In this document: positions 1 through 64,000 of the stretch, in pieces | Layout of the letters: every line of letters starts with the position of its first letter | Numbering within the stretch: position 1 is the stretch's first letter | Assembly: GCA_964573205.1 (NCBI GenBank) | Contig: CAZNIT010000041.1 | Location: forward strand, 422-64,421 | Length of the DNA stretch: 64,000 nucleotides | From: an uncultured Sulfurospirillum sp. | GTDB lineage: Bacteria > Campylobacterota > Campylobacteria > Campylobacterales > QNZT01 | Direction: 5' to 3' | Translations under genes and position numbers: made by a program | Notes under the pieces: model-generated | What the model saw: the letters and a program-made list of their open reading frames with translations, nothing else | Databases searched by the model: none | Told to the model about the DNA's origin: nothing

Positions 1-588
1 GCCGTAGTTGTTGGAACAATTCGTTATGACGGTATTCACTCCGAAAGTGTGATGATAGCTCCTTACAACCATATCGGATCCCGCTTTGCTCGCGGAATAC
101 GGCGAATTCGGAGCATAGGGAGTCGTCTCGCTAAAAAGCCCGCTCTCTCCCAGCGTTCCGTAAACCTCGTCGGTGGAGATATGATGAAACCTGCACCCTT
201 CATACTCTTTTTTATAAACGAACGGTTTTTGCATCCAGTAATTTTTAGCGACATCTATGAGGGTAAAAGTGCCGTTTACATTTGTTTGCATAAAGACACC
301 GGGATCTTTTATGGAGTTATCGACATGAGATTCGGCGGCAAAATGGATAACTCCTCGTATATCGAACTCTTCGAATATATACTCGACCAATTCACGATTG
401 CATATATCGCCTTTTATAAATTTATAACGATCGTTCTCTTTTACCTCTTTGAGATTTTCAAGATCACCGGCATATGTCAAAAGATCGAGATTGACAAGCC
501 TGTATTTATCATACTTTTCCAAAAAGTAAGGCACAAAATTACTTCCTATAAAACCGGCGCATCCGGTTACAAGTATCGATTTTATCAT
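1..588 (-). CDS. rfbB: dTDP-glucose 4,6-dehydratase, N-terminal 196 codons (gene runs off the left edge)
   Basis: My own minus-strand translation from ATG 588..586 gives MIKSILVTGCAGFIGSNF...HFAAESHVDNS...YSASKAGSD...NCSNNYG. It has the Rossmann GxxGxxG and SDR YxxxK motifs. ATGA start/stop overlap with rfbD. Absent from the ORF track because there is no stop in the window. The + strand ORF 49..639 is its antisense shadow. Confidence 0.9.
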   Translation of the reverse strand, partial: MIKSILVTGCAGFIGSNFVPYFLEKYDKYRLVNLDLLTYAGDLENLKEVKENDRYKFIKGDICNRELVEYIFEEFDIRGVIHFAAESHVDNSIKDPGVFMQTNVNGTFTLIDVAKNYWMQKPFVYKKEYEGCRFHHISTDEVYGTLGESGLFSETTPYAPNSPYSASKAGSDMVVRSYHHTFGVNTVITNCSNNYG

Positions 589-1469
589 CTTCTCTCTCCT
601 AATCTTTCTAAACATTCGCTAAGGCTATCTTTCCAGTAGGCTATCTCCAAGCCGAAATCGGTTTTTATCTTACTCTTATCCAGCAGACTAAAGTGCGGTC
701 TCTTCGCGGGAGTGGGATATTGACTCGTTTTCAAGGGATTTACTTTACAATCCAGCTTCGCCATCTTCATGATCTCTTTTGCAAAATCATACCAGCTCAA
801 AACCCCTTCGTTGGAGTAGTGATAAATCTGCGGTTTTTCATTTTTTAAAATCGGATGGATTTTCAGTATGGCGCTCGCCAGATCTTTGGCATATGTCGGA
901 GTCCCCACCTGATCGTAAACAACTCCGATCTCATCTTTCGTTTTACCCAGTTTCAACATAGTCTTTACGAAATTGTTCCCATAACTGCTATAAACCCATG
1001 AAGTTCTTATGATGACGGAATTTTTTGGAGACACTCTTAATATCTCCTCTTCGGCTTCAAGTTTACTTCTTCCGTAAACTCCGGTGGGATTGGGATTGTC
1101 CTCTTCATTGTAAGGTTTATAGTTTTTCCCGTCAAACACATAATCGGTAGAGATATGAACAAGTTTTACTCCCTCGCTCACACAAATTTCAGCCAGATTT
1201 TTCGCTCCGTCCCTGTTTATAAGAGTCGCTAACTCCGCCTCCTCTTCCGCCTTGTCCACGGCCGTATATGCGGCGCAGTTTAGTATGACATCTATGTCGT
1301 TCTCTTTTACAAACCGCTTAAGCGCGAAAAGATCGGTTATATCCAAAGTATCGCCGTCGGTAAAAAAATGCTCCTTCGCATCTCCTAGCAACTCTTTTAG
1401 CTCGGATCCAAGCTGACCGTTCGCACCCGTTACAAGTACCCTATCCATAAAGCTTTTCTCCATACTCAA
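585..1469 (-). CDS. rfbD: dTDP-4-dehydrorhamnose reductase
   Basis: 294 aa. VLVTGANGQLGSEL Rossmann motif and YGRSKLEAE (YxxxK). Sits between rfbC and rfbB with overlapping stop/start codons. The true start may be the internal Met at 1448. Confidence 0.9.
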   Translation of the reverse strand: MSMEKSFMDRVLVTGANGQLGSELKELLGDAKEHFFTDGDTLDITDLFALKRFVKENDIDVILNCAAYTAVDKAEEEAELATLINRDGAKNLAEICVSEGVKLVHISTDYVFDGKNYKPYNEEDNPNPTGVYGRSKLEAEEEILRVSPKNSVIIRTSWVYSSYGNNFVKTMLKLGKTKDEIGVVYDQVGTPTYAKDLASAILKIHPILKNEKPQIYHYSNEGVLSWYDFAKEIMKMAKLDCKVNPLKTSQYPTPAKRPHFSLLDKSKIKTDFGLEIAYWKDSLSECLERLGERR

Positions 1470-2013
1470 AAACTTCGGCTTCGTTTAAAAGCGGCTGTTT
1501 CGTATCTTTGTCGGATAGCAAAAGCTCATCTTTATCCAAAACCCAGTCAACTCCTATTGAAGGATCGTCAAACGCTATTCCCCTGTCGTTTTGAGGACTA
1601 TAATAATTATCGACCTTATATGAAAAAACGGCCTCTTGGCTTAAAACCACGAAACCATGAGCAAAACCCCGCGGCACGAAAAGCTCCCTTTTATTTTCTC
1701 CGCTCAATTCCACCGCAACATACTCTCCGAAAGTCGGGCTGCCTTTTCTTATATCCACCGCGACATCCAAAACTCTCCCCATAATAACCCGTACCAATTT
1801 GCTTTGAGCGAAAGGTGCAAGTTGATAGTGAAGTCCTCTTAAAACTCCCTTTTTACTTTTGGATTCGTTATCCTGACAAAATTCGACATTAAATCCTAAA
1901 AACTCTTCAAGCTTGTCTTGTCTGAATGTCTCGGTAAAATATCCCCTATGATCACCGAAAACTTTCGGTTCGATTATGACGACATCTTTTATCTTCGTTC
2001 TTATAAAATTCAT
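1441..2013 (-). CDS. rfbC: dTDP-4-dehydrorhamnose 3,5-epimerase
   Basis: ORF 1441..2145 trimmed to the internal ATG at 2013 ([30 protein letters not shown]...RGLHYQ). RmlC cupin motifs. This ATG forms an ATGA overlap with the rfbA stop. The 44 upstream codons lie inside rfbA. Confidence 0.9.
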
Positions 2014-2900
2014 CTTTTGACTATCCCCTCTTTCGCTCTTCTTATGAGATATTTTCCGTAGTTGTTCTTTTTCAAAGGCTGAGCCAACTCCAGAAGTTTT
2101 TTTTGATCGATATAGCCCATCTCGTAAGCGATCTCCTCTATACAAGAGACCTTAAGCCCCTGACGGTTTTCGATAGTCTGTATAAAATTCGAAGCTTCGA
2201 GCAGACTCTCATGAGTTCCGGTATCAAGCCACGCGAACCCTCTTCCCATAAGCTCCATCTTCAATTTACCCTCTTTTAGATAACGCTGATTTACATCCGT
2301 TATCTCAAGCTCTCCTCTAGGACTCGGTTTTATCGTTTTTGCCACATCCACCACATCGCCGGTATAAAAATAAAGACCGGTCACGGCATAATTACTTTTG
2401 GGATTTTTCGGTTTCTCCTCTATACTTACGACATTTCCCGCTTCGTCGAACTCAGCGACGCCGTAGCGCTCCGGATCGTTTACATAGTAGCCGAATATCA
2501 CCGACTTTCGCTCCTCTTTGACGCTCTTTGTCGCTCTTTTTAACATATCTACAAGACCATGCCCATGATATATATTGTCGCCTAGTATCAAACAAGCGTC
2601 GCTTCCGTCTAAAAAATCCTCGGCAAGTAAAAAAGCTTCGGCAAGTCCGTTCGGAGACGGCTGAACCTTATAAGAGAGAGACAATCCCAAATGAGAACCG
2701 TCTTTGAACAATGACTCGAACAACGGTAAAGCTTCGGGAGTGGAGATGATTAAAATCTCTTTTATACCGCTAAGCATCAGAGTCGATAGAGGATAGTAGA
2801 TCATAGGCTTGTCATGAACCGGTAAAAGTTGTTTGATAACTTGGTTCGTTATAGGATAAAGTCTCGTTCCGCTACCGCCTGCGAGTATGATACCTTTCAT
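2010..2900 (-). CDS. rfbA: glucose-1-phosphate thymidylyltransferase
   Basis: [18 protein letters not shown] nucleotidyltransferase signature. 296 aa, RmlA-like along the full length. Confidence 0.93.
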
Positions 2901-2909
2901 TTTAAACCT

Positions 2910-3518
2910 TTAAAGATTCTTTCTGATATTTTCGTAAAGATCCAAAATCTCGCTTTTATGAGAGATAAAACTGTTTTTGTTCGCTATGAGATGAGCCGAG
3001 GACTCGAGTATATCCTCGACCACTTTTAGACCGTTTTGCTTCATCGTAGTTCCGGTTTCGACGATATCGACTATGGCGTCACAGAGTCCGACTATCGGAG
3101 CAAGCTCGATAGAGCCGTAAAGTTTTATGATCTTCACCGCCATCGCTTTTGATGAAAAATATTCCCTGGTGATATTTACCATTTTCGTAGCCACCGTGAT
3201 TTCAGGTTTGCTAAAATCAAGCTCGTCTTCGTTTTTCATGCCGATACAGACACGACACCTTCCGATCCCAAGATCCAAAAGCTTTACAAGATCCATCTCT
3301 TTCTCCACCAGCACATCCAGCCCCACCACTCCAAGATCCGCCGCTTGATTTAACACATATGTCGGAACATCTTGATTTCTAACGAGCAAAAATCTAAATC
3401 CGTCTTTTTCAAGTATCAATTTTCTATCTTCAAAATCGAACTTCGTATCGAATGTCTTTTCAAATATAGCCAGAGTCTCCAGGGCTATTCTTCCTTTGGG
3501 TAGTGCGATAGTCAGCAC
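2910..3518 (-). CDS. hisG: ATP phosphoribosyltransferase, short form
   Basis: 202 aa. LTIALPKGRI N-terminus and a DIVETGTTMKQNGL PRPP-loop-like segment. Confidence 0.88.
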   Translation of the reverse strand: MLTIALPKGRIALETLAIFEKTFDTKFDFEDRKLILEKDGFRFLLVRNQDVPTYVLNQAADLGVVGLDVLVEKEMDLVKLLDLGIGRCRVCIGMKNEDELDFSKPEITVATKMVNITREYFSSKAMAVKIIKLYGSIELAPIVGLCDAIVDIVETGTTMKQNGLKVVEDILESSAHLIANKNSFISHKSEILDLYENIRKNL

Positions 3519-4126
3519 TCTCTCTCCTTTATCACTTTTTTCATCCCCTTAAATACCAACTCTTCGTCATATACGCTATTTTTAAGATATCGGCACAACT
3601 TCTTGCCGTCACCGCCCGTTACAACGATTTTTTTCTCTTTCGCAAATTCTTCTATCGCACAAATAACCGGCTTTATCACACCGTAAACCAAAGCTTCGTT
3701 CGTATTTGCCGGAATCTCTTCAAATCTAATATTTTGATCTAAGTTTAAGATCAATTTAGATGATATATTAGCAAAAGAGTCTTTATATGAGCTAAGACCG
3801 GGCATGATAAATCCGCCTAGATGAGCTCCCTTTCTCATCAAATCAACGGTTATCGCACTTCCCGCATCGACTACCACGCCGTCGTTTACGGTATAGCAAG
3901 CGGCGACTCTATCCACTCCCAAACCTTTATAATCGCTTTTAAATAAGAATTTATCTTCAAGATTTATAGCATTTTTTAAAACGATAAGTTTCTCTTTTAT
4001 TTCGGGGTTGACGCATATGTAGTAAAACTTCTCTTTCGGATACTTAAAACCATAAACCGCGTAGCTGTGGATTTTACCGTTTTCATACGATTTAATATTC
4101 GTATTGCCCACATCAAGCAACAGCAT
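3512..4126 (-). CDS. coaX: type III pantothenate kinase
   Basis: 204 aa. LLLDVGNTNIK, GLGVDRVAA and IVVTGGDG motifs of the ASKHA-fold CoaX family. Confidence 0.85.
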   Translation of the reverse strand: MLLLDVGNTNIKSYENGKIHSYAVYGFKYPKEKFYYICVNPEIKEKLIVLKNAINLEDKFLFKSDYKGLGVDRVAACYTVNDGVVVDAGSAITVDLMRKGAHLGGFIMPGLSSYKDSFANISSKLILNLDQNIRFEEIPANTNEALVYGVIKPVICAIEEFAKEKKIVVTGGDGKKLCRYLKNSVYDEELVFKGMKKVIKEREC

Positions 4127-4445
4127 CGATCAATTTCCAACCGCGCTCTTTCAAGAGAGTTTTCGCTTTCGAACAGATCGGCATTTCATATAGAAAAACC
4201 TTTTTTTTAAAATTATGATCTTGAAGAATTTTCAATTTCTCAAAAAGTTCTTCGATCTGTTGGGCATTTTTTCTCAAAAACCTACTCTTTTGAACGAGAT
4301 AAAATATAGCGACATAATTACTCTTTAAATCCACTCCCTCGTATATCTTAATCTTTTTGCGGGTATGAAGTTTTTTATTATCGATCTTGTGAAGTTTTCT
4401 ATAAATCATATCTTTTGAAAGAAGAAGTTCGACGAATTCATTCAT
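4113..4445 (-). CDS. hypothetical small basic protein (110 aa)
   Basis: Open frame wedged between xer and coaX. It overlaps both neighbours (4 and 14 nt), which suggests translational coupling. I recognise no motif. Confidence 0.5.
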   Translation of the reverse strand: MNEFVELLLSKDMIYRKLHKIDNKKLHTRKKIKIYEGVDLKSNYVAIFYLVQKSRFLRKNAQQIEELFEKLKILQDHNFKKKVFLYEMPICSKAKTLLKERGWKLIDAVA

Positions 4446-5293
4446 AAATTATCCTTTGAGAGAGGATGATAAAGATCAAGACTCTGCTTTAAATCCTCTT
4501 TTTGTATATGCGTATATATCTGCGTCGTTACGATACTTTGGTGCCCCAAAAGCTCCTGAACCACTCTCAAGTCGGCTCCACCCAGTATGAGCGCGCTCGC
4601 GAAAGAGTGCCTTAATACATGAGGAGAAACACCCAAATATCTTTTAGCGATCTTAAAAACCGAAATTCTACTCAAAGGAGCACCTTTGTAATTTAACCAA
4701 AGCCACTCATTTTGAGATTCTCGCATAAAAAGATACTCCCTCAAGCTCTCAAGCGCCGCGGGTGCTATGGGAACCATACGCTCTTTGTCGCCTTTGGCAT
4801 TTCGAATCCTAAACCACTCATCCTCTATATCCGATCGTTTCGCCTTTACCGCTTCACTCACCCTGCAACCCGTAGCATACAAAAAGAGCAAAAGAGCAAA
4901 ATCCCTAACACCGATTTCCCTATTTTTATCTATGGCTTTCAACATATGCATGATCTCGTCATACTCTAAAAATTTAGGTAAATTTTGGGGAATTTTCGCG
5001 GGAGCAAGTTTCAACCTCTCGTCTATAAACTCGCTCCTATAACAAAAATCGTAAAAACCGTTTATAGCGCAAAGTTTTCTATTTCTTGTTCTGGGGTTTT
5101 TTATAGTTGCTAAAAAAGTTAAAATATCATCGCTTCGAACCTCTAAAAGTTCCCCTTTTACAAAAGATTCAAACTGGATCAAGTCCGAAATATAAGCTTT
5201 GACACTTAAAAAGCCCAATCCCTTGATCACCGATATATGCTCTACGAACGCCTCGATCAAAGGACTAAGAACTCTTTTATCAAAAGATGTCAT
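4442..5293 (-). CDS. tyrosine site-specific recombinase, Xer (XerC/XerD/XerH) family
   Basis: 283 aa. Catalytic motifs ATGCRVSEA (Arg), HVLRHSFAS (HxxR) and LLGHQSIVTTQIYTH (His...Tyr). Embedded in a housekeeping operon. Confidence 0.85.
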   Translation of the reverse strand: MTSFDKRVLSPLIEAFVEHISVIKGLGFLSVKAYISDLIQFESFVKGELLEVRSDDILTFLATIKNPRTRNRKLCAINGFYDFCYRSEFIDERLKLAPAKIPQNLPKFLEYDEIMHMLKAIDKNREIGVRDFALLLFLYATGCRVSEAVKAKRSDIEDEWFRIRNAKGDKERMVPIAPAALESLREYLFMRESQNEWLWLNYKGAPLSRISVFKIAKRYLGVSPHVLRHSFASALILGGADLRVVQELLGHQSIVTTQIYTHIQKEDLKQSLDLYHPLSKDNL

Positions 5294-5296
5294 CTC

Positions 5297-6310
5297 TTAG
5301 CGTAACTTTATCTCTTTGTCGCCTATATAAAGCACTCCGTTTGCGAAAATTGAGGCGCTTTCAACCTCATCGTCGAGTCTTTTCACTTTGATATTCGAAA
5401 GGTTTCTGTCCATCTCTATAAGATAACCGTTTTTTTCAACGCCGTATAATTTATCTCCGATAGAAGCGACCGCTACGAAATTCGCAAATTCGAAATCGCT
5501 CTCGTTAATTTTTTGCAATTTTTCGTCAAGATGAATCACTTTACCGCTTTTGGCGAAAAGATATATATCGTGTCCGACGTATAGTATATCTTTTATATCC
5601 TCGGAATACGTATAGATATTTTCGGGAGTGATGACGATGACCTTCGAAGCGGTAGCCGCTACGAGAATATTGTCGTAAACTTTTAAAAATATCACATTGT
5701 TAAAAAGCGCTTTATCACTTATAGCGACATCTCTTAAAACTATCTTCCTAACCGAATCCATAATCAAAAGTCTTCCGTCAAGCGTCGGATAAATGATGAT
5801 ATCGTTTAAAAAAATCGGATTGGCCGCTCTAGCGTCAACCGCTATAACTTTATCGAGCTGTTCGTTATAAAGTGTCTTATCACTTTTGATATCGTATAGC
5901 GAAATGGAGTTATTCGCGAACACAAGAGCCAAAAGAGAGCCTTTTAGCGAAGCGCTTACGACTTGAGAGTCAAACTTTTTGGAGAAGTTCTCTTTATAAT
6001 CTTTTTTTGAAAAGATCTTTAAATTACCATCTTCGTCCGCGGCGATAACAAAGTCGTCGTTTTCATTTATGAACGAAAACCCTTTCGGCAATACCAGATC
6101 GACGATGCCCTCTTTTTTAGTAACCACTTTTTGATCCGAGAGCATTGCCCCCTCTCTTACGACGTTTTTCAAAACGGCTTTTTCGACCATCTTGTTATAT
6201 TTGATTTTTCCGTCCGTAATTTTTGGCTCATATACGGTTTTATCGGCGCAACCGACGGCAAAAATTGCGAACAAAAAGGTTATGAAGAAAAGAGAGTTAG
6301 TTTTTATCAT
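5297..6310 (-). CDS. lipoprotein with beta-propeller-like repeats, possible BamB-like protein
   Basis: Lipobox FAVGC. Repeated strand-rich segments (GxL/DGxL). Lies directly downstream of a YfgM-like gene, as in E. coli yfgM-bamB. Confidence 0.45.
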   Translation of the reverse strand: MIKTNSLFFITFLFAIFAVGCADKTVYEPKITDGKIKYNKMVEKAVLKNVVREGAMLSDQKVVTKKEGIVDLVLPKGFSFINENDDFVIAADEDGNLKIFSKKDYKENFSKKFDSQVVSASLKGSLLALVFANNSISLYDIKSDKTLYNEQLDKVIAVDARAANPIFLNDIIIYPTLDGRLLIMDSVRKIVLRDVAISDKALFNNVIFLKVYDNILVAATASKVIVITPENIYTYSEDIKDILYVGHDIYLFAKSGKVIHLDEKLQKINESDFEFANFVAVASIGDKLYGVEKNGYLIEMDRNLSNIKVKRLDDEVESASIFANGVLYIGDKEIKLR

Positions 6311-6318
6311 GATCGTAC

Positions 6319-6915
6319 CTATTTTTGATAATGGCTAAAACTCTGCGCCAATTGATAAAGCGGAGAAGTTACGGGAATCTTTTGTAAAAGCGCCCTGGCT
6401 TCGTCACTCTTACCCTTCTCAAAAAGCAAGAAAGCCTCGTCCAATACGGCAAGCTCTTTTAAAAGCGCGTTCTGTTTTTGAGCGTAACTCTTCAAAGAGC
6501 TCAAATCTTCGCTAAGCGCCGAGCTTTGATAAAGCGCTAGATCTTCCAAAAGCGGCTCTTTCATTTTTGTTTTTACGGCTTCTATCTTTTTAGGATCGTT
6601 TCCTTTTACCGCTTGTGAAAAATTAAATAGGGTAAAGAGTTTTGGATTTTTACTCTCCAAAATCTTTAGCGCATCTTTATCGGCCGGATTTTTTTGTAAA
6701 GCCAAAAAAGCCTCGTTGGAGAGTCTCAAATCTCTGTTTTTTATAAAATCGCTTATAAGATAAAACGAGACCGCCAATACTACGGCGACACCTACGGCTA
6801 TAAGAGCTTTTTTATATTTTTTAAAAAATCCCTCCGCCTTTATGACACTCTCTAAAAACTGCTCCTCGGCACTCAACTCTTTTTTAATAGCTTCGACATT
6901 CTCTTTCAGTCCCAA
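6319..6915 (-). CDS. YfgM-like membrane-anchored TPR-like protein
   Basis: 198 aa, TTG start. Acidic N-terminus, a single TM helix (ALIAVGVAVVLAVSFYLI) and a helical C-domain. The architecture aligns by eye with E. coli YfgM. Confidence 0.55.
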   Translation of the reverse strand: MGLKENVEAIKKELSAEEQFLESVIKAEGFFKKYKKALIAVGVAVVLAVSFYLISDFIKNRDLRLSNEAFLALQKNPADKDALKILESKNPKLFTLFNFSQAVKGNDPKKIEAVKTKMKEPLLEDLALYQSSALSEDLSSLKSYAQKQNALLKELAVLDEAFLLFEKGKSDEARALLQKIPVTSPLYQLAQSFSHYQK

Positions 6916-6929
6916 AGTTAATCCTTTTT

Positions 6930-6938
6930 TGATATAAT
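6930..6938 (+). promoter_or_regulatory. extended -10 promoter element (TGATATAAT) upstream of gatC
   Basis: TGnTATAAT lies 39 nt upstream of the gatC ATG. Extended -10 promoters without a clear -35 are typical of Campylobacter and Helicobacter. Confidence 0.45.
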
Positions 6939-6976
6939 CTTTTCGAAATATAACACATAAAGAATTAAGGGTTTAT

Positions 6977-7267
6977 ATGAAAATAGACGAAACGCTTTTA
7001 AGCAAACTCGAAAAACTCTCCTCTTTGAAGATAAGCGACGACAAAAGAGAGAGCACCATTCAAGAGATAGCCAAAATAGTCGATTTTGTTGAAAATCTGA
7101 ATGAATTGGATTTAGACAATGAAGAGGCATCTTTCTCGACTATAGAAGGCGGCACACCCTTTAGAGATGATATTCCCGAAAATGATCCCGCTATCATCGA
7201 GGATATATTAGATCATGCACCGAAAAAGGAGGATGGTTTCTTCGTTGTTCCTAAAATAATCGAATAG
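6977..7267 (+). CDS. gatC: Asp-tRNA(Asn)/Glu-tRNA(Gln) amidotransferase subunit C
   Basis: 96 aa. MKIDETLLSKLEKLSSLKISDDK...VDFVENLNELDLD is typical of GatC. Confidence 0.85.
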   Translation: MKIDETLLSKLEKLSSLKISDDKRESTIQEIAKIVDFVENLNELDLDNEEASFSTIEGGTPFRDDIPENDPAIIEDILDHAPKKEDGFFVVPKIIE

Positions 7268-7275
7268 GAGACAAC

Positions 7276-8367
7276 ATGACTGAAACTTTAGAGCGTCCGC
7301 AATCGATGGACATCAACACTCTTTTAAAAAATATAGTCGCACACGGGGCGTCGGATCTTCACCTTGTCAGCAGAAGCGAACCTCAAATCAGAATAGACGG
7401 TAAACTGGTTCCGCTAAACCTTCCCAAACTTGACGGTAAAACGATCGAAGAGATGTGTTACGCACTCATCACCGACAAACAGAAAAAACATCTCGAAGAG
7501 AACAAAGAGGTTGACTTCGCCATAGCCATTCCGAATGTCGGAAGATTCAGGGGTAATTACTACTATACCATCGGCACGGAGCTTGCGGCGGCCTTTAGGA
7601 TCATCCCGACACAAATCCCGTCTCTTGACGATCTTGGAGCTCCGGCGGTTTTTAAAGAGATCATAAAAAGAGAAAAAGGACTCATCCTCGTAACAGGTCC
7701 TACCGGTAGCGGTAAATCAACCACTCTTGCGGCTCTTTTAAACGAAATCAACATGACCGAACACAAACATATAATCACCGCCGAAGATCCGGTGGAGTTC
7801 ATTCATGAAAATAAAAAATCACTCTTTTCCCACAGAAACGTCGGAGAAGATACGAAAAGTTTCGCAACGGCTCTTAAATATGCGATGCGTGAAGATCCGG
7901 ACATCATACTTATCGGTGAGATGAGGGACAAAGAGACTATCGAAGCGGCTTTGACGGCTGCGGAAACCGGACACTTGGTTTTCGGAACGCTCCATACAAA
8001 CTCCGCGGTTCAAACCATAAATAGAATAGTCGATACCTTCGAAGGCTCCGAACAGTTACAAGTTAGAAACATGCTTTCGGTATCTCTTACGGCGGTAATT
8101 TCTCAAATGCTTCTTCCCAAAAAGAGCAAAGGTCGAATAGCCGCACAAGAGATCATGATCAACAATCATGCCATCGCAAACCTCATACGCGAAAACAAGA
8201 TCCACCAACTATATTCGCAAATGCAGCTCAATCAAGCACAAACAGGTATGCAGACTCAAACTCAGGCACTCGAAAAAATCGTCAAACAAAACCTTGTTCA
8301 TAAAGAAGACGCTATGCGTATCTCTACTCAACCCGACGAACTCAAAGGAAGAATCGGTCTTTTATAA
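7276..8367 (+). CDS. pilT: PilT-family type IV pilus retraction / secretion ATPase
   Basis: 363 aa. Walker A GPTGSGKSTT, Walker B ILIGEMRD, His box GHLVFGTLHTN. Confidence 0.85.
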   Translation: MTETLERPQSMDINTLLKNIVAHGASDLHLVSRSEPQIRIDGKLVPLNLPKLDGKTIEEMCYALITDKQKKHLEENKEVDFAIAIPNVGRFRGNYYYTIGTELAAAFRIIPTQIPSLDDLGAPAVFKEIIKREKGLILVTGPTGSGKSTTLAALLNEINMTEHKHIITAEDPVEFIHENKKSLFSHRNVGEDTKSFATALKYAMREDPDIILIGEMRDKETIEAALTAAETGHLVFGTLHTNSAVQTINRIVDTFEGSEQLQVRNMLSVSLTAVISQMLLPKKSKGRIAAQEIMINNHAIANLIRENKIHQLYSQMQLNQAQTGMQTQTQALEKIVKQNLVHKEDAMRISTQPDELKGRIGLL

Positions 8368-8369
8368 AA

Positions 8370-8400
8370 ATGAAGAGAGACTTATCTCTTCATTTTCTTT
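8370..8400 (+). terminator. rho-independent terminator after pilT
   Basis: Perfect 9-bp stem (ATGAAGAGA / TCTCTTCAT), 6-nt loop, then TTTCTTT. Confidence 0.75.
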
Positions 8401-8469
8401 ATATTTCATAAAACATCTCTACTAATTTATCCTTTTTACCGCTATAAGATTTACACTAAGGTAATTTTT

Positions 8470-8478
8470 TGTTATAAT
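8470..8478 (+). promoter_or_regulatory. extended -10 element (TGTTATAAT) upstream of cvpA-fur-lysS-glyA
   Basis: TGnTATAAT lies about 50 nt upstream of the cvpA start and follows the pilT terminator. Confidence 0.5.
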
Positions 8479-8527
8479 CGAAAATTAATAGCTGCGCGAC
8501 TGCGCGACGGCATAACATAGATAAGGT

Positions 8528-9106
8528 ATGTATTTTATGGAAAATGTTTCTCTATTGGATCTGGTATCTATCGCTCTTATCCTTTTTCTGGGTATCAAAG
8601 GTATATTTCGCGGATTTGTAAAAGAGGTGTTCGGACTCATCGGCATAATCGGCGGAATTTATGTCGCTTCAAGATATGCCGAGGGTGCCGGTAACTTCAT
8701 AGACGTGAATTTTTTAGATCTACAAAACAAAGGCTCGCTCTATTTAATAGGCTTCATAGCCGTTTTGATAGCGTTTTGGCTCTTTGCGACGATGATAGGC
8801 TTTTTGCTCGGTAAACTCGTACACTCAAGCGGTCTTGGCATAGTCGATAAGATTTTGGGATTTGTAGTCGGCGGAGCGAAAGTATTTTTGATCTTCTCGG
8901 TAATCATTTATGTCTTTTCAAATATAGGTATCTTCAAAGCAAGCATAAACAATCTCTTCTCCGGATCGATGATGTATCCGATTTTTCAAGAGGTCGGAGC
9001 TAAGATCGTAAAGATAGATCCTTCTCAGATAAATGTGAACGACAGCATCAAAATAGAGAGCGAAAAAGAGAAAACGACCGATGCGGAAAATGAAAGTAAA
9101 GAGTGA
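8528..9106 (+). CDS. cvpA: CvpA-family membrane protein
   Basis: 192 aa with four hydrophobic helices. The N-terminus LDLVSIALILFLGIKGIFRGF is typical of CvpA. Located upstream of fur, as in C. jejuni. The start may be the Met at 8537. Confidence 0.75.
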   Translation: MYFMENVSLLDLVSIALILFLGIKGIFRGFVKEVFGLIGIIGGIYVASRYAEGAGNFIDVNFLDLQNKGSLYLIGFIAVLIAFWLFATMIGFLLGKLVHSSGLGIVDKILGFVVGGAKVFLIFSVIIYVFSNIGIFKASINNLFSGSMMYPIFQEVGAKIVKIDPSQINVNDSIKIESEKEKTTDAENESKE

Positions 9107-9115
9107 TTCGAGTTT

Positions 9116-9577
9116 ATGAAAAATATCGAAGCCCTTGCGTATAAAGAGCTTTTACAGACATTCAAAACCATTTTAAAAAGTAACGGTTTAAAATTTACGG
9201 CACAAAGAGAGGCTATATTAAGAACGTTGTACGATCATCCAGACCATTTTACGCCTGAAAATCTCTACTTTTTGGTAAAAGAGAGGTATCCGCAGCTGAA
9301 CACGGGTATTACGACCATTTATAGAACTTTAAATCTTCTCGAAGAGAATAAACTCGCCACCTCCATCTCTTTCGGTACACAGGGAAAAAAATTTGAGCTT
9401 GGGAACAAACCACACCATGATCATCTCATATGCACCGGTTGCGGCAAGATAATAGAGTTCGAAGATAGTCAAATAGAGCATCTTCAAAACGAAATAGCAA
9501 AAAAATATAAATTTAAACTTACGGATCACTTGATGCAGCTTTACGGTATATGTAAAGAGTGTCAGAAAAAAAGTTAA
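9116..9577 (+). CDS. fur: ferric uptake regulator family protein
   Basis: 153 aa. [16 protein letters not shown] and CKEC metal sites. The fur-lysS-glyA order is known from C. jejuni. Confidence 0.85.
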
Positions 9578-9600
9578 ACCAAATATAAGAGAGGAAACCG

Positions 9601-11121
9601 TTGATATTTGAAAATCAATACGAACAGCAGAGAATCCAAAAAGCAAAAGAGTTAAAAGAGCTAGGCTTTAACCCATATCCACATGATATAGTCAGAGATA
9701 CTACAGCTGAGCAATTTAAAAAAGAGTATGCATATGTAGCACATGATGAGGGCAAAAGAGACGAAAGCAAAATCGCCACACTAAGCGGTCGTATAAAGTT
9801 TTTAAGACTTATGGGGAAAGCGGCATTTGTCAAGATAGAAGACGAGAGCGGAATCTTACAAATTTATGTCTCAAGAGACAATCTGCCGGAGGGTTTTTAT
9901 AACAATGTTTTCAAAAAACTGATAGAAGTCGGAGATATTATCACCGTTAAAGGATATCCCTTTGTAACCAAAACCGGTGAATTATCGCTTCATGTGACGG
10001 ATCTGACTCTCGCCACCAAGGCCATAAAACCTCTTCCCGAAAAGTTTCACGGACTTCAGGACAAAGAGCTTAGATACAGACACAGATATCTTGATATGAT
10101 CACAAATCCGAAAGTCAAAGAGACTTTCAAAATCAGAAGCAAAATCGTAAGTATCACAAGAAAATTTTTCGAAGAAAAAGGCTTTTTGGAAGTTGAAACC
10201 CCGATGATGCACCCCATAGCCGGAGGCGCCAACGCCAGACCTTTCATAACTCATCACAACGCGCTCAATATCCAAAGATACCTCAGAATAGCACCTGAGC
10301 TCTATCTTAAAAGATTGGTCGTGGGAGGGTTCGAAGCGGTTTTTGAGATAAACAGAAATTTCAGAAACGAAGGTATGGATCATACCCACAATCCCGAATT
10401 TACGATGCTGGAGTTTTACTGGGCATACCACAACTATAAAGATCTTATGAATCTGACCGAAGAGCTTTTTACAAGACTTTTAAAAGAGTTGGATCTTCCT
10501 TCAAAACTTCCATACGGCGATATGGAGATAGATTTTCAAACACCTTTTAAAAAGATTTCTTGGAGAGACTCTTTGATCGAAATAGGAGGTATGGACGAAG
10601 ATATCATCGACGATAAAGAGAAGATAATTTCGTATCTTGAAGAAAGAGATTTAAAAGCGGATAAAAACCTCTCGATCGCAAAACTCCAAACGGAGCTATT
10701 CGACGAATTCGTAGAACCGAAACTGATAAATCCGACTTTCATAACCCACTATCCCATTGAGATTAGTCCTCTAGCAAGAAGAAGCGACAAAGATCCCGAG
10801 ATAGCAGATAGATTTGAGTTTTTTATAGCAGGTAAAGAGATAGCGAACGGTTTTAACGAATTAAACGATCCGCTAGATCAATACGAGAGATTTTCAAAAC
10901 AGATAGAAGACAAAGAGGCGGGAGACGAAGAGGCTCATCAAATGGATGAGGAGTATGTACATGCCCTTGGCTACGGACTGCCTCCCACAGCCGGAGAGGG
11001 TATAGGAATAGATAGATTGGCTATGATTTTGACAAACAGTCACTCCATCAGAGATGTCATACTCTTTCCGGCGATGAAACCGATAAACAAAGAACAAACT
11101 AACGACGAGGACGGGGAATGA
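9601..11121 (+). CDS. lysS: lysine--tRNA ligase (class II)
   Basis: 506 aa. TTG start behind a GAGGA RBS. OB-fold N-domain, FRNEG motif 2 region, and [15 protein letters not shown] motif 3. Confidence 0.93.
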
Positions 11122-12365
11122 ATTTTTTAGAAAAAGAGGATCCGAAAGTTTATGAAATACTTCAAAACGAACTGAAAAGACAGACCGATCATCTTGAGAT
11201 GATCGCAAGCGAAAACTTCACATCGCCTGCCGTAATGGAAGCGATGGGCTCTATTTTTACAAATAAATACGCGGAAGGTTATCCTTACAAAAGGTATTAC
11301 GGAGGGTGCGAATACGCCGATGCGGTCGAACAGCTAGCGATCGACAGAGCGTGTGAACTTTTCGGGTGTAAATTCGCAAATGTACAGCCGCATTCCGGAA
11401 GTCAGGCAAATCAAGGAGTTTATCAAGCCCTTTTAAAACCTTACGACAAGATTCTGGGAATGGATCTAAGCCACGGCGGACACTTGACTCACGGCTCGAA
11501 AGTGAGCAGCTCCGGTAAAACATACTCCAGCTTTTTCTACGGAGTCGAGCTAGACGGTAGAATAAATTACGACCGCGTTATGGATATAGCCAAAATAGTT
11601 CAACCCAAACTGATAGTCTGCGGAGCGAGCGCATATCCAAGAGAGATCGATTTTAAAAAGTTCAGAGAAATCGCGGATGAGGTCGGCGCCATACTTTTTG
11701 CGGATATCGCGCATATAGCCGGTCTTGTTGCGGCGGGTGAGCATCCAAGCCCTTTCCCTTACTGCGATGTCGTAACGACCACCACTCATAAAACTCTAAG
11801 AGGTCCTAGAGGCGGAATGATCATGACAAACGACGAAGATATCGCCAAAAAGATAAACTCCGCTATATTTCCGGGAATCCAAGGAGGACCTTTAGTTCAT
11901 GTCATAGCCGCAAAAGCGGTTGGTTTTGGAGAAAATTTGAAACCGCAATGGAAAGAGTACGCAAAAGATGTAAAAGCGAACGCGAAAGTTTTGGCTGACA
12001 TACTCATCAAAAGAGGATACGATGTCGTAAGCGGCGGAACGGACAACCATCTTGTACTCGTATCCTTTTTGAATAAGGAGTTCAGCGGAAAAGATGCCGA
12101 CGCGGCTTTAGGGGACTCCGGCATAACGGTAAATAAAAATACCGTTCCCGGTGAAAAACGAAGCCCGTTTGTTACAAGCGGAATCCGAATAGGTTCACCC
12201 GCACTAACGGCAAGAGGTATGAAAACGAAAGAATTTGAAATCATAGCAGGTAAAATTGCGGATATTTTAGATAATATCAACGATAAAGAACTTCATGCTA
12301 AAATCAAAAATGAGATGAGAGAGCTAGCGCAAAACTTTGTCATCTATGATAGAGCGATTTACTAG
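11118..12365 (+). CDS. glyA: serine hydroxymethyltransferase
   Basis: 415 aa. PLP-lysine segment [14 protein letters not shown]. 4-nt overlap with lysS. Confidence 0.95.
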
Positions 12366-12372
12366 GGGTAAT

Positions 12373-12915
12373 ATGTACAATGTAGATATATCTTTGATCA
12401 AAATGATCACGAACCATTACTGGATCAAGAGAGATAAAATAGTAAATAAAATCAACCACAAAGGAAGACTCTTTTTCGATAAATACGAAAGAGTTGACAA
12501 AATGTTAAATAGAAGTGTCATGAACGAATATGACGAAGGAAAGATCATAGTCGCCCACTCATTGATAAACGAGCGCGACAAAGTCGAAAATATAGTCTTT
12601 GATTACAACGGCAGAAACACCGAGAAGTTTTGGCACAGACTCCAGTTAATGTTGCGAGAGGAAGGTTATCTAAACTTCACCGCATACGAGAGCAAAACTC
12701 CGGGACATCTTCATGTATATGTTCATAAAGGTCACACCACATTCAGCGAAGGGTGTCAATTGGCAAAAAACCTTTCAGCGAAACTTGCGATGAAATTGCC
12801 TAGAGAGTGGAAGATGTTTCCGAATGCGGACATTCCAAAAGAGTTCAATATACTCAATCTTCCCAAGAAAATTTACGCAAAAGAGAGAGGTTCTTCATGG
12901 GCGAAACATATGTAA
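12373..12915 (+). CDS. conserved epsilonproteobacterial protein of unknown function (DUF1882-like)
   Basis: ORF 12337..12915 trimmed to the Met at 12373, the first Met after the glyA stop. It occupies the position of C. jejuni Cj0403 downstream of glyA. Contains TPGHLHVYVH. Confidence 0.65.
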   Translation: MYNVDISLIKMITNHYWIKRDKIVNKINHKGRLFFDKYERVDKMLNRSVMNEYDEGKIIVAHSLINERDKVENIVFDYNGRNTEKFWHRLQLMLREEGYLNFTAYESKTPGHLHVYVHKGHTTFSEGCQLAKNLSAKLAMKLPREWKMFPNADIPKEFNILNLPKKIYAKERGSSWAKHM

Positions 12916-12964
12916 AGAGTTTAAAAAATCTAAAAAGTGCTAATATCATGACAGGAGAAAAATC

Positions 12965-13897
12965 ATGGAAGACAAATTAAAACAGATGGAAAAATCGAAC
13001 GATCTAAGCGACATAGTTCTTGAGAAGAAAGGAAGCGCTTCGTCCGGACCCGAGAAGACGAAAAAAATGTTGCTTACAGCCGCTACGCTGGTACTACTTT
13101 TTTTGATAGGATTGGTCGTTATGAAACTCATAAACAATCCGGACACCGTCGATCAAGGCAACATAGCTCAAATCGGTGAGGAGATAACGCAAAAAGCGGA
13201 TAGCTCCATAGAGGGAATAAGCAAAAAGGTCGAAGAGACGAACTCTCTTTTTCAACAAGAACCCATCATAGACGAAACTTCACAAACAGATCTTAAGTTC
13301 GAAGAGATGGTTAGAAAACTAAAAGCGCAAGACTCCGCCGAAGAGACTCCCGCACAAAAGGTCGAAGAAGTTGTCAAAAAGAGTGTTGAATCGGAAGCAA
13401 AACAGATTCGGCAAACAAAGGATAATTTCGCTCAAAAAGCCGATAAATTGGCCGAAAATATTATGAAACAAAAAGAAGTCGTCAAAGAAAAAACCGCAAA
13501 AGCGGCTACACAAACGAAAAAGGAGGTAACAAAAATAGCCTCTAAAATTATGCCTACCGAGAAAAAACCTACTACGGTAAAAAAAGCCGAACCGGTAAAA
13601 AAAGAGGTTATCCTCTCGACCGTTGTGGATAAAACGCCTAAAAATACGAAACTGTCCACATTAAGTGGTTATTTCATCCAAGTCGGGGCGACGGCGAACG
13701 TTTTTCCCGATAGAAGATATCTGAAAAAAATAAAAAACGCCGGATTTGATTATGTCGTGCACAGCATGACTATAAACGGTAAAAAAATCAAAAAAATCCT
13801 TATCGGGCCATATACTTCGAAAAACGAAGCAAAAATAAAACTACCTGCGGTAAAAGCGAAGATCAATCCCAGTGCCTATATATATAGGATAAAATAG
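12965..13897 (+). CDS. SPOR-domain membrane protein
   Basis: 310 aa. N-terminal TM helix, a long Lys/Glu-rich linker, and a C-terminal SPOR-like segment (GYFIQVGATAN...ILIGPYTSKNEA). Confidence 0.75.
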   Translation: MEDKLKQMEKSNDLSDIVLEKKGSASSGPEKTKKMLLTAATLVLLFLIGLVVMKLINNPDTVDQGNIAQIGEEITQKADSSIEGISKKVEETNSLFQQEPIIDETSQTDLKFEEMVRKLKAQDSAEETPAQKVEEVVKKSVESEAKQIRQTKDNFAQKADKLAENIMKQKEVVKEKTAKAATQTKKEVTKIASKIMPTEKKPTTVKKAEPVKKEVILSTVVDKTPKNTKLSTLSGYFIQVGATANVFPDRRYLKKIKNAGFDYVVHSMTINGKKIKKILIGPYTSKNEAKIKLPAVKAKINPSAYIYRIK

Positions 13898-15316
13898 GTG
13901 CACACTCTTCAAATACTGTTCGACCAGCTTACTCCGATCGCAATCTATACGAAATTAAAAGAGAAATTTCCAAACGAAATCTCTCTTTTATTTGAGAGTG
14001 CCATAAATACCGAAGAGGGAAATTATAGCTTCATTTTCATCGGTGCTAAAGAGAGAGTAACATACAAAAATGGAAAATCCGTTATTAAAAGAGAGGACGG
14101 AAGCGTTATCGAAGATGAAAACGATCCTTTCGACTATCTAAAAGAGTACTATTTTAAACTCGATATGAACAGTTATCTTGAACTCGGCAAAAAACTGAAC
14201 GTCGGATTTGTTGACGGTTTCGTAGGATTTATCGGGTATGACGCCGTCAAAATATTCGAGCCGGTGTTAAAGCCCTATATGGATCCTTTAACCGATGAAT
14301 TGGAAGCTCCGGATATCGATCTTATACGTCCGAAACTCACATTCGCTTTTTCACATAAAACAAATACTCTCACCCTTTTGACTTCGGATGAAAAATATGC
14401 GAAGGAGCTTCACGATATAGTCACTTACCTCAAGGAACCGTATCAATATACCGATCTTACGAAAACCGCTATCGACAAATCAAAAGGTAATTTCTCTTTT
14501 TCGAAAGAGAAGTTTTTCGATATGATAGAAAAATCGAAAGATATGATAAAAAGCGGAGACGTTTTTCAAATATTGATGTCAAACCGATACACTCAATACG
14601 CAAAGATTGACCCGCTAAGCTTTTATAGAACTCTTAGAAGTCAAAACCCCTCTCCCTATATGTTTTTGCTCCAATTTGAAAATTTTACGATAGCCGGAAG
14701 CTCGCCTGAGGTTATGGTCGGACTTCATAACCGACACATACTTCTTCGTCCCATAGCCGGAACAAGAAGAAGAGGAGATACTCCCCAAAGAGATATCGAA
14801 CTAGCTCAAGAAATGCTAAACGACGAAAAAGAGTGTGCGGAGCATCTGATGCTCGTCGATCTCGGACGAAACGATGTAGGACGAGTCGCAAAAAGCGGTA
14901 CCGTAAAGGTAACCGAAATGATGAGAGTCGAAAGATACTCCCATGTTATGCATATGGTAAGCGATATAGATGCTATACTAGATGACAAATACGATATGTT
15001 TGATCTTTTTTCGGCTACGTTTACAGCGGGAACAATGACGGGCGCTCCGAAAATAAGAGCTATGGAGTTGATAGCCGAATTCGAAGAGCTAAAAAGAGGA
15101 TTTTACAGCGGAGCTATAGGATACTTTGGATTTGACGGTAATATGGACAGTGCCATTGCTATAAGAACGGCCTATCTTGACGATGAGAAGATAGTCTTTC
15201 AAGCCGGTGCGGGTATAGTAGCGGATAGTCAAAAAGAGTTGGAATATCTCGAAGTACAAAATAAACTTGCCGCAAATTTGGCATCGCTGGATAAATTAAA
15301 TGAAAACGACGCATAA
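13898..15316 (+). CDS. trpE: anthranilate synthase component I family (chorismate-utilising enzyme)
   Basis: 472 aa. GTG start immediately after the upstream stop. Motifs LLFES, PIAGTRRRG (Ala rather than the PabB Lys) and GAGIVADS. No trpG is adjacent, so a PabB-like role is not excluded. Confidence 0.75.
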   Translation: MHTLQILFDQLTPIAIYTKLKEKFPNEISLLFESAINTEEGNYSFIFIGAKERVTYKNGKSVIKREDGSVIEDENDPFDYLKEYYFKLDMNSYLELGKKLNVGFVDGFVGFIGYDAVKIFEPVLKPYMDPLTDELEAPDIDLIRPKLTFAFSHKTNTLTLLTSDEKYAKELHDIVTYLKEPYQYTDLTKTAIDKSKGNFSFSKEKFFDMIEKSKDMIKSGDVFQILMSNRYTQYAKIDPLSFYRTLRSQNPSPYMFLLQFENFTIAGSSPEVMVGLHNRHILLRPIAGTRRRGDTPQRDIELAQEMLNDEKECAEHLMLVDLGRNDVGRVAKSGTVKVTEMMRVERYSHVMHMVSDIDAILDDKYDMFDLFSATFTAGTMTGAPKIRAMELIAEFEELKRGFYSGAIGYFGFDGNMDSAIAIRTAYLDDEKIVFQAGAGIVADSQKELEYLEVQNKLAANLASLDKLNENDA

Positions 15317-16097
15317 GCTCTTCGCCATTTTCGGAAATCCGGTAAGCCACTCTATCTCCCCTCTTATGCACAATTACGCCCTAAAAGCTTTTGGAATCGA
15401 CGGCTGCTACACCAGATACGAATTGACCGATGCGAAAAAGTTAAAAGAGAAGTTTTTACAACTCAAACTTAGCGGAATAAATATAACCGTTCCCCACAAG
15501 GAAGCGGCATTTTTAGCATGTGACGAAGTAAAAGGAATAGCGAAAAAAATCGGTGCGGTAAATACCATAATAAATCAAGAAGATAAACTAATAGGCTACA
15601 ATACCGATGCGCCGGGATTTTACAAGTGCGCCTTATCTTTTGGAAAAATTTCAAATGTTTTGATTCTCGGAGCGGGAGGAACCGCAAAAGCGATAGCAAC
15701 CGTCTTTAGAGAAAACAATATACCTGTGACGCTTTTAAACAGATCCGGAAAAAGACTTCTCTTTTTTAAAGAGCAAGGATACGAAACTTACGTTTGGGAC
15801 GATTTTGACGTAGGATTTTATGACCTGGTCGTGAACACCACTTCGGCGGGATTGAACGATGACAAACTTCCCGCACCTAAAAAAATCTTAAGCGTCGTCT
15901 TTCAAAAATCAAGATACGCCATCGATGTCATCTACAACAAAAAGACACCCTTTTTAATGATGGCGTCAAAATTCAATCTCCCCTTTAAAGACGGAAGCCT
16001 GATGCTTTTATATCAAGGTATATATGCTTTTGATCTCTTTTTCAATATGGAATATAACGAAAAAGAGATCCATCGACATATGAAAAAAGCCTTCTAA
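15300..16097 (+). CDS. aroE: shikimate dehydrogenase
   Basis: 265 aa. FGNPVSHSISPLMHN and a GAGGTAKA NADP-binding loop. Confidence 0.9.
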   Translation: MKTTHKLFAIFGNPVSHSISPLMHNYALKAFGIDGCYTRYELTDAKKLKEKFLQLKLSGINITVPHKEAAFLACDEVKGIAKKIGAVNTIINQEDKLIGYNTDAPGFYKCALSFGKISNVLILGAGGTAKAIATVFRENNIPVTLLNRSGKRLLFFKEQGYETYVWDDFDVGFYDLVVNTTSAGLNDDKLPAPKKILSVVFQKSRYAIDVIYNKKTPFLMMASKFNLPFKDGSLMLLYQGIYAFDLFFNMEYNEKEIHRHMKKAF

Positions 16098-16106
16098 GCG
16101 AAAAGA

Positions 16107-16709
16107 TTAGAGATCTTCAAGGAAAATAATCTTCGAAGGCAGATAGTTATTCGTATCCGTCCAGTCCCAATCTATCGGCTCAAGCGAAACTCTTATCTCG
16201 TTCGTATCGTCATTTAGATTTTCGATTAGCGTTCGTTCTATGAAAACTTTTTGTCTATATTCCCCTTTCCCTTTATCTCCTACACAAAATGAGTTGTTGA
16301 CATCGGATACGTATTCCCATTTCCATTGGGTTGAAGATTTGGATACGAAGAGTTTGTCATCCTCTATCATATAGTCCGCACCGATAATGTTATAAGGCTC
16401 GATACCCATACTCAAACCGCTGGATGCGTTAAAATCGGTGTCTATATAAACCTGCATATGAGAAAAATCCGATACGTTGACATCTTGAGCGTTTACGGTC
16501 AATTTTAAATATTTGTCATTTACGGCTCCTCTTATCATTACATTTGCCGCAAAATCCTCGTAATTCATCGGCAAAAGCTTCTCATCACTATATTTGGAAA
16601 GATGGGAAGGTTGATTCTCATCGTCTTTGATGGTGCTTGAACCGCACCCGGCAGCCGTCAACAGTGTAAGAGTTAATAAAAAAATATTCAATTTTAAAAG
16701 TGATCTCAT
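16107..16709 (-). CDS. hypothetical lipoprotein
   Basis: ORF trimmed to the Met at 16709, which has an AGGA RBS 7 nt upstream. Signal peptide plus lipobox LTAAGC. No recognisable domain. Confidence 0.6.
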   Translation of the reverse strand: MRSLLKLNIFLLTLTLLTAAGCGSSTIKDDENQPSHLSKYSDEKLLPMNYEDFAANVMIRGAVNDKYLKLTVNAQDVNVSDFSHMQVYIDTDFNASSGLSMGIEPYNIIGADYMIEDDKLFVSKSSTQWKWEYVSDVNNSFCVGDKGKGEYRQKVFIERTLIENLNDDTNEIRVSLEPIDWDWTDTNNYLPSKIIFLEDL

Positions 16710-16846
16710 GAATTCGTCCTCATAATATGTTCTTAAATTATTATGCAACGAATATTTTAATTTGTCAATAGTATTTAACTTTTTTAAGCCCAGGAAAAGA
16801 TTTTTTGTAGTAGTTCGTTACTTTTTTACCTAATTATAGCTAAATT

Positions 16847-17419
16847 TCAAATCCTAACACGCTGGTTTAAAGCTTTCGAGAGCGAGAGCATATCCACATT
16901 TTCGAGATTTACGCCGGTTGGAACTCCTTGAGCAATCTTACTAAAGCCGACTTCGTAAACACTCAACTTATCTTCGATAAATAAAATAACACTATCATTG
17001 GCCAAAGACGGAGTAAAAGCGAAAATCACCTCTTTCACGCCCTCCTCGACAAGAGTACGAAGTTTTTGGATATTCTCCTCATCCAAACTCTCCACAACGA
17101 AATAGCGCCCGTCAAATTCTACGCTCTCGTCGATAATCAATATATCTTTCGCACTCTCCACAAGACATATTTTACTGCGATCCCTATTTTCATCCAGACA
17201 AATTTCACAGATCTCATCTTCACTTATACCGTTACAAATTATACATTTTTTTATATTCGCCACCGCATCTTCTATGGCATGAGCTAGTTTCAAAGCGCTA
17301 AAAGAGTTTTCAAGAACCATATAATACGCAAACCTTTGCGCCGATTTTTTACCAACACTCGGTAACTGTTGAAACGCCTCCACTAGATTATTGAATTTTT
17401 CCAGACTTCTTGTTTTCAT
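16847..17419 (-). CDS. recR: recombination protein RecR
   Basis: 190 aa. C4 zinc finger CIICNGISEDEICEIC followed by a Toprim domain. Confidence 0.9.
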   Translation of the reverse strand: MKTRSLEKFNNLVEAFQQLPSVGKKSAQRFAYYMVLENSFSALKLAHAIEDAVANIKKCIICNGISEDEICEICLDENRDRSKICLVESAKDILIIDESVEFDGRYFVVESLDEENIQKLRTLVEEGVKEVIFAFTPSLANDSVILFIEDKLSVYEVGFSKIAQGVPTGVNLENVDMLSLSKALNQRVRI

Positions 17420-17553
17420 AAAATAGAGTTTAACAAAAAAGCTATTAAGAAAATCAACCGAAAATCTCTATATTAATTCTATAAAAATATTTTTATATCA
17501 GTTTAATTTTAAGATATTTAAATATAATAATAAATTATAAAAAAGGATTCGAT

Positions 17554-18372
17554 TTGATCAGAGATTTAGTAATATACCCCGACAAACGCATAAATATCGC
17601 CGCGCCGGACGTCAGAAGCTTTAACGATGAGTTGGCACAGGTCATAACCGATATTAAAGAGACGATGGACAAGCACGGTGTCAAAGGTATGGCCGCGATT
17701 CAGATCGCTTTACCGTACGCCGTAGTGGTCATCAAACAAGACGACGGAAGCTATCTTGAAATCATAAATCCCAGGATCATAGGAAAAGAGGGAAATGTGG
17801 TATCGACGGAAACGACGCTCTATTTTCCGAATACGACACATACGGTAAACAGATACGAAAAGATCAGACTCGTCTATCAAGACAGAAACGGTGAACAAAA
17901 ATCGATGATAGCGCAAGGCGAGCTAGGCATACTTCTTCAAAGAAAAATCGACTACGTATATGGAGGAACCATTGCCGACAGGGTGAGTGAAAAAGAGCGA
18001 AAAGATATGGAAAAGAATCTGGCACGAAACGGCGTAAGCGGCTCTTTTGAGAGTTGTCCGAGAATCTTTATGCGAGACTATTTCATAAGTTTTATCCAAA
18101 AAGTTCTCTTTCTGATCTTTATGACGCTTTTTTCACCGCTTTTGAATCTAAAAGACGAAACTATAGAATCCATTCGCTCTTTTGACAAATATTCATACTT
18201 TATCGTTATCGCTTTGCTGATAGGATACTTCTTTACGGCACTTTACGAATCGAAAAAATATCACTCTTGTACCAGTTGCCAGATAGGAAACATCATAGGA
18301 ACGGCGGCAAAATATCTCATAGGCGCTTCTCTTCTATTTTGGTTATCGACCTATCTGATCACACCGGCATAA
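17554..18372 (+). CDS. peptide-deformylase-like domain (active site degenerate) fused to a C-terminal 3-TM domain
   Basis: Residues 1-145 align by eye with E. coli Def (IYPDKRI...KGMAAIQ). The EGC motif reads ETT and the QHExxH motif reads QRKIDY. Residues 175-270 carry three hydrophobic helices. TTG start behind an AAGGA RBS. Confidence 0.75.
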   Translation: MIRDLVIYPDKRINIAAPDVRSFNDELAQVITDIKETMDKHGVKGMAAIQIALPYAVVVIKQDDGSYLEIINPRIIGKEGNVVSTETTLYFPNTTHTVNRYEKIRLVYQDRNGEQKSMIAQGELGILLQRKIDYVYGGTIADRVSEKERKDMEKNLARNGVSGSFESCPRIFMRDYFISFIQKVLFLIFMTLFSPLLNLKDETIESIRSFDKYSYFIVIALLIGYFFTALYESKKYHSCTSCQIGNIIGTAAKYLIGASLLFWLSTYLITPA

Positions 18373-19090
18373 AATCATCGGGAGCTTCGCTGAGGAACTC
18401 ATATCCCAATATTTTAACAAAATACGAATGAAGAAGCACTCTTTTGTAAGGTTTTCCTCCGTAAACTCGGTCTCCGATAATCGGATATCCGATATGTTTC
18501 AAATGCGCCCTTATCTGGTGCGTTCTGCCGGTCTTTATCGAGACTTCGATCTTTGATCTTTTGCCGTAAACTTCCAACGGCCTTACTATCGTTAGCGCCT
18601 CTTTCCCTTTTTTCGAAACTTTTGTAAACGCGCTACCTCCTCTTTTGACCGTAAGTAGAGGATCGTTTATGATTATCTCTTCGGCTATGACTCCTTGAAC
18701 CCAAGCTATGTACGATTTCTCCACCTCGAATCTTCTAAAAGCCTCTATCGCCTTTTTTCGGAACTCATCATCCTTTACCAGCAAAAGCACACCGCTTGTC
18801 TCTTTATCGAGTCTGTGAAGTAGTTTTGAGGAGTGTTTTTTAGCTATCTGCTCACTCGTAATAAAAGCGGGTTTATCGATAACAATGAGTTTGTCGTCTT
18901 CGAAAATTTTTTTTATTTTTGCCGGTTTCTCGACTTTAAACGTACTTTTGGCCGACATCAACGCTCTAGCCATAACTATCTTCTTCCCGCCGCTATATAC
19001 CAATCCGCTATCTATCAGATCTTTTGCCGAGCGGTTGGTAATTCCCTCTTGAACGGCTAAAAGTTTATACGCTTTTTCCTGCATTTTCAT
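18359..19090 (-). CDS. RluA-family pseudouridine synthase
   Basis: 243 aa. S4-like N-terminus and the catalytic motif HRLDKETSGVLLL. Confidence 0.87.
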   Translation of the reverse strand: MKMQEKAYKLLAVQEGITNRSAKDLIDSGLVYSGGKKIVMARALMSAKSTFKVEKPAKIKKIFEDDKLIVIDKPAFITSEQIAKKHSSKLLHRLDKETSGVLLLVKDDEFRKKAIEAFRRFEVEKSYIAWVQGVIAEEIIINDPLLTVKRGGSAFTKVSKKGKEALTIVRPLEVYGKRSKIEVSIKTGRTHQIRAHLKHIGYPIIGDRVYGGKPYKRVLLHSYFVKILGYEFLSEAPDDFMPV

Positions 19091-19379
19091 TTTCCTTCGA
19101 TTTCTCTTTAATAAATATCTCTATCTTTTCGTTATACGGTACTCTCAACCGTTTTCGTTTGGATTTTTCACCCGAAACGAAAGATATTTCACTTTTTGAT
19201 ATTTTAAACTTTTTAGAGAAAAATTTAACTATCTCCCTGTTTGCCGCACCGTCAACAGCCGGAGCTTTTATCTTTACTTTCAAAGACTCGTCGTATATAT
19301 ATAAAATTTCGTTTTTACTCGCTGCCGGTAGCGCCTTTATGTTGAATATTACGAAATTATCTTTGACCTCATACCACAA
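19065..19379 (-). CDS. DUF167 (YggU-like) protein
   Basis: 104 aa. The IKALPAASKNEI...VKIKAPAVDGAANREI pattern is typical of YggU/DUF167. Confidence 0.7.
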   Translation of the reverse strand: MWYEVKDNFVIFNIKALPAASKNEILYIYDESLKVKIKAPAVDGAANREIVKFFSKKFKISKSEISFVSGEKSKRKRLRVPYNEKIEIFIKEKSKENENAGKSV

Positions 19380-20508
19380 ACGAAAGCTCCGACATAAGTT
19401 TTCGCATATCCGGCTTTGAATTGATCTTTGTAGGTTCGAGATTTTTTATTTCATTCTTTAAGTCTTTTACATCGCAAAAACGAACGTTGTCAACCAAAGA
19501 AAAAAGCGCTTCTTGATTGAATACATATCTGCCGCTTATTAATTTACAGTTGAAAAAAGCGGGTTCTAACGGATTGTGTCCGCCGATCCCTTTCACAAAC
19601 GATCCGCCGAGTAAGACTATATCGCTTACGGCGTAAATATTTACAAGTTCACCCATCTTATCCACAAGGATAATATCGTCGTTAAAATCTTCTCTTTCGC
19701 TAAATTTATGAAACGATAAAGAGTTCTTTTTTGCAAAATCACTTAAATATCCACCTACCTTTTCAAATCTTTGAGGATGCCTAGGAACAACCGCGATCAC
19801 TCGATCTTTAAAATCTATATTTTCCAGGATAAGCTCCTCTTCGCCCTCATGAGTACTTGCAAGAACCAAAAGCTCCTTTTGCGCTGCGGAAATCTTCTTT
19901 GTAACCGATATCTTTTGATACGCTTTTATATTACCCATCACTTTGACATTTTTCGCACCGAGTTCTTCCAGTCTCTTCGCATCTTTTTGCGATTGGGCGA
20001 AAACTTTATCTATATTTTCAAAAACCTTTTTATAAAACCACCCGAACCGAAGATATCTTTTATACGATCTGTCGGAGATTCTGGCATTTATCAAATAGGT
20101 TTGTGCTCCTCTTCTTTTCGCTATGAAAAAGAGCATATACCAAAGTTCCGCCTCCATTACGACAAGCGCTTTTTGCTCGTTGATCCAAAACGGCAAAAAT
20201 ATCTCAAAAGGGAGATATCTTCTTTGGACACCAAAACTCTTTGCCGCCTCAAAACCCGTATTCGTAATGACACTAATACGGCTTTTGACATCCGTTCGCT
20301 CAATCAAAGGAGCAAGCGCCTTTACCTCTCCCAAAGAGCAAGCGTGAAACCAGACACCTTTTGGGGCGAAAGGAGGATTTTTGTATAAAAAAAATCTAGC
20401 GGGTATGGAATTTTTATATTTTGAAAAAAAAGGAAGTATCAAAAGTATCGGCGAAGCCGCGACATACAAAAGCAGCCCCGCCAAAAAGTATAAAAAGCCA
20501 AACATCAC
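19369..20508 (-). CDS. waaA: 3-deoxy-D-manno-octulosonic acid (Kdo) transferase
   Basis: 379 aa. N-terminal membrane anchor, WFHACSLGEV motif, GT30-like C-terminal half. Confidence 0.87.
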   Translation of the reverse strand: MMFGFLYFLAGLLLYVAASPILLILPFFSKYKNSIPARFFLYKNPPFAPKGVWFHACSLGEVKALAPLIERTDVKSRISVITNTGFEAAKSFGVQRRYLPFEIFLPFWINEQKALVVMEAELWYMLFFIAKRRGAQTYLINARISDRSYKRYLRFGWFYKKVFENIDKVFAQSQKDAKRLEELGAKNVKVMGNIKAYQKISVTKKISAAQKELLVLASTHEGEEELILENIDFKDRVIAVVPRHPQRFEKVGGYLSDFAKKNSLSFHKFSEREDFNDDIILVDKMGELVNIYAVSDIVLLGGSFVKGIGGHNPLEPAFFNCKLISGRYVFNQEALFSLVDNVRFCDVKDLKNEIKNLEPTKINSKPDMRKLMSELSFVV

Positions 20509-20520
20509 GGATGCGAAGCG

Positions 20521-21276
20521 TTAAAGGCTTGCACTCTCCTGCGACCTACTCTCTTCGTCCTTTTGCTCAAATTGAGACTCAAGATACAAAATTCTACCGC
20601 AATGAGGACAAGTTGTAATCTCTTCACCTTTTATGACATTTGAATATGTATGATCGTTTATTCTCATATAGCAGCCGTAACATGCCTGTTTCCTTACGGG
20701 AACGACAGTCGTATTTTTTGCCCATCTTCTAATTTTTTCATAAAATACGATAATATTTTGACTCATTTGAGAGAGAAGTTTTTGCTTATCTTCAAATACC
20801 AAAAGTCTCTCTTGTTCGATCTTTTCGACCTCTTTTTGCGTTGTCTCTTTGAGCTCTTCAAGCTCCTCTTGCATTTTTTGGATCTTCTCTTTAGCTTCTT
20901 CTATCTGCTGAGTTTTTTGGTCGGTGATTTTATCGAGTCTCTCGATCTCTTCATTCGCGAAAGTAACCTGTTCTTTTGCTATCTCCTCTTCAAGTTGAAG
21001 CGCTTTTAACTCTTTTTCGCTCTTTATCGCCGCACTTTTTTTGTCGAAAGACTTTAATTTTTCACTAAGTTCAGCTAAATGAAGTTCATTTTTCTTTCTC
21101 TTTAATTCTGTATCCGCAAGCTCTTCTTCATACTGCTCTATCTTATCTTCAAGCGCTTTTTGCTCGGCAAGTTTCGAATCGAGCGCTTGCGAAATTTGGG
21201 CTATTTTCGGCTCGTAAGAGTCTATCTTTTTATCGATTTCAACCAGTGTTACAAGCTGTTTGATATATGGATTCAT
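20521..21276 (-). CDS. coiled-coil protein with C-terminal C4 zinc ribbon (DUF164, HP0958-like)
   Basis: 251 aa. Long heptad-rich region, then CYGC...CPHC. Paired with a NIF3 gene, as in H. pylori HP0958/HP0959. Confidence 0.8.
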   Translation of the reverse strand: MNPYIKQLVTLVEIDKKIDSYEPKIAQISQALDSKLAEQKALEDKIEQYEEELADTELKRKKNELHLAELSEKLKSFDKKSAAIKSEKELKALQLEEEIAKEQVTFANEEIERLDKITDQKTQQIEEAKEKIQKMQEELEELKETTQKEVEKIEQERLLVFEDKQKLLSQMSQNIIVFYEKIRRWAKNTTVVPVRKQACYGCYMRINDHTYSNVIKGEEITTCPHCGRILYLESQFEQKDEESRSQESASL

Positions 21277-21283
21277 AATCTGA

Positions 21284-22012
21284 TTATCCTTTGATGTGAG
21301 AAAATGGGTTTTTAGAATTGGCGATTATACCATTTAAACCCTTATTTTGCAACTCTTTTTGTAATGAGCGTGCGAAATAGCGCTCGCTTTCAAAGTGGCC
21401 TATGTCTATAAGAGATATTTTTTGCTCCTTTGCGGCGAGTGCGTCATGATATTTTATATCTCCGGTCAAAAGAGCGTCCGCTTTTAGATCATAAAGCAAA
21501 GATGCACCCGAACCGGTGCAGATAGCTGCTCTTTTTATATATTTACGGCCGTTTACGGTACGGATGTCGTTCATACCCAGTTTTGAAGCTATCTCTTTTG
21601 CGAAAGTTTCAAACTCTTTTTCCACGTCAAAATATGCCAAAAAATCTTCACTCTCACTTATATCGTATCCCAAAACGCTTTGCAAAACGTAACGATTTAG
21701 ATGTGTTTTATCATAATTCGTATGCATAGCTATGATGGAAATATCTTTCTTTATCGCATTTTTTACGATATTTGCCGGGTATTTTGAAAAATCTATCTTC
21801 ATAAGTCCTTTAAAAATCGGCGGATGATGAACGATCAGAAGAGATTCCTCGTAAATCTCTTCGAACATCGACTCCTCGATATCCAAAGAAAGATAGACCT
21901 TTTTTATCTCGGCTTCCTCTTCTCCCACTATAAGTCCGCTGTTATCCCAGCTCTCTTGAAGCTCAAAAGGACTTATCTCGTCTAATATCTCAAGATACCG
22001 GCGTAGCTTCAT
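21284..22012 (-). CDS. NIF3-family (GTP cyclohydrolase 1 type 2 homologue) protein
   Basis: 242 aa. SWDNSGL, HHPPIF and HTNYD motifs. Confidence 0.85.
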
Positions 22013-22877
22013 TCACATTCTCTTTCAGACTCTCTTTATAAACCTCGGCGCACCCTTTGGCCAATTCTCTAACCTTGAGTATATAGTTTTGCCGCTCGGT
22101 AACGGAGATAGCTTTTCTGGCATCAAGCGTGTTGAAAGTGTGCGAAGCCAAAAGACAGTAATCGTATGCAGGTAGAGGAAGTCTTTCGTCAAGACATCTT
22201 TTGCACTCTTTCGCAAAATCGTCAAAATGAGAAAAAAGCATTTTCGTATCCGCAACTTCGAAATTGTATCTACTGAACTCATACTCGCTTCTTCTGTGTA
22301 CGTCGCCGTATGTGGTAATACCATGCTCGTTTTCGCTCCAAACTATATCGTAAACGCTGTCTCTGTTTTGAAGATACATCGCAAGCCTTTCGGTACCGTA
22401 TGTTATCTCGACCGCAACCGGATCGCAAACAAATCCGCCGACCTGCTGAAAATATGTAAATTGAGTTACTTCCATTCCATCGAGCCAAACTTCCCAACCA
22501 AGCCCCCAAGCTCCGAGCGTCGGCGACTCCCAGTTGTCTTCGACAAATCTTACGTCATGTTCTCTTAGATCAAGTCCCAAAGCTTCCAAACTCTTTAGAT
22601 AAAGCTCTTGGATATTGTCCGGACTCGGCTGTATAATAACCTGAAACTGATAGTAAGCTCCAAGACGGTTAGGATTTTCTCCGTATCTCCCGTCCGTCGG
22701 ACGACGACTCGGCGCCACATATGCCGCCGCCCACGGAGTTGGATCAAGCGTTTTTAAAAATGTAGCGTTATGAAAAGTTCCGGCACCGGAGGGGATATCG
22801 TAAGGCTGTACGATCGCACACCCTCGATCGGCCCAATAGGTCTGTAATTTTAAAAGCATCTGTGAAAAATTCAGCAA
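21990..22877 (-). CDS. glyQ: glycine--tRNA ligase alpha subunit
   Basis: 295 aa. [10 protein letters not shown] and [18 protein letters not shown] are near-invariant GlyQ segments. Confidence 0.95.
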
Positions 22878-22915
22878 ATAATTTCCTTAAATTTTAAAGT
22901 AGTTTATATTTAATA

Positions 22916-23167
22916 TCAGGCGATACCAAGCTCTTTATCTATCTTCTTTTGATCAAAACCGCATATCCATCTGCTTCCTACAAGTACCACAGGTACTCCT
23001 CTGCAACCGTGATTCTCACAATCTTTGGCGGCTTTTTGATCCTTTGTTATGTCAATCTCTCTGAACTTGATGCTATTTTTTTTGAAGTGCTGTTTTGCCA
23101 CCGTACACCAATGGCAAGTCGGTGAAGTAAATAAAACTACTCTTTTTTGTTTTCTTTTCTCACTCAA
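22916..23167 (-). CDS. glutaredoxin-like small redox protein
   Basis: 83 aa thioredoxin fold with a CHWC active-site motif. Confidence 0.75.
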   Translation of the reverse strand: MSEKRKQKRVVLFTSPTCHWCTVAKQHFKKNSIKFREIDITKDQKAAKDCENHGCRGVPVVLVGSRWICGFDQKKIDKELGIA

Positions 23168-23525
23168 AAGAACTCCTTTTTGAATAATTTTCGATAGCTT
23201 GATTCCACATCATTTTGTATTTTCGTCTGGTAAACTCGAGCTCCTCTTGAAGATCGTATATCTCCTTTTTCAAAAGCTCCATAAGTTCACGATCTTCGCC
23301 GTAGAGTTTTTGAATATCAAGAAGAGTCTCCTTCAAGAAAGTGTTTTCATCTTTCAAAACTTTGATTTGATCATCTTTGGATAGAAGAATCTCTTCATGA
23401 AGAGCCAAAATACTCTTGAAACTTTTGTTTATAAGCTCTTTTAGATCTTCTTGAGAAAAAGTTGCGGTTTGGGTCGATACTTCCAGCATCTTTTCGTCCA
23501 GATCCTCTTCCCACTCGCTTCTCAT
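23160..23525 (-). CDS. hypothetical acidic coiled-coil protein
   Basis: 121 aa, heptad-rich. 8-nt overlap with the glutaredoxin-like gene. No motif recognised. Confidence 0.5.
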   Translation of the reverse strand: MRSEWEEDLDEKMLEVSTQTATFSQEDLKELINKSFKSILALHEEILLSKDDQIKVLKDENTFLKETLLDIQKLYGEDRELMELLKKEIYDLQEELEFTRRKYKMMWNQAIENYSKRSSFE

Positions 23526-23528
23526 AAA

Positions 23529-24023
23529 TTAGAGCCTTACTTCGATATCCAAAGAATCGCTTTCGACTTTTTTGGCTTTTAGTATTCGATCTTCTTGAAG
23601 TTTCACTTTAAGGTCGTTATCTTCAAGCGCTAAAATCTGCATAGCCAAATAAGCGGCGTTTACCGCACCGGCTTTACCCATAGCAACTGTCGCCACCGGC
23701 ATACCCGACGGCATCTGAACCGTCGAGAGCATAGCATCCATACCGTCCATCGCACCGCCTTTCATAGGAATACCGATGACCGGTTTTATGGTAATGGCCG
23801 CGATAGCTCCGGCAAGATGAGCCGCCATCCCGGCTGCCGCGATGAAGACTCTAGCACCCTTCTCTTCCGCCTCTTTGACATAAGAATGGGTTCGTTGCGG
23901 ACTTCTGTGAGCGGAAGATATTATAAGCTCATGCAGTACTCCGAATTTATCGAGTGTGTTGGCACACTCTTTTACGACATCATAATCGCTCTTACTTCCG
24001 AGAATAATCGAAACGAATTTCAA
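23529..24023 (-). CDS. purE: 5-(carboxyamino)imidazole ribonucleotide mutase
   Basis: 164 aa. SAHRSP and AAGMAAHLAG motifs. Confidence 0.92.
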   Translation of the reverse strand: MKFVSIILGSKSDYDVVKECANTLDKFGVLHELIISSAHRSPQRTHSYVKEAEEKGARVFIAAAGMAAHLAGAIAAITIKPVIGIPMKGGAMDGMDAMLSTVQMPSGMPVATVAMGKAGAVNAAYLAMQILALEDNDLKVKLQEDRILKAKKVESDSLDIEVRL

Positions 24024-24079
24024 AACCGACTCCTAAAACTTAGTATTGTTGGATTATTTTATCAAATTTGTGCTTGAAA

Positions 24080-25342
24080 TTACCGAGCTTTTTGCCGCAT
24101 GATCGAAAATGCAGGAAGTTTTGCGGGCAACTTTATCGGTTTTAGATATCCGCTATGTACGCTTTGAAGCTCTTTACCTTCGTTTGTAACGATCTTGTTA
24201 AACTCTATGAACCAGTTATCGCCTTTTTTATATATCTTGCCGATTTCATTTTCACATTCATTCACATTCGTACGCGGTGGAAATATAAGCTCTATGGGAA
24301 CATTCGGATATGTTTTGTACTTGCACATAAAGTGCTCTTCATCCTCCAAAACGAGTCCGCTAACCTCATATGTCCCGTCACTCATAGCGGTTTCGAGATT
24401 TTGAGTATCGTCTCTGTCGTAAGGGCGTTGAAACAGATAAGCGTCGCTAAATCCCCTATGTTTAGTCGTAAGAAGCTCTTTTTCGTACCTTTTGGCATCG
24501 AATTTTCTAGCGTAAAAATCATCTATCGCAAAACGGTAACTTCTTGCGGTTATAGCCGTATAATAAGAACTTTTCGTTCGTCCTTCGATCTTGAGAGAGT
24601 CTATAACCCCGCTTTTTAAAATTTCATCAATGTGCGAAATCATATTCATATCTTTAGCGTTCATAATATGAGTACCGTTTTCATCCTGCTCTATCTTCAT
24701 CAAAACGCCGTTGTCGGGATTTTCCGCATAAAGAGTATAATCGAATCGGCAATCGTTCGCGCAACTTCCTCTGTTTGGAACCCTTCCGCTTTGTAAAGAG
24801 CTAATAAGACATCTACCGCTATATGCAAAACACATCGAACCGTGTACAAAAATCTCTAGCTCCAATTTCGGAAGATGCTTTTTTATCCGGATAAGATCTT
24901 TGAGACTGATCTCTCTTGCGGCGATGATTCTCTCCACTCCCATCTCATAAAATACTTCGGCGTCAAGATAATTCAGCACGTTTGCTTGGGTGGAGAGATG
25001 AAGAGGAATATCCGGCACTATCTCTTTGGCCATTTTGATAACCCCGGGCGTGGAAACGATAAGAGCGTCCGGATTCATTGCGGCGATCTTCTCTATATGC
25101 TCGCCGACCATTTTAAGTTGGTTGTTAAAAGGAAATCCGTTTATAGTGACATATATCTTTTTATTTAATTTATGGGTATAATCGATAGCCTCTTTGAAGC
25201 TTTCATACGTGAACTCTTTACCGGATCTTATACGAAGAGAGAAGTGACTGACACCTCCATAAACGGCATCCGCTCCGTAAGCTAGTGCGATTTTTAATTT
25301 TTCAAAATTTCCCGCAGGGGAGAGAAGTTCTACTTTTTTCAC
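24080..25342 (-). CDS. peptidase U32 family protein
   Basis: 420 aa. U32 signature EIFVHGSMCFAYSGRC. Confidence 0.85.
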   Translation of the reverse strand: MKKVELLSPAGNFEKLKIALAYGADAVYGGVSHFSLRIRSGKEFTYESFKEAIDYTHKLNKKIYVTINGFPFNNQLKMVGEHIEKIAAMNPDALIVSTPGVIKMAKEIVPDIPLHLSTQANVLNYLDAEVFYEMGVERIIAAREISLKDLIRIKKHLPKLELEIFVHGSMCFAYSGRCLISSLQSGRVPNRGSCANDCRFDYTLYAENPDNGVLMKIEQDENGTHIMNAKDMNMISHIDEILKSGVIDSLKIEGRTKSSYYTAITARSYRFAIDDFYARKFDAKRYEKELLTTKHRGFSDAYLFQRPYDRDDTQNLETAMSDGTYEVSGLVLEDEEHFMCKYKTYPNVPIELIFPPRTNVNECENEIGKIYKKGDNWFIEFNKIVTNEGKELQSVHSGYLKPIKLPAKLPAFSIMRQKAR

Positions 25343-25412
25343 TACCGTATCCTGTTCGCCGCTATTTATACGAGCTTTTTTGCAACTATAACAGGATATG
25401 TTTACAGTAGGC

Positions 25413-26126
25413 TTATTTTTTACCGAAACTCTCTAGCAAAGCTTCTATCTCTTCATTGTTGACAAGTTCGTCAGTATCGGTATCGCCGGCGATGTGAACG
25501 GCCGACGTCACTCTTTTCGCATCTTCAAGATCGGAAGCAAACAGTGAATTCATATATTTAGAAAGCGCTCTCATGACATTTATGACTCTTTCTATCTTTT
25601 GTCTGTGGATATCTTGATACTGCATGATATCCATAATCATCATGATCTCATCAGCACCGAATTGCGACTTTTCAATGACGCTTTTTGCATGTTCGACCGC
25701 TTTTTTATTCTCACCCAGCAATTCGGTAAAAGTTTCTATATCCGGAAATTTTTCACTAAGTTTTTCAAAAACTTCTATATTTCGTTCAAGTATCGTTACC
25801 GAAGTGTTGCAATCCTCCTCTATATCGAGCATAAAATTATTGATCTCTTCGAGTTTATCCATAATCTCGGTAGCTTTTTTCTCGGAGTCTTTAGTGACAT
25901 TATCAAGCTGATTCACTACTTGATGATCTTCCGTAGGCGGTGGAGGCGGCCACTGTTTTCTCGCATCGACTCTGTAATTTTCCTGATCGATCACGATTTT
26001 GCTCGGCTCCTCTTGCGAATCCAACTCCTGCGATTTGACTTCGTTTTCGCTCGATTCTTCTTCCAAAAGCGCCACCTCTTCATCAATATCCCCCGCCATC
26101 AACGCATCCAGCTCTTCTTGTGTCAT
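25413..26126 (-). CDS. cheZ: CheZ-like chemotaxis phosphatase (epsilonproteobacterial type)
   Basis: 237 aa. Acidic N-terminal half. The C-terminal segment MQYQDIHRQKIERV has D and Q at i/i+4, like the E. coli CheZ D143/Q147 active site. The terminal EEIEALLESFG resembles a CheY-docking peptide. Confidence 0.6.
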   Translation of the reverse strand: MTQEELDALMAGDIDEEVALLEEESSENEVKSQELDSQEEPSKIVIDQENYRVDARKQWPPPPPTEDHQVVNQLDNVTKDSEKKATEIMDKLEEINNFMLDIEEDCNTSVTILERNIEVFEKLSEKFPDIETFTELLGENKKAVEHAKSVIEKSQFGADEIMMIMDIMQYQDIHRQKIERVINVMRALSKYMNSLFASDLEDAKRVTSAVHIAGDTDTDELVNNEEIEALLESFGKK

Positions 26127-26148
26127 TGTCTTATCTCCTTCCTATATT

Positions 26149-26466
26149 TTATGCGAAATCTTCAAGTAACTCTCGTATCTCTTTTTGCGTTACCGTCGTC
26201 TCGTCCTCTTTTGATGTCAACATATTATCCATCATCAAACGAATGATTTTCTTACGACTTTTTGCGGCTAACTCCTCTATCTCCTTCAAAAGTTTTCGCA
26301 CCTCTTCATTATTGTTCGTAGAGTCGTCTTTTATAGCTAAAAACAGTTTCTGTACATCTTCTTCGATAGAGACCAATTGCCATATCAGATCGTTTTTCTC
26401 CATTTCCATCTCATCGTTAAAAAGATCCATGATAAAATCCCGTTTATTTATTTGATAAACACACAT
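26149..26466 (-). CDS. hypothetical small acidic protein upstream of cheZ
   Basis: 105 aa, or 93 aa from the Met at 26430. Ends in KEIRELLEDFA. Separated from the cheZ-like gene by 22 nt on the same strand. Confidence 0.5.
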   Translation of the reverse strand: MCVYQINKRDFIMDLFNDEMEMEKNDLIWQLVSIEEDVQKLFLAIKDDSTNNNEEVRKLLKEIEELAAKSRKKIIRLMMDNMLTSKEDETTVTQKEIRELLEDFA

Positions 26467-26528
26467 TTTTATTTATGCTATACTAATGACCATATCGACA
26501 CTTTTAAAAATAATTTGAGGAAAAAATA

Positions 26529-27308
26529 TTGATAGCGGATCTTCACAACCACACCACTTTGTGCAATCATGCGACAGGTTCAATCGATGAATATATTCAA
26601 AAAGCGATAGAAAAAAATACGGCATATTTCGGATTTAGCGATCATGCACCGATGAATTTCGACCAAAAATATCGTATGAGCTTTGAAGAGATGACTCTAT
26701 ATGAAACAAATATTTTAAGTGCAAAAACAAGATATGAAGGTAAAATTGAAATACTCTTAGGTTATGAAGTCGATTATCTTCCCGGATATATCGACAAAAG
26801 AGTACTTGAAGCGAAGGTTGATTATTTGATAGGTTCCGTTCATTTCATCGGCAAATGGGGTTTTGACAATCCGGAATTTATAGGAAACTATAAAAATAAA
26901 GATATCGATAGAATTTGGCAGGAATATTTCGACGCTATCAAGATGCTCGCAGAAAGCGGGCTTTTTGACATAGTCGGACATCTTGATCTTATAAAGGTAT
27001 TTAATTTTCTACCTAAAAAAGATATAAGGCTCATAGCAAAAGAGGCTCTTTTGGCGATTAAAAAAGCGGATATGGTGATCGAGCTTAATATGTCCGGTCT
27101 TCGTAAACCCGTAAAAGAGGCATATCCGTCACAAAAACTGCTGCAAGAGATAAAGGCTCTTGATATTCCCATCACCTTTGGAAGCGACGCGCACAAACCC
27201 GAAGATATCTCACTCTTCGCAAAGGAGATAAAAGATACGGCAAAAAGTGTCGGATATGAGAAATGTGCGATTTTTAAAGATAGACAAAGAGAAATGATTA
27301 ATTTTTAG
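26529..27308 (+). CDS. histidinol-phosphatase, PHP family
   Basis: 259 aa. TTG start behind a GAGGA RBS. DLHNHTTLCNH, GSVH and FGSDAH metal-ligand motifs. Confidence 0.82.
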   Translation: MIADLHNHTTLCNHATGSIDEYIQKAIEKNTAYFGFSDHAPMNFDQKYRMSFEEMTLYETNILSAKTRYEGKIEILLGYEVDYLPGYIDKRVLEAKVDYLIGSVHFIGKWGFDNPEFIGNYKNKDIDRIWQEYFDAIKMLAESGLFDIVGHLDLIKVFNFLPKKDIRLIAKEALLAIKKADMVIELNMSGLRKPVKEAYPSQKLLQEIKALDIPITFGSDAHKPEDISLFAKEIKDTAKSVGYEKCAIFKDRQREMINF

Positions 27309-27340
27309 GCAATTCTTTCATCTAAGTTTTTATTAGCATT

Positions 27341-27349
27341 TGATATAAT
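27341..27349 (+). promoter_or_regulatory. extended -10 element (TGATATAAT) upstream of glnA
   Basis: TGnTATAAT lies 32 nt upstream of the glnA ATG. Confidence 0.45.
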
Positions 27350-27380
27350 ATCTTCACTTTTTAAATTTACAGGAGAAAAA

Positions 27381-28811
27381 ATGGGAAAATTCGTTAACAA
27401 TGTAGATGAGTTCTTCAAGTTTTGTGAAGAGAATGAGGTTGAGTTCGTGGACTTTAGATTTACCGATATTAAAGGCGCATGGCATCATATAAGCTACAGA
27501 ATGAGCGCGGTAAAACCTGAGATGCTTGAAGCGGGACTTCCGTTTGACGGCTCTTCCATCGAAGCTTGGCAGCCAATCAACAAATCGGACATGCTTTTAA
27601 AACCGGATATTCCGACAGCATTTTTAGATCCTTTTACGGCCGATCCTACTATAATAGTGTTTTGTGACGTTTACGATATCTATAAAGATCAAGCATATGA
27701 AAAATGTCCAAGAAGTATTGCCAAAAAAACTCTCAAATACCTCGCTGAAAGCGGCATAGGTGACGAAGCTTTCTTTGGTCCTGAAAATGAATTTTTTATT
27801 TTCGAAGATGTTCAAATATGGGCCGGCATAAACGAAGCCGGTTATAGAGTCGAAAGTGACGAGGGTGAGTGGAACGACAGCAGATTCAACCCCGAATATA
27901 TGAATACGGGTCACAGACCTAGAACAAAAGGCGGTTACTTTCCGGTAATGCCAACAGACAGTATGGTCGATCTAAGAGCCGAGATGATGCAAGTTCTCGA
28001 AGAAGTCGGTCTTGAAGTGGTTCTAGGACACCATGAAGTCGCGCAAGCTCAAGGAGAGATCGGTATAAAATTCAGCACTCTCGTAGAGGCGGCCGATAAT
28101 GTTCAAAAATATAAATACGTAGTAAAAATGGTAGCTCACCTAAACGGTAAAACGGCTACATTTATGCCGAAACCTCTATACGGAGATAACGGAAACGGTA
28201 TGCATGTTCACCAATCTATCTGGAAAAACGGTAAAAATATCTTTTATGAAGCGGGCGAATACGCGAACCTAAGCCAAACCGCACTTCACTATCTTGGAGG
28301 TATCTTCAAACATGCTAATGCCGTTGCAGCATTTACAAATCCTTCAACAAACTCTTACAAGAGACTTATTCCCGGATTTGAAGCGCCTTCAATCTTAACT
28401 TACTCAAGCCAAAACAGATCGGCTGCTTGTCGTATTCCATACGGTGCCGGTGAAATGGCTACGAGAGTTGAGACTAGATTCCCTGATTCTACAGCTTGTC
28501 CGTATCTTGCGTTTTCGGTTCTGCTTCTTGCCGGACTTGACGGCATAAAAAACAAAGATATGCCTGTCGGACCTATGGATGAAGATCTTTTTGAGCTAAC
28601 TCTTGATGAGATCAGAAAGAAAAAAATCCCTCAAATGCCTCACACTCTAAGAGAGTCTCTTGAAGGATTGATCGCCGATAACTCATTTTTAACTCAAGTT
28701 ATGACGGATGAATTTATCGATACTTACCAAAACTATCAATTCGAAAGACAAGTATGGCCTGATGAAGCCAGACCGACAGCGTTCGAGTATCAATCAACTT
28801 ACTCATGCTAG
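27381..28811 (+). CDS. glnA: glutamine synthetase type I
   Basis: 476 aa. [24 protein letters not shown] and NSYKRL motifs. Confidence 0.95.
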
Positions 28812-28814
28812 TAA

Positions 28815-28850
28815 AACACAAAGAAGAGAATTACCTCTCTTCTTTGTGTT
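28815..28850 (+). terminator. strong stem-loop after glnA
   Basis: Perfect 15-bp stem (AACACAAAGAAGAGA / TCTCTTCTTTGTGTT) with a 6-nt loop. There is no clean T-run beyond the stem. Confidence 0.6.
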
Positions 28851-29002
28851 ACCACACCTCCCAATAAATAATATAAATCGTTCACTAATTCAATTTTACA
28901 AAATCTAAAAAAGCCTAAACAATCAATCATACACTAATACTTCGGTAATGTTAAAAATCTACAATCTCACTATCTAAATTATATGAACATTCAGGAGTCA
29001 AT

Positions 29003-29815
29003 ATGAAAAACGGATTAATTTTCTCACTAATTCTTTTAACGAATCTTGCATACGGTTTTCAAGATAGTGACTTAGACGCGATAGAAGACGATTTTGATCT
29101 CTGTCCGAATACGCCGTTTGACGCTAAAGTTAACCGATACGGTTGTGACATATCCGCCACGACCACGGCACCGTCTAAATCTAAAATCCACATGACTATA
29201 AGTATCGGTACAACTTATAGTACCGATAAAAAATACGATGATGACTCTTCTATAAATTTTTATGCAAATTTTTTTTATGATAGATGGAATCTTGCACTCT
29301 CTAATATTCGCTCGATGAACAAAACCGACTACAGTCAAAACTACGATAATACGGATGATGATATCTATCTATCTTTGGGATATACATATTATATGCGACA
29401 AAATAGCATAAAACTCATTGGCGGTACTAAAATTACCGCGGACGACACATCAAACGGCAATCGTGATAATGACTACTTCGGTGCTATCTCACTTAGTCGT
29501 TTTTTCCGTACGAAACAAGATATTTTCCTATATTACGGTTATACGATCAGCGGTGATAGTCCTACATACGACTATCAAGATTACTCCACATTTTCTATCG
29601 GCAGCGGTTATCAATTTGGTAAAAATTATTACAGTGCGATATCTTATAACTATACGGGCTCAATTTATGACGATGCAAAAGCACAGGAAAATATTTTATG
29701 GTACAACAATTACAACCTTAACGAAAACCTTTTTATAACAGGTACATATAGTTACGCTCTCAAAGATTTTTCATATGACAACACCTTCACACTAGCTTTC
29801 GGTTTGCGTTTTTGA
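29003..29815 (+). CDS. putative outer-membrane beta-barrel protein with N-terminal thrombospondin-type-3-like motif
   Basis: 270 aa. Signal peptide. DSDLDAIEDDFDLCPNTP...GC resembles the DxDxDGxxDxxDxCP calcium-binding repeat of OmpA-like proteins. The body is Tyr/Gly/Asn-rich with alternating pattern and ends in FGLRF (terminal Phe). Confidence 0.55.
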   Translation: MKNGLIFSLILLTNLAYGFQDSDLDAIEDDFDLCPNTPFDAKVNRYGCDISATTTAPSKSKIHMTISIGTTYSTDKKYDDDSSINFYANFFYDRWNLALSNIRSMNKTDYSQNYDNTDDDIYLSLGYTYYMRQNSIKLIGGTKITADDTSNGNRDNDYFGAISLSRFFRTKQDIFLYYGYTISGDSPTYDYQDYSTFSIGSGYQFGKNYYSAISYNYTGSIYDDAKAQENILWYNNYNLNENLFITGTYSYALKDFSYDNTFTLAFGLRF

Positions 29816-29928
29816 GGTAATACTAAAGTAATAAAAAGGTAAGAATCAGGTAACAGTATAATTCTATAATTTTAATATCTAAACGGTTAACCTTTAGATA
29901 ATTTCATTTCATATAGAAAGGACATATT

Positions 29929-30498
29929 ATGAAAAGATCAATTTTACTGACAAGTTTTCTGGCTTTAAGTTTATGGGCTGTGGATTTTTCCCAAATGACT
30001 ACGGAACAACTCATACAAATGAGAGGAAGCGTAGCGGTTGAAGATAGAGACGCTTATAGAGCACAAATGCAAAGCCGTCTGCAAAACATGACGCAAGAAG
30101 AGAGAGCGGCATTTATGGCTTCTCGTCAAGTATCTGGTATGGGCGGTAATATGGGAGCGGATAGACCGACATTTACGCAGCTCGATAGTGATGGTGACGG
30201 TAAAATCACGCAATCTGAACTTGAAGCGGCACAGGCGGCGCGAATGGAAGCAAAAGCGGCACAAGGCAGACTCTTGAAAAATGCAGGCAATGCACCGGCT
30301 TTTTCAACACTCGATACAAACGGTGACGGTTCTATCGACGCAAATGAATTTCAAGCACAACAACAAGCGGCAATGCAATCACGCATGAAAAATATGCGGC
30401 AGCGAGGAAATCAAATGAATACTCAAATGAGTGAAACACGCCTTCAAAACGGTTCAAGAAGAGGTCAAATGATGCAAGGCATGGGTAGAGGCCGGTAA
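29929..30498 (+). CDS. secreted EF-hand calcium-binding protein
   Basis: 189 aa. Signal peptide. Two canonical EF loops, DSDGDGKITQSE and DTNGDGSIDANE. Gln/Met/Arg-rich tail. Confidence 0.75.
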   Translation: MKRSILLTSFLALSLWAVDFSQMTTEQLIQMRGSVAVEDRDAYRAQMQSRLQNMTQEERAAFMASRQVSGMGGNMGADRPTFTQLDSDGDGKITQSELEAAQAARMEAKAAQGRLLKNAGNAPAFSTLDTNGDGSIDANEFQAQQQAAMQSRMKNMRQRGNQMNTQMSETRLQNGSRRGQMMQGMGRGR

Positions 30499-30513
30499 TT
30501 TTACCGGCCTTTT
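30489..30513 (+). terminator. rho-independent terminator overlapping the EF-hand gene stop
   Basis: AGGCCGGTAA/TTACCGGCCT inverted repeat followed by TTT. Confidence 0.7.
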
Positions 30514-30565
30514 AAATTATCTTTTATATCGCATGAGCTTAAACTTATGATAATTATTCATTTTT

Positions 30566-30574
30566 TGCTATAAT
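30566..30574 (+). promoter_or_regulatory. extended -10 element (TGCTATAAT)
   Basis: Lies 23 nt upstream of the TTG start at 30597, which has an AAGGAG RBS. Confidence 0.45.
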
Positions 30575-30596
30575 ATCATATTTTAAGGAGCAGGTA

Positions 30597-30908
30597 TTGA
30601 GAACTATTATTAAAATTTTTATTTTCACTTTACTATTTACATCTTTATCTTATAGTTATTCTCACAATCAGATAAAAGTGATACAGACGGAACTTTCCGA
30701 TCTAGGTTTTGATCCCGGAATCATAGACGGAAAGATGGGTCCAAATACCGCAAACGCTATAAAAGATTTTCAAAAAAGTATCGGTGAAAGACCCAGCGGA
30801 AAACTAAACAGACACACATACTACAAAATCCATAACGCGGCAAATAGCGTAACCGCCGGTTTTTCTCATGAGGCGGAAGAGCTAAACGGTATTAAAAGAC
30901 CGGAATAA
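30597..30908 (+). CDS. small exported peptidoglycan-binding (PG_binding_1-like) protein
   Basis: 103 aa. Signal peptide. LSDLGFDPGIIDGKMGPNTANAIKDFQKSIGERPSGKL matches the PG-binding repeat pattern. Confidence 0.7.
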   Translation: MRTIIKIFIFTLLFTSLSYSYSHNQIKVIQTELSDLGFDPGIIDGKMGPNTANAIKDFQKSIGERPSGKLNRHTYYKIHNAANSVTAGFSHEAEELNGIKRPE

Positions 30909-30933
30909 AACCATAAGACTTTATCTTCTTCTT

Positions 30934-30942
30934 TGATATAAT
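30934..30942 (+). promoter_or_regulatory. extended -10 element (TGATATAAT) upstream of the ATPase gene
   Basis: Lies 30 nt upstream of ATG 30972 (RBS AAGGAG). This implies the ATPase-methyltransferase pair is its own transcription unit. Confidence 0.5.
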
Positions 30943-30971
30943 CATAACAAATTGTAGTCAAAGGAGAAGAG

Positions 30972-33362
30972 ATGGGTGCTGAAACCGCTGAAGTTTATGA
31001 GAAATTGGGACTTTTTTATCTAGGTCGTGAAAAAGATATAACAACCGGCGAAGATAAAGATGATCTTTTACTGATAAAAAATAAAAATCTCACTACTCAT
31101 GCAACCATAATAGGAATGACGGGAAGCGGTAAAACAGGTCTTGGCGTATCTATCATAGAAGAGGCGGTTTTGGATAAAATCCCCTCCATCGTCATCGACC
31201 CGAAAGGAGATATGGGAAATCTCCTGCTGGCGTTTGACGATTTCGATCCAAAAAAATTCGAACCATGGCTAGATAAAACTCAAGCTGAAGCCAAAGGTAT
31301 GGATATTCCCTCTTTGGCAAAAAAAACGGCTACGATGTGGGAAGAGGGAATCAAAAGCTGGAATCAAGACAGAGATAGAGTAAAACGCTATAAAAACGGA
31401 GCCGACTTTACCATTTACACACCGGGAAGTTCCGCCGGAATAAGTCTAAGCGTTCTTAGCGATTTTGAAGCACCAAGTGCAGATGTTATCGACGATCCCG
31501 ATACTTTCGCATATATGCTAAGCTCCACCGTCTCTTCTGTTTTGGCTCTCGTTGGCGAAGATATCGATCCTCTTACGAGTAAACCCTATCTTCTTTTAAC
31601 GACTATTTTCAAATATTTTTGGAAAAAAGAGATCTCTTTGAGTCTTGAAGAGCTCATAGGTCATGTAACGAATCCCCCGTTTGAAAAGATAGGCGTTTTG
31701 CCTCTTAAAAGTTTCTATCCTCAAAACGAAAGATTAAAGCTCGCTATGCTTTTAAACAATGTCCTTGCAAGCCCTACTTTTGAAAACTGGATAAAAGGAG
31801 AGAGTCTCGATATCCAAAAACTGCTATACACCGAAGATGCCAAACCAAGAGTCGCTATTTTTTCCATCTCACACCTAAACGACAATGAAAGAATGTTTTT
31901 TGTAACGCTACTTTTGAACAGATATATATCATGGATGAGAACTCTAAGCGGCACAAGCACCCTTAAAACGCTACTTTATATGGATGAAATTTTCGGTTTT
32001 TTCCCCGCCACTTCGAATCCTCCTTCGAAAGATCCGATGCTTCTTCTGTTAAAACAAGCCAGAGCTTACGGTATCGGAGTGGTTTTATCGACTCAAAACC
32101 CCGTCGATCTTGATTATAAAGGTCTTTCGAATATCGGCTCATGGTTTATAGGACGACTCCAAACCAAACAAGATATCGATAGGGTTTTAAACGGTCTGAT
32201 AAAAAGCGGATCCGACGCTTTGGATAAAAAAAGCGTTACGCAACTTCTCTCGAATATGAAAAAAAGAACATTTTTGCTAAAAAGCGCACATAGAGACAAA
32301 ATCACTCTTTTTGGAACGAGATGGGTTTTAAGTTATCTGGCGGGTCCTCTTTCAAAACCGCAGATCAAGATACTTATGAAAGATAAAAAAGAGGCTTTAA
32401 AACATGAAGAAAAAAAGACCAAATCATCCCCGAAAGCCTCCGAAAAGATCACCGCTACAAAAAGCGCTCCCCCTGTGTTGAGTGAAGATATCGACCAATA
32501 CTATTTGAATACGAAGAAAGAAGATTGCAGATATGTCCCCTACCTACTGGCAAACGCGACCATCCGCTACTACAATGCGAAAAGAGCGATCGATGAAGAG
32601 GAATCTTTTTACTTTAAATACCCGTTAAACGAGAGAGAAAAAGATATATCATGGCAAGAGCCGATGATAAACGAGGACGATTTCGATCTATATGACATCG
32701 CCCCTTTGCAAGCTTGCGAATATGCTAGGCTTCCCTCTTTTATAACCGAGCTTAAAAATCTCAAACCTCTTGAGAAAGAGTTTATGAACTATCTATATCA
32801 TAAAGAGAGATTGACTCTTTATCGAGTAGAGAAGTTAAAACTCGAATCTGAAGTTTATGAGAGTAAAGAAGATTTTAAAATCAGAGTGCAGGATTTTCTC
32901 CGTGATAAAAAAGAGCTGGAAATTGAAAATTTAAAAGAGAAATTCGGCAAAAAGAGAGAATCTCTCGAAAAGAGACTCTCGCGTGCGCTTGAGAGACTTC
33001 AAAAAGAGGAAGCGGATGTAAGTGCGAGTACCACCAATACCGTTTTATCTTTCGGTATGACGATTTTGGACGCTTTTTTAGGACGAAGCGCCATTAAAAG
33101 AAGTACGACCGCAAAAGCCGGCTCGGCATTAAAAAACGCCGGTAACCTTTATCGTCAAAAAGACGATGTCCAAAGAGCACAACAAAGAGTCGATGAGATA
33201 GAGGAGGAGATCAACGAACTTCAAGAAGAGTTACTCGAAGAAATCGACGAAATAAGTGAAGCGTACGATATTGACAACTTCAAAATAGAGCCTTTTTACA
33301 TCAAACCAAGAAGAAGCGATATAAGCGATACGGAAGTCGCTCTTCTTTGGGAGAGTATTTAG
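30972..33362 (+). CDS. FtsK/HerA-superfamily P-loop NTPase (DUF87/YjgR-like core) with long C-terminal coiled-coil extension
   Basis: 796 aa. Walker A GMTGSGKTG (aa 48-56), Walker B LLYMDE (aa 334-339), STQNP sensor-like motif (aa 373-377). Lys-rich linker around aa 466-500. Glu/Lys-rich heptad region around aa 640-770. Confidence 0.75.
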   Translation: MGAETAEVYEKLGLFYLGREKDITTGEDKDDLLLIKNKNLTTHATIIGMTGSGKTGLGVSIIEEAVLDKIPSIVIDPKGDMGNLLLAFDDFDPKKFEPWLDKTQAEAKGMDIPSLAKKTATMWEEGIKSWNQDRDRVKRYKNGADFTIYTPGSSAGISLSVLSDFEAPSADVIDDPDTFAYMLSSTVSSVLALVGEDIDPLTSKPYLLLTTIFKYFWKKEISLSLEELIGHVTNPPFEKIGVLPLKSFYPQNERLKLAMLLNNVLASPTFENWIKGESLDIQKLLYTEDAKPRVAIFSISHLNDNERMFFVTLLLNRYISWMRTLSGTSTLKTLLYMDEIFGFFPATSNPPSKDPMLLLLKQARAYGIGVVLSTQNPVDLDYKGLSNIGSWFIGRLQTKQDIDRVLNGLIKSGSDALDKKSVTQLLSNMKKRTFLLKSAHRDKITLFGTRWVLSYLAGPLSKPQIKILMKDKKEALKHEEKKTKSSPKASEKITATKSAPPVLSEDIDQYYLNTKKEDCRYVPYLLANATIRYYNAKRAIDEEESFYFKYPLNEREKDISWQEPMINEDDFDLYDIAPLQACEYARLPSFITELKNLKPLEKEFMNYLYHKERLTLYRVEKLKLESEVYESKEDFKIRVQDFLRDKKELEIENLKEKFGKKRESLEKRLSRALERLQKEEADVSASTTNTVLSFGMTILDAFLGRSAIKRSTTAKAGSALKNAGNLYRQKDDVQRAQQRVDEIEEEINELQEELLEEIDEISEAYDIDNFKIEPFYIKPRRSDISDTEVALLWESI

Positions 33363-33964
33363 TGAAAGAGGATCTTTTCGCAAACAGATCAAAATCATGG
33401 GATAGCAAATCTCTTCGTGTTCAAAACGCAAAAGCCATTGCAAATAAAATTATTGAGAATATTAATTTAAACAAAAATATGCATCTGCTTGATCTGGGAG
33501 CGGGAACAGGACTTTTAAGCTTCTTTTTATCAGACCACATAAGAAAAATCACCGCTCTTGACAACTCGGCTTCAATGCTTGAAGTCTTTAAAAGCAAACA
33601 AGATCGATTCAACTGCCAAACAGATATAATTTATGCGGATATTACAAAAGAGAGGATAGATGAAAAATTCGACGGAATAATCTCATCTATGACAATACAC
33701 CATATAAAAGATATAAAAAAACTTTTTGAAACACTTCGTGTGTTATTAAATCCGGGAGGCTTCATAGCTCTTGCAGATCTCGTAAGCGAAGACGGCTCAT
33801 TTCATGACAACAATACAGGAGTTTACCACAAAGGTTTTGATATAAAAGAGTTAACTCTACAAGCAAAACAAAGCGGCTTTAAAGAGATCAAAATAACACA
33901 TGCGGGTACTATCAAAAAACCTCATAACTCATTTGATGTTTTTTTACTTACAGCCTTTGTTTAA
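33347..33964 (+). CDS. class I SAM-dependent methyltransferase (small-molecule/protein type)
   Basis: 205 aa. Motif I LLDLGAGTGLL and a post-I acidic residue (ALD). No DPPY/NPPY-type DNA methyltransferase motif. The start overlaps the ATPase stop; an alternative GTG start at 33362 shares a base with the TAG. Confidence 0.8.
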   Translation: MGEYLVKEDLFANRSKSWDSKSLRVQNAKAIANKIIENINLNKNMHLLDLGAGTGLLSFFLSDHIRKITALDNSASMLEVFKSKQDRFNCQTDIIYADITKERIDEKFDGIISSMTIHHIKDIKKLFETLRVLLNPGGFIALADLVSEDGSFHDNNTGVYHKGFDIKELTLQAKQSGFKEIKITHAGTIKKPHNSFDVFLLTAFV

Positions 33965-33973
33965 GTGATATCG

Positions 33974-34618
33974 CTAAGATATTCCGCTTCGATCTTCAAT
34001 ACTTAGATTTTCCTGCTGAGTCTCTTCTTCTGAGAGAGAAAGCAACTCTTTGTACTGGCTAATGGCACCCTCAACCCTGCCACCTTCGTTGGAAATGTTA
34101 TTCACAAACATACTGCCCTTTACAAGACCTGTCTCTTTTGTAGATAAAAGCTCGCAAGCGACATCTCCAAGAAGCGAACCGCTGACTACGACTTTTTTGG
34201 CTTGAACTCTCTCTTCGACTACTCCACCCTGCTCTATTATTAACTCTTCACACAACATATCTCCCTGAATTTTTCCATGAACATATACATTTTGAGCATA
34301 GATTCTATAGCCTATGCTCGAAGAACTCATAACTTCAAGATCGTTGCACTCGATGCTACCGTTTATAACGCCGCTACTTATAACTTTCAACGCTTCGATA
34401 TCTCCGTTGACAACACCGCTTTTGCCTATAACAACAATATTGTCAACTTTGATACTTCCTTCTATATCTCCGTCAATATGAATAGAATCATCACCGACGA
34501 GATTGCCGACGATCGTCGTACCTTTAGTAATGATCGTCGCCGTTTTTGCCGTATCCTTCATAGCCGCGGACTCAACTCTCTTCTCTTTTTCTTGTTTGTT
34601 CGATCTAAAAAGCGCCAT
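33974..34618 (-). CDS. ccmA: bactofilin (CcmA-like polymer-forming cytoskeletal protein)
   Basis: 214 aa. Repetitive beta-helix pattern (GxIxGxIxxxxxVxIxxxGxVxG). Directly downstream of an M23 peptidase gene, as in H. pylori csd1/ccmA. Confidence 0.8.
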   Translation of the reverse strand: MALFRSNKQEKEKRVESAAMKDTAKTATIITKGTTIVGNLVGDDSIHIDGDIEGSIKVDNIVVIGKSGVVNGDIEALKVISSGVINGSIECNDLEVMSSSSIGYRIYAQNVYVHGKIQGDMLCEELIIEQGGVVEERVQAKKVVVSGSLLGDVACELLSTKETGLVKGSMFVNNISNEGGRVEGAISQYKELLSLSEEETQQENLSIEDRSGIS

Positions 34619-35564
34619 AGCTTATCCTTATATTATTTATATTGTTCAATGCCTGTATTTGAAGTCTGGTCTCTATCTGATTCATCAGTGCCACCCAGTT
34701 TACCGCACTCTCACTAGCCATAACATCCATATAAGTGGAAGATGACCAGTTTAAAAACTTTTGAGGATTTAACCATTTATTCAGATACCTGATCTCAAAA
34801 TGAAGATGCGATCCCGTACTTCGCCCCGTATTTCCGACATAACCGATTATATCACCTTTTGAGATATAATCACCCTTTTTAACGGCAAATCCGCTTAAAT
34901 GTCCGTACGCCGTCTTAAAGCCGAAGGGATGATCTATAAGGAGATAATTTCCGTACGTTCCTTTCCCTTTAGCATACTCCACAACACCATCGGCGGTAGC
35001 GTAAATAGGCGTACCGATTGCGGCACTGAAATCTATACCGGCGTGAAATTGTCTTTTTTTAGTTATAGGATGGATTCTATATCCGAATTTATCCGTAATT
35101 TTTTTATATTTTTTTAGAGGTATGCCGTTTGGCACGCTTCTATTTAAAATCGACAATTGAGCCACGGTAACTCTTGTTTGTTGAACTTTTTGCACCATTT
35201 TATCTTTCGCGCTGTTTGCGCGATCGTCAAAAGCCGACTCAATATTCGGCTCAAGTCCAACTATTTTTTCGATTTCGGACAGGTGTTCGTTCATCGACTC
35301 GAGAGTTTCGCTCTTTCGTAATATATCCGTCTGTAAAGCTTTATTTTTTCGTTCCAACTCTTTTTTCGTCTGAACCAAACCATCCGTCAAAGTGTTTAAT
35401 TCCTCCACTTCATCACTCAAAGAGTTAACTACCAGCGCACCTATGGCGAATATGACGACAACTGCCAAAACAATCCACACGACGAAAACTTTTATAATTT
35501 GATGCAGAGTGTATTGCTTGACACCGTTTATATCACTGACAGTAATTATAAATTTATTCTTCAA
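34605..35564 (-). CDS. M23-family metallopeptidase with N-terminal TM and coiled coil (Csd1/2-like)
   Basis: 319 aa. HAGIDFSA and GNTGRSTGSHLHFEI zinc motifs. 14-nt overlap with the bactofilin gene. Confidence 0.87.
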   Translation of the reverse strand: MKNKFIITVSDINGVKQYTLHQIIKVFVVWIVLAVVVIFAIGALVVNSLSDEVEELNTLTDGLVQTKKELERKNKALQTDILRKSETLESMNEHLSEIEKIVGLEPNIESAFDDRANSAKDKMVQKVQQTRVTVAQLSILNRSVPNGIPLKKYKKITDKFGYRIHPITKKRQFHAGIDFSAAIGTPIYATADGVVEYAKGKGTYGNYLLIDHPFGFKTAYGHLSGFAVKKGDYISKGDIIGYVGNTGRSTGSHLHFEIRYLNKWLNPQKFLNWSSSTYMDVMASESAVNWVALMNQIETRLQIQALNNINNIRISYGAF

Positions 35565-35716
35565 GCTTTACCTTACTAAGTTAATCTAAAGTACTATATT
35601 AAGGTAATTTTTAAAAAATGTAAACTAAAGTGGAGAGTTTTTCCAAATAAATTGACATATCGTTAACTTTTGAAACATTTTACCGGAAGCGGTAAAGAAA
35701 TATTAACAATCGAAAT

Positions 35717-36322
35717 TTATATACCGCTTTCAACCTCTTTTATCCAAAACGGTATGACTTTTTGCTCCTCTTTAAGAGTGGTCGATGGACCGTGTCCCGG
35801 ATAAATGGTAAAATCCTCTTTTATCGCCATCGCTTTTTTAAGACTCAAAGCCATATCTTTTGCGCTTGAAGCGGGAAAATCCCACCTGCCTATTGACTGA
35901 CGAAACAAAAAATCACCGCTAAACCAAACGCTCCCTTTTTCTATCACCGAACAACCCGGAGTATGACCTGGAAAATGCCTGAAAAGGAAATTTACACCTT
36001 CGATATTTACCGTTTCGTCGTGATCAACCGCATAATCGACCTTACTAGGCGGAGTCCCTTGCCCCAAAGGATCGCTTTCCAACATAAAGATGTCATCTTT
36101 AGGAGCGTAAATCTTTATTTTCAATCTCTCTTTCAACTCTTTATTGCTCCAAATATGATCAAAATGTCCATGAGTATTTAAAATAGCAACGGGATTTTTA
36201 ACATTTTCCATCACCCACTCAACAGCCCCGACACCCGGATCAATGATAAAATCTCTCCCCTCGTCGCTTAAAATATAACAATTCGTCTGATATACCCCCA
36301 TTGGCCGCATCTTGATTTGCAT
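35717..36322 (-). CDS. MBL-fold metallo-hydrolase
   Basis: 201 aa. NTHGHFDH (HxHxDH) and downstream His/Asp ligands. Confidence 0.85.
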   Translation of the reverse strand: MQIKMRPMGVYQTNCYILSDEGRDFIIDPGVGAVEWVMENVKNPVAILNTHGHFDHIWSNKELKERLKIKIYAPKDDIFMLESDPLGQGTPPSKVDYAVDHDETVNIEGVNFLFRHFPGHTPGCSVIEKGSVWFSGDFLFRQSIGRWDFPASSAKDMALSLKKAMAIKEDFTIYPGHGPSTTLKEEQKVIPFWIKEVESGI

Positions 36323-36353
36323 GATGAACTATCCTCGATTTTTTCGGATAATC

Positions 36354-36842
36354 TTAGCATATATCTCTGTAAAACGCACTTGTACCTTTTTGAGCGATAC
36401 TTTCAAAAAGCCTTATTTCTTTCGATACTTCGCCTATTTTTTTACCCTTGTATTCTTCCATTTTTTCCCTAAACGCATTTTTATCCAAAATCCTCTTAAC
36501 ACGACAAAGCGTTATATGGGGCTTGAATCCGTCAAGTTCAAATCCCTCTTTTTTAAATTCATCAACCTTTTTCAACAGCTCTTTTGTTTGCGGCTTTGCA
36601 TAAAATATCTTTACGGGCCTGCCGAATGAGCCCATCGATTTGATCAAAACTCTCTCACATAAAAAAGATATATTATACATAGCTTCCAATATCGAATTCA
36701 CATCGTCTCTTTCGCCTAAAAAAACCCAGGTTAGATGTAAGTTTTCTTCACTTACCCAACGCCCCTTGACAAAAGGCGAAAAATCTTCCACGATCTTTCG
36801 ATGCTTATATATCCTCACCGGTGAAGCTATAAAAAGCCGCAT
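36354..36842 (-). CDS. 2H-phosphoesterase / 2'-5' RNA ligase (LigT/ThpR-like)
   Basis: 162 aa. Two HxT/S motifs, HLTW and HITL. Confidence 0.7.
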   Translation of the reverse strand: MRLFIASPVRIYKHRKIVEDFSPFVKGRWVSEENLHLTWVFLGERDDVNSILEAMYNISFLCERVLIKSMGSFGRPVKIFYAKPQTKELLKKVDEFKKEGFELDGFKPHITLCRVKRILDKNAFREKMEEYKGKKIGEVSKEIRLFESIAQKGTSAFYRDIC

Positions 36843-37107
36843 AAAACTTCCTTATCAAATATGTAATTATATTATACATCGATTATACAAAAATCGATCG
36901 CTTTGGCTCCAACTTCATATACGACATTGATGTATAAACCGATCCAAACCGTATTGATTATACCGATAATTCCTGATACGAAAAACATGCCCAAAGCATT
37001 TGAATAGAACTTGTAAAAGCACCGTAAAAAGGCTTCTTTTATCAATCTAAGTCTTTTGTCAGAGATATTTCAATAGAATATCACACAAAAAACACGGGGG
37101 CACAGAA

Positions 37108-38037
37108 ATGAGGGGCTATAAAGTCTTTTCCGGTACGGCAAATCAAGAATTTTCAAAATCAGTTGCAAAATATCTCTCTATTCCACTTTCAGAAGCGACG
37201 ATCAACAGATTCAGTGACGGTGAGATAAATGTCCAAATAAGCGAAAGCGTAAGAGGAAGAGATGTTTTCATCATTCAATCCACCTGCGCTCCGGCAAACG
37301 CCAACTTGATGGAGCTTTTAATCATGACCGACGCTTTAAGAAGAAGCTCGGCAAACTCCATCACCGCGATCGTTCCGTATTTCGGATATGCCAGACAAGA
37401 TAGAAAAGCAGCACCCAGAGTTCCGATCACCGCGAAACTTGTAGCAAATCTTTTTGAAACGGCGGGAATCGACAGAGTGGTAACGGTAGATCTTCATGCG
37501 GGACAAATTCAAGGGTTTTTCGACATACCTGTCGATAACCTTTACGGTTCCATTATATTTAAAGATTATCTTCAAAGAAAAAACCTCAAAAATCCTATCA
37601 TCGCCAGTCCGGACATCGGTGGAGTCGCCAGAGCGAGAAGTTTTGCCAAACAGTTAAGTCTCGACATCGTCATCATAGATAAAAGAAGAGAAAAAGCCAA
37701 CGAAAGCGAAGTGATGAATATCATAGGAAATGTTGATGGAAAAGATGTCATTCTCATCGACGATATGATCGATACCGCGGGAACGATCGTAAAAGCGGCG
37801 GCCGCACTGAAAAAAAACGGCGCAAATTCCGCTATGGCTTTTTGCACACATCCGGTTTTGAGCGGACCGGCGTATGAGCGTATAGAAAAGGGTGAACTCG
37901 ACGAACTGGTCGTAACGGATACGATCCCTCTTACACAAGAGTGCGAGAAAATCACGGTTTTATCGGTCGCTCATCTCTTTAGTGAAGTTATTAGAAGAAT
38001 ATATCACAACGAAAGTGTAAACGGACTATTTATATAA
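37108..38037 (+). CDS. prs: ribose-phosphate pyrophosphokinase
   Basis: 309 aa. Conserved throughout, including the [11 protein letters not shown] and [17 protein letters not shown] loop. Confidence 0.95.
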
Positions 38038-38046
38038 GGCTTTTAA

Positions 38047-39840
38047 ATGCAAAAAAACATTCGTAACTTCTCGATTATCGCACATATAGATCATGGCAAA
38101 AGCACGCTTGCCGATCGTCTCATACAAGAATGCGGCGCGGTAAGCGACAGACAGATGAGTGCGCAAATGATGGATACGATGGATATAGAAAAAGAGCGTG
38201 GAATCACTATAAAAGCCCAAAGTGTACGTTTAAAATATGAAAAAGACTCAAAGATTTATACGCTAAATCTCATCGATACGCCAGGTCATGTTGACTTCTC
38301 ATACGAAGTTAGTCGCTCTCTTGCTTCAAGTGAAGGAGCACTCTTGATAGTAGATGCCAGCCAAGGCGTTGAAGCACAGACTATCGCAAATGTCTATATA
38401 GCGCTCGACAACGATCTTGAGTTAATCCCGGTTATAAATAAAATCGATCTTCCCGCCGCCGATCCCGATCTGGTAAAAGAGGAGATAGAGCATACTATCG
38501 GTCTTGATTGTACCGATGCAATCGAAACAAGCGCGAAAACGGGAGTCGGAATAAAAGAGCTACTTGACGCCATAATAGATCGTATCCCCGCTCCGCAAGG
38601 AGATGAAAACGCACCGACCAAAGCTCTCATCTACGATAGTTGGTTTGATAACTATTTAGGCGCTTTAGCCCTTGTAAGGGTCTATGACGGAGAGATTAAG
38701 AAGGGGCAAAATGTTCTTGTTATGGGTACAAAAAACCAACATGAAGTTCTCTCTCTTACCTACCCTCACCCGATCAAACCGGTAAAAACGGATGTTATAA
38801 AAACGGGTGAAATAGGAATAGTCTCACTCGGACTTAAAAATGTCGGTGATGTCAGAGTCGGCGATACCATAACGGATGCGAAAAATCCTACCCCGAAGAT
38901 GATAGAGGGATTTGAAGAGGCGAAAGCCTTTGTTTTTGCGGGACTATACCCGATAGAAACGGATAAATTCGAAGATTTGAGAGACGCTCTTGACAAACTC
39001 AAACTAAACGATTCCAGCATTTCATATGAACCTGAAACTTCAGTGGCGCTTGGTTTTGGATTTCGCGTCGGCTTTTTAGGAATGCTTCATATGGAAGTTG
39101 TAAAAGAGAGGCTTGAGAGGGAGTTCGGGCTTGATCTCATCGCAACCGCGCCGACGGTTATATATAAAGTGATCAAAAGCGACGGCAGCGAAATAGAGAT
39201 CCACAACCCGAGCGAACTTCCTCCCGTAAACGAGATAGACAAGATCCTCGAGCCATATGTAAAAGCTACTATCCTAACTCCAAGCGAATACTTGGGAAAT
39301 GTCATCACTCTGGTAAATGACAAACGGGGGATTCAAGAGAAGATGGACTATATCACCCCGGAGCGTGTATTGCTTGAATACGCCATACCTATGAACGAAA
39401 TAGTTATGGACTTTTACGACAAACTAAAATCGACGACAAAAGGGTATGCCAGTTTTGATTATGAGCCGACCGGTTACAAAGAAGGCGATCTTGTAAAGCT
39501 CGATATCAGAGTTGCCGGTGAAGTTGTCGATGCGCTCTCCATCATCGTACCGAGATCAAAAGCTATGAGCAAAGGTCGCGAGTTTGTCAAACAGATGAAA
39601 GAGCTCGTTCCAAGACAGCTTTTTGAAGTTGCCATTCAAGCGAGTATCGGAAATAAAATCATCTCAAGAGAAACTGTAAAATCGATGGGTAAAAATGTTA
39701 CGGCAAAATGCTACGGCGGTGATATTACAAGGAAAAGAAAACTTTTGGAAAAGCAAAAAGCCGGTAAAAAGAGAATGAAATCCATCGGAAAAGTTCAACT
39801 TCCTCAAGAAGCTTTTTTGACGGTATTGAAGATCGACTAA
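38047..39840 (+). CDS. lepA: translation elongation factor 4
   Basis: 597 aa. GTPase motifs [17 protein letters not shown] and NKIDL. LepA-specific C-terminal domain. Confidence 0.95.
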
Positions 39841-40028
39841 GTTTTTTATACCGCTTCAATTCTTCACTAAGATAGCTCATTTTAAACTAATTTTCCGACA
39901 ATTTATCATAATAATCGAATTTTATTTTAAAAAATTAAAATAGTTTAATTTTTCAAGAAATCCTTAACTTTATTCTTATTTAAATATTGATATTATTTAA
40001 ATAATAAAATACAACTTCAAGGAAATCG

Positions 40029-41630
40029 ATGAAACACCCGTACACCCTCATTTACCCAACTGTTTTGGCACTCTTTTTAGCATCTTGCTCAACCTCCGGC
40101 ACTACCGTAAACGATTCAAACACCAGCACAGAAAACGAAGCTTTGAAATTCACATCTTTAAACAAAAAGAGTGTTCAAGAGAACACAAAAGATGTTTTGA
40201 CAATTTCCACTTCAAAAACACAAGATATCAACCTTACAATTACGGGCGAGGAAGATAAAGACGAGTTTATTATAGACTCTCTAAACAAGGTATTGTCCTT
40301 TAAGAGTTCTCCTGATTTCGAGAACCCGACGGACTACGATAAAAATAACGAATATCTAGTAGAAATAACCGCTACGGATGCCGAAGGAAATTCGATATCA
40401 CAGAAAATTACGGTTTTAGTTACAAACGACGAAAGTGACGACGGGCCGAAATTTACTTCGGATGCGAACATATCTGTCGCCGAAAATAGACAATTAGATT
40501 TTAAAGTCTCTGCCGAAGGCGCCATAAAATATGAGATAGGCGGTGAAGATAAGATGAGATTTGATCTAAATCAAAGCGACGGGAAACTGCGGTTTTTGAA
40601 TTTTCTGCCCGATTATGAAAATAGTTCCGATAAAGATCATGATAACGATTACTCCATCCAAATTATCGCAACCGACGATCAAAACTACAGCAATACTCAA
40701 AATATGATCATAAAAATAAAGAACGACCCCTCCGACGACGATACCGATGAAGGGAGAATAAAAATCTTTAAAACCGGTGATGACGACGGCATAGTGAAAG
40801 GTGAAAATTTCGGAGACGATAGAAATTTCGAACTAAATATCGTAAACTCGGATCGTCTTATAACGATCTCAAAAAGAGTATGGCAGGATGCACCTGAAAA
40901 TAAAAACGCCGACTATACATTCGAAGAAGCCCAAAACTACTGTGAAAATCTTGAATACGGAGGAATAGACGACTGGAGAGTTCCTAACAGACATGAAATG
41001 TATGAAATCGTCAATTACGGCTATACCAACTCCGCAAAACCTACTATAGACGATATATTTGAAAACGCTATAAAAGCAAACTATTGGACTTCTCAAAATG
41101 TCATTGACTACGGAGGCAATATACTTACGAACGAAGCGTTCGTCGTTTATTTCGTTGACGGAGCCTCATATGCGCTTAAACGAGATCAAAAATTCGCCGT
41201 ACGATGCGTTAGCGGTCCGCAATTGACATTTAACGACACGATCACAAGAGACGACGACGATACATACAAAGATCCCAAAACAGGTCTGCAGTGGACATCT
41301 CCAAAAGAGCATCAAAGCCTTTTCGAGGCTAAAAAAAGATGCGAGGAGTTGCGCTTTTTGGGATTTGACGACTGGAGAATGCCCAATATCAATGAACTAC
41401 ATACGATCATGCCCACATACGGAGAAAATTTTTTACTGGACGAGACAAACAGCGGTCCGTTTTGGGCGACGACCAAATTAGACGGTACGAAGGGAAGATA
41501 TATCGAAAACTATTGGAACTATATCGAGTGGGATTTGACGACAGGAAGAGATGTATTGAATGACGAAAGTGAAAAAATCGATGTCGCGAATACTTCCGGT
41601 TCGGTATGTGTAAGAGGAGGACATTTCTAA
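40029..41630 (+). CDS. lipoprotein with two cadherin-like repeats and two DUF1566 (Lcl C-terminal, C-type-lectin-like) domains
   Basis: 533 aa. Lipobox LFLASC. Cadherin-like segments (F.ID...L.F...PD[FY]ENP.D...N.Y...I.A.D, ending in D-rich DDGP/SDDD). Two DUF1566-type motifs, DDWRVPNRHEMYEI and DDWRMPNINELHTI. Confidence 0.7.
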   Translation: MKHPYTLIYPTVLALFLASCSTSGTTVNDSNTSTENEALKFTSLNKKSVQENTKDVLTISTSKTQDINLTITGEEDKDEFIIDSLNKVLSFKSSPDFENPTDYDKNNEYLVEITATDAEGNSISQKITVLVTNDESDDGPKFTSDANISVAENRQLDFKVSAEGAIKYEIGGEDKMRFDLNQSDGKLRFLNFLPDYENSSDKDHDNDYSIQIIATDDQNYSNTQNMIIKIKNDPSDDDTDEGRIKIFKTGDDDGIVKGENFGDDRNFELNIVNSDRLITISKRVWQDAPENKNADYTFEEAQNYCENLEYGGIDDWRVPNRHEMYEIVNYGYTNSAKPTIDDIFENAIKANYWTSQNVIDYGGNILTNEAFVVYFVDGASYALKRDQKFAVRCVSGPQLTFNDTITRDDDDTYKDPKTGLQWTSPKEHQSLFEAKKRCEELRFLGFDDWRMPNINELHTIMPTYGENFLLDETNSGPFWATTKLDGTKGRYIENYWNYIEWDLTTGRDVLNDESEKIDVANTSGSVCVRGGHF

Positions 41631-43219
41631 TGATAAAAAAAATATATACATTAACTATTATGGCCGCTCTCATAGCGGGATGCGGAGGCGGTCAAAATAA
41701 CGGCGACGAAAACTCCGTGCGATTTTCATTCGACTCTTTTGAAACTTCCAAAACCGTTATGGAAAATAGTTCCGTAGATATTCTACTAATAAAGACGAAT
41801 GAAGAAAATATATCCTACTTCATAAGCGGCGGAGAGGATAAAGATATATTTAATATCGATAAAACCGCCGGTATGTTATCTTTTAAAACTCCGGTCGATT
41901 ATGAAAATCCCAAAGATAAAAACGCCGACAATATATACAAAGTGACCGTCGGCGCAAAAAACGATAAAAACGAAACTTTAACCAAAGAGATATCGGTTAC
42001 CGTCGTAAACGATCCGACAGACGACGGTCCGGTTTTTAAATCGCCAAGCGCTATCACTCTTGAAGAGAACAAAAAATTGGATTTCTCTATCGTCGTTGAG
42101 GATAACAACTCGGCAGGCTTCATATATATTATCAGTGCCGGCGAAGATCTGAAAAAATTCACGCTGAACAACTCGACCGGTAAATTATCGTTCAACTCTT
42201 TCATACCCGACTTCGACAATCCTTCCGATTTTGACAAAGATAACAGTTATAAAATCGTCGTTAAAGCTATAAACGATAAAAATATCTCAAACGAACAAAA
42301 TATCTCCATCAACATAACGGACGATCCGGATGACTTAATCCCATCAAGAACGGTATTCAAAACCGGACAAGACGACGGTCCCGTAAAAGGATTGCCCTTT
42401 GGCGAGGATAGAGATTTCATAGTACATGACGAGATAGATACGCAAAGAGCCGTTTCGCTCGGAGACAGAATGTGGGAAGATAGTGAACATGTAACAAATA
42501 CCAAACTTGATTTCGATAGTGCGAACGACTATTGCGATACGCTCGATTATGCCGGATATGACGACTGGAGAGCTCCTAATCGTCATGAATTGGCCGAAAT
42601 CATAAACTACGGCAAAAAAAATGTACTTATAGATGACATTTTCAATTATAAAAACGGTGGAAACTTCTGGACATCGCAACCTCGTCTTTCAAGTACCGGC
42701 GACAATTCGAAAGCTTGGAGCATATCGTTTAGCGACGGTGAAGCTTACGACGAACCTAAAGGAAGTGATTTTTATATCAGATGCGTTCGAGGAAAAGAGA
42801 TAAAAGATCATCACGACTTCAGCGTCGAAGGCGACATCGTCATAGATAACAAAACCGGCTTAATGTGGCAAAACGCCCGCTTTAGCGCAAAAAGAACTTG
42901 GCAAGAAGCGATAGACTACTGCAAAAAACTTGAATTTGAAGGATACGACGACTGGCGTCTGCCGAATGTCAACGAACTTCGTACAATCATGCCAAAAGAC
43001 GGCGATGAAATACTTTTTGAAGATCTCTCACCCATAGACATGGATAGCGGTCACTCCTGGTCGTCAACCGATTACGACGAAACTCATGCCAGATACAATC
43101 TAAACTTCTGGGATGCGGAATCCGACAGAGACTCTCTTATCATGATGTATGAAGAGTGGACAAAAGATCAAAACAACGACATGATGTTAAACCGTTGCAT
43201 CAGAGGAGGACATTTATAA
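41630..43219 (+). CDS. paralogous lipoprotein with two cadherin-like repeats and two DUF1566 domains
   Basis: ORF 41606..43219 trimmed to the ATG at 41630, which forms a TAATG overlap with the upstream stop. Lipobox LIAGC. Same architecture as its neighbour (DDWRAPNRHELAEI, TGLMWQ...DDWRLPNVNELRTI). Confidence 0.7.
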   Translation: MIKKIYTLTIMAALIAGCGGGQNNGDENSVRFSFDSFETSKTVMENSSVDILLIKTNEENISYFISGGEDKDIFNIDKTAGMLSFKTPVDYENPKDKNADNIYKVTVGAKNDKNETLTKEISVTVVNDPTDDGPVFKSPSAITLEENKKLDFSIVVEDNNSAGFIYIISAGEDLKKFTLNNSTGKLSFNSFIPDFDNPSDFDKDNSYKIVVKAINDKNISNEQNISINITDDPDDLIPSRTVFKTGQDDGPVKGLPFGEDRDFIVHDEIDTQRAVSLGDRMWEDSEHVTNTKLDFDSANDYCDTLDYAGYDDWRAPNRHELAEIINYGKKNVLIDDIFNYKNGGNFWTSQPRLSSTGDNSKAWSISFSDGEAYDEPKGSDFYIRCVRGKEIKDHHDFSVEGDIVIDNKTGLMWQNARFSAKRTWQEAIDYCKKLEFEGYDDWRLPNVNELRTIMPKDGDEILFEDLSPIDMDSGHSWSSTDYDETHARYNLNFWDAESDRDSLIMMYEEWTKDQNNDMMLNRCIRGGHL

Positions 43220-43316
43220 TCAAATTATTTCAATCATAAATCTCTTTTTAGTGAAACAATAGATAAAATGTTAAATATGACGATATTACTTGTCCAAAAA
43301 TTGATAAAGGAAAAAA

Positions 43317-44300
43317 ATGATTGAAGTCGTTCATAAAGATATAGAAAACTATACGGATACCCTTCATGTTATGGCACAGGAGGGTTCTCTCAAAGCCAGA
43401 AGTGACGATTACGGATGGTTCGTTTCCGAAAATTATATTCTGCCCTATTTTCTCGACAAAAGACTTATTTTCACGAGAATGATCTTTATGACGGGCTCTC
43501 TTCCCAGAAAAGCCGATCTAACTAAAGAAGATGAGAAAACCTTTTTAAACGAAATGATAGAGTATGTAAAAACAAACATGAAAAATGTTGACTTTATCGC
43601 AAAAGCACAGTCGGTTGCGGTTTTTCATGCCTGTCCCGACGGCGCGGAATGCGTACCGTGGGGAACTTATATTATAGATATAGACAAAAGCGAAGAGGAG
43701 ATACTCGCAAGTTTCGAAGCCAAAACCAGACAAGGAGTTCGAAAAGGGATCAAAAAGGGGGTTACGGTCGAGACCACCAATGATCTTGATTTGGTTTTTG
43801 AAGTGATCAAAGATACTTTTACAAGACAAAATAGTCCCTATATGGCTTCGTACGACTATTTTAAAAAACTTTACGACAATCTTAAAGACAATATCAAACT
43901 ATATATCGCCAAAGCCGACGATAAAGTTCAAGGTGTTTATATCATAGCTTTTGACAAAAAGAGTGCATACTCCTGGTATAGCGGAAGTGCTGCCAGAATG
44001 ATTAACGGTGCGAACAACCTATTGCACTATCAAATCATGGTCGATATGATGAAAATGGGAATCAAAGAGTTCAATCTCGTAGGCGCGAGGCTAAATGTAA
44101 AACCCGGTACGAAATACGAGGGAATCAATAAATTCAAACTGGGATTTAAACCTAAAATCGAGGAGGGTTACGCTTTTAGATATATTTTTCACCCTCTAAA
44201 ATTTAAACTGTATAATTTGACCGTTAAACTCTATTTTAAATTAAAAGGCATGAAATATGTCGATCCTATAGATCAAATACGAGATAATAAATACGATTGA
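43317..44300 (+). CDS. FemAB-like / GNAT-fold (Acetyltransf_6-type) transferase
   Basis: 327 aa. The pattern R.GVRKGIKKGVTVE...DLD.VFE...F.KLY...YIAKADDKVQG...YSGS...NLLHYQIM...G..EFNLVG...GINKFKLGF parallels FemX/FemAB family proteins. Confidence 0.6.
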   Translation: MIEVVHKDIENYTDTLHVMAQEGSLKARSDDYGWFVSENYILPYFLDKRLIFTRMIFMTGSLPRKADLTKEDEKTFLNEMIEYVKTNMKNVDFIAKAQSVAVFHACPDGAECVPWGTYIIDIDKSEEEILASFEAKTRQGVRKGIKKGVTVETTNDLDLVFEVIKDTFTRQNSPYMASYDYFKKLYDNLKDNIKLYIAKADDKVQGVYIIAFDKKSAYSWYSGSAARMINGANNLLHYQIMVDMMKMGIKEFNLVGARLNVKPGTKYEGINKFKLGFKPKIEEGYAFRYIFHPLKFKLYNLTVKLYFKLKGMKYVDPIDQIRDNKYD

Positions 44301-44302
44301 TC

Positions 44303-44335
44303 TTTAAACATATCCCGAAGCGGGATATGTTTAAA
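44303..44335 (+). terminator. strong stem-loop after the FemAB-like gene
   Basis: Perfect 15-bp stem (TTTAAACATATCCCG / CGGGATATGTTTAAA) with a 3-nt loop. Weak T tail. Confidence 0.6.
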
Positions 44336-44379
44336 TTCGTAACATACTAAAAAAAATATCTTCTTTTTTGAAATTATCC

Positions 44380-44408
44380 TTGACATTTTTTATTTATCTT
44401 TATATAAT
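44380..44408 (+). promoter_or_regulatory. consensus sigma-70 promoter for tRNA-Asn (TTGACA-N17-TATAAT)
   Basis: TTGACA at 44380-44385 and TATAAT at 44403-44408, with an exact 17-nt spacer. The tRNA 5' end is 22 nt downstream of the -10. Confidence 0.7.
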
Positions 44409-44429
44409 ATTATCTTTTAAGTTAATTAT

Positions 44430-44505
44430 TCCGGGTTAGCTCAGTTGGTAGAGCAGGTGGCTGTTAATCACTTGGTCGTTGGTTCGAGTCCTTCACCCGG
44501 AGCCA
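44430..44505 (+). tRNA. tRNA-Asn (anticodon GTT)
   Basis: 76 nt. Acceptor stem TCCGGGT/ACCCGGA, D-arm AGCTCAGTTGGTAGAGC, anticodon loop CTGTTAA, T-arm GGTTCGAGTCC, encoded CCA. Confidence 0.93.
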
Positions 44506-44716
44506 TTTTCTCATCATAAACTATCTCATTCTCAACACCGATGTATATTTGCCCATATTTCATATTTATATGATATAGCATTAAGTTATATTTATACTTT
44601 CGCTACTTTAATGTAAAAATTTCTGATAATATAATTTATTTTTATAAAATCATTGACTTTAAATATAATTTTTTGTAAACTACCGGCATATAATAATTAG
44701 AAAGGATGTATTAATC

Positions 44717-46048
44717 ATGTACCTTATAAATCTACAAAAGGTCTTTTTGAGCTTAATACCGGCAATTGTGCTCTCTTTGTTTTTGACCGGCTGTTTCGCA
44801 ACCAACGAACAACAAGTTGAAAAAGTCGTGAGCGAAAAAAAGAGCGCTCAAGCGAAAATCGAACAACCCCAAGAGCCTACTCCCCAGCCAAAGAGCGAGC
44901 CTCGAACCGCTCAAAACTCAGCAGAAACTCAAACCGGCGGTGAATTGGTGTTTGCTCCGAACCTAAAACAGGCAAAAGCGGTCGTTCATCCGCCATACGA
45001 AACAAAGGATTGTACACTTTGCCATAAAAACAAAAATCCAAAAGATGGTGACGATCTTGTGATGGATGTACCGGATCTTTGTTACCAATGCCATGATAAA
45101 AAGGTAAAAGAGGGTAAAAAGTTCATCCACGGTCCGGTTGCGGCCGGTGCTTGTACGATATGCCACAATCCTCATCAAACTCAAAATTCGGCTTTGTTGA
45201 AATTCTCGAATATAAACGAGTTGTGCACCTCTTGCCACACCGCAAAAGCCGATCTTTTAAAATCGACACAAAATGTTCACCCGCCGGTGAAAGACTCTTG
45301 CGTAAATTGTCATGATCCTCATACCGAAGATTACAAATTCCAGTTAAGAGGCGACGGCAAAAAAGATCTATGTATAATGTGTCATGTCGATAAACAGGAG
45401 TGGATCACAAGCGTTAAAAATAAGCACGGCGCTATGAATATAGAGCAAGGGTGTCAAAACTGCCACGATCCTCACGGTACGGGACAACCCAAAATGTTAA
45501 AAGCGGATACCGTAAAAGATATGTGTCTTAAATGTCACTCAAAAACTCAGATAAGAGATGAAGATGGAGCCAAGCTTATAAATATGGGTAAACATTTAAA
45601 AGAGAACCCGGACTGGCATGGACCGATCCAGTGGGGTGACTGTGCGATGTGTCATAACCCTCACGGTTCGGAAAATCTAAGAATGTTGAAAAAACCGTTC
45701 CCAAGTACATTCTACAGTGAATTTGATGAGCATAACTATATCTGTTTTGAGTGTCATGATGCAGGAAAGATCAAAAACGAATTTACGACTGATGATACGA
45801 ACTTTAGAAACGGAAACGCTAATATGCACTTCGTTCATGTCAACAAGAAAAAAGGCAGAACTTGTCGAGCTTGTCATGATTTTCACGGAACTAAAGATTA
45901 TCCGCATCATCTAAAGAAAAAAACCGAATTTGGGAAAATTAAATTCCCAATCAGATACATCGAAACACCGACCGGCGGTTCTTGTGCTCCGGCTTGTCAT
46001 GCCAGACGATATTATGACAGAGAAAAGCCTGTCAAAAATCTAAAGTAA
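44717..46048 (+). CDS. dodecahaem c-type cytochrome lipoprotein (11 CxxCH + 1 CxxxCH)
   Basis: 443 aa. Lipobox LFLTGC and a Pro/Gln-rich linker. Haem motifs CTLCH, CYQCH, CTICH, CTSCH, CVNCH, CIMCH, CQNCH, CLKCH, CAMCH, CFECH, CRACH and CAPACH. Four of them are CxxCH[ND]PH (paired-CXXCH type). Confidence 0.85.
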   Translation: MYLINLQKVFLSLIPAIVLSLFLTGCFATNEQQVEKVVSEKKSAQAKIEQPQEPTPQPKSEPRTAQNSAETQTGGELVFAPNLKQAKAVVHPPYETKDCTLCHKNKNPKDGDDLVMDVPDLCYQCHDKKVKEGKKFIHGPVAAGACTICHNPHQTQNSALLKFSNINELCTSCHTAKADLLKSTQNVHPPVKDSCVNCHDPHTEDYKFQLRGDGKKDLCIMCHVDKQEWITSVKNKHGAMNIEQGCQNCHDPHGTGQPKMLKADTVKDMCLKCHSKTQIRDEDGAKLINMGKHLKENPDWHGPIQWGDCAMCHNPHGSENLRMLKKPFPSTFYSEFDEHNYICFECHDAGKIKNEFTTDDTNFRNGNANMHFVHVNKKKGRTCRACHDFHGTKDYPHHLKKKTEFGKIKFPIRYIETPTGGSCAPACHARRYYDREKPVKNLK

Positions 46049-46062
46049 TGAAGGTTAGATAG

Positions 46063-47133
46063 ATGAGTAAAAGTATATTTTTCGGATATATTTTACTCTT
46101 TGCGGCATTTGCATCTTTTGCAAATGCCAAAGATAAATCTTTTGAAATTATAAAACCTTTAAATAAAAGTATTTACGATGAGGATTATGCATCGATCGTC
46201 ATAAAAAGAGTGGACAAATCTCTTAAAAAAATTACGGTTCTTGAAAACGAAGATATTATTGCGGAGTTTGCAACGGATAAAAAGAGAGATATCTACTGTA
46301 AAACCATTCGACTCAAACTTGGAAAAAACCGGATCAATTTAGTCGGATATACCGAAAAAGGAAACTTGACAAATAAAGAGATAGATATTTTTTACAGATC
46401 AGAAATTCACAAAGGTGTAGATGAAGCGCCCGATGAATACAGCAGAAACTTTTTTCATACAAATAAAAATGAAAAATTTTGTAAATCTTGTCACAATATG
46501 GAAAAAGATAGAGCAACAAAACTAAAAAAGCATATCTCCTCCTCCGAAATCAACGCAAAAGAGTTCGATGTCATTGAAAACCCTGAAGATTCAAACTGCT
46601 ATACTTGTCATAAAGTGATCACATTTAGAAAAAACGGTCACGCACCGGCAGTTAATTTTTTATGTACGGCATGCCATACGGGTAAAAGTGGTGAATTTAA
46701 TATAGAAGATGAAGGCAAATCAAAATATTTAATGCCCGATCCCATCATGAATAGATGTTTTAAATGTCACGAGGGCGTTAAAGAGAAGTGGTTTTCAAAT
46801 ACATCCGAACACGGTCCTCTTAGATCGGGAAGGTGTAACAAATGTCACAATCCTCACTCGTCGGATTTTGAATTTCACTTAAGAAAGCCCATATGGGAAC
46901 TATGCACAACGTGTCATGCGGAAAAAGCCAACGGTAAGCATGTTATAGGTAGCTTTGTTTTCAATAGAAACAGCGGTGGTCATCCAACGCGAGGAAGACC
47001 CGATCCTTCTCGTCCGGGTCGTGATCTTGTATGTTCAAGCTGTCACAATCCACACGGCTCAAACGGTATATTTTTACTGAGGACTAAAGGTAAAACAGCC
47101 TATAGTGTTTGTCAAAGATGTCATAAAAAATAG
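46063..47133 (+). CDS. octahaem c-type cytochrome with haem-free N-terminal domain
   Basis: 356 aa. Signal peptide and a roughly 100-aa beta-rich N-domain. Haem motifs CKSCH, CYTCH, CTACH, CFKCH, CNKCH, CTTCH, CSSCH and CQRCH. Confidence 0.85.
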   Translation: MSKSIFFGYILLFAAFASFANAKDKSFEIIKPLNKSIYDEDYASIVIKRVDKSLKKITVLENEDIIAEFATDKKRDIYCKTIRLKLGKNRINLVGYTEKGNLTNKEIDIFYRSEIHKGVDEAPDEYSRNFFHTNKNEKFCKSCHNMEKDRATKLKKHISSSEINAKEFDVIENPEDSNCYTCHKVITFRKNGHAPAVNFLCTACHTGKSGEFNIEDEGKSKYLMPDPIMNRCFKCHEGVKEKWFSNTSEHGPLRSGRCNKCHNPHSSDFEFHLRKPIWELCTTCHAEKANGKHVIGSFVFNRNSGGHPTRGRPDPSRPGRDLVCSSCHNPHGSNGIFLLRTKGKTAYSVCQRCHKK

Positions 47134-47143
47134 GAACTCAAAG

Positions 47144-48004
47144 ATGGATATAGATGTTATAAATTTGATCAAAAACAACCTTGACATAAAAGTCACATTT
47201 TTACTGACGGTCGCTATGACCATGCTAACACCCGTACAGGTACAATCGGTCACATTCGAAGAACTAAAAGCCAGAGCGCAAGCCGCCGCGAAAAGAAGAA
47301 GCACTTCTCAAATTCAGGCAAAGATGAAAGAGCGTCTCAAACACTCCAAAACCTATCGCGCTCCTTCAAATATGGGCTCTGGAATGAAAACAAAAGCCTA
47401 TACTATTGCCTTAATGAAAGCTGAGAGCGGAGATCCGAATGCGCAGTTTGCACTGGCGGGAATGTATTATCAGGGTATTATGATAAAAAGAAATTACAAA
47501 AAAGCCATCGAATGGTATGAAAAAGCGGCTAAACAAGGACATACTAAAGCACAATTTAACCTAGCTTATATGTATTTTGACGGCAGAGGTACACAAAAAG
47601 ATCACGATAAAGCGTTAAAATGGTTTCTTGAAGCCGGAGAACATAAAGACGGAAAAGCGGAATTATATTTAGGAATAATATATGAAGAGAGAAAAGATCA
47701 CAAGCAAGCGTTTCACTGGTACAAAGAAGCCGCAAAAGAGGGTTATCCAAAAGCTCAATACAAGCTAGCACATATGTACAGACAAGGCAAAGGATGCAAC
47801 AAGGATATGAAGAAGTATATCTACTATCTAAAAAAAGCCGCGGCTCAAAGTGAAGCTCATGCACAATATGATCTTGGTATCGCATATCTAAACGGTGAAG
47901 GTGTTGAAAAGGATAAAGACGACGCCTATCAATGGTTACAAAAAGCATACCTCAACGGTGAGCCGAAAGCGAAAGAGATTTTAAGAAAACTAAAAAAAAG
48001 ATAA
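47144..48004 (+). CDS. exported Sel1-like repeat (SLR) protein
   Basis: ORF 47105..48004 trimmed to the Met at 47144 (AGGA RBS, first Met after the upstream stop). N-terminal hydrophobic segment. About five SLR units (A.[FY].L[AG].MY..G.G...[DN]..KA..W[YF].KAA..G...A). Confidence 0.8.
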   Translation: MDIDVINLIKNNLDIKVTFLLTVAMTMLTPVQVQSVTFEELKARAQAAAKRRSTSQIQAKMKERLKHSKTYRAPSNMGSGMKTKAYTIALMKAESGDPNAQFALAGMYYQGIMIKRNYKKAIEWYEKAAKQGHTKAQFNLAYMYFDGRGTQKDHDKALKWFLEAGEHKDGKAELYLGIIYEERKDHKQAFHWYKEAAKEGYPKAQYKLAHMYRQGKGCNKDMKKYIYYLKKAAAQSEAHAQYDLGIAYLNGEGVEKDKDDAYQWLQKAYLNGEPKAKEILRKLKKR

Positions 48005-48038
48005 AAAAACCTAATTCATATAGGTACAAAGGATATAT

Positions 48039-48848
48039 ATGAAAAGAAATTATTTAACAATATTTATTTTTGCGGCATTGTTAAGCAATTATACGGCCGC
48101 AAATGATTTCGACAAAATGAAAACAAAAGCAAAACTGGTGGCGGAAGAAGAGAAAAAAATTACAAATCGTGTCGATTTTATGAAGCACAAAGCTTTTCAA
48201 GAAGCGAAAAAAAGAGCTTTAAAAGGCGATATAAACTCTCAATACGCCCTAGGCGGAATGTACTATCTTGGAACCGTGACGGATCAGGATTATAAAAAAG
48301 CACTAAAATGGTTTGAAAAAGCGGCGAACAAAGGTCACATAAAAGCGGAGTATGAACTTGGATATATGTATTTTGAAGGAAGAGGAGTACAAAGAGATTT
48401 TAAAAAAGCGTTAAGCTGGTTTAAAAAAGCCGCTGACAAGGGTGATTCGAAAGCTCAGCTTCATCTTGCGCAAATGTATTTCGAAGGGCTTGGAGTAAAA
48501 AGAGACTATGCAAAAGCTTACTATTGGTACCAGGTAACGGCTGACATGGAGTATCCGGATGCCCAATACAAACTAGGTAAAATGTTTTATGACGGACTGG
48601 GTGTCGAAAAAAATCATGAACAAGCGGCTTACTGGTTCTCAAAAGCCGCCGAACAAAGTTTTGCGGACGCGCAGTTCAAGCTGGCTATGATGTATATAAA
48701 CGGTGACGGAGTCAAAAAGGATATGATAAAAGCTAAAGAGCTTCTAGGTCTGGCATATCTAAACGGCAACTTGAGGGCAAAAGATGAACTCATAGCTCAT
48801 GCTTGGAAAGTTCCCGAACCGATCGGAGCTATCTATCTGGACGAATAA
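48039..48848 (+). CDS. exported Sel1-like repeat (SLR) protein, paralogue
   Basis: 269 aa. Signal peptide. About five SLR units, closely resembling the preceding gene. Confidence 0.82.
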   Translation: MKRNYLTIFIFAALLSNYTAANDFDKMKTKAKLVAEEEKKITNRVDFMKHKAFQEAKKRALKGDINSQYALGGMYYLGTVTDQDYKKALKWFEKAANKGHIKAEYELGYMYFEGRGVQRDFKKALSWFKKAADKGDSKAQLHLAQMYFEGLGVKRDYAKAYYWYQVTADMEYPDAQYKLGKMFYDGLGVEKNHEQAAYWFSKAAEQSFADAQFKLAMMYINGDGVKKDMIKAKELLGLAYLNGNLRAKDELIAHAWKVPEPIGAIYLDE

Positions 48849-48854
48849 CGATCT

Positions 48855-48886
48855 CCTTCGCTTATATAGCGAAGGGTAAATTTTTT
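48855..48886 (+). terminator. rho-independent terminator closing the cytochrome/Sel1 operon
   Basis: 8-bp stem CCTTCGCT/AGCGAAGG with a 5-nt loop. A T6 run follows 5 nt downstream. Confidence 0.7.
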
Positions 48887-48990
48887 ATAAAATATACTCA
48901 ATAAAATCCCCCTTTTTTATCGCTTTAATCCTTCAGAAATAGAACTTTTTGACGATTTACCCCTATATAGCACTATATATAGGAGAAGAT

Positions 48991-49641
48991 TTGAGACCGA
49001 GCGCTATTTTTACCATATCTTTTTTACTTTTTTTATTATCCGTAAATATCAATGCGCAAATGGCTCAAACACCGCATAATCTCTCCGGGATCTCAGAAAT
49101 CTCTATCAAAGATAACGAGATATGTATCTTTTGCCATACTCCGCATGTTCCCTCTACGATGGCAACCAAACCTTTATGGAACAAAACACCTTCTCAAAAC
49201 GAATTTACGATATACGGTTCGTTGACATCACAATCACATACCCCCAATAATCCGAACTCCTACTCTATGATTTGTTTAAGCTGTCACGACGGAGCTAGCT
49301 CAATAAATTCCATAGTAAACGCACCGGCAAGCACGAATATCGACGGCTCTCTTCCAAAGCTCATTCGACCATCAAGAAGTATCTCCGTCGGAATAAGCGG
49401 AGGATTGAAAGATAATCATCCGGTTTCGGTACCCTACATACCCGGCAAAGCCGGTCTAAAGCCCATATTTGAACCGCTCATCGGTGAATGGAAAGGTGCG
49501 ACATATATATCAGATCTTTTAAGAAACGGACGAGTGGAATGCGGAAGTTGTCATGATCCGCATTTTGCGGATCCCGACGGTATATTTCTAAGAAACAAAA
49601 ACAGTCACAGCGAGATGTGTCTCTCTTGTCATGACAAATAA
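48991..49641 (+). CDS. tetrahaem c-type cytochrome
   Basis: ORF 48949..49641 trimmed to the TTG at 48991 (AGGAG RBS 5 nt upstream), which gives a clean signal peptide. Haem motifs CIFCH(TPH), CLSCH, CGSCH(DPH) and CLSCH. PLWNK motif after the first haem site. Confidence 0.75.
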   Translation: MRPSAIFTISFLLFLLSVNINAQMAQTPHNLSGISEISIKDNEICIFCHTPHVPSTMATKPLWNKTPSQNEFTIYGSLTSQSHTPNNPNSYSMICLSCHDGASSINSIVNAPASTNIDGSLPKLIRPSRSISVGISGGLKDNHPVSVPYIPGKAGLKPIFEPLIGEWKGATYISDLLRNGRVECGSCHDPHFADPDGIFLRNKNSHSEMCLSCHDK

Positions 49642-49647
49642 AAAGAT

Positions 49648-50109
49648 CTATTGACCGTTTTGAAGCAAGTGCTTTTTCCATAACATCTTCGCCTCTTTGG
49701 TCGTACCGTTTCTGTTTTTTTGAAAATAGTCTTTTATAAAAGCGTTATACCTAGCCTCTTCGGCCGAAATTCTCTTCTCCTTCATCTTATTCACCCTTTC
49801 AGGTTTAAGTGTCTGTATATATTTTGCCACGGCCACGATCTCACTATCGCTTAATTTGGTCGCCTGTCCTCTCATAAGTTTACCGAACCCGTATTGATCT
49901 TTGTTGCCGTCTCTATACTCTTTAAGTTCTTTAATGATTTTACTCGCCGGCCAACCGGCTATAACTTTACTTACACCCAAAGATCTCTTTTGAGCATTCA
50001 CGCCGTGACAAGTGCTGCATTTTTTAAAAAGCTTCGCTCCCATACTTGACGCAAACAGCGATACGGTAGAGATCATCAGCAAAATGATCACAGATCGTTT
50101 TATAAACAT
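49648..50109 (-). CDS. monohaem class I cytochrome c (c553-like) with C-terminal extension
   Basis: 153 aa. Signal peptide, GAKLFKKCSTCHG, and distal Met candidate in KLMRGQ. About 50 extra Lys-rich C-terminal residues. Confidence 0.8.
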   Translation of the reverse strand: MFIKRSVIILLMISTVSLFASSMGAKLFKKCSTCHGVNAQKRSLGVSKVIAGWPASKIIKELKEYRDGNKDQYGFGKLMRGQATKLSDSEIVAVAKYIQTLKPERVNKMKEKRISAEEARYNAFIKDYFQKNRNGTTKEAKMLWKKHLLQNGQ

Positions 50110-50234
50110 TTTTTATCTCCCTTCTATATGTAATATTTACTATTGTAATAAAACAGAGCTTAATCATCTTTTAAAAACATAATTTTTTATTATAAACTTA
50201 CTCTCGTTGACAAAAATATGCTATAATTTATTTC

Positions 50235-51227
50235 ATGAAAATATTATATCTCTTTGTTGTATTTGCATCGATATTCACTCTATCTTACGCTGCTAATCTC
50301 GATCACTGGAAGAGACCGAAAATTCCTATACCACCGGACAATCCCCAAAACAAGGCCAAAATAGAACTAGGCAAGATCCTATTTTTCGACAAAAGACTCT
50401 CAAGTACGAATACGATCTCATGCGCTAGCTGTCACAACCCGTTGTTCGGATGGAGCGACGCGAAAAGAGTAGCTATCGGAGTTAAAAACAGAAGCGGCAG
50501 ACGAAATACGCCGACCGTTTTAAATAGCGCCTATCTTAATAATTTTTTTCATGACGGACGTGCCAAATCTCTCGAAGAGCAGGCAAAGGGCCCGATCGAA
50601 ACGGAAGTGGAAATGGATATGCCTCTTGATAAACTGGTAAAAAAACTTCAAAAAATAGAAGGTTATAAAAAATTATTTTATAAAGCTTTCAATAGCAATA
50701 AAATCACCGAAGATAAAATATTAAAAGCTATCGCGTCGTTTGAAAGGACGATCGTAACGGACGATACACCATTTAACCGATGGATTAACAACGATAAAAA
50801 CGCTATAAGCGAAGCGGCGAAAGAGGGATTTGAAATTTTCAAAGATAAAGGTAGATGCGACTCCTGTCACAACGGTTTCAACTTCACAAACGAGAGCTTC
50901 AACAACATAGGTTTAGGAGATCGAAACGATTTGGGAGTTTACGAAATCGCTAAAAACAAAAGCAAAATATGGTACGGCGCTTTTAAAACTCCCACTTTGA
51001 TCGCGATTGAATTGACGCCACCCTATTTTCACAACGGCTCTATCGACTCTCTCAAAGAGGCGGTGACCATATGCGGAAACGGAGGGAAAAAACCGGTAAA
51101 GATCCGATCCCCTTTTTTTAGAGATAGAAAACTCGACGAATATGACGTAAACAGAGTGGTCGAATTTCTAAAAACTCTGACTCCCGCACCTTTAAAAATA
51201 AAACCTCCCACAGAATTTCCGAAATAA
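50235..51227 (+). CDS. ccpA: dihaem cytochrome c peroxidase (CCP/MauG family)
   Basis: 330 aa. Signal peptide. CASCHNP...GWSD and CDSCHNGFNFTN motifs. PPYFHNGS is conserved. Confidence 0.88.
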   Translation: MKILYLFVVFASIFTLSYAANLDHWKRPKIPIPPDNPQNKAKIELGKILFFDKRLSSTNTISCASCHNPLFGWSDAKRVAIGVKNRSGRRNTPTVLNSAYLNNFFHDGRAKSLEEQAKGPIETEVEMDMPLDKLVKKLQKIEGYKKLFYKAFNSNKITEDKILKAIASFERTIVTDDTPFNRWINNDKNAISEAAKEGFEIFKDKGRCDSCHNGFNFTNESFNNIGLGDRNDLGVYEIAKNKSKIWYGAFKTPTLIAIELTPPYFHNGSIDSLKEAVTICGNGGKKPVKIRSPFFRDRKLDEYDVNRVVEFLKTLTPAPLKIKPPTEFPK

Positions 51228-51231
51228 GTTA

Positions 51232-51612
51232 TTACTTAAAAAGAAGATTGTCTAAAGTTGTCGGTTTTGCCATATCTTTTGAAGGAGTTGTAAAAATAAG
51301 ACTCTCTTTTTGAATTTTTAGATGACATTTTATACACCTGTCTAATCCTTTATGCTCTTTAACTCCGCTTTTAGAAACTTTAGTTACATCATGACACTCC
51401 CAACAATCCTGACCGCAACCCCCGCCCATATCTATTTTACTCATCTGCTCTTTCGTATGACATGTTACGCAGGTTTTTAAAACTTTATGCTCTTTGTCGA
51501 ATTTTCCATCTTTTATCAATCCCGGATGACAACTTATACAGTCCCCTTCACAGGCAAAAAGAGAGAGTTGCACAAAAAACAACGATAAAAGTACTAAAGT
51601 AAGATTTTTCAT
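51232..51612 (-). CDS. small tetrahaem c-type cytochrome
   Basis: 126 aa. Signal peptide. Haem motifs CISCH, CVTCH, CWECH and CIKCH. Confidence 0.8.
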   Translation of the reverse strand: MKNLTLVLLSLFFVQLSLFACEGDCISCHPGLIKDGKFDKEHKVLKTCVTCHTKEQMSKIDMGGGCGQDCWECHDVTKVSKSGVKEHKGLDRCIKCHLKIQKESLIFTTPSKDMAKPTTLDNLLFK

Positions 51613-51772
51613 TTTTTCACCTTAGGGATATAATAGATTTTAAAAAGTCTATCAAAAGAATTTATAGATTTATCTGAAAAAAAAGATAAATTTATCACTA
51701 TTTTTATATACTAACTTAATTTTTTTAAATACTCTCATTTTTCAATCACAACAAAAGGTTCAATACGGCGAT

Positions 51773-54073
51773 ATGTATAATTTGATTTATTTTTTTCTTC
51801 TGTTTTCCGGTTTTACATCGATGATATATCAGATCGTATGGCTTAGACTTTTCGCCCTTAGTGTCGGTTCGACGGCTTTGTCGTTAAGCATCGTTGTAGG
51901 TTCTTTTTTTCTTGGGATGGGAATCGGAAGCTTCGTCTCGAGATATATAACGAAAAAAAGAGTTTATACGATAATACCTTATCTGTTCGTCGAAATAATT
52001 ATCGCCGTATCCGCAATAGCTTCCTTGCCGTTACTTTTAAATTTGGATAAAATCGTTACGACTTTTACATTTTTCGCGGATAACGATTTTTTTAAATTTC
52101 TGTTGGTATTCGCATCCCTTTTAATCCCGACGGCGGCTATGGGAGCATCCTTACCGATAATAAGCACACTCTTAATTCACAATAAAAAAAATATCGGTAA
52201 TATCTTTTCAAAAATATATAGCCTAAACACTCTTGGAGCCGTTTTAGGGGCATTCATAGGCGGTTTTGTCATCATTCCGTCGGTCGGACTCGACGGCGCT
52301 ATTTACATTGCCTTTTGCGTAAATATTTCTATCGGCGTTCTTGCTTTTATCTTTTTCAGAAAAAAAAATTTTCAATTACGCGAACATTCGATAAAATCGC
52401 CGAAACAATCCCCTCATATAAATTCCGTCGAAAGAAAAAAAGCCCTTGCGATTTTGTTTATTACCGGCTTCGTATCGATTGCGACGGAAATCGGGTGGAG
52501 TAAATTTCTTATTATTTTCACAGGAAGTACGATTTACGGGTTTTCCGCAATCATATCCGTTTTGCTTTTGGGCATTGCTGTAGGTTCTTGGAGCATGAGA
52601 AAACGCATAGACGCTATCGTCAGAAAGCAGCAATGGCTTTTATACTCACTTTTAATTCTATCTCTCTCCCTTTTGATAACGGCGGGAATGCTTACTCATG
52701 TAGCGACAATTTATGAATTTTTAAATCGATCCGCACTTAGTGTAAATGTGCAAAGCATGATAAAACTTCTGGTGATTTTCATACTAATTTTCCCTCCATC
52801 GTTTCTTTTTGGTACGATTTTTCCGCTTTCCATTTCACTCTATGCACAAAATGAAAAAGATATTTTAAAAAACAGTTCAACGGCGTTTGCACTCAATACC
52901 GTTGCCGGTATTGCCGGATCGATAACGGCCGGTTTATGGATAATTCCTCATTTTGGAACGAGCGTTTTACTTTTCACATCGGCTGCAACGGTGGCGATAT
53001 CGAGCATACTGTTTTTTAAAAATATCGAAGAAAAGAGAGACCGGTATATTTCATACACACTTCTTTTTACCTCTTTGTCGATGATATTCGTTTTTGCGAA
53101 ACCGGATTTCAAGCCTATGATCGCCGCAACTTACAACCATACGCAATTTACACCGCAAGACGATTTGAATATTACATATGTCAAAGAGGGCAAAAGCGGC
53201 GTTATCGCACTACTATACGAACAAGCGAGATATGTAAGAGTTTTAAATAACGGTCTTAGCGAATCTAGTCTAGACATATACGATCCGGATAATGTCAATT
53301 TAGCCGAAACTCTTTTAGCGATTATTCCTTATCTACTGCATAAAAATCCGAAAAACGCCTTCATAATCGGATTTGGCGGAGGAACGACGGCATATGCGAT
53401 GACTAGAACCGATCTAAAATCGATTCAAGTAGTCGAACTTGAACCGCAAATCGTAACCGCTTTAAAAACCGTTTATAAAAACGGTATCCCCGCACTAGAA
53501 GATAAAAGATTGAAATTGACGATAAACGATGCCCGCAATCAACTTTTAAAAGAGCGTAATAGATACGATATAATCGTCTCGCAACCCTCTCATCCTTGGC
53601 TTAGCGGTGCCTCTTCTCTCTTTACGAAAGAGTTTTTCGAGCTGACGAAACAAAAAATTAAAGACGACGGCATCTACGGTCAGTGGATCAATCTATTCAA
53701 TATGGACTCCACAACTCTAAAATCGATAATAAAGGCGTTTGTCGATACTTATCCCTACACTATGAGTTTCGCGATTATGCAAACTGAAGATTTTTTGCTT
53801 TTTGGTTCAAAAAAACCTTTTGTTACGGATACGAAAGAGATACAAAAAAAGCTGAATAACCCGAAAATTGCGAATCTATTGTATCCTTACAACATCTATA
53901 CGCCTAAAGCCCTCTTCGCTTACAAGTCGCTTTCGAGACAAAAATTGCAAAATCTTACAAGAAATCAAATGGCAAACAGTGATTTGAACATCATCAGCGA
54001 AACGAGACTCTCAAAACTCGAATGGAGAAAACCTCCCCAGCCGGACGAAGATCCATATCTTCTGTTTCGCTAA
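51773..54073 (+). CDS. polytopic membrane domain fused to a spermidine-synthase-like (aminopropyl/methyltransferase fold) domain
   Basis: 766 aa. About 12 hydrophobic helices in aa 1-440. The C-terminal domain has IIGFGGGTTA (GxGxG), VELEP and YDIIVSQPSHPW motifs of the SpeE fold. Confidence 0.72.
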   Translation: MYNLIYFFLLFSGFTSMIYQIVWLRLFALSVGSTALSLSIVVGSFFLGMGIGSFVSRYITKKRVYTIIPYLFVEIIIAVSAIASLPLLLNLDKIVTTFTFFADNDFFKFLLVFASLLIPTAAMGASLPIISTLLIHNKKNIGNIFSKIYSLNTLGAVLGAFIGGFVIIPSVGLDGAIYIAFCVNISIGVLAFIFFRKKNFQLREHSIKSPKQSPHINSVERKKALAILFITGFVSIATEIGWSKFLIIFTGSTIYGFSAIISVLLLGIAVGSWSMRKRIDAIVRKQQWLLYSLLILSLSLLITAGMLTHVATIYEFLNRSALSVNVQSMIKLLVIFILIFPPSFLFGTIFPLSISLYAQNEKDILKNSSTAFALNTVAGIAGSITAGLWIIPHFGTSVLLFTSAATVAISSILFFKNIEEKRDRYISYTLLFTSLSMIFVFAKPDFKPMIAATYNHTQFTPQDDLNITYVKEGKSGVIALLYEQARYVRVLNNGLSESSLDIYDPDNVNLAETLLAIIPYLLHKNPKNAFIIGFGGGTTAYAMTRTDLKSIQVVELEPQIVTALKTVYKNGIPALEDKRLKLTINDARNQLLKERNRYDIIVSQPSHPWLSGASSLFTKEFFELTKQKIKDDGIYGQWINLFNMDSTTLKSIIKAFVDTYPYTMSFAIMQTEDFLLFGSKKPFVTDTKEIQKKLNNPKIANLLYPYNIYTPKALFAYKSLSRQKLQNLTRNQMANSDLNIISETRLSKLEWRKPPQPDEDPYLLFR

Positions 54074-54090
54074 CATCTTCTAAAAGATAT

Positions 54091-54450
54091 CTACTTCATA
54101 CATTCACAAAAAACTTCACCGGGTCGTTCGCCCACTTTCTTCTCTTTATCTTCATTATCGGGTACCTCGTAAAATTCCACACGAAACTTTACAGGTCCCG
54201 TTAATACGACATGATGAAATCTTTCCGGATATATAACGATCGGATGGTCGATATCGGCATCCAGAACATTCTCTTTATCGTCTTCCCATACAAACTGCAA
54301 AGCGCCCTCTTCCACCACCACTAGCGCATATTTACCTTTTGGCGCAAGATGGTTTTTTAAAATCCCTTTTACAACGGTCTCTTCATTCATACTAGGAGTC
54401 GATCCGACTTTCACCGCACCTTGAGGTAAAGTATCGTTTTGAAAATTCAT
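54091..54450 (-). CDS. DUF1971 (YeaR / TehB N-terminal-like) cupin protein
   Basis: 119 aa. STP...G.L.F...H.V...F.VEFY parallels E. coli YeaR, which has the same length. Confidence 0.55.
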   Translation of the reverse strand: MNFQNDTLPQGAVKVGSTPSMNEETVVKGILKNHLAPKGKYALVVVEEGALQFVWEDDKENVLDADIDHPIVIYPERFHHVVLTGPVKFRVEFYEVPDNEDKEKKVGERPGEVFCECMK

Positions 54451-54798
54451 CTATATTTCCTTGTTTAAAATTTTTATCGGTTCCCGCTTGATTAAAAAGT
54501 AATACAAACTGACAATTAGGATTATATTTAAATACGGTAACGACAATATGACCAAAATCGTACTCACAATAAAATAGACGGCCGTAATCAAAAGCACTTT
54601 GACTATCGAATACTCGGGTGACTCGGCTTTTTTATACGAAAGATAAAAGATAGATACGGATACGAGTATAAAAAGCGCATAATCGATAATCTTGTTTTCA
54701 CCGAACAATTCGGATATACCGGCTGAAAGCTGTACCCAAATAAACGTTGCTAAAAAAAAGTGTAAAACCGCTATTGAAACTCTATAAGATGTTGGCAT
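54451..54798 (-). CDS. hypothetical small membrane protein
   Basis: 115 aa with 3-4 hydrophobic helices. Its stop abuts the start of the DUF1971 gene with zero gap. Confidence 0.5.
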   Translation of the reverse strand: MPTSYRVSIAVLHFFLATFIWVQLSAGISELFGENKIIDYALFILVSVSIFYLSYKKAESPEYSIVKVLLITAVYFIVSTILVILSLPYLNIILIVSLYYFLIKREPIKILNKEI

Positions 54799-55069
54799 TA
54801 TCCACTCCTGTAGGTGTTATATCATTGGAGAGATAATGTTAACATCATCTCCAACACAATACCCTTTTAAGAGTGAAATAAATTTTTAGTGTCAAGAATT
54901 TGTTACCTTTTGAAGCAAAATCAAAAAAGATTTATCTCACTCCTTTTCACCGTATCTATCTTTTTAAGCATATTTACTTAAACGGTGTTTACAGATCGTA
55001 ATCCTCGTAAAAGATAACAAACCGCATATGATCCCATTTTTAAAATAGCAATCACCTTGTCGATTATCT

Positions 55070-56368
55070 TTATTTCGCGCCGTGCTCTTTAAGATATTTC
55101 ACAACCTCTTTGTAACCTTTCTCTTTCGCATGACTTAGAGGCGTACCTCCTTCTTGATCTTTAGCGTTTACATCCGCACCCTTTTGGACAAGAAGTTTAA
55201 CCGTCTCAAGCATACCTTTTTCACTCGCATAACTAAGAGGTGTTCCCTTATAAGAATCTTTAGCGTTTACATTCGCACCCTTTTGAATCAAAATATTCGC
55301 TACATCGCTCAATCCTCGCTGAGTAGCCAAAATTAACGGCGTCTCTTTATCCTTATTCGCGATATTTACGTTCGCACCGTTATCGATCAATATTTTGGCG
55401 GTTTTGGGATGACCGTATTGAAGAGCTATATGTAGAGGTGTTTTACCGTATTTATCTTTTTCGTTTATCTCTTCACCTTTTTCTATCAACATTTTGACTA
55501 TATCTTCATAACCGATTTCAGCCGCATAAAAAAGAGGCGTAGTACCGTCTTCGCCTTTAGCGTTTACATCCGCGCCTTTTTCGATAAGAAGTTTCGTCGC
55601 CTCTTCAAGAGCGTTGTGCGCGGCATACACTAGCGGCGTTACGCCTTTTTTATCAGCGACATTCACATCGGCACCCTTTTCGATAAGCATGATGGAAAGC
55701 TTGGAAAGCGCGTTTCTTGTCGCATACAAAAGAGGCGTCATACCGTCTTTGTCTTTTACGTTTACATCCGCACCCTTTTGAATCAAAAGTTCGGATGACT
55801 CAAGTAGCGCGTTTTTTATAGCAAAAAGAAGCGGGGTGTTTCCTTTTTTATCTTTTACGTTTACATCCGCACCCTTTTGAATCAGAAGTTTCGCAACTTC
55901 GTCCATCCCGCTTTGAGTCGCATAATAAAGAGCCGATTTTCCATATTTATTTTTCGCGTTGACATTCGCACCTTTTTGGATTAAAAGTTTCGCTATATCC
56001 GAACGATTGTTTCTTGCGGCAAAGATCAAAGGCGTAAAACCGCTCACATCGGCTTCTATGTCGGCACCTTTATCCAGAAGTTGTTTTACGATATCGGTAT
56101 ATCCGCCAGCTACTGCCGAAATGAGCATCGTATATCCGTCTTTATCCTTAGCGTTTACATCGGCCGCTTGGGCTATTAAATCTTCCACTTTTTCTTTATC
56201 TCCGCTAGTTAAATGTTCTTTGTTCAATAATTTGATAGCTCGTTGTTCTAAAGAGATGTCCTTCGCATAAATTTGCGTCGTCGTCAAGACGCCGATCAAG
56301 CCGACTTGCGAAACTAAAACGAATGAAGCCATAATCGATGAGGAGAATATTTTTTTTAATTTTTGCAT
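55070..56368 (-). CDS. secreted ankyrin-repeat protein (about 11 ANK repeats)
   Basis: 432 aa. Signal peptide. Eleven G.TPL..A......(V/I)..LL..GA[DN]VN units. Confidence 0.88.
   Translation of the reverse strand: MQKLKKIFSSSIMASFVLVSQVGLIGVLTTTQIYAKDISLEQRAIKLLNKEHLTSGDKEKVEDLIAQAADVNAKDKDGYTMLISAVAGGYTDIVKQLLDKGADIEADVSGFTPLIFAARNNRSDIAKLLIQKGANVNAKNKYGKSALYYATQSGMDEVAKLLIQKGADVNVKDKKGNTPLLFAIKNALLESSELLIQKGADVNVKDKDGMTPLLYATRNALSKLSIMLIEKGADVNVADKKGVTPLVYAAHNALEEATKLLIEKGADVNAKGEDGTTPLFYAAEIGYEDIVKMLIEKGEEINEKDKYGKTPLHIALQYGHPKTAKILIDNGANVNIANKDKETPLILATQRGLSDVANILIQKGANVNAKDSYKGTPLSYASEKGMLETVKLLVQKGADVNAKDQEGGTPLSHAKEKGYKEVVKYLKEHGAK
55073..56191 (-). repeat. 99-bp coding periodicity (ankyrin units), several units near-identical at DNA level
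   Basis: The segment GTTTACATCCGCACCCTTTTG[AG]A[TC]CA[AG]AAG recurs at about 55166, 55266, 55760 and 55860 on the + strand. It encodes LIQKGADVN. Confidence 0.7.
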
Positions 56369-56448
56369 AATACCTTCTTTATTTTTATTTTATAAAGATT
56401 ATACCAACGATTATATTAAGGACAGCTCCAATGCTTTATTAAGCTCGG

Positions 56449-57132
56449 TTATCTTTCACGAAGGAAAATATTCACGCCGTAACTGAGTGAAGAAGGTAAA
56501 AAATCACTCTTTTTTATATTCGATTTACTTAAACCCGATTCGCAGTAAAACTTCGGATCGCTATTTATATCCGCTAGACAGTTTAAGTTGCTTAAACCCG
56601 TCAAATATCTAACTTTATAGTCTCTTGCGAGGTTATAATACCCTTTGGCGTCAATTCTGAAATAGCTCTCATTGTTTGAGCCCAGCAAAAGATCGATCGG
56701 CTCGTCTATATATTTCTTTTTAGGATAAGATACTTGAAACGAGATACCCTCCAACTCGAATTTACAATCTTCGTCTCCAAACGACTTGTTCCACTCTATA
56801 GGAACCGTCAGTTTAAATTCCTCCTTATCGGACGATTCGTCCACCACTCTGTTTTTTACGAATGCCGGCCAGCCGTTATTTAATCTGTTGAAACATCCCT
56901 CTTTGGTTACGGTCGCTTCAAAGACGGCGGTTAGCGTAACTTTTAGTTTCGGATCGATTCGACCGTAAACGGTAAGCGTTTCATTAAAGTTGCTTTTATT
57001 TAAGTCTTTTACATAAAGTAAAGAACTTCTCTTTTTTTCACCCATGTCTTTAGGTATCAAGAAAAAACAGCCGGTAAAAAATATGGATAAAAAGGGGATT
57101 ATTAAATAGTAACGGTAATATGTTTTTTTCAT
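56449..57132 (-). CDS. hypothetical lipoprotein
   Basis: 227 aa. Lipobox FFTGC. No domain recognised. Confidence 0.55.
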   Translation of the reverse strand: MKKTYYRYYLIIPFLSIFFTGCFFLIPKDMGEKKRSSLLYVKDLNKSNFNETLTVYGRIDPKLKVTLTAVFEATVTKEGCFNRLNNGWPAFVKNRVVDESSDKEEFKLTVPIEWNKSFGDEDCKFELEGISFQVSYPKKKYIDEPIDLLLGSNNESYFRIDAKGYYNLARDYKVRYLTGLSNLNCLADINSDPKFYCESGLSKSNIKKSDFLPSSLSYGVNIFLRER

Positions 57133-57230
57133 TTACATTCCTAATCAGACAAATTGAGCACTATTATAGCATAAATTTATCTTTGTAAAGAAATGTTTAT
57201 TCTTTTTTTTTATAACTATATTTCTTAAAT

Positions 57231-57974
57231 CTACAAAGATTCCATATATTGACGAGCTTTTGCGAAAGAGTAAAAGAATATGATTTTATTTTTAGTTTTT
57301 TTACCGTCTTCCCAAGCTTCGACAATCATAAAATCTCTATTTTTCTCTTTCAAGATATAAAAATCCCTATACCTACGCTCATAATCGGAATAGACGTAAA
57401 AACGACCTTGAAAATCGATAAAAAACCTACCTTCACCCGCATACTCTTCGCCGATAATTACCTGAAAATGCATCGTGAAGTCATTATGCAGTTCAAGCGC
57501 TATAAGCGCGATATCCCCTTTGTGTTCACTATTTATATAAAGTGCGTATATCGTTCTATCTAGCAACATATCGTTTGTGAATAAAAGGGGGGTTTCGCCT
57601 TTTTGCGGTTGAATTTCATTGTCGTCATAATTTTTTGATTTGGAGAAATCTTTGATCAATTTAACTTTAGACGGATCATGCTTTCTAATATATGCGTCTT
57701 TAAATATTTTTTTATACTCCGAAAAGACTTTTTCAACGCCGCTTCTTGTATCGCTCAAGCGTGCGTAGAGTATATAGTAGTCGTCGTCTCGGACGATTCT
57801 AACATCTTTTTTCAGCCTATCGTCAAGCTTTCTCATCTCTTTTTTTATGAACTCGTAACCTTCCGAATTATTGTGTCCGGTAGCAAGTTGTATAGTATAA
57901 TATTTTTTTGCGTTCAGAGGTTTTGTCGCAATAAAAAATAGAACCGCAACCAGAAAAAACTTAATATATTTCAT
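57231..57974 (-). CDS. hypothetical secreted protein with N-terminal SPOR-like segment
   Basis: 247 aa. Signal peptide. YYTIQLAT...YYILYARLSD...AYIRK resembles a SPOR fold pattern. The rest is unassigned. Confidence 0.5.
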   Translation of the reverse strand: MKYIKFFLVAVLFFIATKPLNAKKYYTIQLATGHNNSEGYEFIKKEMRKLDDRLKKDVRIVRDDDYYILYARLSDTRSGVEKVFSEYKKIFKDAYIRKHDPSKVKLIKDFSKSKNYDDNEIQPQKGETPLLFTNDMLLDRTIYALYINSEHKGDIALIALELHNDFTMHFQVIIGEEYAGEGRFFIDFQGRFYVYSDYERRYRDFYILKEKNRDFMIVEAWEDGKKTKNKIIFFYSFAKARQYMESL

Positions 57975-58030
57975 GAAATATCGATACTATCCTTCAAATA
58001 TTTAATTAAAAAACAGATATTATACTATAT

Positions 58031-59302
58031 TTATTTTAGAATTTTTATCGACTCTTTGAGAGAATCGAAAAAATATCTTATTTCGTCGAAAGTATGGGTA
58101 TAATGTAACGCTATTCTAATCCAGCCCGGTTTATATGAAAAACTCTGATTCTCCTCCAAACCGAGCAGATCATGACCGTACGGTCCGGCACAGCTACAAC
58201 CTGCTCTTGTCTGAATGCCGTACTTCTCGGAGAGAATTTGCGCTAATTTATACGGATCTATACCTCTGATGTTAAAAGAGAAAATCGCCAATTTCTTATG
58301 CCCCTGAGAACAGTAAAGTTCGATATCTTCAATTTTTTCGGACTCTTCTTTAAAAAGAAGCTTTAAACTCTCTTCTTTCGACTTGATGAATTCAAGACCT
58401 ATTTCGTTTCTAAGCTCGTACGCCAAAGATGCTTTTACAAACTGGATGATTCCCGGCGTTCCAGCATCTTCGATACTTTCGATATCTTCTTTAAAAGTAT
58501 GTGAATATCTCGAAACATACGAAACCGTTCCTCCACCGGCAAAAGTAGGTACCTCATGACATTCGCAAAGACCTTTTCTAATGACCAGTAAACCGCAGCT
58601 GCCGGGTCCTCCGACAAGTTTATGCGGCGAAAGAAACATCGCGTCGTAAAAAGAAGAATCGATATTCATATACGGCGATGAAGCTGCCGCATCGAAACAA
58701 ACGGTAGCGTCATATTTTTTCATAAGAGTGTAAATTCGTTCGATGGGATTTAAAATTCCCGTTACGTTCGACGCTACCGCGAAACTTCCGAAAATTTCAC
58801 GCCCCGCATTCTCTTTGAGAATTTTTTTCAAATACTCCAAATCTATCGTATCGCCGCTATTTAGAGGAATCCTCTTCACTTCGCAAAGAGCCTCTCTAAA
58901 ACTCACTTCATTGGAGTGATGCTCAAACGGTCCGACTATAACGAGCGGAAGGTCGTTTTTATCGGGTTTGATGCCATATCTTTTCTTTGTCGCCGGAGGA
59001 ATGTAAAGCCCCGTTAACTCTTGAAATTTTTTAATCGCTCCGGTAGCTCCGGTACCACAGGGAATTATATAAAAATCATCGCCGATATCCAACGTTTTTT
59101 TCAAGGATTCTCTAGCTTTGTTATAATATCCGGTAGTTACGGTAGCGTTAAAGCCGACTTCGGAATGCGTATTCGCGTAAGTTTTCAAAAGAGTTAAAAT
59201 CTTTCTCTCTATGGGCATATACCCAAGTCCCGAAGCCGTATAGTCAAGATAGAGAGTACCCTCTTTAAGGATAATGTTCTCTCTTATTTTTTCAATCATC
59301 AT
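58031..59302 (-). CDS. class V aminotransferase / cysteine desulfurase-like PLP enzyme
   Basis: 423 aa. SPHKLVGGPGSCG PLP-lysine motif. 11-nt overlap with cysK. Confidence 0.78.
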   Translation of the reverse strand: MMIEKIRENIILKEGTLYLDYTASGLGYMPIERKILTLLKTYANTHSEVGFNATVTTGYYNKARESLKKTLDIGDDFYIIPCGTGATGAIKKFQELTGLYIPPATKKRYGIKPDKNDLPLVIVGPFEHHSNEVSFREALCEVKRIPLNSGDTIDLEYLKKILKENAGREIFGSFAVASNVTGILNPIERIYTLMKKYDATVCFDAAASSPYMNIDSSFYDAMFLSPHKLVGGPGSCGLLVIRKGLCECHEVPTFAGGGTVSYVSRYSHTFKEDIESIEDAGTPGIIQFVKASLAYELRNEIGLEFIKSKEESLKLLFKEESEKIEDIELYCSQGHKKLAIFSFNIRGIDPYKLAQILSEKYGIQTRAGCSCAGPYGHDLLGLEENQSFSYKPGWIRIALHYTHTFDEIRYFFDSLKESIKILK

Positions 59303-60215
59303 ACAACCCGGAACTAAGATATCTCTCGCCCGTGTCGCAAAGTACCGTTACTATCGTTTTTCCTCTATTCTCTTCCCTTAAAGCCACTTCATTCGCCGCA
59401 AATACGTTTGCGCCCGATGAAATCCCGACGATCAAACCTTCGTTTTTAGCCAAAGCTCTCGATGTGGCGACCGCATCTTCGTAACTCACTTGCAAAACTT
59501 CGTCGTAAACCTCGGTATCGAGCACTTCCGGTACGAATCCTGCGCCGATTCCTTGGATTTTATGAGGACCGGGCGCCCCTCCGGAGAGTACGGGCGAGAG
59601 ATCCGGTTCGACCGCAATTATTCGAATGTCCGGATTGTGTTCTTTCAACACTTCACCGACACCGGTAACGCTGCCGCCCGTTCCGACTGCCGCGATAAAA
59701 ATATCTATTTTACCGTCCGTATCTCTTAATATCTCTTGAGCCGTCGTCTCCCTATGTATCGCGGGATTATCGAGATTTGCGAACTGTTGAGGTATAAAAG
59801 CCTTTTCATCCTCTTTCGCCAGTTCGAAAGCTTTATCCACAGCCCCCTTCATCCCCTTCTGAGGCTCGGTCAAAACCAAACTAGCACCTAGTGCGCTTAA
59901 AAGCTTTCTTCTCTCCATGCTCATAGAACTAGGCATCGTGAGAGTCAGTTTGAGTCCCAGTCCCGCACAAACCATCGCTAAAGCTATACCGGTATTTCCG
60001 CTGGTAGGCTCGATGATGTGACTATCGGATGTGATATCCCCTCTTTTTAACGCCTCTTTTATCATGTTATACCCGATTCTATCTTTTACGGAATGGGACG
60101 GATTTAAAAATTCACATTTACCAAGTACGGTCGAACCCGATATGTTAGAGATGGAGTTTAACTTGACAAGCGGCGTATTTCCGATAAGTTCCGTTACGTT
60201 TTGTGCATAATTCAT
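59292..60215 (-). CDS. cysK: cysteine synthase A (O-acetylserine sulfhydrylase)
   Basis: 307 aa. PLP lysine in SVKDRIG, TSGNTG and GTGGSVTG loops. Confidence 0.92.
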   Translation of the reverse strand: MNYAQNVTELIGNTPLVKLNSISNISGSTVLGKCEFLNPSHSVKDRIGYNMIKEALKRGDITSDSHIIEPTSGNTGIALAMVCAGLGLKLTLTMPSSMSMERRKLLSALGASLVLTEPQKGMKGAVDKAFELAKEDEKAFIPQQFANLDNPAIHRETTAQEILRDTDGKIDIFIAAVGTGGSVTGVGEVLKEHNPDIRIIAVEPDLSPVLSGGAPGPHKIQGIGAGFVPEVLDTEVYDEVLQVSYEDAVATSRALAKNEGLIVGISSGANVFAANEVALREENRGKTIVTVLCDTGERYLSSGLYDD

Positions 60216-60239
60216 CTTGCTCTCCTAATCATGTTTATA

Positions 60240-60653
60240 TTATATAGAGTAGCAGATATGTTCTGCCACTTTCTGCTGATATTTTGACAACTCCTCAAGA
60301 GTCATATCGAAAATCGACTCGAGTTTTTTGGTGCAATCGTCATAAAACAGAGCCAAGGCCGGATTGTTCGTCGTAGTCTCCACGATCAAAAGATCTCCTT
60401 CAAGAGCTTCGAAAACTTCTCTAACGGTTATATCCGTAGCACTTCTGGCAAGAAGATAACCGCCATGTGCTCCTCTGGTGCTTTTTACGATTCCCGCTTT
60501 TCGAAGAGTTCCCAAAAGCTGTTCGAGATAATTTTGAGGTATGTCGGCATTAGCCGAAATCTCCTTTATCTGTACGGGTTTTTGACTTTTTTGTTTATGA
60601 AGCTCGAACATCGCCGCAAGTCCGTACATACCTTTTGATGAGATAAGCGCCAT
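60240..60653 (-). CDS. Rrf2-family transcriptional regulator (CymR-like, no Fe-S cysteine triad)
   Basis: 137 aa. N-terminal winged helix (SSKGMYGLAAMFEL...IPQNYLEQLL). Only two Cys residues, so the IscR/NsrR-type 3-Cys cluster site is absent. Confidence 0.85.
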   Translation of the reverse strand: MALISSKGMYGLAAMFELHKQKSQKPVQIKEISANADIPQNYLEQLLGTLRKAGIVKSTRGAHGGYLLARSATDITVREVFEALEGDLLIVETTTNNPALALFYDDCTKKLESIFDMTLEELSKYQQKVAEHICYSI

Positions 60654-60654
60654 T

Positions 60655-61920
60655 TTAAGATCCTAACGCGTTCTTTAGATCGTCTATCAAGTCTTTAGTA
60701 CTCTCAAGACCGATACTGAGTCTAATTAGACCGGGTGTAATTCCCGACTCCAAAAGCTCTTTTTGAGGAACTTGCATATGCGTCGTACTCGCCGGATGAG
60801 TGATGATCGATTTCGAATCACCGATATTGACGACAACGCTGAAAATCTTCGTACTATTGAGTATCTCTTTAGCATAGTCGAAATCTTCGACTTCAAAACT
60901 TAAAAGCCCGCTACATAACCCGTCCTTGAAATATTCCTGCGATTTTTTATAATAGGGATCGCTTTTTAGTCCCGGATAGTTGACTTTTTTAACTTTCGGA
61001 TGAGATTCTAAAAATTTGGCAACCTTCAAAGCGCTTTGACTGTGCTGTTTTATGCGAATCGCCAATGTCTCCAAGCCTTGAATGAAAAGCCACGAGTTAA
61101 AAGGCGCGGGAGCCGCTCCTATATCGCGCAAAAGCGAGAGTCTGGCTCTAAGCGTATAGATCGCGAAAGGAAGATCAGCATAAACCAAACCATGATAACT
61201 CTCGTCCGGCTCGTTAAAATGAGGATATCTTTCATTACCGATCAACTTTTCGTTAAGTCCCGTTCTCTCCACTATCAAGCCGCCTATGGCGAGTCCTTGC
61301 CCCGTAATATATTTGCTCGCGCTATGTACAACCACATCGATACCCTTTGTAAGAGGGTTGAAAAGTATAGGAGTCGCAACCGTATTGTCGCAAATGGTTA
61401 CGACACCTTTTTTATTAGCGATCTTCGCGATCTTTTCTACATCAGCTACCGCGATATTCGGATTTGACAGAGATTCGAAAAATATCGCTTTCGTGTTGTC
61501 GTCTATCAACTCTTCCAAATCGTCCGCATTGTCGCTGTCAAAAAGTTTAGCCGTAATTGCAAATCTTTTTAAGGTATGAGTCAAAAGAGTCGTAGCTCCG
61601 CCGTAAATCTTTTTAGCTACTATTATATTGTCTCCGGCTTCGGCTAGATTCGCCACCGCATAAAAAATTGAAGACTGTCCGCTTGAAACCGCCAAAGCGG
61701 CTTCTCCTTTTTCCAAAGCGGCCACTCTATTTTCAAATATTTCGGTCGTCGGATTGTTTAATCTGGTATATATCGGACCCAGCTCTTTTAGCGCGAAAAG
61801 ATTCGCCGCTCTTTGTGCCGTTTTAAAATCGTACGCCGTAGTCTGGTATAACGGAACGGCCATAGTTCCGAGACCTTCTTGATCGTAGCCGTGGTGAAGT
61901 GCAAGTGTCTGTTTTGTCAT
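60655..61920 (-). CDS. metY: O-acetylhomoserine (thiol)-lyase / sulfhydrylase
   Basis: 421 aa. Cys/Met-metabolism PLP family. HSASKYITGQG lysine motif. 1-nt gap to the rrf2 gene. Confidence 0.88.
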   Translation of the reverse strand: MTKQTLALHHGYDQEGLGTMAVPLYQTTAYDFKTAQRAANLFALKELGPIYTRLNNPTTEIFENRVAALEKGEAALAVSSGQSSIFYAVANLAEAGDNIIVAKKIYGGATTLLTHTLKRFAITAKLFDSDNADDLEELIDDNTKAIFFESLSNPNIAVADVEKIAKIANKKGVVTICDNTVATPILFNPLTKGIDVVVHSASKYITGQGLAIGGLIVERTGLNEKLIGNERYPHFNEPDESYHGLVYADLPFAIYTLRARLSLLRDIGAAPAPFNSWLFIQGLETLAIRIKQHSQSALKVAKFLESHPKVKKVNYPGLKSDPYYKKSQEYFKDGLCSGLLSFEVEDFDYAKEILNSTKIFSVVVNIGDSKSIITHPASTTHMQVPQKELLESGITPGLIRLSIGLESTKDLIDDLKNALGS

Positions 61921-62020
61921 GAATAACGCCCTTTTATTTTGAATTTTGAAGAATTATACATTAAAAAGGAGTTATTGTCAAGTAATCTTATCGGAATAAT
62001 ATGAATTAAGCGGTGAACAT

Positions 62021-62048
62021 ATCATGAGGCCGAACCCAACCTCATGAT
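62021..62048 (-). terminator. stem-loop downstream of lipoprotein gene
   Basis: 9-bp stem ATCATGAGG/CCTCATGAT with a 10-nt loop. No T-run follows, so this is weak as an intrinsic terminator. Confidence 0.35.
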
Positions 62049-62055
62049 TACTGTC

Positions 62056-63000
62056 TTATTTCTTAAATTTCGACCCCTCGATGATAACCGCATACGAATA
62101 ACCGTATCCGAAATCGATATTTGTCTTTAAAGTACCTGTAGCCGTAACTTCGTCTCCTTCGACGGCAGTATCGTCAGGCGATGTAAAAACCAGATCGTTC
62201 GTTCCGGAACTTCCAGTACCGTCTTGAATATGAATCCAGTTTCTATCCATAATTCCTTCCGAGACTTTTACCACTTTACCCTTGACGCTTATTATCGTAT
62301 TGTTAAGATCGTTCGCTTGCGCATAGATCTGCTCGACGGTAAATAGTTTCAACGCCGTATCTTCAGAAGAGCTTTTCTCTTGAGTTTTAGCCGCATCCTC
62401 TTTTTGCTGCGATACGTCTGTCACGACGGGTTGAGTGCCGTTTTCCTCTTTTTTTAGGGCTTTAGGTTTTTCTTGAATCTCTTTTTTCTCGATTTTTTTG
62501 ACCTCGGAAGCTTTGGACTCCAAAGAACTTGCGAACATAACCGCATCGAACGTACGACCCAAAGTTTTACTTGTAAAATTTTTCATCCACATCTGCTCAT
62601 TAAAAGTAACTTCACCGCCTATCTCTACCTCAGCCTGTGGAGCCGCCATCCAGTACTCTTTATCACCCTCTTTCACTTTTACATAGACATAGGGAGCAGC
62701 TTTTAAAACCTCAACGGCTATCGCCGTATGAGGCGTACCTTTTGTCTTGCTTACGGGCATAGGATGAGGTATCTTTTTTTGATTTTTTTGTGTTTCTTCC
62801 ATCCGGGCGGTCGCATCTTTTGCACCGTGAGTATCGATTTCATCCTTTTTTTGAGTCTCTTCTTTTACCGTTTTTGCGACAGGTTCCGTACTTTGTTGTT
62901 TGATTTCCTTGACGGTCGTCGTACCTTTATCCTCACAACCGGTTAATACGAATAGTGAAGCGATCAATAATAAACTTGCATGTTTTTTAGATAGTTTCAT
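62056..63000 (-). CDS. hypothetical lipoprotein with Lys/Glu-rich linkers and two beta-rich (OB-like) modules
   Basis: 314 aa. Lipobox LTGC. No confident domain assignment. Confidence 0.55.
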   Translation of the reverse strand: MKLSKKHASLLLIASLFVLTGCEDKGTTTVKEIKQQSTEPVAKTVKEETQKKDEIDTHGAKDATARMEETQKNQKKIPHPMPVSKTKGTPHTAIAVEVLKAAPYVYVKVKEGDKEYWMAAPQAEVEIGGEVTFNEQMWMKNFTSKTLGRTFDAVMFASSLESKASEVKKIEKKEIQEKPKALKKEENGTQPVVTDVSQQKEDAAKTQEKSSSEDTALKLFTVEQIYAQANDLNNTIISVKGKVVKVSEGIMDRNWIHIQDGTGSSGTNDLVFTSPDDTAVEGDEVTATGTLKTNIDFGYGYSYAVIIEGSKFKK

Positions 63001-63318
63001 TAGTTTCCTTTTTTTAATTTTTTATCTGTTAAATTCTTTCGAATGGAGAATATTCTACACTTTAGTTCCTCAATTTCATCTAAAATCTATTTCACGACTT
63101 ATTTTTTTCAGTAATATAAGTTCCTTTTTTAAATATAAGGGAATAAAAGTCGATTTACGATTATAAACGATATCGTTTCGATTCGTCTCGAAGATAAAAA
63201 GATATAAAAAGTTCAAATAATTTGATTTCTTTATTTTAATGATAAAGTTGTATTAAGTAGTTTTTGATATTATATTTTAATAGAGAGAAATAATTTAAAA
63301 AGGGAGTAATTATATTTT

Positions 63319-63672
63319 ATGAGTAAACTAATAAAATTTTCGACATTTATACTGTTGGTTCTATCCGCGACACTTTTCGCTCGAGACTCTTTTAAGATGC
63401 AAAACGATCTTGACGGCGGAGATATATTCGACTCCAAAGGATGTACGGTTTGTCATGATGTTAAGATGGAGAGAATCGCTCCGTCGCTACAATATATATC
63501 GACCATATATCAAAGGGACGAAAATGCCTTGGTATCGTTCTTAAAAGGCGAAAGAAGTGCGATAGTATATCCTGAAAACGCGTCCACGATGCAGCCCCAA
63601 CTATTGAAACTAAAAAGCTTGTACGATGACGAGATAAGAGCATTGGCCAGATATATAATTCAAAGTGACTAA
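63319..63672 (+). CDS. small monohaem cytochrome c
   Basis: 117 aa. Signal peptide, single CTVCH, and a distal Met candidate (STMQPQ). Confidence 0.72.
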   Translation: MSKLIKFSTFILLVLSATLFARDSFKMQNDLDGGDIFDSKGCTVCHDVKMERIAPSLQYISTIYQRDENALVSFLKGERSAIVYPENASTMQPQLLKLKSLYDDEIRALARYIIQSD

Positions 63673-63716
63673 TATCGTATATCGGATCTGATATGTGAGA
63701 AAATGCTGAATCTCAG

Positions 63717-64000
63717 ATGATAAAAAAACTGTTTATATTTTCCGGCGTCATTATCATAACGGGACTTTTGATTTTGATTTTAAACACCGTTGAGAAGAGA
63801 GATCAACAAAGAGAGATCAAAATCTATGAAAATATAGACAAAATTCTCACATCCGTAATCGACTCGGAAAAAACCTCTCTACTCTCTTTGGCTATCGCGT
63901 TTAGCAAAAGCAGATCCATTCAGGACGTGGTTTTGGACAATAACGCCAGAATGGGATACAATGTCCTTCGCACTAGTACTTCGATGTTAAAAAGACATAC
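63717..64000 (+). CDS. N-terminal fragment of a membrane-anchored protein, possibly a sensor (runs off the right edge)
   Basis: My own translation from ATG 63717 gives MIKKLFIFSGVIIITGLLILILNTVEKRDQQREIKIYENIDKILTSVIDSEKTSLLSLAIAFSK... It stays open to the end of the window. It has one TM helix followed by an extracytoplasmic-looking domain. Function is not determinable. Confidence 0.5.
   Translation, partial: MIKKLFIFSGVIIITGLLILILNTVEKRDQQREIKIYENIDKILTSVIDSEKTSLLSLAIAFSKSRSIQDVVLDNNARMGYNVLRTSTSMLKRH

Follow-up and report, generated by a model that had tools for sequence, protein, structure and literature searches.

The porin-cytochrome complex OmaB-OmbB-OmcB of Geobacter combines an 8-haem periplasmic cytochrome with a 12-haem lipoprotein cytochrome. 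TPR apocytochrome chaperones are known together with dedicated haem lyases (NrfEFG, SirEFG and CcmI; NrfI and CcsA1 in Wolinella), and we know of no TPR partner for any CcsBA. OmcE nanowires are available as solved filaments, from Geobacter sulfurreducens (PDB 7TFS; PMC12954529) and, as a bundle, from Desulfuromonas soudanensis (PDB 9YUQ; bioRxiv 10.1101/2025.10.22.684050). A minimal omcE cluster comprises OmcE itself, a pair each of multihaem cytochromes and beta-propeller lipoproteins, and a large beta-barrel, with resB/ccsB adjoining; examples occur in Campylobacterota, Aquificota and Nitrospirota (bioRxiv 10.1101/2025.10.22.684050). Deletion of the Desulfovibrio ferrophilus clusters DFE_0448-0451 and DFE_0461-0465 left Fe(III) oxide reduction unimpaired (PMC9769857).

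The locus considered here lies in a 64,000-nucleotide stretch of DNA from an uncultured Sulfurospirillum sp. (the window; features in Table 1). Its four genes are confirmed as a genuine operon: two electron-carrying multihaem cytochromes, G1 and G2, are followed by two Sel1-repeat proteins, g3 and g4, with intergenic gaps of 14, 10 and 34 nt. The sequence-only reading had placed this tight, co-directional group between tRNA-Asn and a terminator, and every feature it described was found: the tRNA occupies 44430-44505, and downstream a 9-bp stem (5 GC pairs, 48854-48876) is followed by TAAATTTTTT, the T-run ending at 48886. Promoter-like hexamers precede G1 at 44641-44669 (10/12 match) and 44653-44681 (9/12 match); the scan as a whole gave 26 where shuffles predict 21.7, which is not above shuffles, and these candidates are therefore graded weak. 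The anatomy of the operon (exported products, two MtrA-like cytochromes, two Sel1 proteins) is supported.

Table 1. Features of the operon and of its surroundings in the window
Feature	Coordinates	Strand	Evidence
AT-rich intergenic stretch, candidate promoter region 5' of G1	44506..44716	+	promoter-like hexamers
G1, 443-aa lipoprotein cytochrome, 12 haem sites	44717..46048	+	motifs, profile match, structure model
G2, 356-aa exported cytochrome, Ig/FnIII-like N-domain, 8 CxxCH	46063..47133	+	motifs, profiles, model
g3, 286-aa exported Sel1-repeat protein, five repeats, without C-terminal tail	47144..48004	+	Pfam, orthologues
g4, 269-aa exported Sel1-repeat protein, five repeats, without Cys	48039..48848	+	Pfam, orthologues
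Intrinsic-terminator-like stem-loop and T-run ending the operon	48854..48886	+	stem-loop search
g5, OmcE-like tetrahaem cytochrome, divergent paralogue	48991..49641	+	full-length OmcE match
g6, monohaem cytochrome c, Lys-rich tail	49648..50109	-	profile match
g7, di-haem cytochrome c peroxidase/MauG-family protein	50235..51227	+	profile match
g8, small exported tetrahaem cytochrome	51232..51612	-	profile/motif; conserved in L084
g9, 766-aa polytopic membrane protein, spermidine-synthase-like domain	51773..54073	+	domain match, recurrence
Homologue of Sulfurimonas 287-aa lipoprotein	62056..63000	-	E 3e-46
cytc121, monohaem cytochrome c	63319..63672	+	homology, gene order

The composition of the four proteins was likewise as first described. 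G1 has a lipobox (LFLTGC), a tether of ~60 aa (residues 25-84, rich in Pro, Gln, Glu and Lys and disordered in AlphaFold2, pLDDT < 50) and 11 CxxCH motifs plus one CxxxCH, CAPACH. G2 has a signal peptide, a haem-free N-domain (residues ~25-112, confidently modelled by AlphaFold2 as a beta-sandwich, pLDDT 84-91) and 8 CxxCH, of which the first is at residue 140. Of the haem sites, four of G1 and two of G2 have the form CxxCH[ND]PH, and profile searches find paired-CXXCH modules in both (Paired_CXXCH_1, 178 bits on G1). MtrA (6r2q_A) is the closest solved chain to each, at E 9e-13 for G1 and 9e-9 for G2. The G1 family keeps 25 invariant His for 12 haems, sufficient for bis-His ligation of them all; G1 and G2 are both, apparently, MtrA-like electron-wire cytochromes with bis-His haems throughout. 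The C-x-P-x-C-H motif is present in 67 of 71 G1 sequences and in 15/15 of G1'. In the haem regions the AlphaFold2 models of both proteins are poor (mean pLDDT 59).

The two Sel1 proteins, taken from the start to be tandem, exported paralogues, are 46% identical; Pfam PF08238 recognizes five stretches in each (145 bits for g3 and 182 for g4; cut-off 30.7), and both N-termini are hydrophobic and export-compatible. The signal peptide of g4 is canonical, that of g3 atypical yet kept in loci L084 and L089. The mechanical g3 ORF begins at GTG 47105, overlapping G2; translation more likely begins at ATG 47144, the start in the ENA gene call, where an AGGA precedes the codon by 8 nt. Neither protein carries a cofactor motif, and the C-terminal tail of g4 is conserved (W-x-V-P-x-P ... 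Y-L-D-E). Orthologues of g3 occur in L084 (84% identity) and L089 (62%), full-length ones of g4 in L084 (78%), L089 (65%), L004 (51%) and the Sulfurimonas island (43-50%). In a profile search against curated characterised families none of the four proteins reaches a cut-off.

The first interpretation, of an isolated conduit with unexplained points of electron entry and exit, was right only in part, because the operon does not stand alone. Beyond the terminator lies g5 (start codon 48949 or 48991), which matches OmcE over its full length (D. soudanensis 9yuq_N, E 1.7e-20; G. sulfurreducens 7tfs_A, E 6e-18). A second OmcE homologue, the L088 copy (7tfs_A, full-length, E 2e-33), is ~18 kb downstream on the same contig, just beyond the window end; both show the OmcE hallmark of four CxxCH and four further invariant His. 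The island of this genome is thus in two parts, with ~14 kb of other genes between them. The first runs G1-G2-Sel1-Sel1, terminator, g5 and small cytochromes; the second has, in order, a cytochrome c, a two-component system, the OmcE homologue, an NHL beta-propeller lipoprotein, a SurA-like PPIase, a putative outer-membrane barrel of 587 aa, another NHL protein and the haem lyase CcsBA (NHL to CcsBA, 18-26 kb downstream). The putative barrel ends in RRVF and has no match in Pfam and PDB searches. That no quinol dehydrogenase, barrel or catalytic subunit is encoded is true of the operon and of the window, but not of the contig, with its putative barrel, nor of relatives: NapC/NirT is encoded in-cluster in Sulfurimonas, Aquificales and L089.

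Nearly all relatives also have the OmcE/NHL/PPIase/putative-barrel module. Wherever a Campylobacterota locus offers enough sequence, G1 and G2 are adjacent, and the pair is the conserved core of a multihaem island in at least seven phylum-level groups. Of the window's other genes, cytc121 is the gene immediately before G1 in nearly all the other Campylobacterota and here comes first in the island's downstream half, which extends past the window end; g9 recurs within the Sulfurimonas island (L011, L046, L048, L049 and L075); and the protein at 62056..63000, which has no Pfam match, is homologous to a Sulfurimonas lipoprotein whose gene is co-operonic with Sel1 and cytochrome c genes.

The explanation that we favour, at a probability of roughly 0.55, is that G1 and G2 feed an OmcE-type extracellular nanowire island, the Sel1 proteins being non-redox accessories of maturation or assembly. 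As core pair of such an island, G1 and G2 would be exported, non-catalytic haem 'wires'. Electrons would enter from menaquinol or the soluble cytochrome c pool, by way of the in-cluster NapC/NirT tetrahaem protein in relatives (only monohaem cytochromes c are visible here); they would cross the periplasm via G2 and G1, the latter held by its lipid and flexible linker, probably at the outer membrane; and the putative barrel would carry them across to the OmcE-type filament. The path could serve outward reduction or electron uptake.

The place of the Sel1 proteins in this scheme has to be judged from their distribution. Outside the window, 12 of 12 Sel1 ORFs matching g3/g4 (E<=1e-6) adjoin G1/G2-type genes (1.43 Mb of flanks), against 78 generic Sel1 loci without such neighbours; g4 orthologues are beside these cytochrome genes in every case and were never found away from them. 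The linkage is more than chance. In the metagenome collection only one close g4 orthologue was found, in the close relative L089; it belongs to a Sel1 pair whose two ORFs overlap by 4 nt and which has a G1/G2-type cytochrome set on either side, the NapC/NirT quinol dehydrogenase gene being directly 3' of the pair. Within the G1-G2 operon itself, Sel1 genes are restricted to a narrow clade: in related Campylobacterota the gene directly 3' of G2 is Sel1 in 2 loci, g5 in 15, the commonest arrangement, and another gene in 9. The finding that would have counted against the first reading, Sel1 genes not conserved beside the cytochrome homologues, is thus half borne out. Among the papers searched, none pairs 'multiheme cytochrome' with Sel1. 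The loci of Nitrosophilus alvini and Hydrogenimonas contain the OmcE module along with G2 and a G1 that has the CAPACH-type site, but no Sel1 gene; Sel1 is therefore dispensable there, or encoded elsewhere.

Other phyla encode exported TPR or cysteine-less thioredoxin-TPR proteins between G1 and G2, and such a gene comes next after G1 in 28/35 non-Campylobacterota loci. Among 35 ORFs of these proteins, 26 have a recognisable motif at the WCxxC position, and in 25 it reads W-S-x-x-S instead; the thioredoxin-fold domains match the AhpC/TSA (peroxiredoxin-type) model, the catalytic cysteines being absent, and the fold is ResA/TlpA-like. In four Nitrospirota loci, CcsB and CcsA genes immediately precede G1, and a CcsBA gene is inside the Sulfurimonas island. 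We suggest tentatively, at somewhat less than even odds, that the Sel1 proteins are periplasmic binding proteins that aid maturation or assembly of these long, cysteine-rich cytochromes from outside the electron path. They could act as holdase or specificity factor alongside CcsBA, possibly on the atypical C-x-P-x-C-H site.

In a different role, as stoichiometric docking adaptors in the mature system and not biogenesis factors, the Sel1 proteins would tie G1/G2 to the barrel module or to small soluble cytochromes c (of g6 or cytc121 type). Sel1 has a small cytochrome c gene near it throughout: a g6 homologue shares an operon with Sel1 in eight Sulfurimonas loci (cytc6-Sel1), L004 has Sel1-cytc121, and g6 is two genes from Sel1 in the window; the acidic C-terminal tail conserved in the g4 orthogroup could be a docking peptide. 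However, the partners are all basic (pI 8.6-10.1), which disfavours simple electrostatic docking, and the cysteine-less fold of the other phyla suits unfolded CXXCH segments over holo-cytochromes. Docking is an unlikely role, though one to be taken seriously.

It is improbable that a periplasmic or outer-surface conduit without a porin is made of these four proteins only, with the Sel1 pair as permanent scaffolds joining G1 and G2. The gene layout implies co-transcription, two paralogous Sel1 proteins match two cytochromes in number, Sel1 repeats are generic protein-protein adaptors, and the window is without a barrel gene; but the OmcE module is on the same contig, the majority of G1-G2 operons do without a Sel1 gene, and L004 and the Sulfurimonas island have a single one. 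Still a little less credible are ExoR-like periplasmic regulators of a dCache sensor/histidine kinase pair, or mere passengers, with no mechanistic tie to the cytochromes. A dCache sensor, OmpR-type regulator and kinase follow G1-G2 or cytc121 in four loci (L008, L085, L086 and L088), the NCBIfam ExoR model gives a weak, generic match (47 bits, cut-off 450), and many G1-G2 loci lack Sel1; yet the Sulfurimonas islands with Sel1 have no adjoining two-component system, and both the overlapping pair of L089 and the constant company of the g4 orthogroup speak against it. Finally, it is highly improbable that G1-G2 store electrons in the periplasm or connect the cytochrome c pool with the neighbouring di-haem peroxidase, the OmcE linkage being incidental: g7 (CCP/MauG) and three small cytochromes are directly downstream here and in L084, the AhpC/TSA matches would fit, and two Geobacteraceae loci have G1-TPR(-G2) without an OmcE gene within 10 kb, but the peroxidase gene is missing from all other islands, the thioredoxin-fold proteins lack catalytic cysteines, and an OmcE-like gene most often follows G2; g7 may be a neighbour tied to the system by position alone.

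Set beside known systems, the G1-G2 pair recalls OmaB-OmbB-OmcB in its 8-haem and 12-haem lipoprotein partners, by description rather than sequence; no porin gene is between or beside G1 and G2, and G1 is ~300 aa shorter than OmcB. With the decahaem MtrA/DmsE/MtoA family (MtrCAB, PDB 6R2Q) both share dense paired-CXXCH and bis-His wire architecture, but G1 has 12 haem sites, not 10, plus lipid anchor and tether, and no MtrB/PioB-type porin gene adjoins; the score, 151.6 bits, is under the family cut-off of 192.2. As in the NrfEFG/SirEFG/CcmI type, exported TPR-class proteins are encoded together with cytochrome substrates and a system II synthase, and the haem motifs include an atypical one, here C-x-P-x-C-H; g3 and g4, in contrast, are Sel1-type, with no match to the CcmH/CycH TPR model in a profile search. 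The two D. ferrophilus clusters have multihaem cytochromes and NHL beta-propellers, no recognised porin and no Sel1; the likeness is one of gene content.

Two predicted extracellular electron-transfer modules resemble this island in content but differ in gene order; here too the comparison is of gene content. The uet cluster of Ca. Tenderia electrophaga has a tetrahaem cytochrome, a PPIase beside a barrel, two NHL proteins, an 11-CXXCH cytochrome, ccsAB and an NrfG-like TPR gene; it adds triheme c7 proteins and a cupredoxin, and lacks the 8-haem Ig-domain cytochrome and Sel1. In Ca. Dechloromonas occultata the occ cluster, which is expressed while Mn(III) is being reduced, has many cytochromes, NHL proteins and a PPIase. 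With the omcE cluster the island shares OmcE homologues (two, with the 4 CxxCH + 4 His pattern), two multihaem cytochromes, two beta-propellers, of which one is a lipoprotein, and, besides a large putative barrel, a resB/ccsA-type gene, the Desulfuromonadia cytochromes being likened to G1/G2 by parts list. Filaments are not known from any Campylobacterota. This island differs further in its ~14-kb split and its extra Sel1 proteins, SurA-like PPIase, two-component system and small cytochromes. Its parts list resembles those of the omcE, Uet and Occ clusters alike; the Sel1 part is the sole new element, and the rest belongs to an already described type of gene island.

The locus centres on a compact operon in which genes for a 12-haem lipoprotein (G1) and an 8-haem cytochrome (G2) are followed by two genes for Sel1-like repeat proteins, g3 and g4; the three intergenic gaps are 14, 10 and 34 nt. 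The window lies within a 171-kb MAG contig (ENA ERZ27262694 k141_563371), from a lineage of Campylobacterales close to Hydrogenimonas and Nitrosophilus. An ORF list, a tRNA scan and motif counts agree with the sequence-only reading on the four genes, the haem motifs, the tRNA-Asn and the terminator; one start is corrected. ATG 47144 is a likelier start for g3 than GTG 47105, which overlaps G2: an AGGA lies 8 nt upstream of the ATG, and the ENA gene call agrees. That reading took the operon to be self-contained; the observation is confirmed, the interpretation only partly supported.

Features of the operon, its surroundings and the comparison loci (window positions unless a locus number is given)
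Feature	Position	Strand	Description
EF-hand/DUF1104 protein	29929-30498	+	exported
HerA/DUF87-like ATPase	30972-33362	+	796 aa; methyltransferase follows
Tandem lipoproteins	40029-43219; 43317-44300	+; +	cadherin-like and Lcl C-terminal (adhesin-type) domains; FemAB-like acyltransferase next
tRNA-Asn	44430-44505		upstream of operon; tRNA scan
G1	44717-46048	+	443 aa; lipobox LFLTGC; Pro/Gln/Glu/Lys-rich low-complexity linker; 11 CxxCH and one CAPACH
G2	46063-47133	+	356 aa; signal peptide; 8 CxxCH, first at residue 140
g3, g4	downstream of G2		five Sel1 repeats each (Pfam)
Terminator-like element	48854-48886		9-bp GC-rich stem and T-run; closes operon
Monohaem cytochrome	49648-50109	-	flanks peroxidase/MauG gene
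Di-haem cytochrome c peroxidase/MauG-family gene	50235-51227	+	between two opposite-strand cytochrome genes
Small tetrahaem cytochrome	51232-51612	-	flanks peroxidase/MauG gene
Polytopic membrane protein	51773-54073	+	766 aa; C-terminal spermidine-synthase-like domain
Ankyrin protein	55070-56368	-	432 aa; ~10 ankyrin repeats (Ank_2, E 3e-120) nearly throughout
Monohaem cytochrome c	63319-63672		last gene of window
dCache-type periplasmic sensor, OmpR-type response regulator, histidine kinase	L088:10399-13350		window ~63717-66668, beyond window
Compact metagenome relative	L089:2906-11731		contig VAPK010015845.1; most compact version; G1 without lipobox; G1' site CQPACH
Thioredoxin-fold (AhpC/TSA, Redoxin)-TPR fusions	L037:11768-14048		exported; between G1/G2 homologues; both active-site Cys replaced in 25 of 26 with a recognisable motif; also L035-L083

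Profile searches match the expected paired-CXXCH and Sel1 models, and leave G1 and G2 below the cut-offs of the two decahaem families compared. Both proteins match PF09699 (paired-CXXCH; G1 178.2 bits, G2 87.0 bits, cut-off 20.6) and TIGR01905 (157.6 and 81.9 bits, cut-off 25.2). Neither reaches the DmsE/MtrA decahaem family TIGR03508 (151.6 and 57.8 bits, cut-off 192.2) or the GSU2203 decahaem family NF041028 (98.2 and 54.7 bits, cut-off 325). Nor do they have the ten CXXCH motifs of the DmsE/MtrA family, the site counts being 11+1 for G1 and 8 for G2; an MtrB/PioB-type porin gene is absent from the operon and the 64-kb window. Among solved chains, MtrA of MtrCAB is the closest (6r2q_A; E 9e-13 for G1, 9e-9 for G2).

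Across 17 aligned G1 homologues, 25 His are invariant for the 12 haem sites, as is a C-x-P-x-C-H near the C-terminus; this site recurs in 67 of 71 G1 sequences and in all 15 of the paralogous version, G1'. The aligned G2 family has 8 haem sites and 15 invariant His. Such site and His counts are consistent with G1 and G2 being non-catalytic electron wires. A catalytic octahaem or NrfA-type enzyme was considered and rejected: matches to NrfB, NrfH and HmcA are sub-threshold, CxxCK is absent, and the number of His suits bis-His ligation. In the G2 family just seven invariant His lie beyond the eight CxxCH motifs, and the first motif (CHNM) contains a nearly invariant Met146; one G2 haem may therefore not be bis-His.

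AlphaFold2 modeling is unreliable in the haem regions of both proteins. The G1 model is poor (pLDDT 59), with residues 25-84 disordered, and a Foldseek search with it returned noise alone (E>5). In the G2 model only the N-domain is usable: residues 25-112 form a confident beta-sandwich of generic FnIII/Ig type, whose best structural matches, generic FnIII-like and SoxYZ-type Ig-like folds, give no functional clue. The G1 lipobox and tether are confined to the clade of the window (L004-L009 and L084-L086, including Nitrosophilus and Hydrogenimonas); Sulfurimonas and Nitrospirota G1 proteins have plain signal peptides.

Relatives of G1 are numerous, with more than 1000 in the database search and at least 549 among GTDB species representatives; they occur in Campylobacterota, Aquificales, Nitrospirota/Thermodesulfovibrionia, Desulfobacterota including Geobacteraceae, Acidobacteria, Deferribacteres and Planctomycetes. 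Mapping of 80 loci with phmmer yields three kinds of layout. Sulfurimonadaceae have a single island of ~30 kb. It starts with cytochrome c, G1, G2, a tetrahaem gene like g5 (the first gene past the operon terminator in the window), NHL, PPIase, a 597-aa protein, NHL and a 10-haem cytochrome; it continues with CcsBA, the spermidine-synthase-like membrane protein and a DUF4136 lipoprotein; there follow, on the opposite strand, a lipoprotein, a di-haem cytochrome c and Sel1; and it ends, by Pfam assignment, with NapC/NirT, a 3-haem cytochrome, G1' and two copies of G2', the paralogous version of G2. Aquificales have one operon (G1, NapC, G1', G2', G2) divergent from the NHL/PPIase/597-aa/tetrahaem genes. 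In Nitrospirota and other phyla the order is G1, TPR, thioredoxin-fold-TPR (one or two copies), G2, often followed by the NHL, tetrahaem, PPIase and 597-aa genes. The island of Nitrosophilus alvini is unsplit: G1-G2, then a two-component system, then the NHL/PPIase/putative-barrel module. In four Nitrospirota loci the genes immediately upstream of G1 are CcsB and CcsA; the Sulfurimonas island and the contig of the window each contain CcsBA.

Look-up from the last gene of the window, for a monohaem cytochrome c, extended the contig by 10 kb (L088; window coordinate = L088 coordinate + 53318). Beyond that gene lie, in order, genes for a sensor-like protein (373 aa), a response regulator, a histidine kinase, a tetrahaem cytochrome (219 aa), an NHL lipoprotein (394 aa), a SurA-like PPIase, a 587-aa protein (free of Cys, rich in Tyr, Ser and Asn, ending RRVF), another NHL protein, a protein of 161 aa and a CcsBA fusion of 1077 aa. 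Given this module and the genes of relatives, the earlier statement that the locus has no barrel and no dehydrogenase is true of the operon and the 64-kb window, but not of the system: a putative barrel gene lies on the contig beyond the window, and NapC/NirT genes occur in relatives. The 587-aa protein is a putative outer-membrane barrel, to judge from its composition, its C-terminal Phe and a PPIase-barrel adjacency like that in the uet cluster. The 587/597-aa protein has no Pfam match, and no PDB match with a 10-sequence profile; its amphipathic beta-moment is z=3.4 in the contig copy and 1.0 and 0.7 in two homologues.

The set of dCache sensor, regulator and kinase regularly follows G1-G2 or the monohaem cytochrome c, in L008, L085 and L086 as well, which suggests dedicated regulation of the island. 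The sister MAG (L084) keeps the lipoprotein-lipoprotein-FemAB order directly upstream of the operon, has a 426-aa gene at the position equivalent to the ankyrin gene, and keeps the peroxidase/MauG arrangement, which is missing from other islands. The polytopic membrane protein is absent from L084; homologues lie inside the Sulfurimonas cytochrome island (L011, L046, L048, L049) and near G1 in L075.

The tetrahaem genes point to what the island may feed. The product of g5 has a full-length match (residues 23-230) to two cytochrome-nanowire subunits, OmcE of D. soudanensis (9yuq_N; E 1.7e-20) and of G. sulfurreducens (7tfs_A; E 6e-18), and the 219-aa copy of L088 is closer still (E 2.2e-33 to 7tfs_A, 4.2e-29 to 9yuq_N); the identities of 7tfs and 9yuq as OmcE are as published (PMC12954529; bioRxiv 10.1101/2025.10.22.684050). 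Exactly eight His are invariant in 13 OmcE-like homologues (H29, H49, H52, H99, H143, H188, H191 and H214), four in CxxCH and four further, which is the conserved haem-ligand pattern of OmcE (bioRxiv 10.1101/2025.10.22.684050). The same preprint filters for nanowire-competent homologues by a nearby gene for a large outer-membrane beta-barrel and another for a beta-propeller lipoprotein, and places omcE-cluster homologues in Campylobacterota, Aquificota and Nitrospirota. On the extended contig the NHL lipoprotein and the 587-aa putative barrel lie 0.3-2.5 kb from the OmcE copy, and in Campylobacterota an OmcE-like gene directly follows G2 in 15 loci. By alignment g5 and the L088 copy are homologues of the OmcE tetrahaem nanowire subunit, and may polymerise into extracellular filaments.

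The Sel1 proteins are the distinctive part of the operon. They are 46% identical to each other and match Sel1 PF08238 over five stretches each (g3 145.5 bits, g4 182.4 bits, cut-off 30.7). They are not of the Helicobacter cysteine-rich (Hcp) type: the per-repeat Cys pair is absent, with no Cys in g4 and one in g3. Neither matches the CcmH/CycH TPR model PF23914 at E<=0.01; the Nitrospirota TPR protein is sub-threshold on it (35.6 bits vs 42). Within the G1-G2 operon, Sel1 occurs only in the window, L084 (layout identical, G2 84% identical), L004 (one copy) and L089; it is absent from the Nitrosophilus, Hydrogenimonas and L006-L010 loci. A homologue search with g4 gave only generic long Sel1 proteins, with no self-match, and orthology was assigned by full-length identity and a shared C-terminal tail, W-x-V/A ... 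L/Y-x-E. Full-length orthologues are found in L084 (78%), L089 (65%), L004 (51%) and eight Sulfurimonas islands (43-50% identity), each beside G1/G2-type genes. In the reverse test, a metagenome search with g4 found one close orthologue (L089), amid cytochrome genes; the other 78 generic Sel1 loci lack G1/G2-type neighbours. The association of Sel1 with the cytochromes is not chance. From g4 to the cytochromes the co-occurrence holds; in the other direction, many G1-G2 loci have no Sel1.

In L089 the co-directional order is OmcE-like, G1, G2, Sel1 (g3-type), Sel1 (g4-type), NapC/NirT, 3-haem, G1', G2'; its NapC/NirT is the quinol-level entry point missing from the sequence-only reading. In other phyla, 28 of 35 loci have, next after G1, a gene for an exported TPR protein or for a thioredoxin-fold-TPR fusion. 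ResA/TlpA-type proteins carry W-C-x-x-C; a motif is recognisable in 26 of the 35 thioredoxin-fold ORFs and in 25 of these reads W-S-x-x-S, so that the domains seem to be binding rather than redox modules, and the fusions look like redox-dead binding proteins.

One way to understand the Sel1 proteins is as maturation or assembly factors. This is the reading we favour, at a probability of roughly 40%, by analogy with the TPR chaperones NrfG, SirG and CcmI, which serve haem sites of atypical form, and with ccsAB-nrfG in the uet cluster. The main evidence against it is that cultured relatives keep G1 and its C-x-P-x-C-H without Sel1 in the locus. A second perspective, that the Sel1 proteins are permanent docking adaptors, is unlikely; the self-contained scaffold model proposed from the sequence is distinctly improbable. 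That they are a regulator or a passenger is the least credible; if passengers, the finding shrinks to one further predicted multihaem cluster.

The proposed electron route would connect the pool of quinol or of cytochrome c with an OmcE-type filament outside the cell, running through G2, G1 and an outer-membrane barrel, and the lipid anchor would tether G1 to a membrane. In E. coli, Phe at +2 sorts a lipoprotein to the outer membrane; G1 has Phe at +2 and would go there by these rules, which may not be those of Campylobacterota. The direction of flow is not readable from sequence; the relatives include a Mn(IV)-oxide reducer, and uet is proposed for uptake. The reducer is Ca. Sulfurimonas marisnigri, a carrier of the cluster; Nitrosophilus alvini and Hydrogenimonas sp. 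are further cultured carriers.

A wider implication is speculative, and we think it rather improbable: exported TPR-class proteins would constitute an unrecognised, dedicated maturation/assembly pathway for G1/G2 that feed OmcE-type nanowires, and the island would be candidate machinery for solid-phase electron transfer, for example with Mn(IV) oxide, in Campylobacterota that oxidise sulfur, Ca. Sulfurimonas marisnigri among them. The proteins would be of the Sel1 type in Campylobacterota, and of the TPR and cysteine-less thioredoxin-fold-TPR types in other phyla, Nitrospirota and Desulfobacterota included. If true, the building and charging of cytochrome nanowires would become open to genetic study.

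Work on nanowire secretion, assembly and electron charging has so far centred on Geobacter and its relatives. In chemolithoautotrophs of vents and sediments, genes for OmcE-like subunits accompany the G1/G2 pair. Exported TPR-class proteins that lack cofactor motifs recur beside it, and in relatives it is joined by a quinol dehydrogenase of the NapC/NirT type and by the haem lyase CcsBA; the locus thus provides concrete candidates for assembly or maturation factors and for a periplasmic feed line. Among the papers searched, none links Sel1 with 'multiheme cytochrome' or describes the Campylobacterota island. What is new is the Sel1 pair inside the operon, the recurrence across phyla of TPR-class and cysteine-less thioredoxin-TPR proteins as partners of G1/G2, and the NapC-linked paralogous set.

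The system as a whole is a variant of the OmcE-type nanowire and Uet-like island; such systems are already known, but only from Desulfuromonadia structures and gene-cluster descriptions. The island matches the parts list of the minimal omcE cluster (two multihaem cytochromes, beta-propellers, OmcE and a large barrel, putative here), and in Campylobacterota, Aquificales and some Nitrospirota G1 and G2 hold the place of its two multihaem cytochromes, a likeness by position. The uet cluster of Ca. Tenderia, proposed for electron uptake (uet preprint), comprises an 11-CXXCH cytochrome, a tetrahaem cytochrome, a PPIase beside a barrel, two NHL proteins, and ccsAB with a TPR gene; counts and domain types agree with the island in a comparison by gene content rather than UetA-J sequences, the island barrel being putative. 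By gene content, the uet, occ and DFE clusters are further described relatives of the island.
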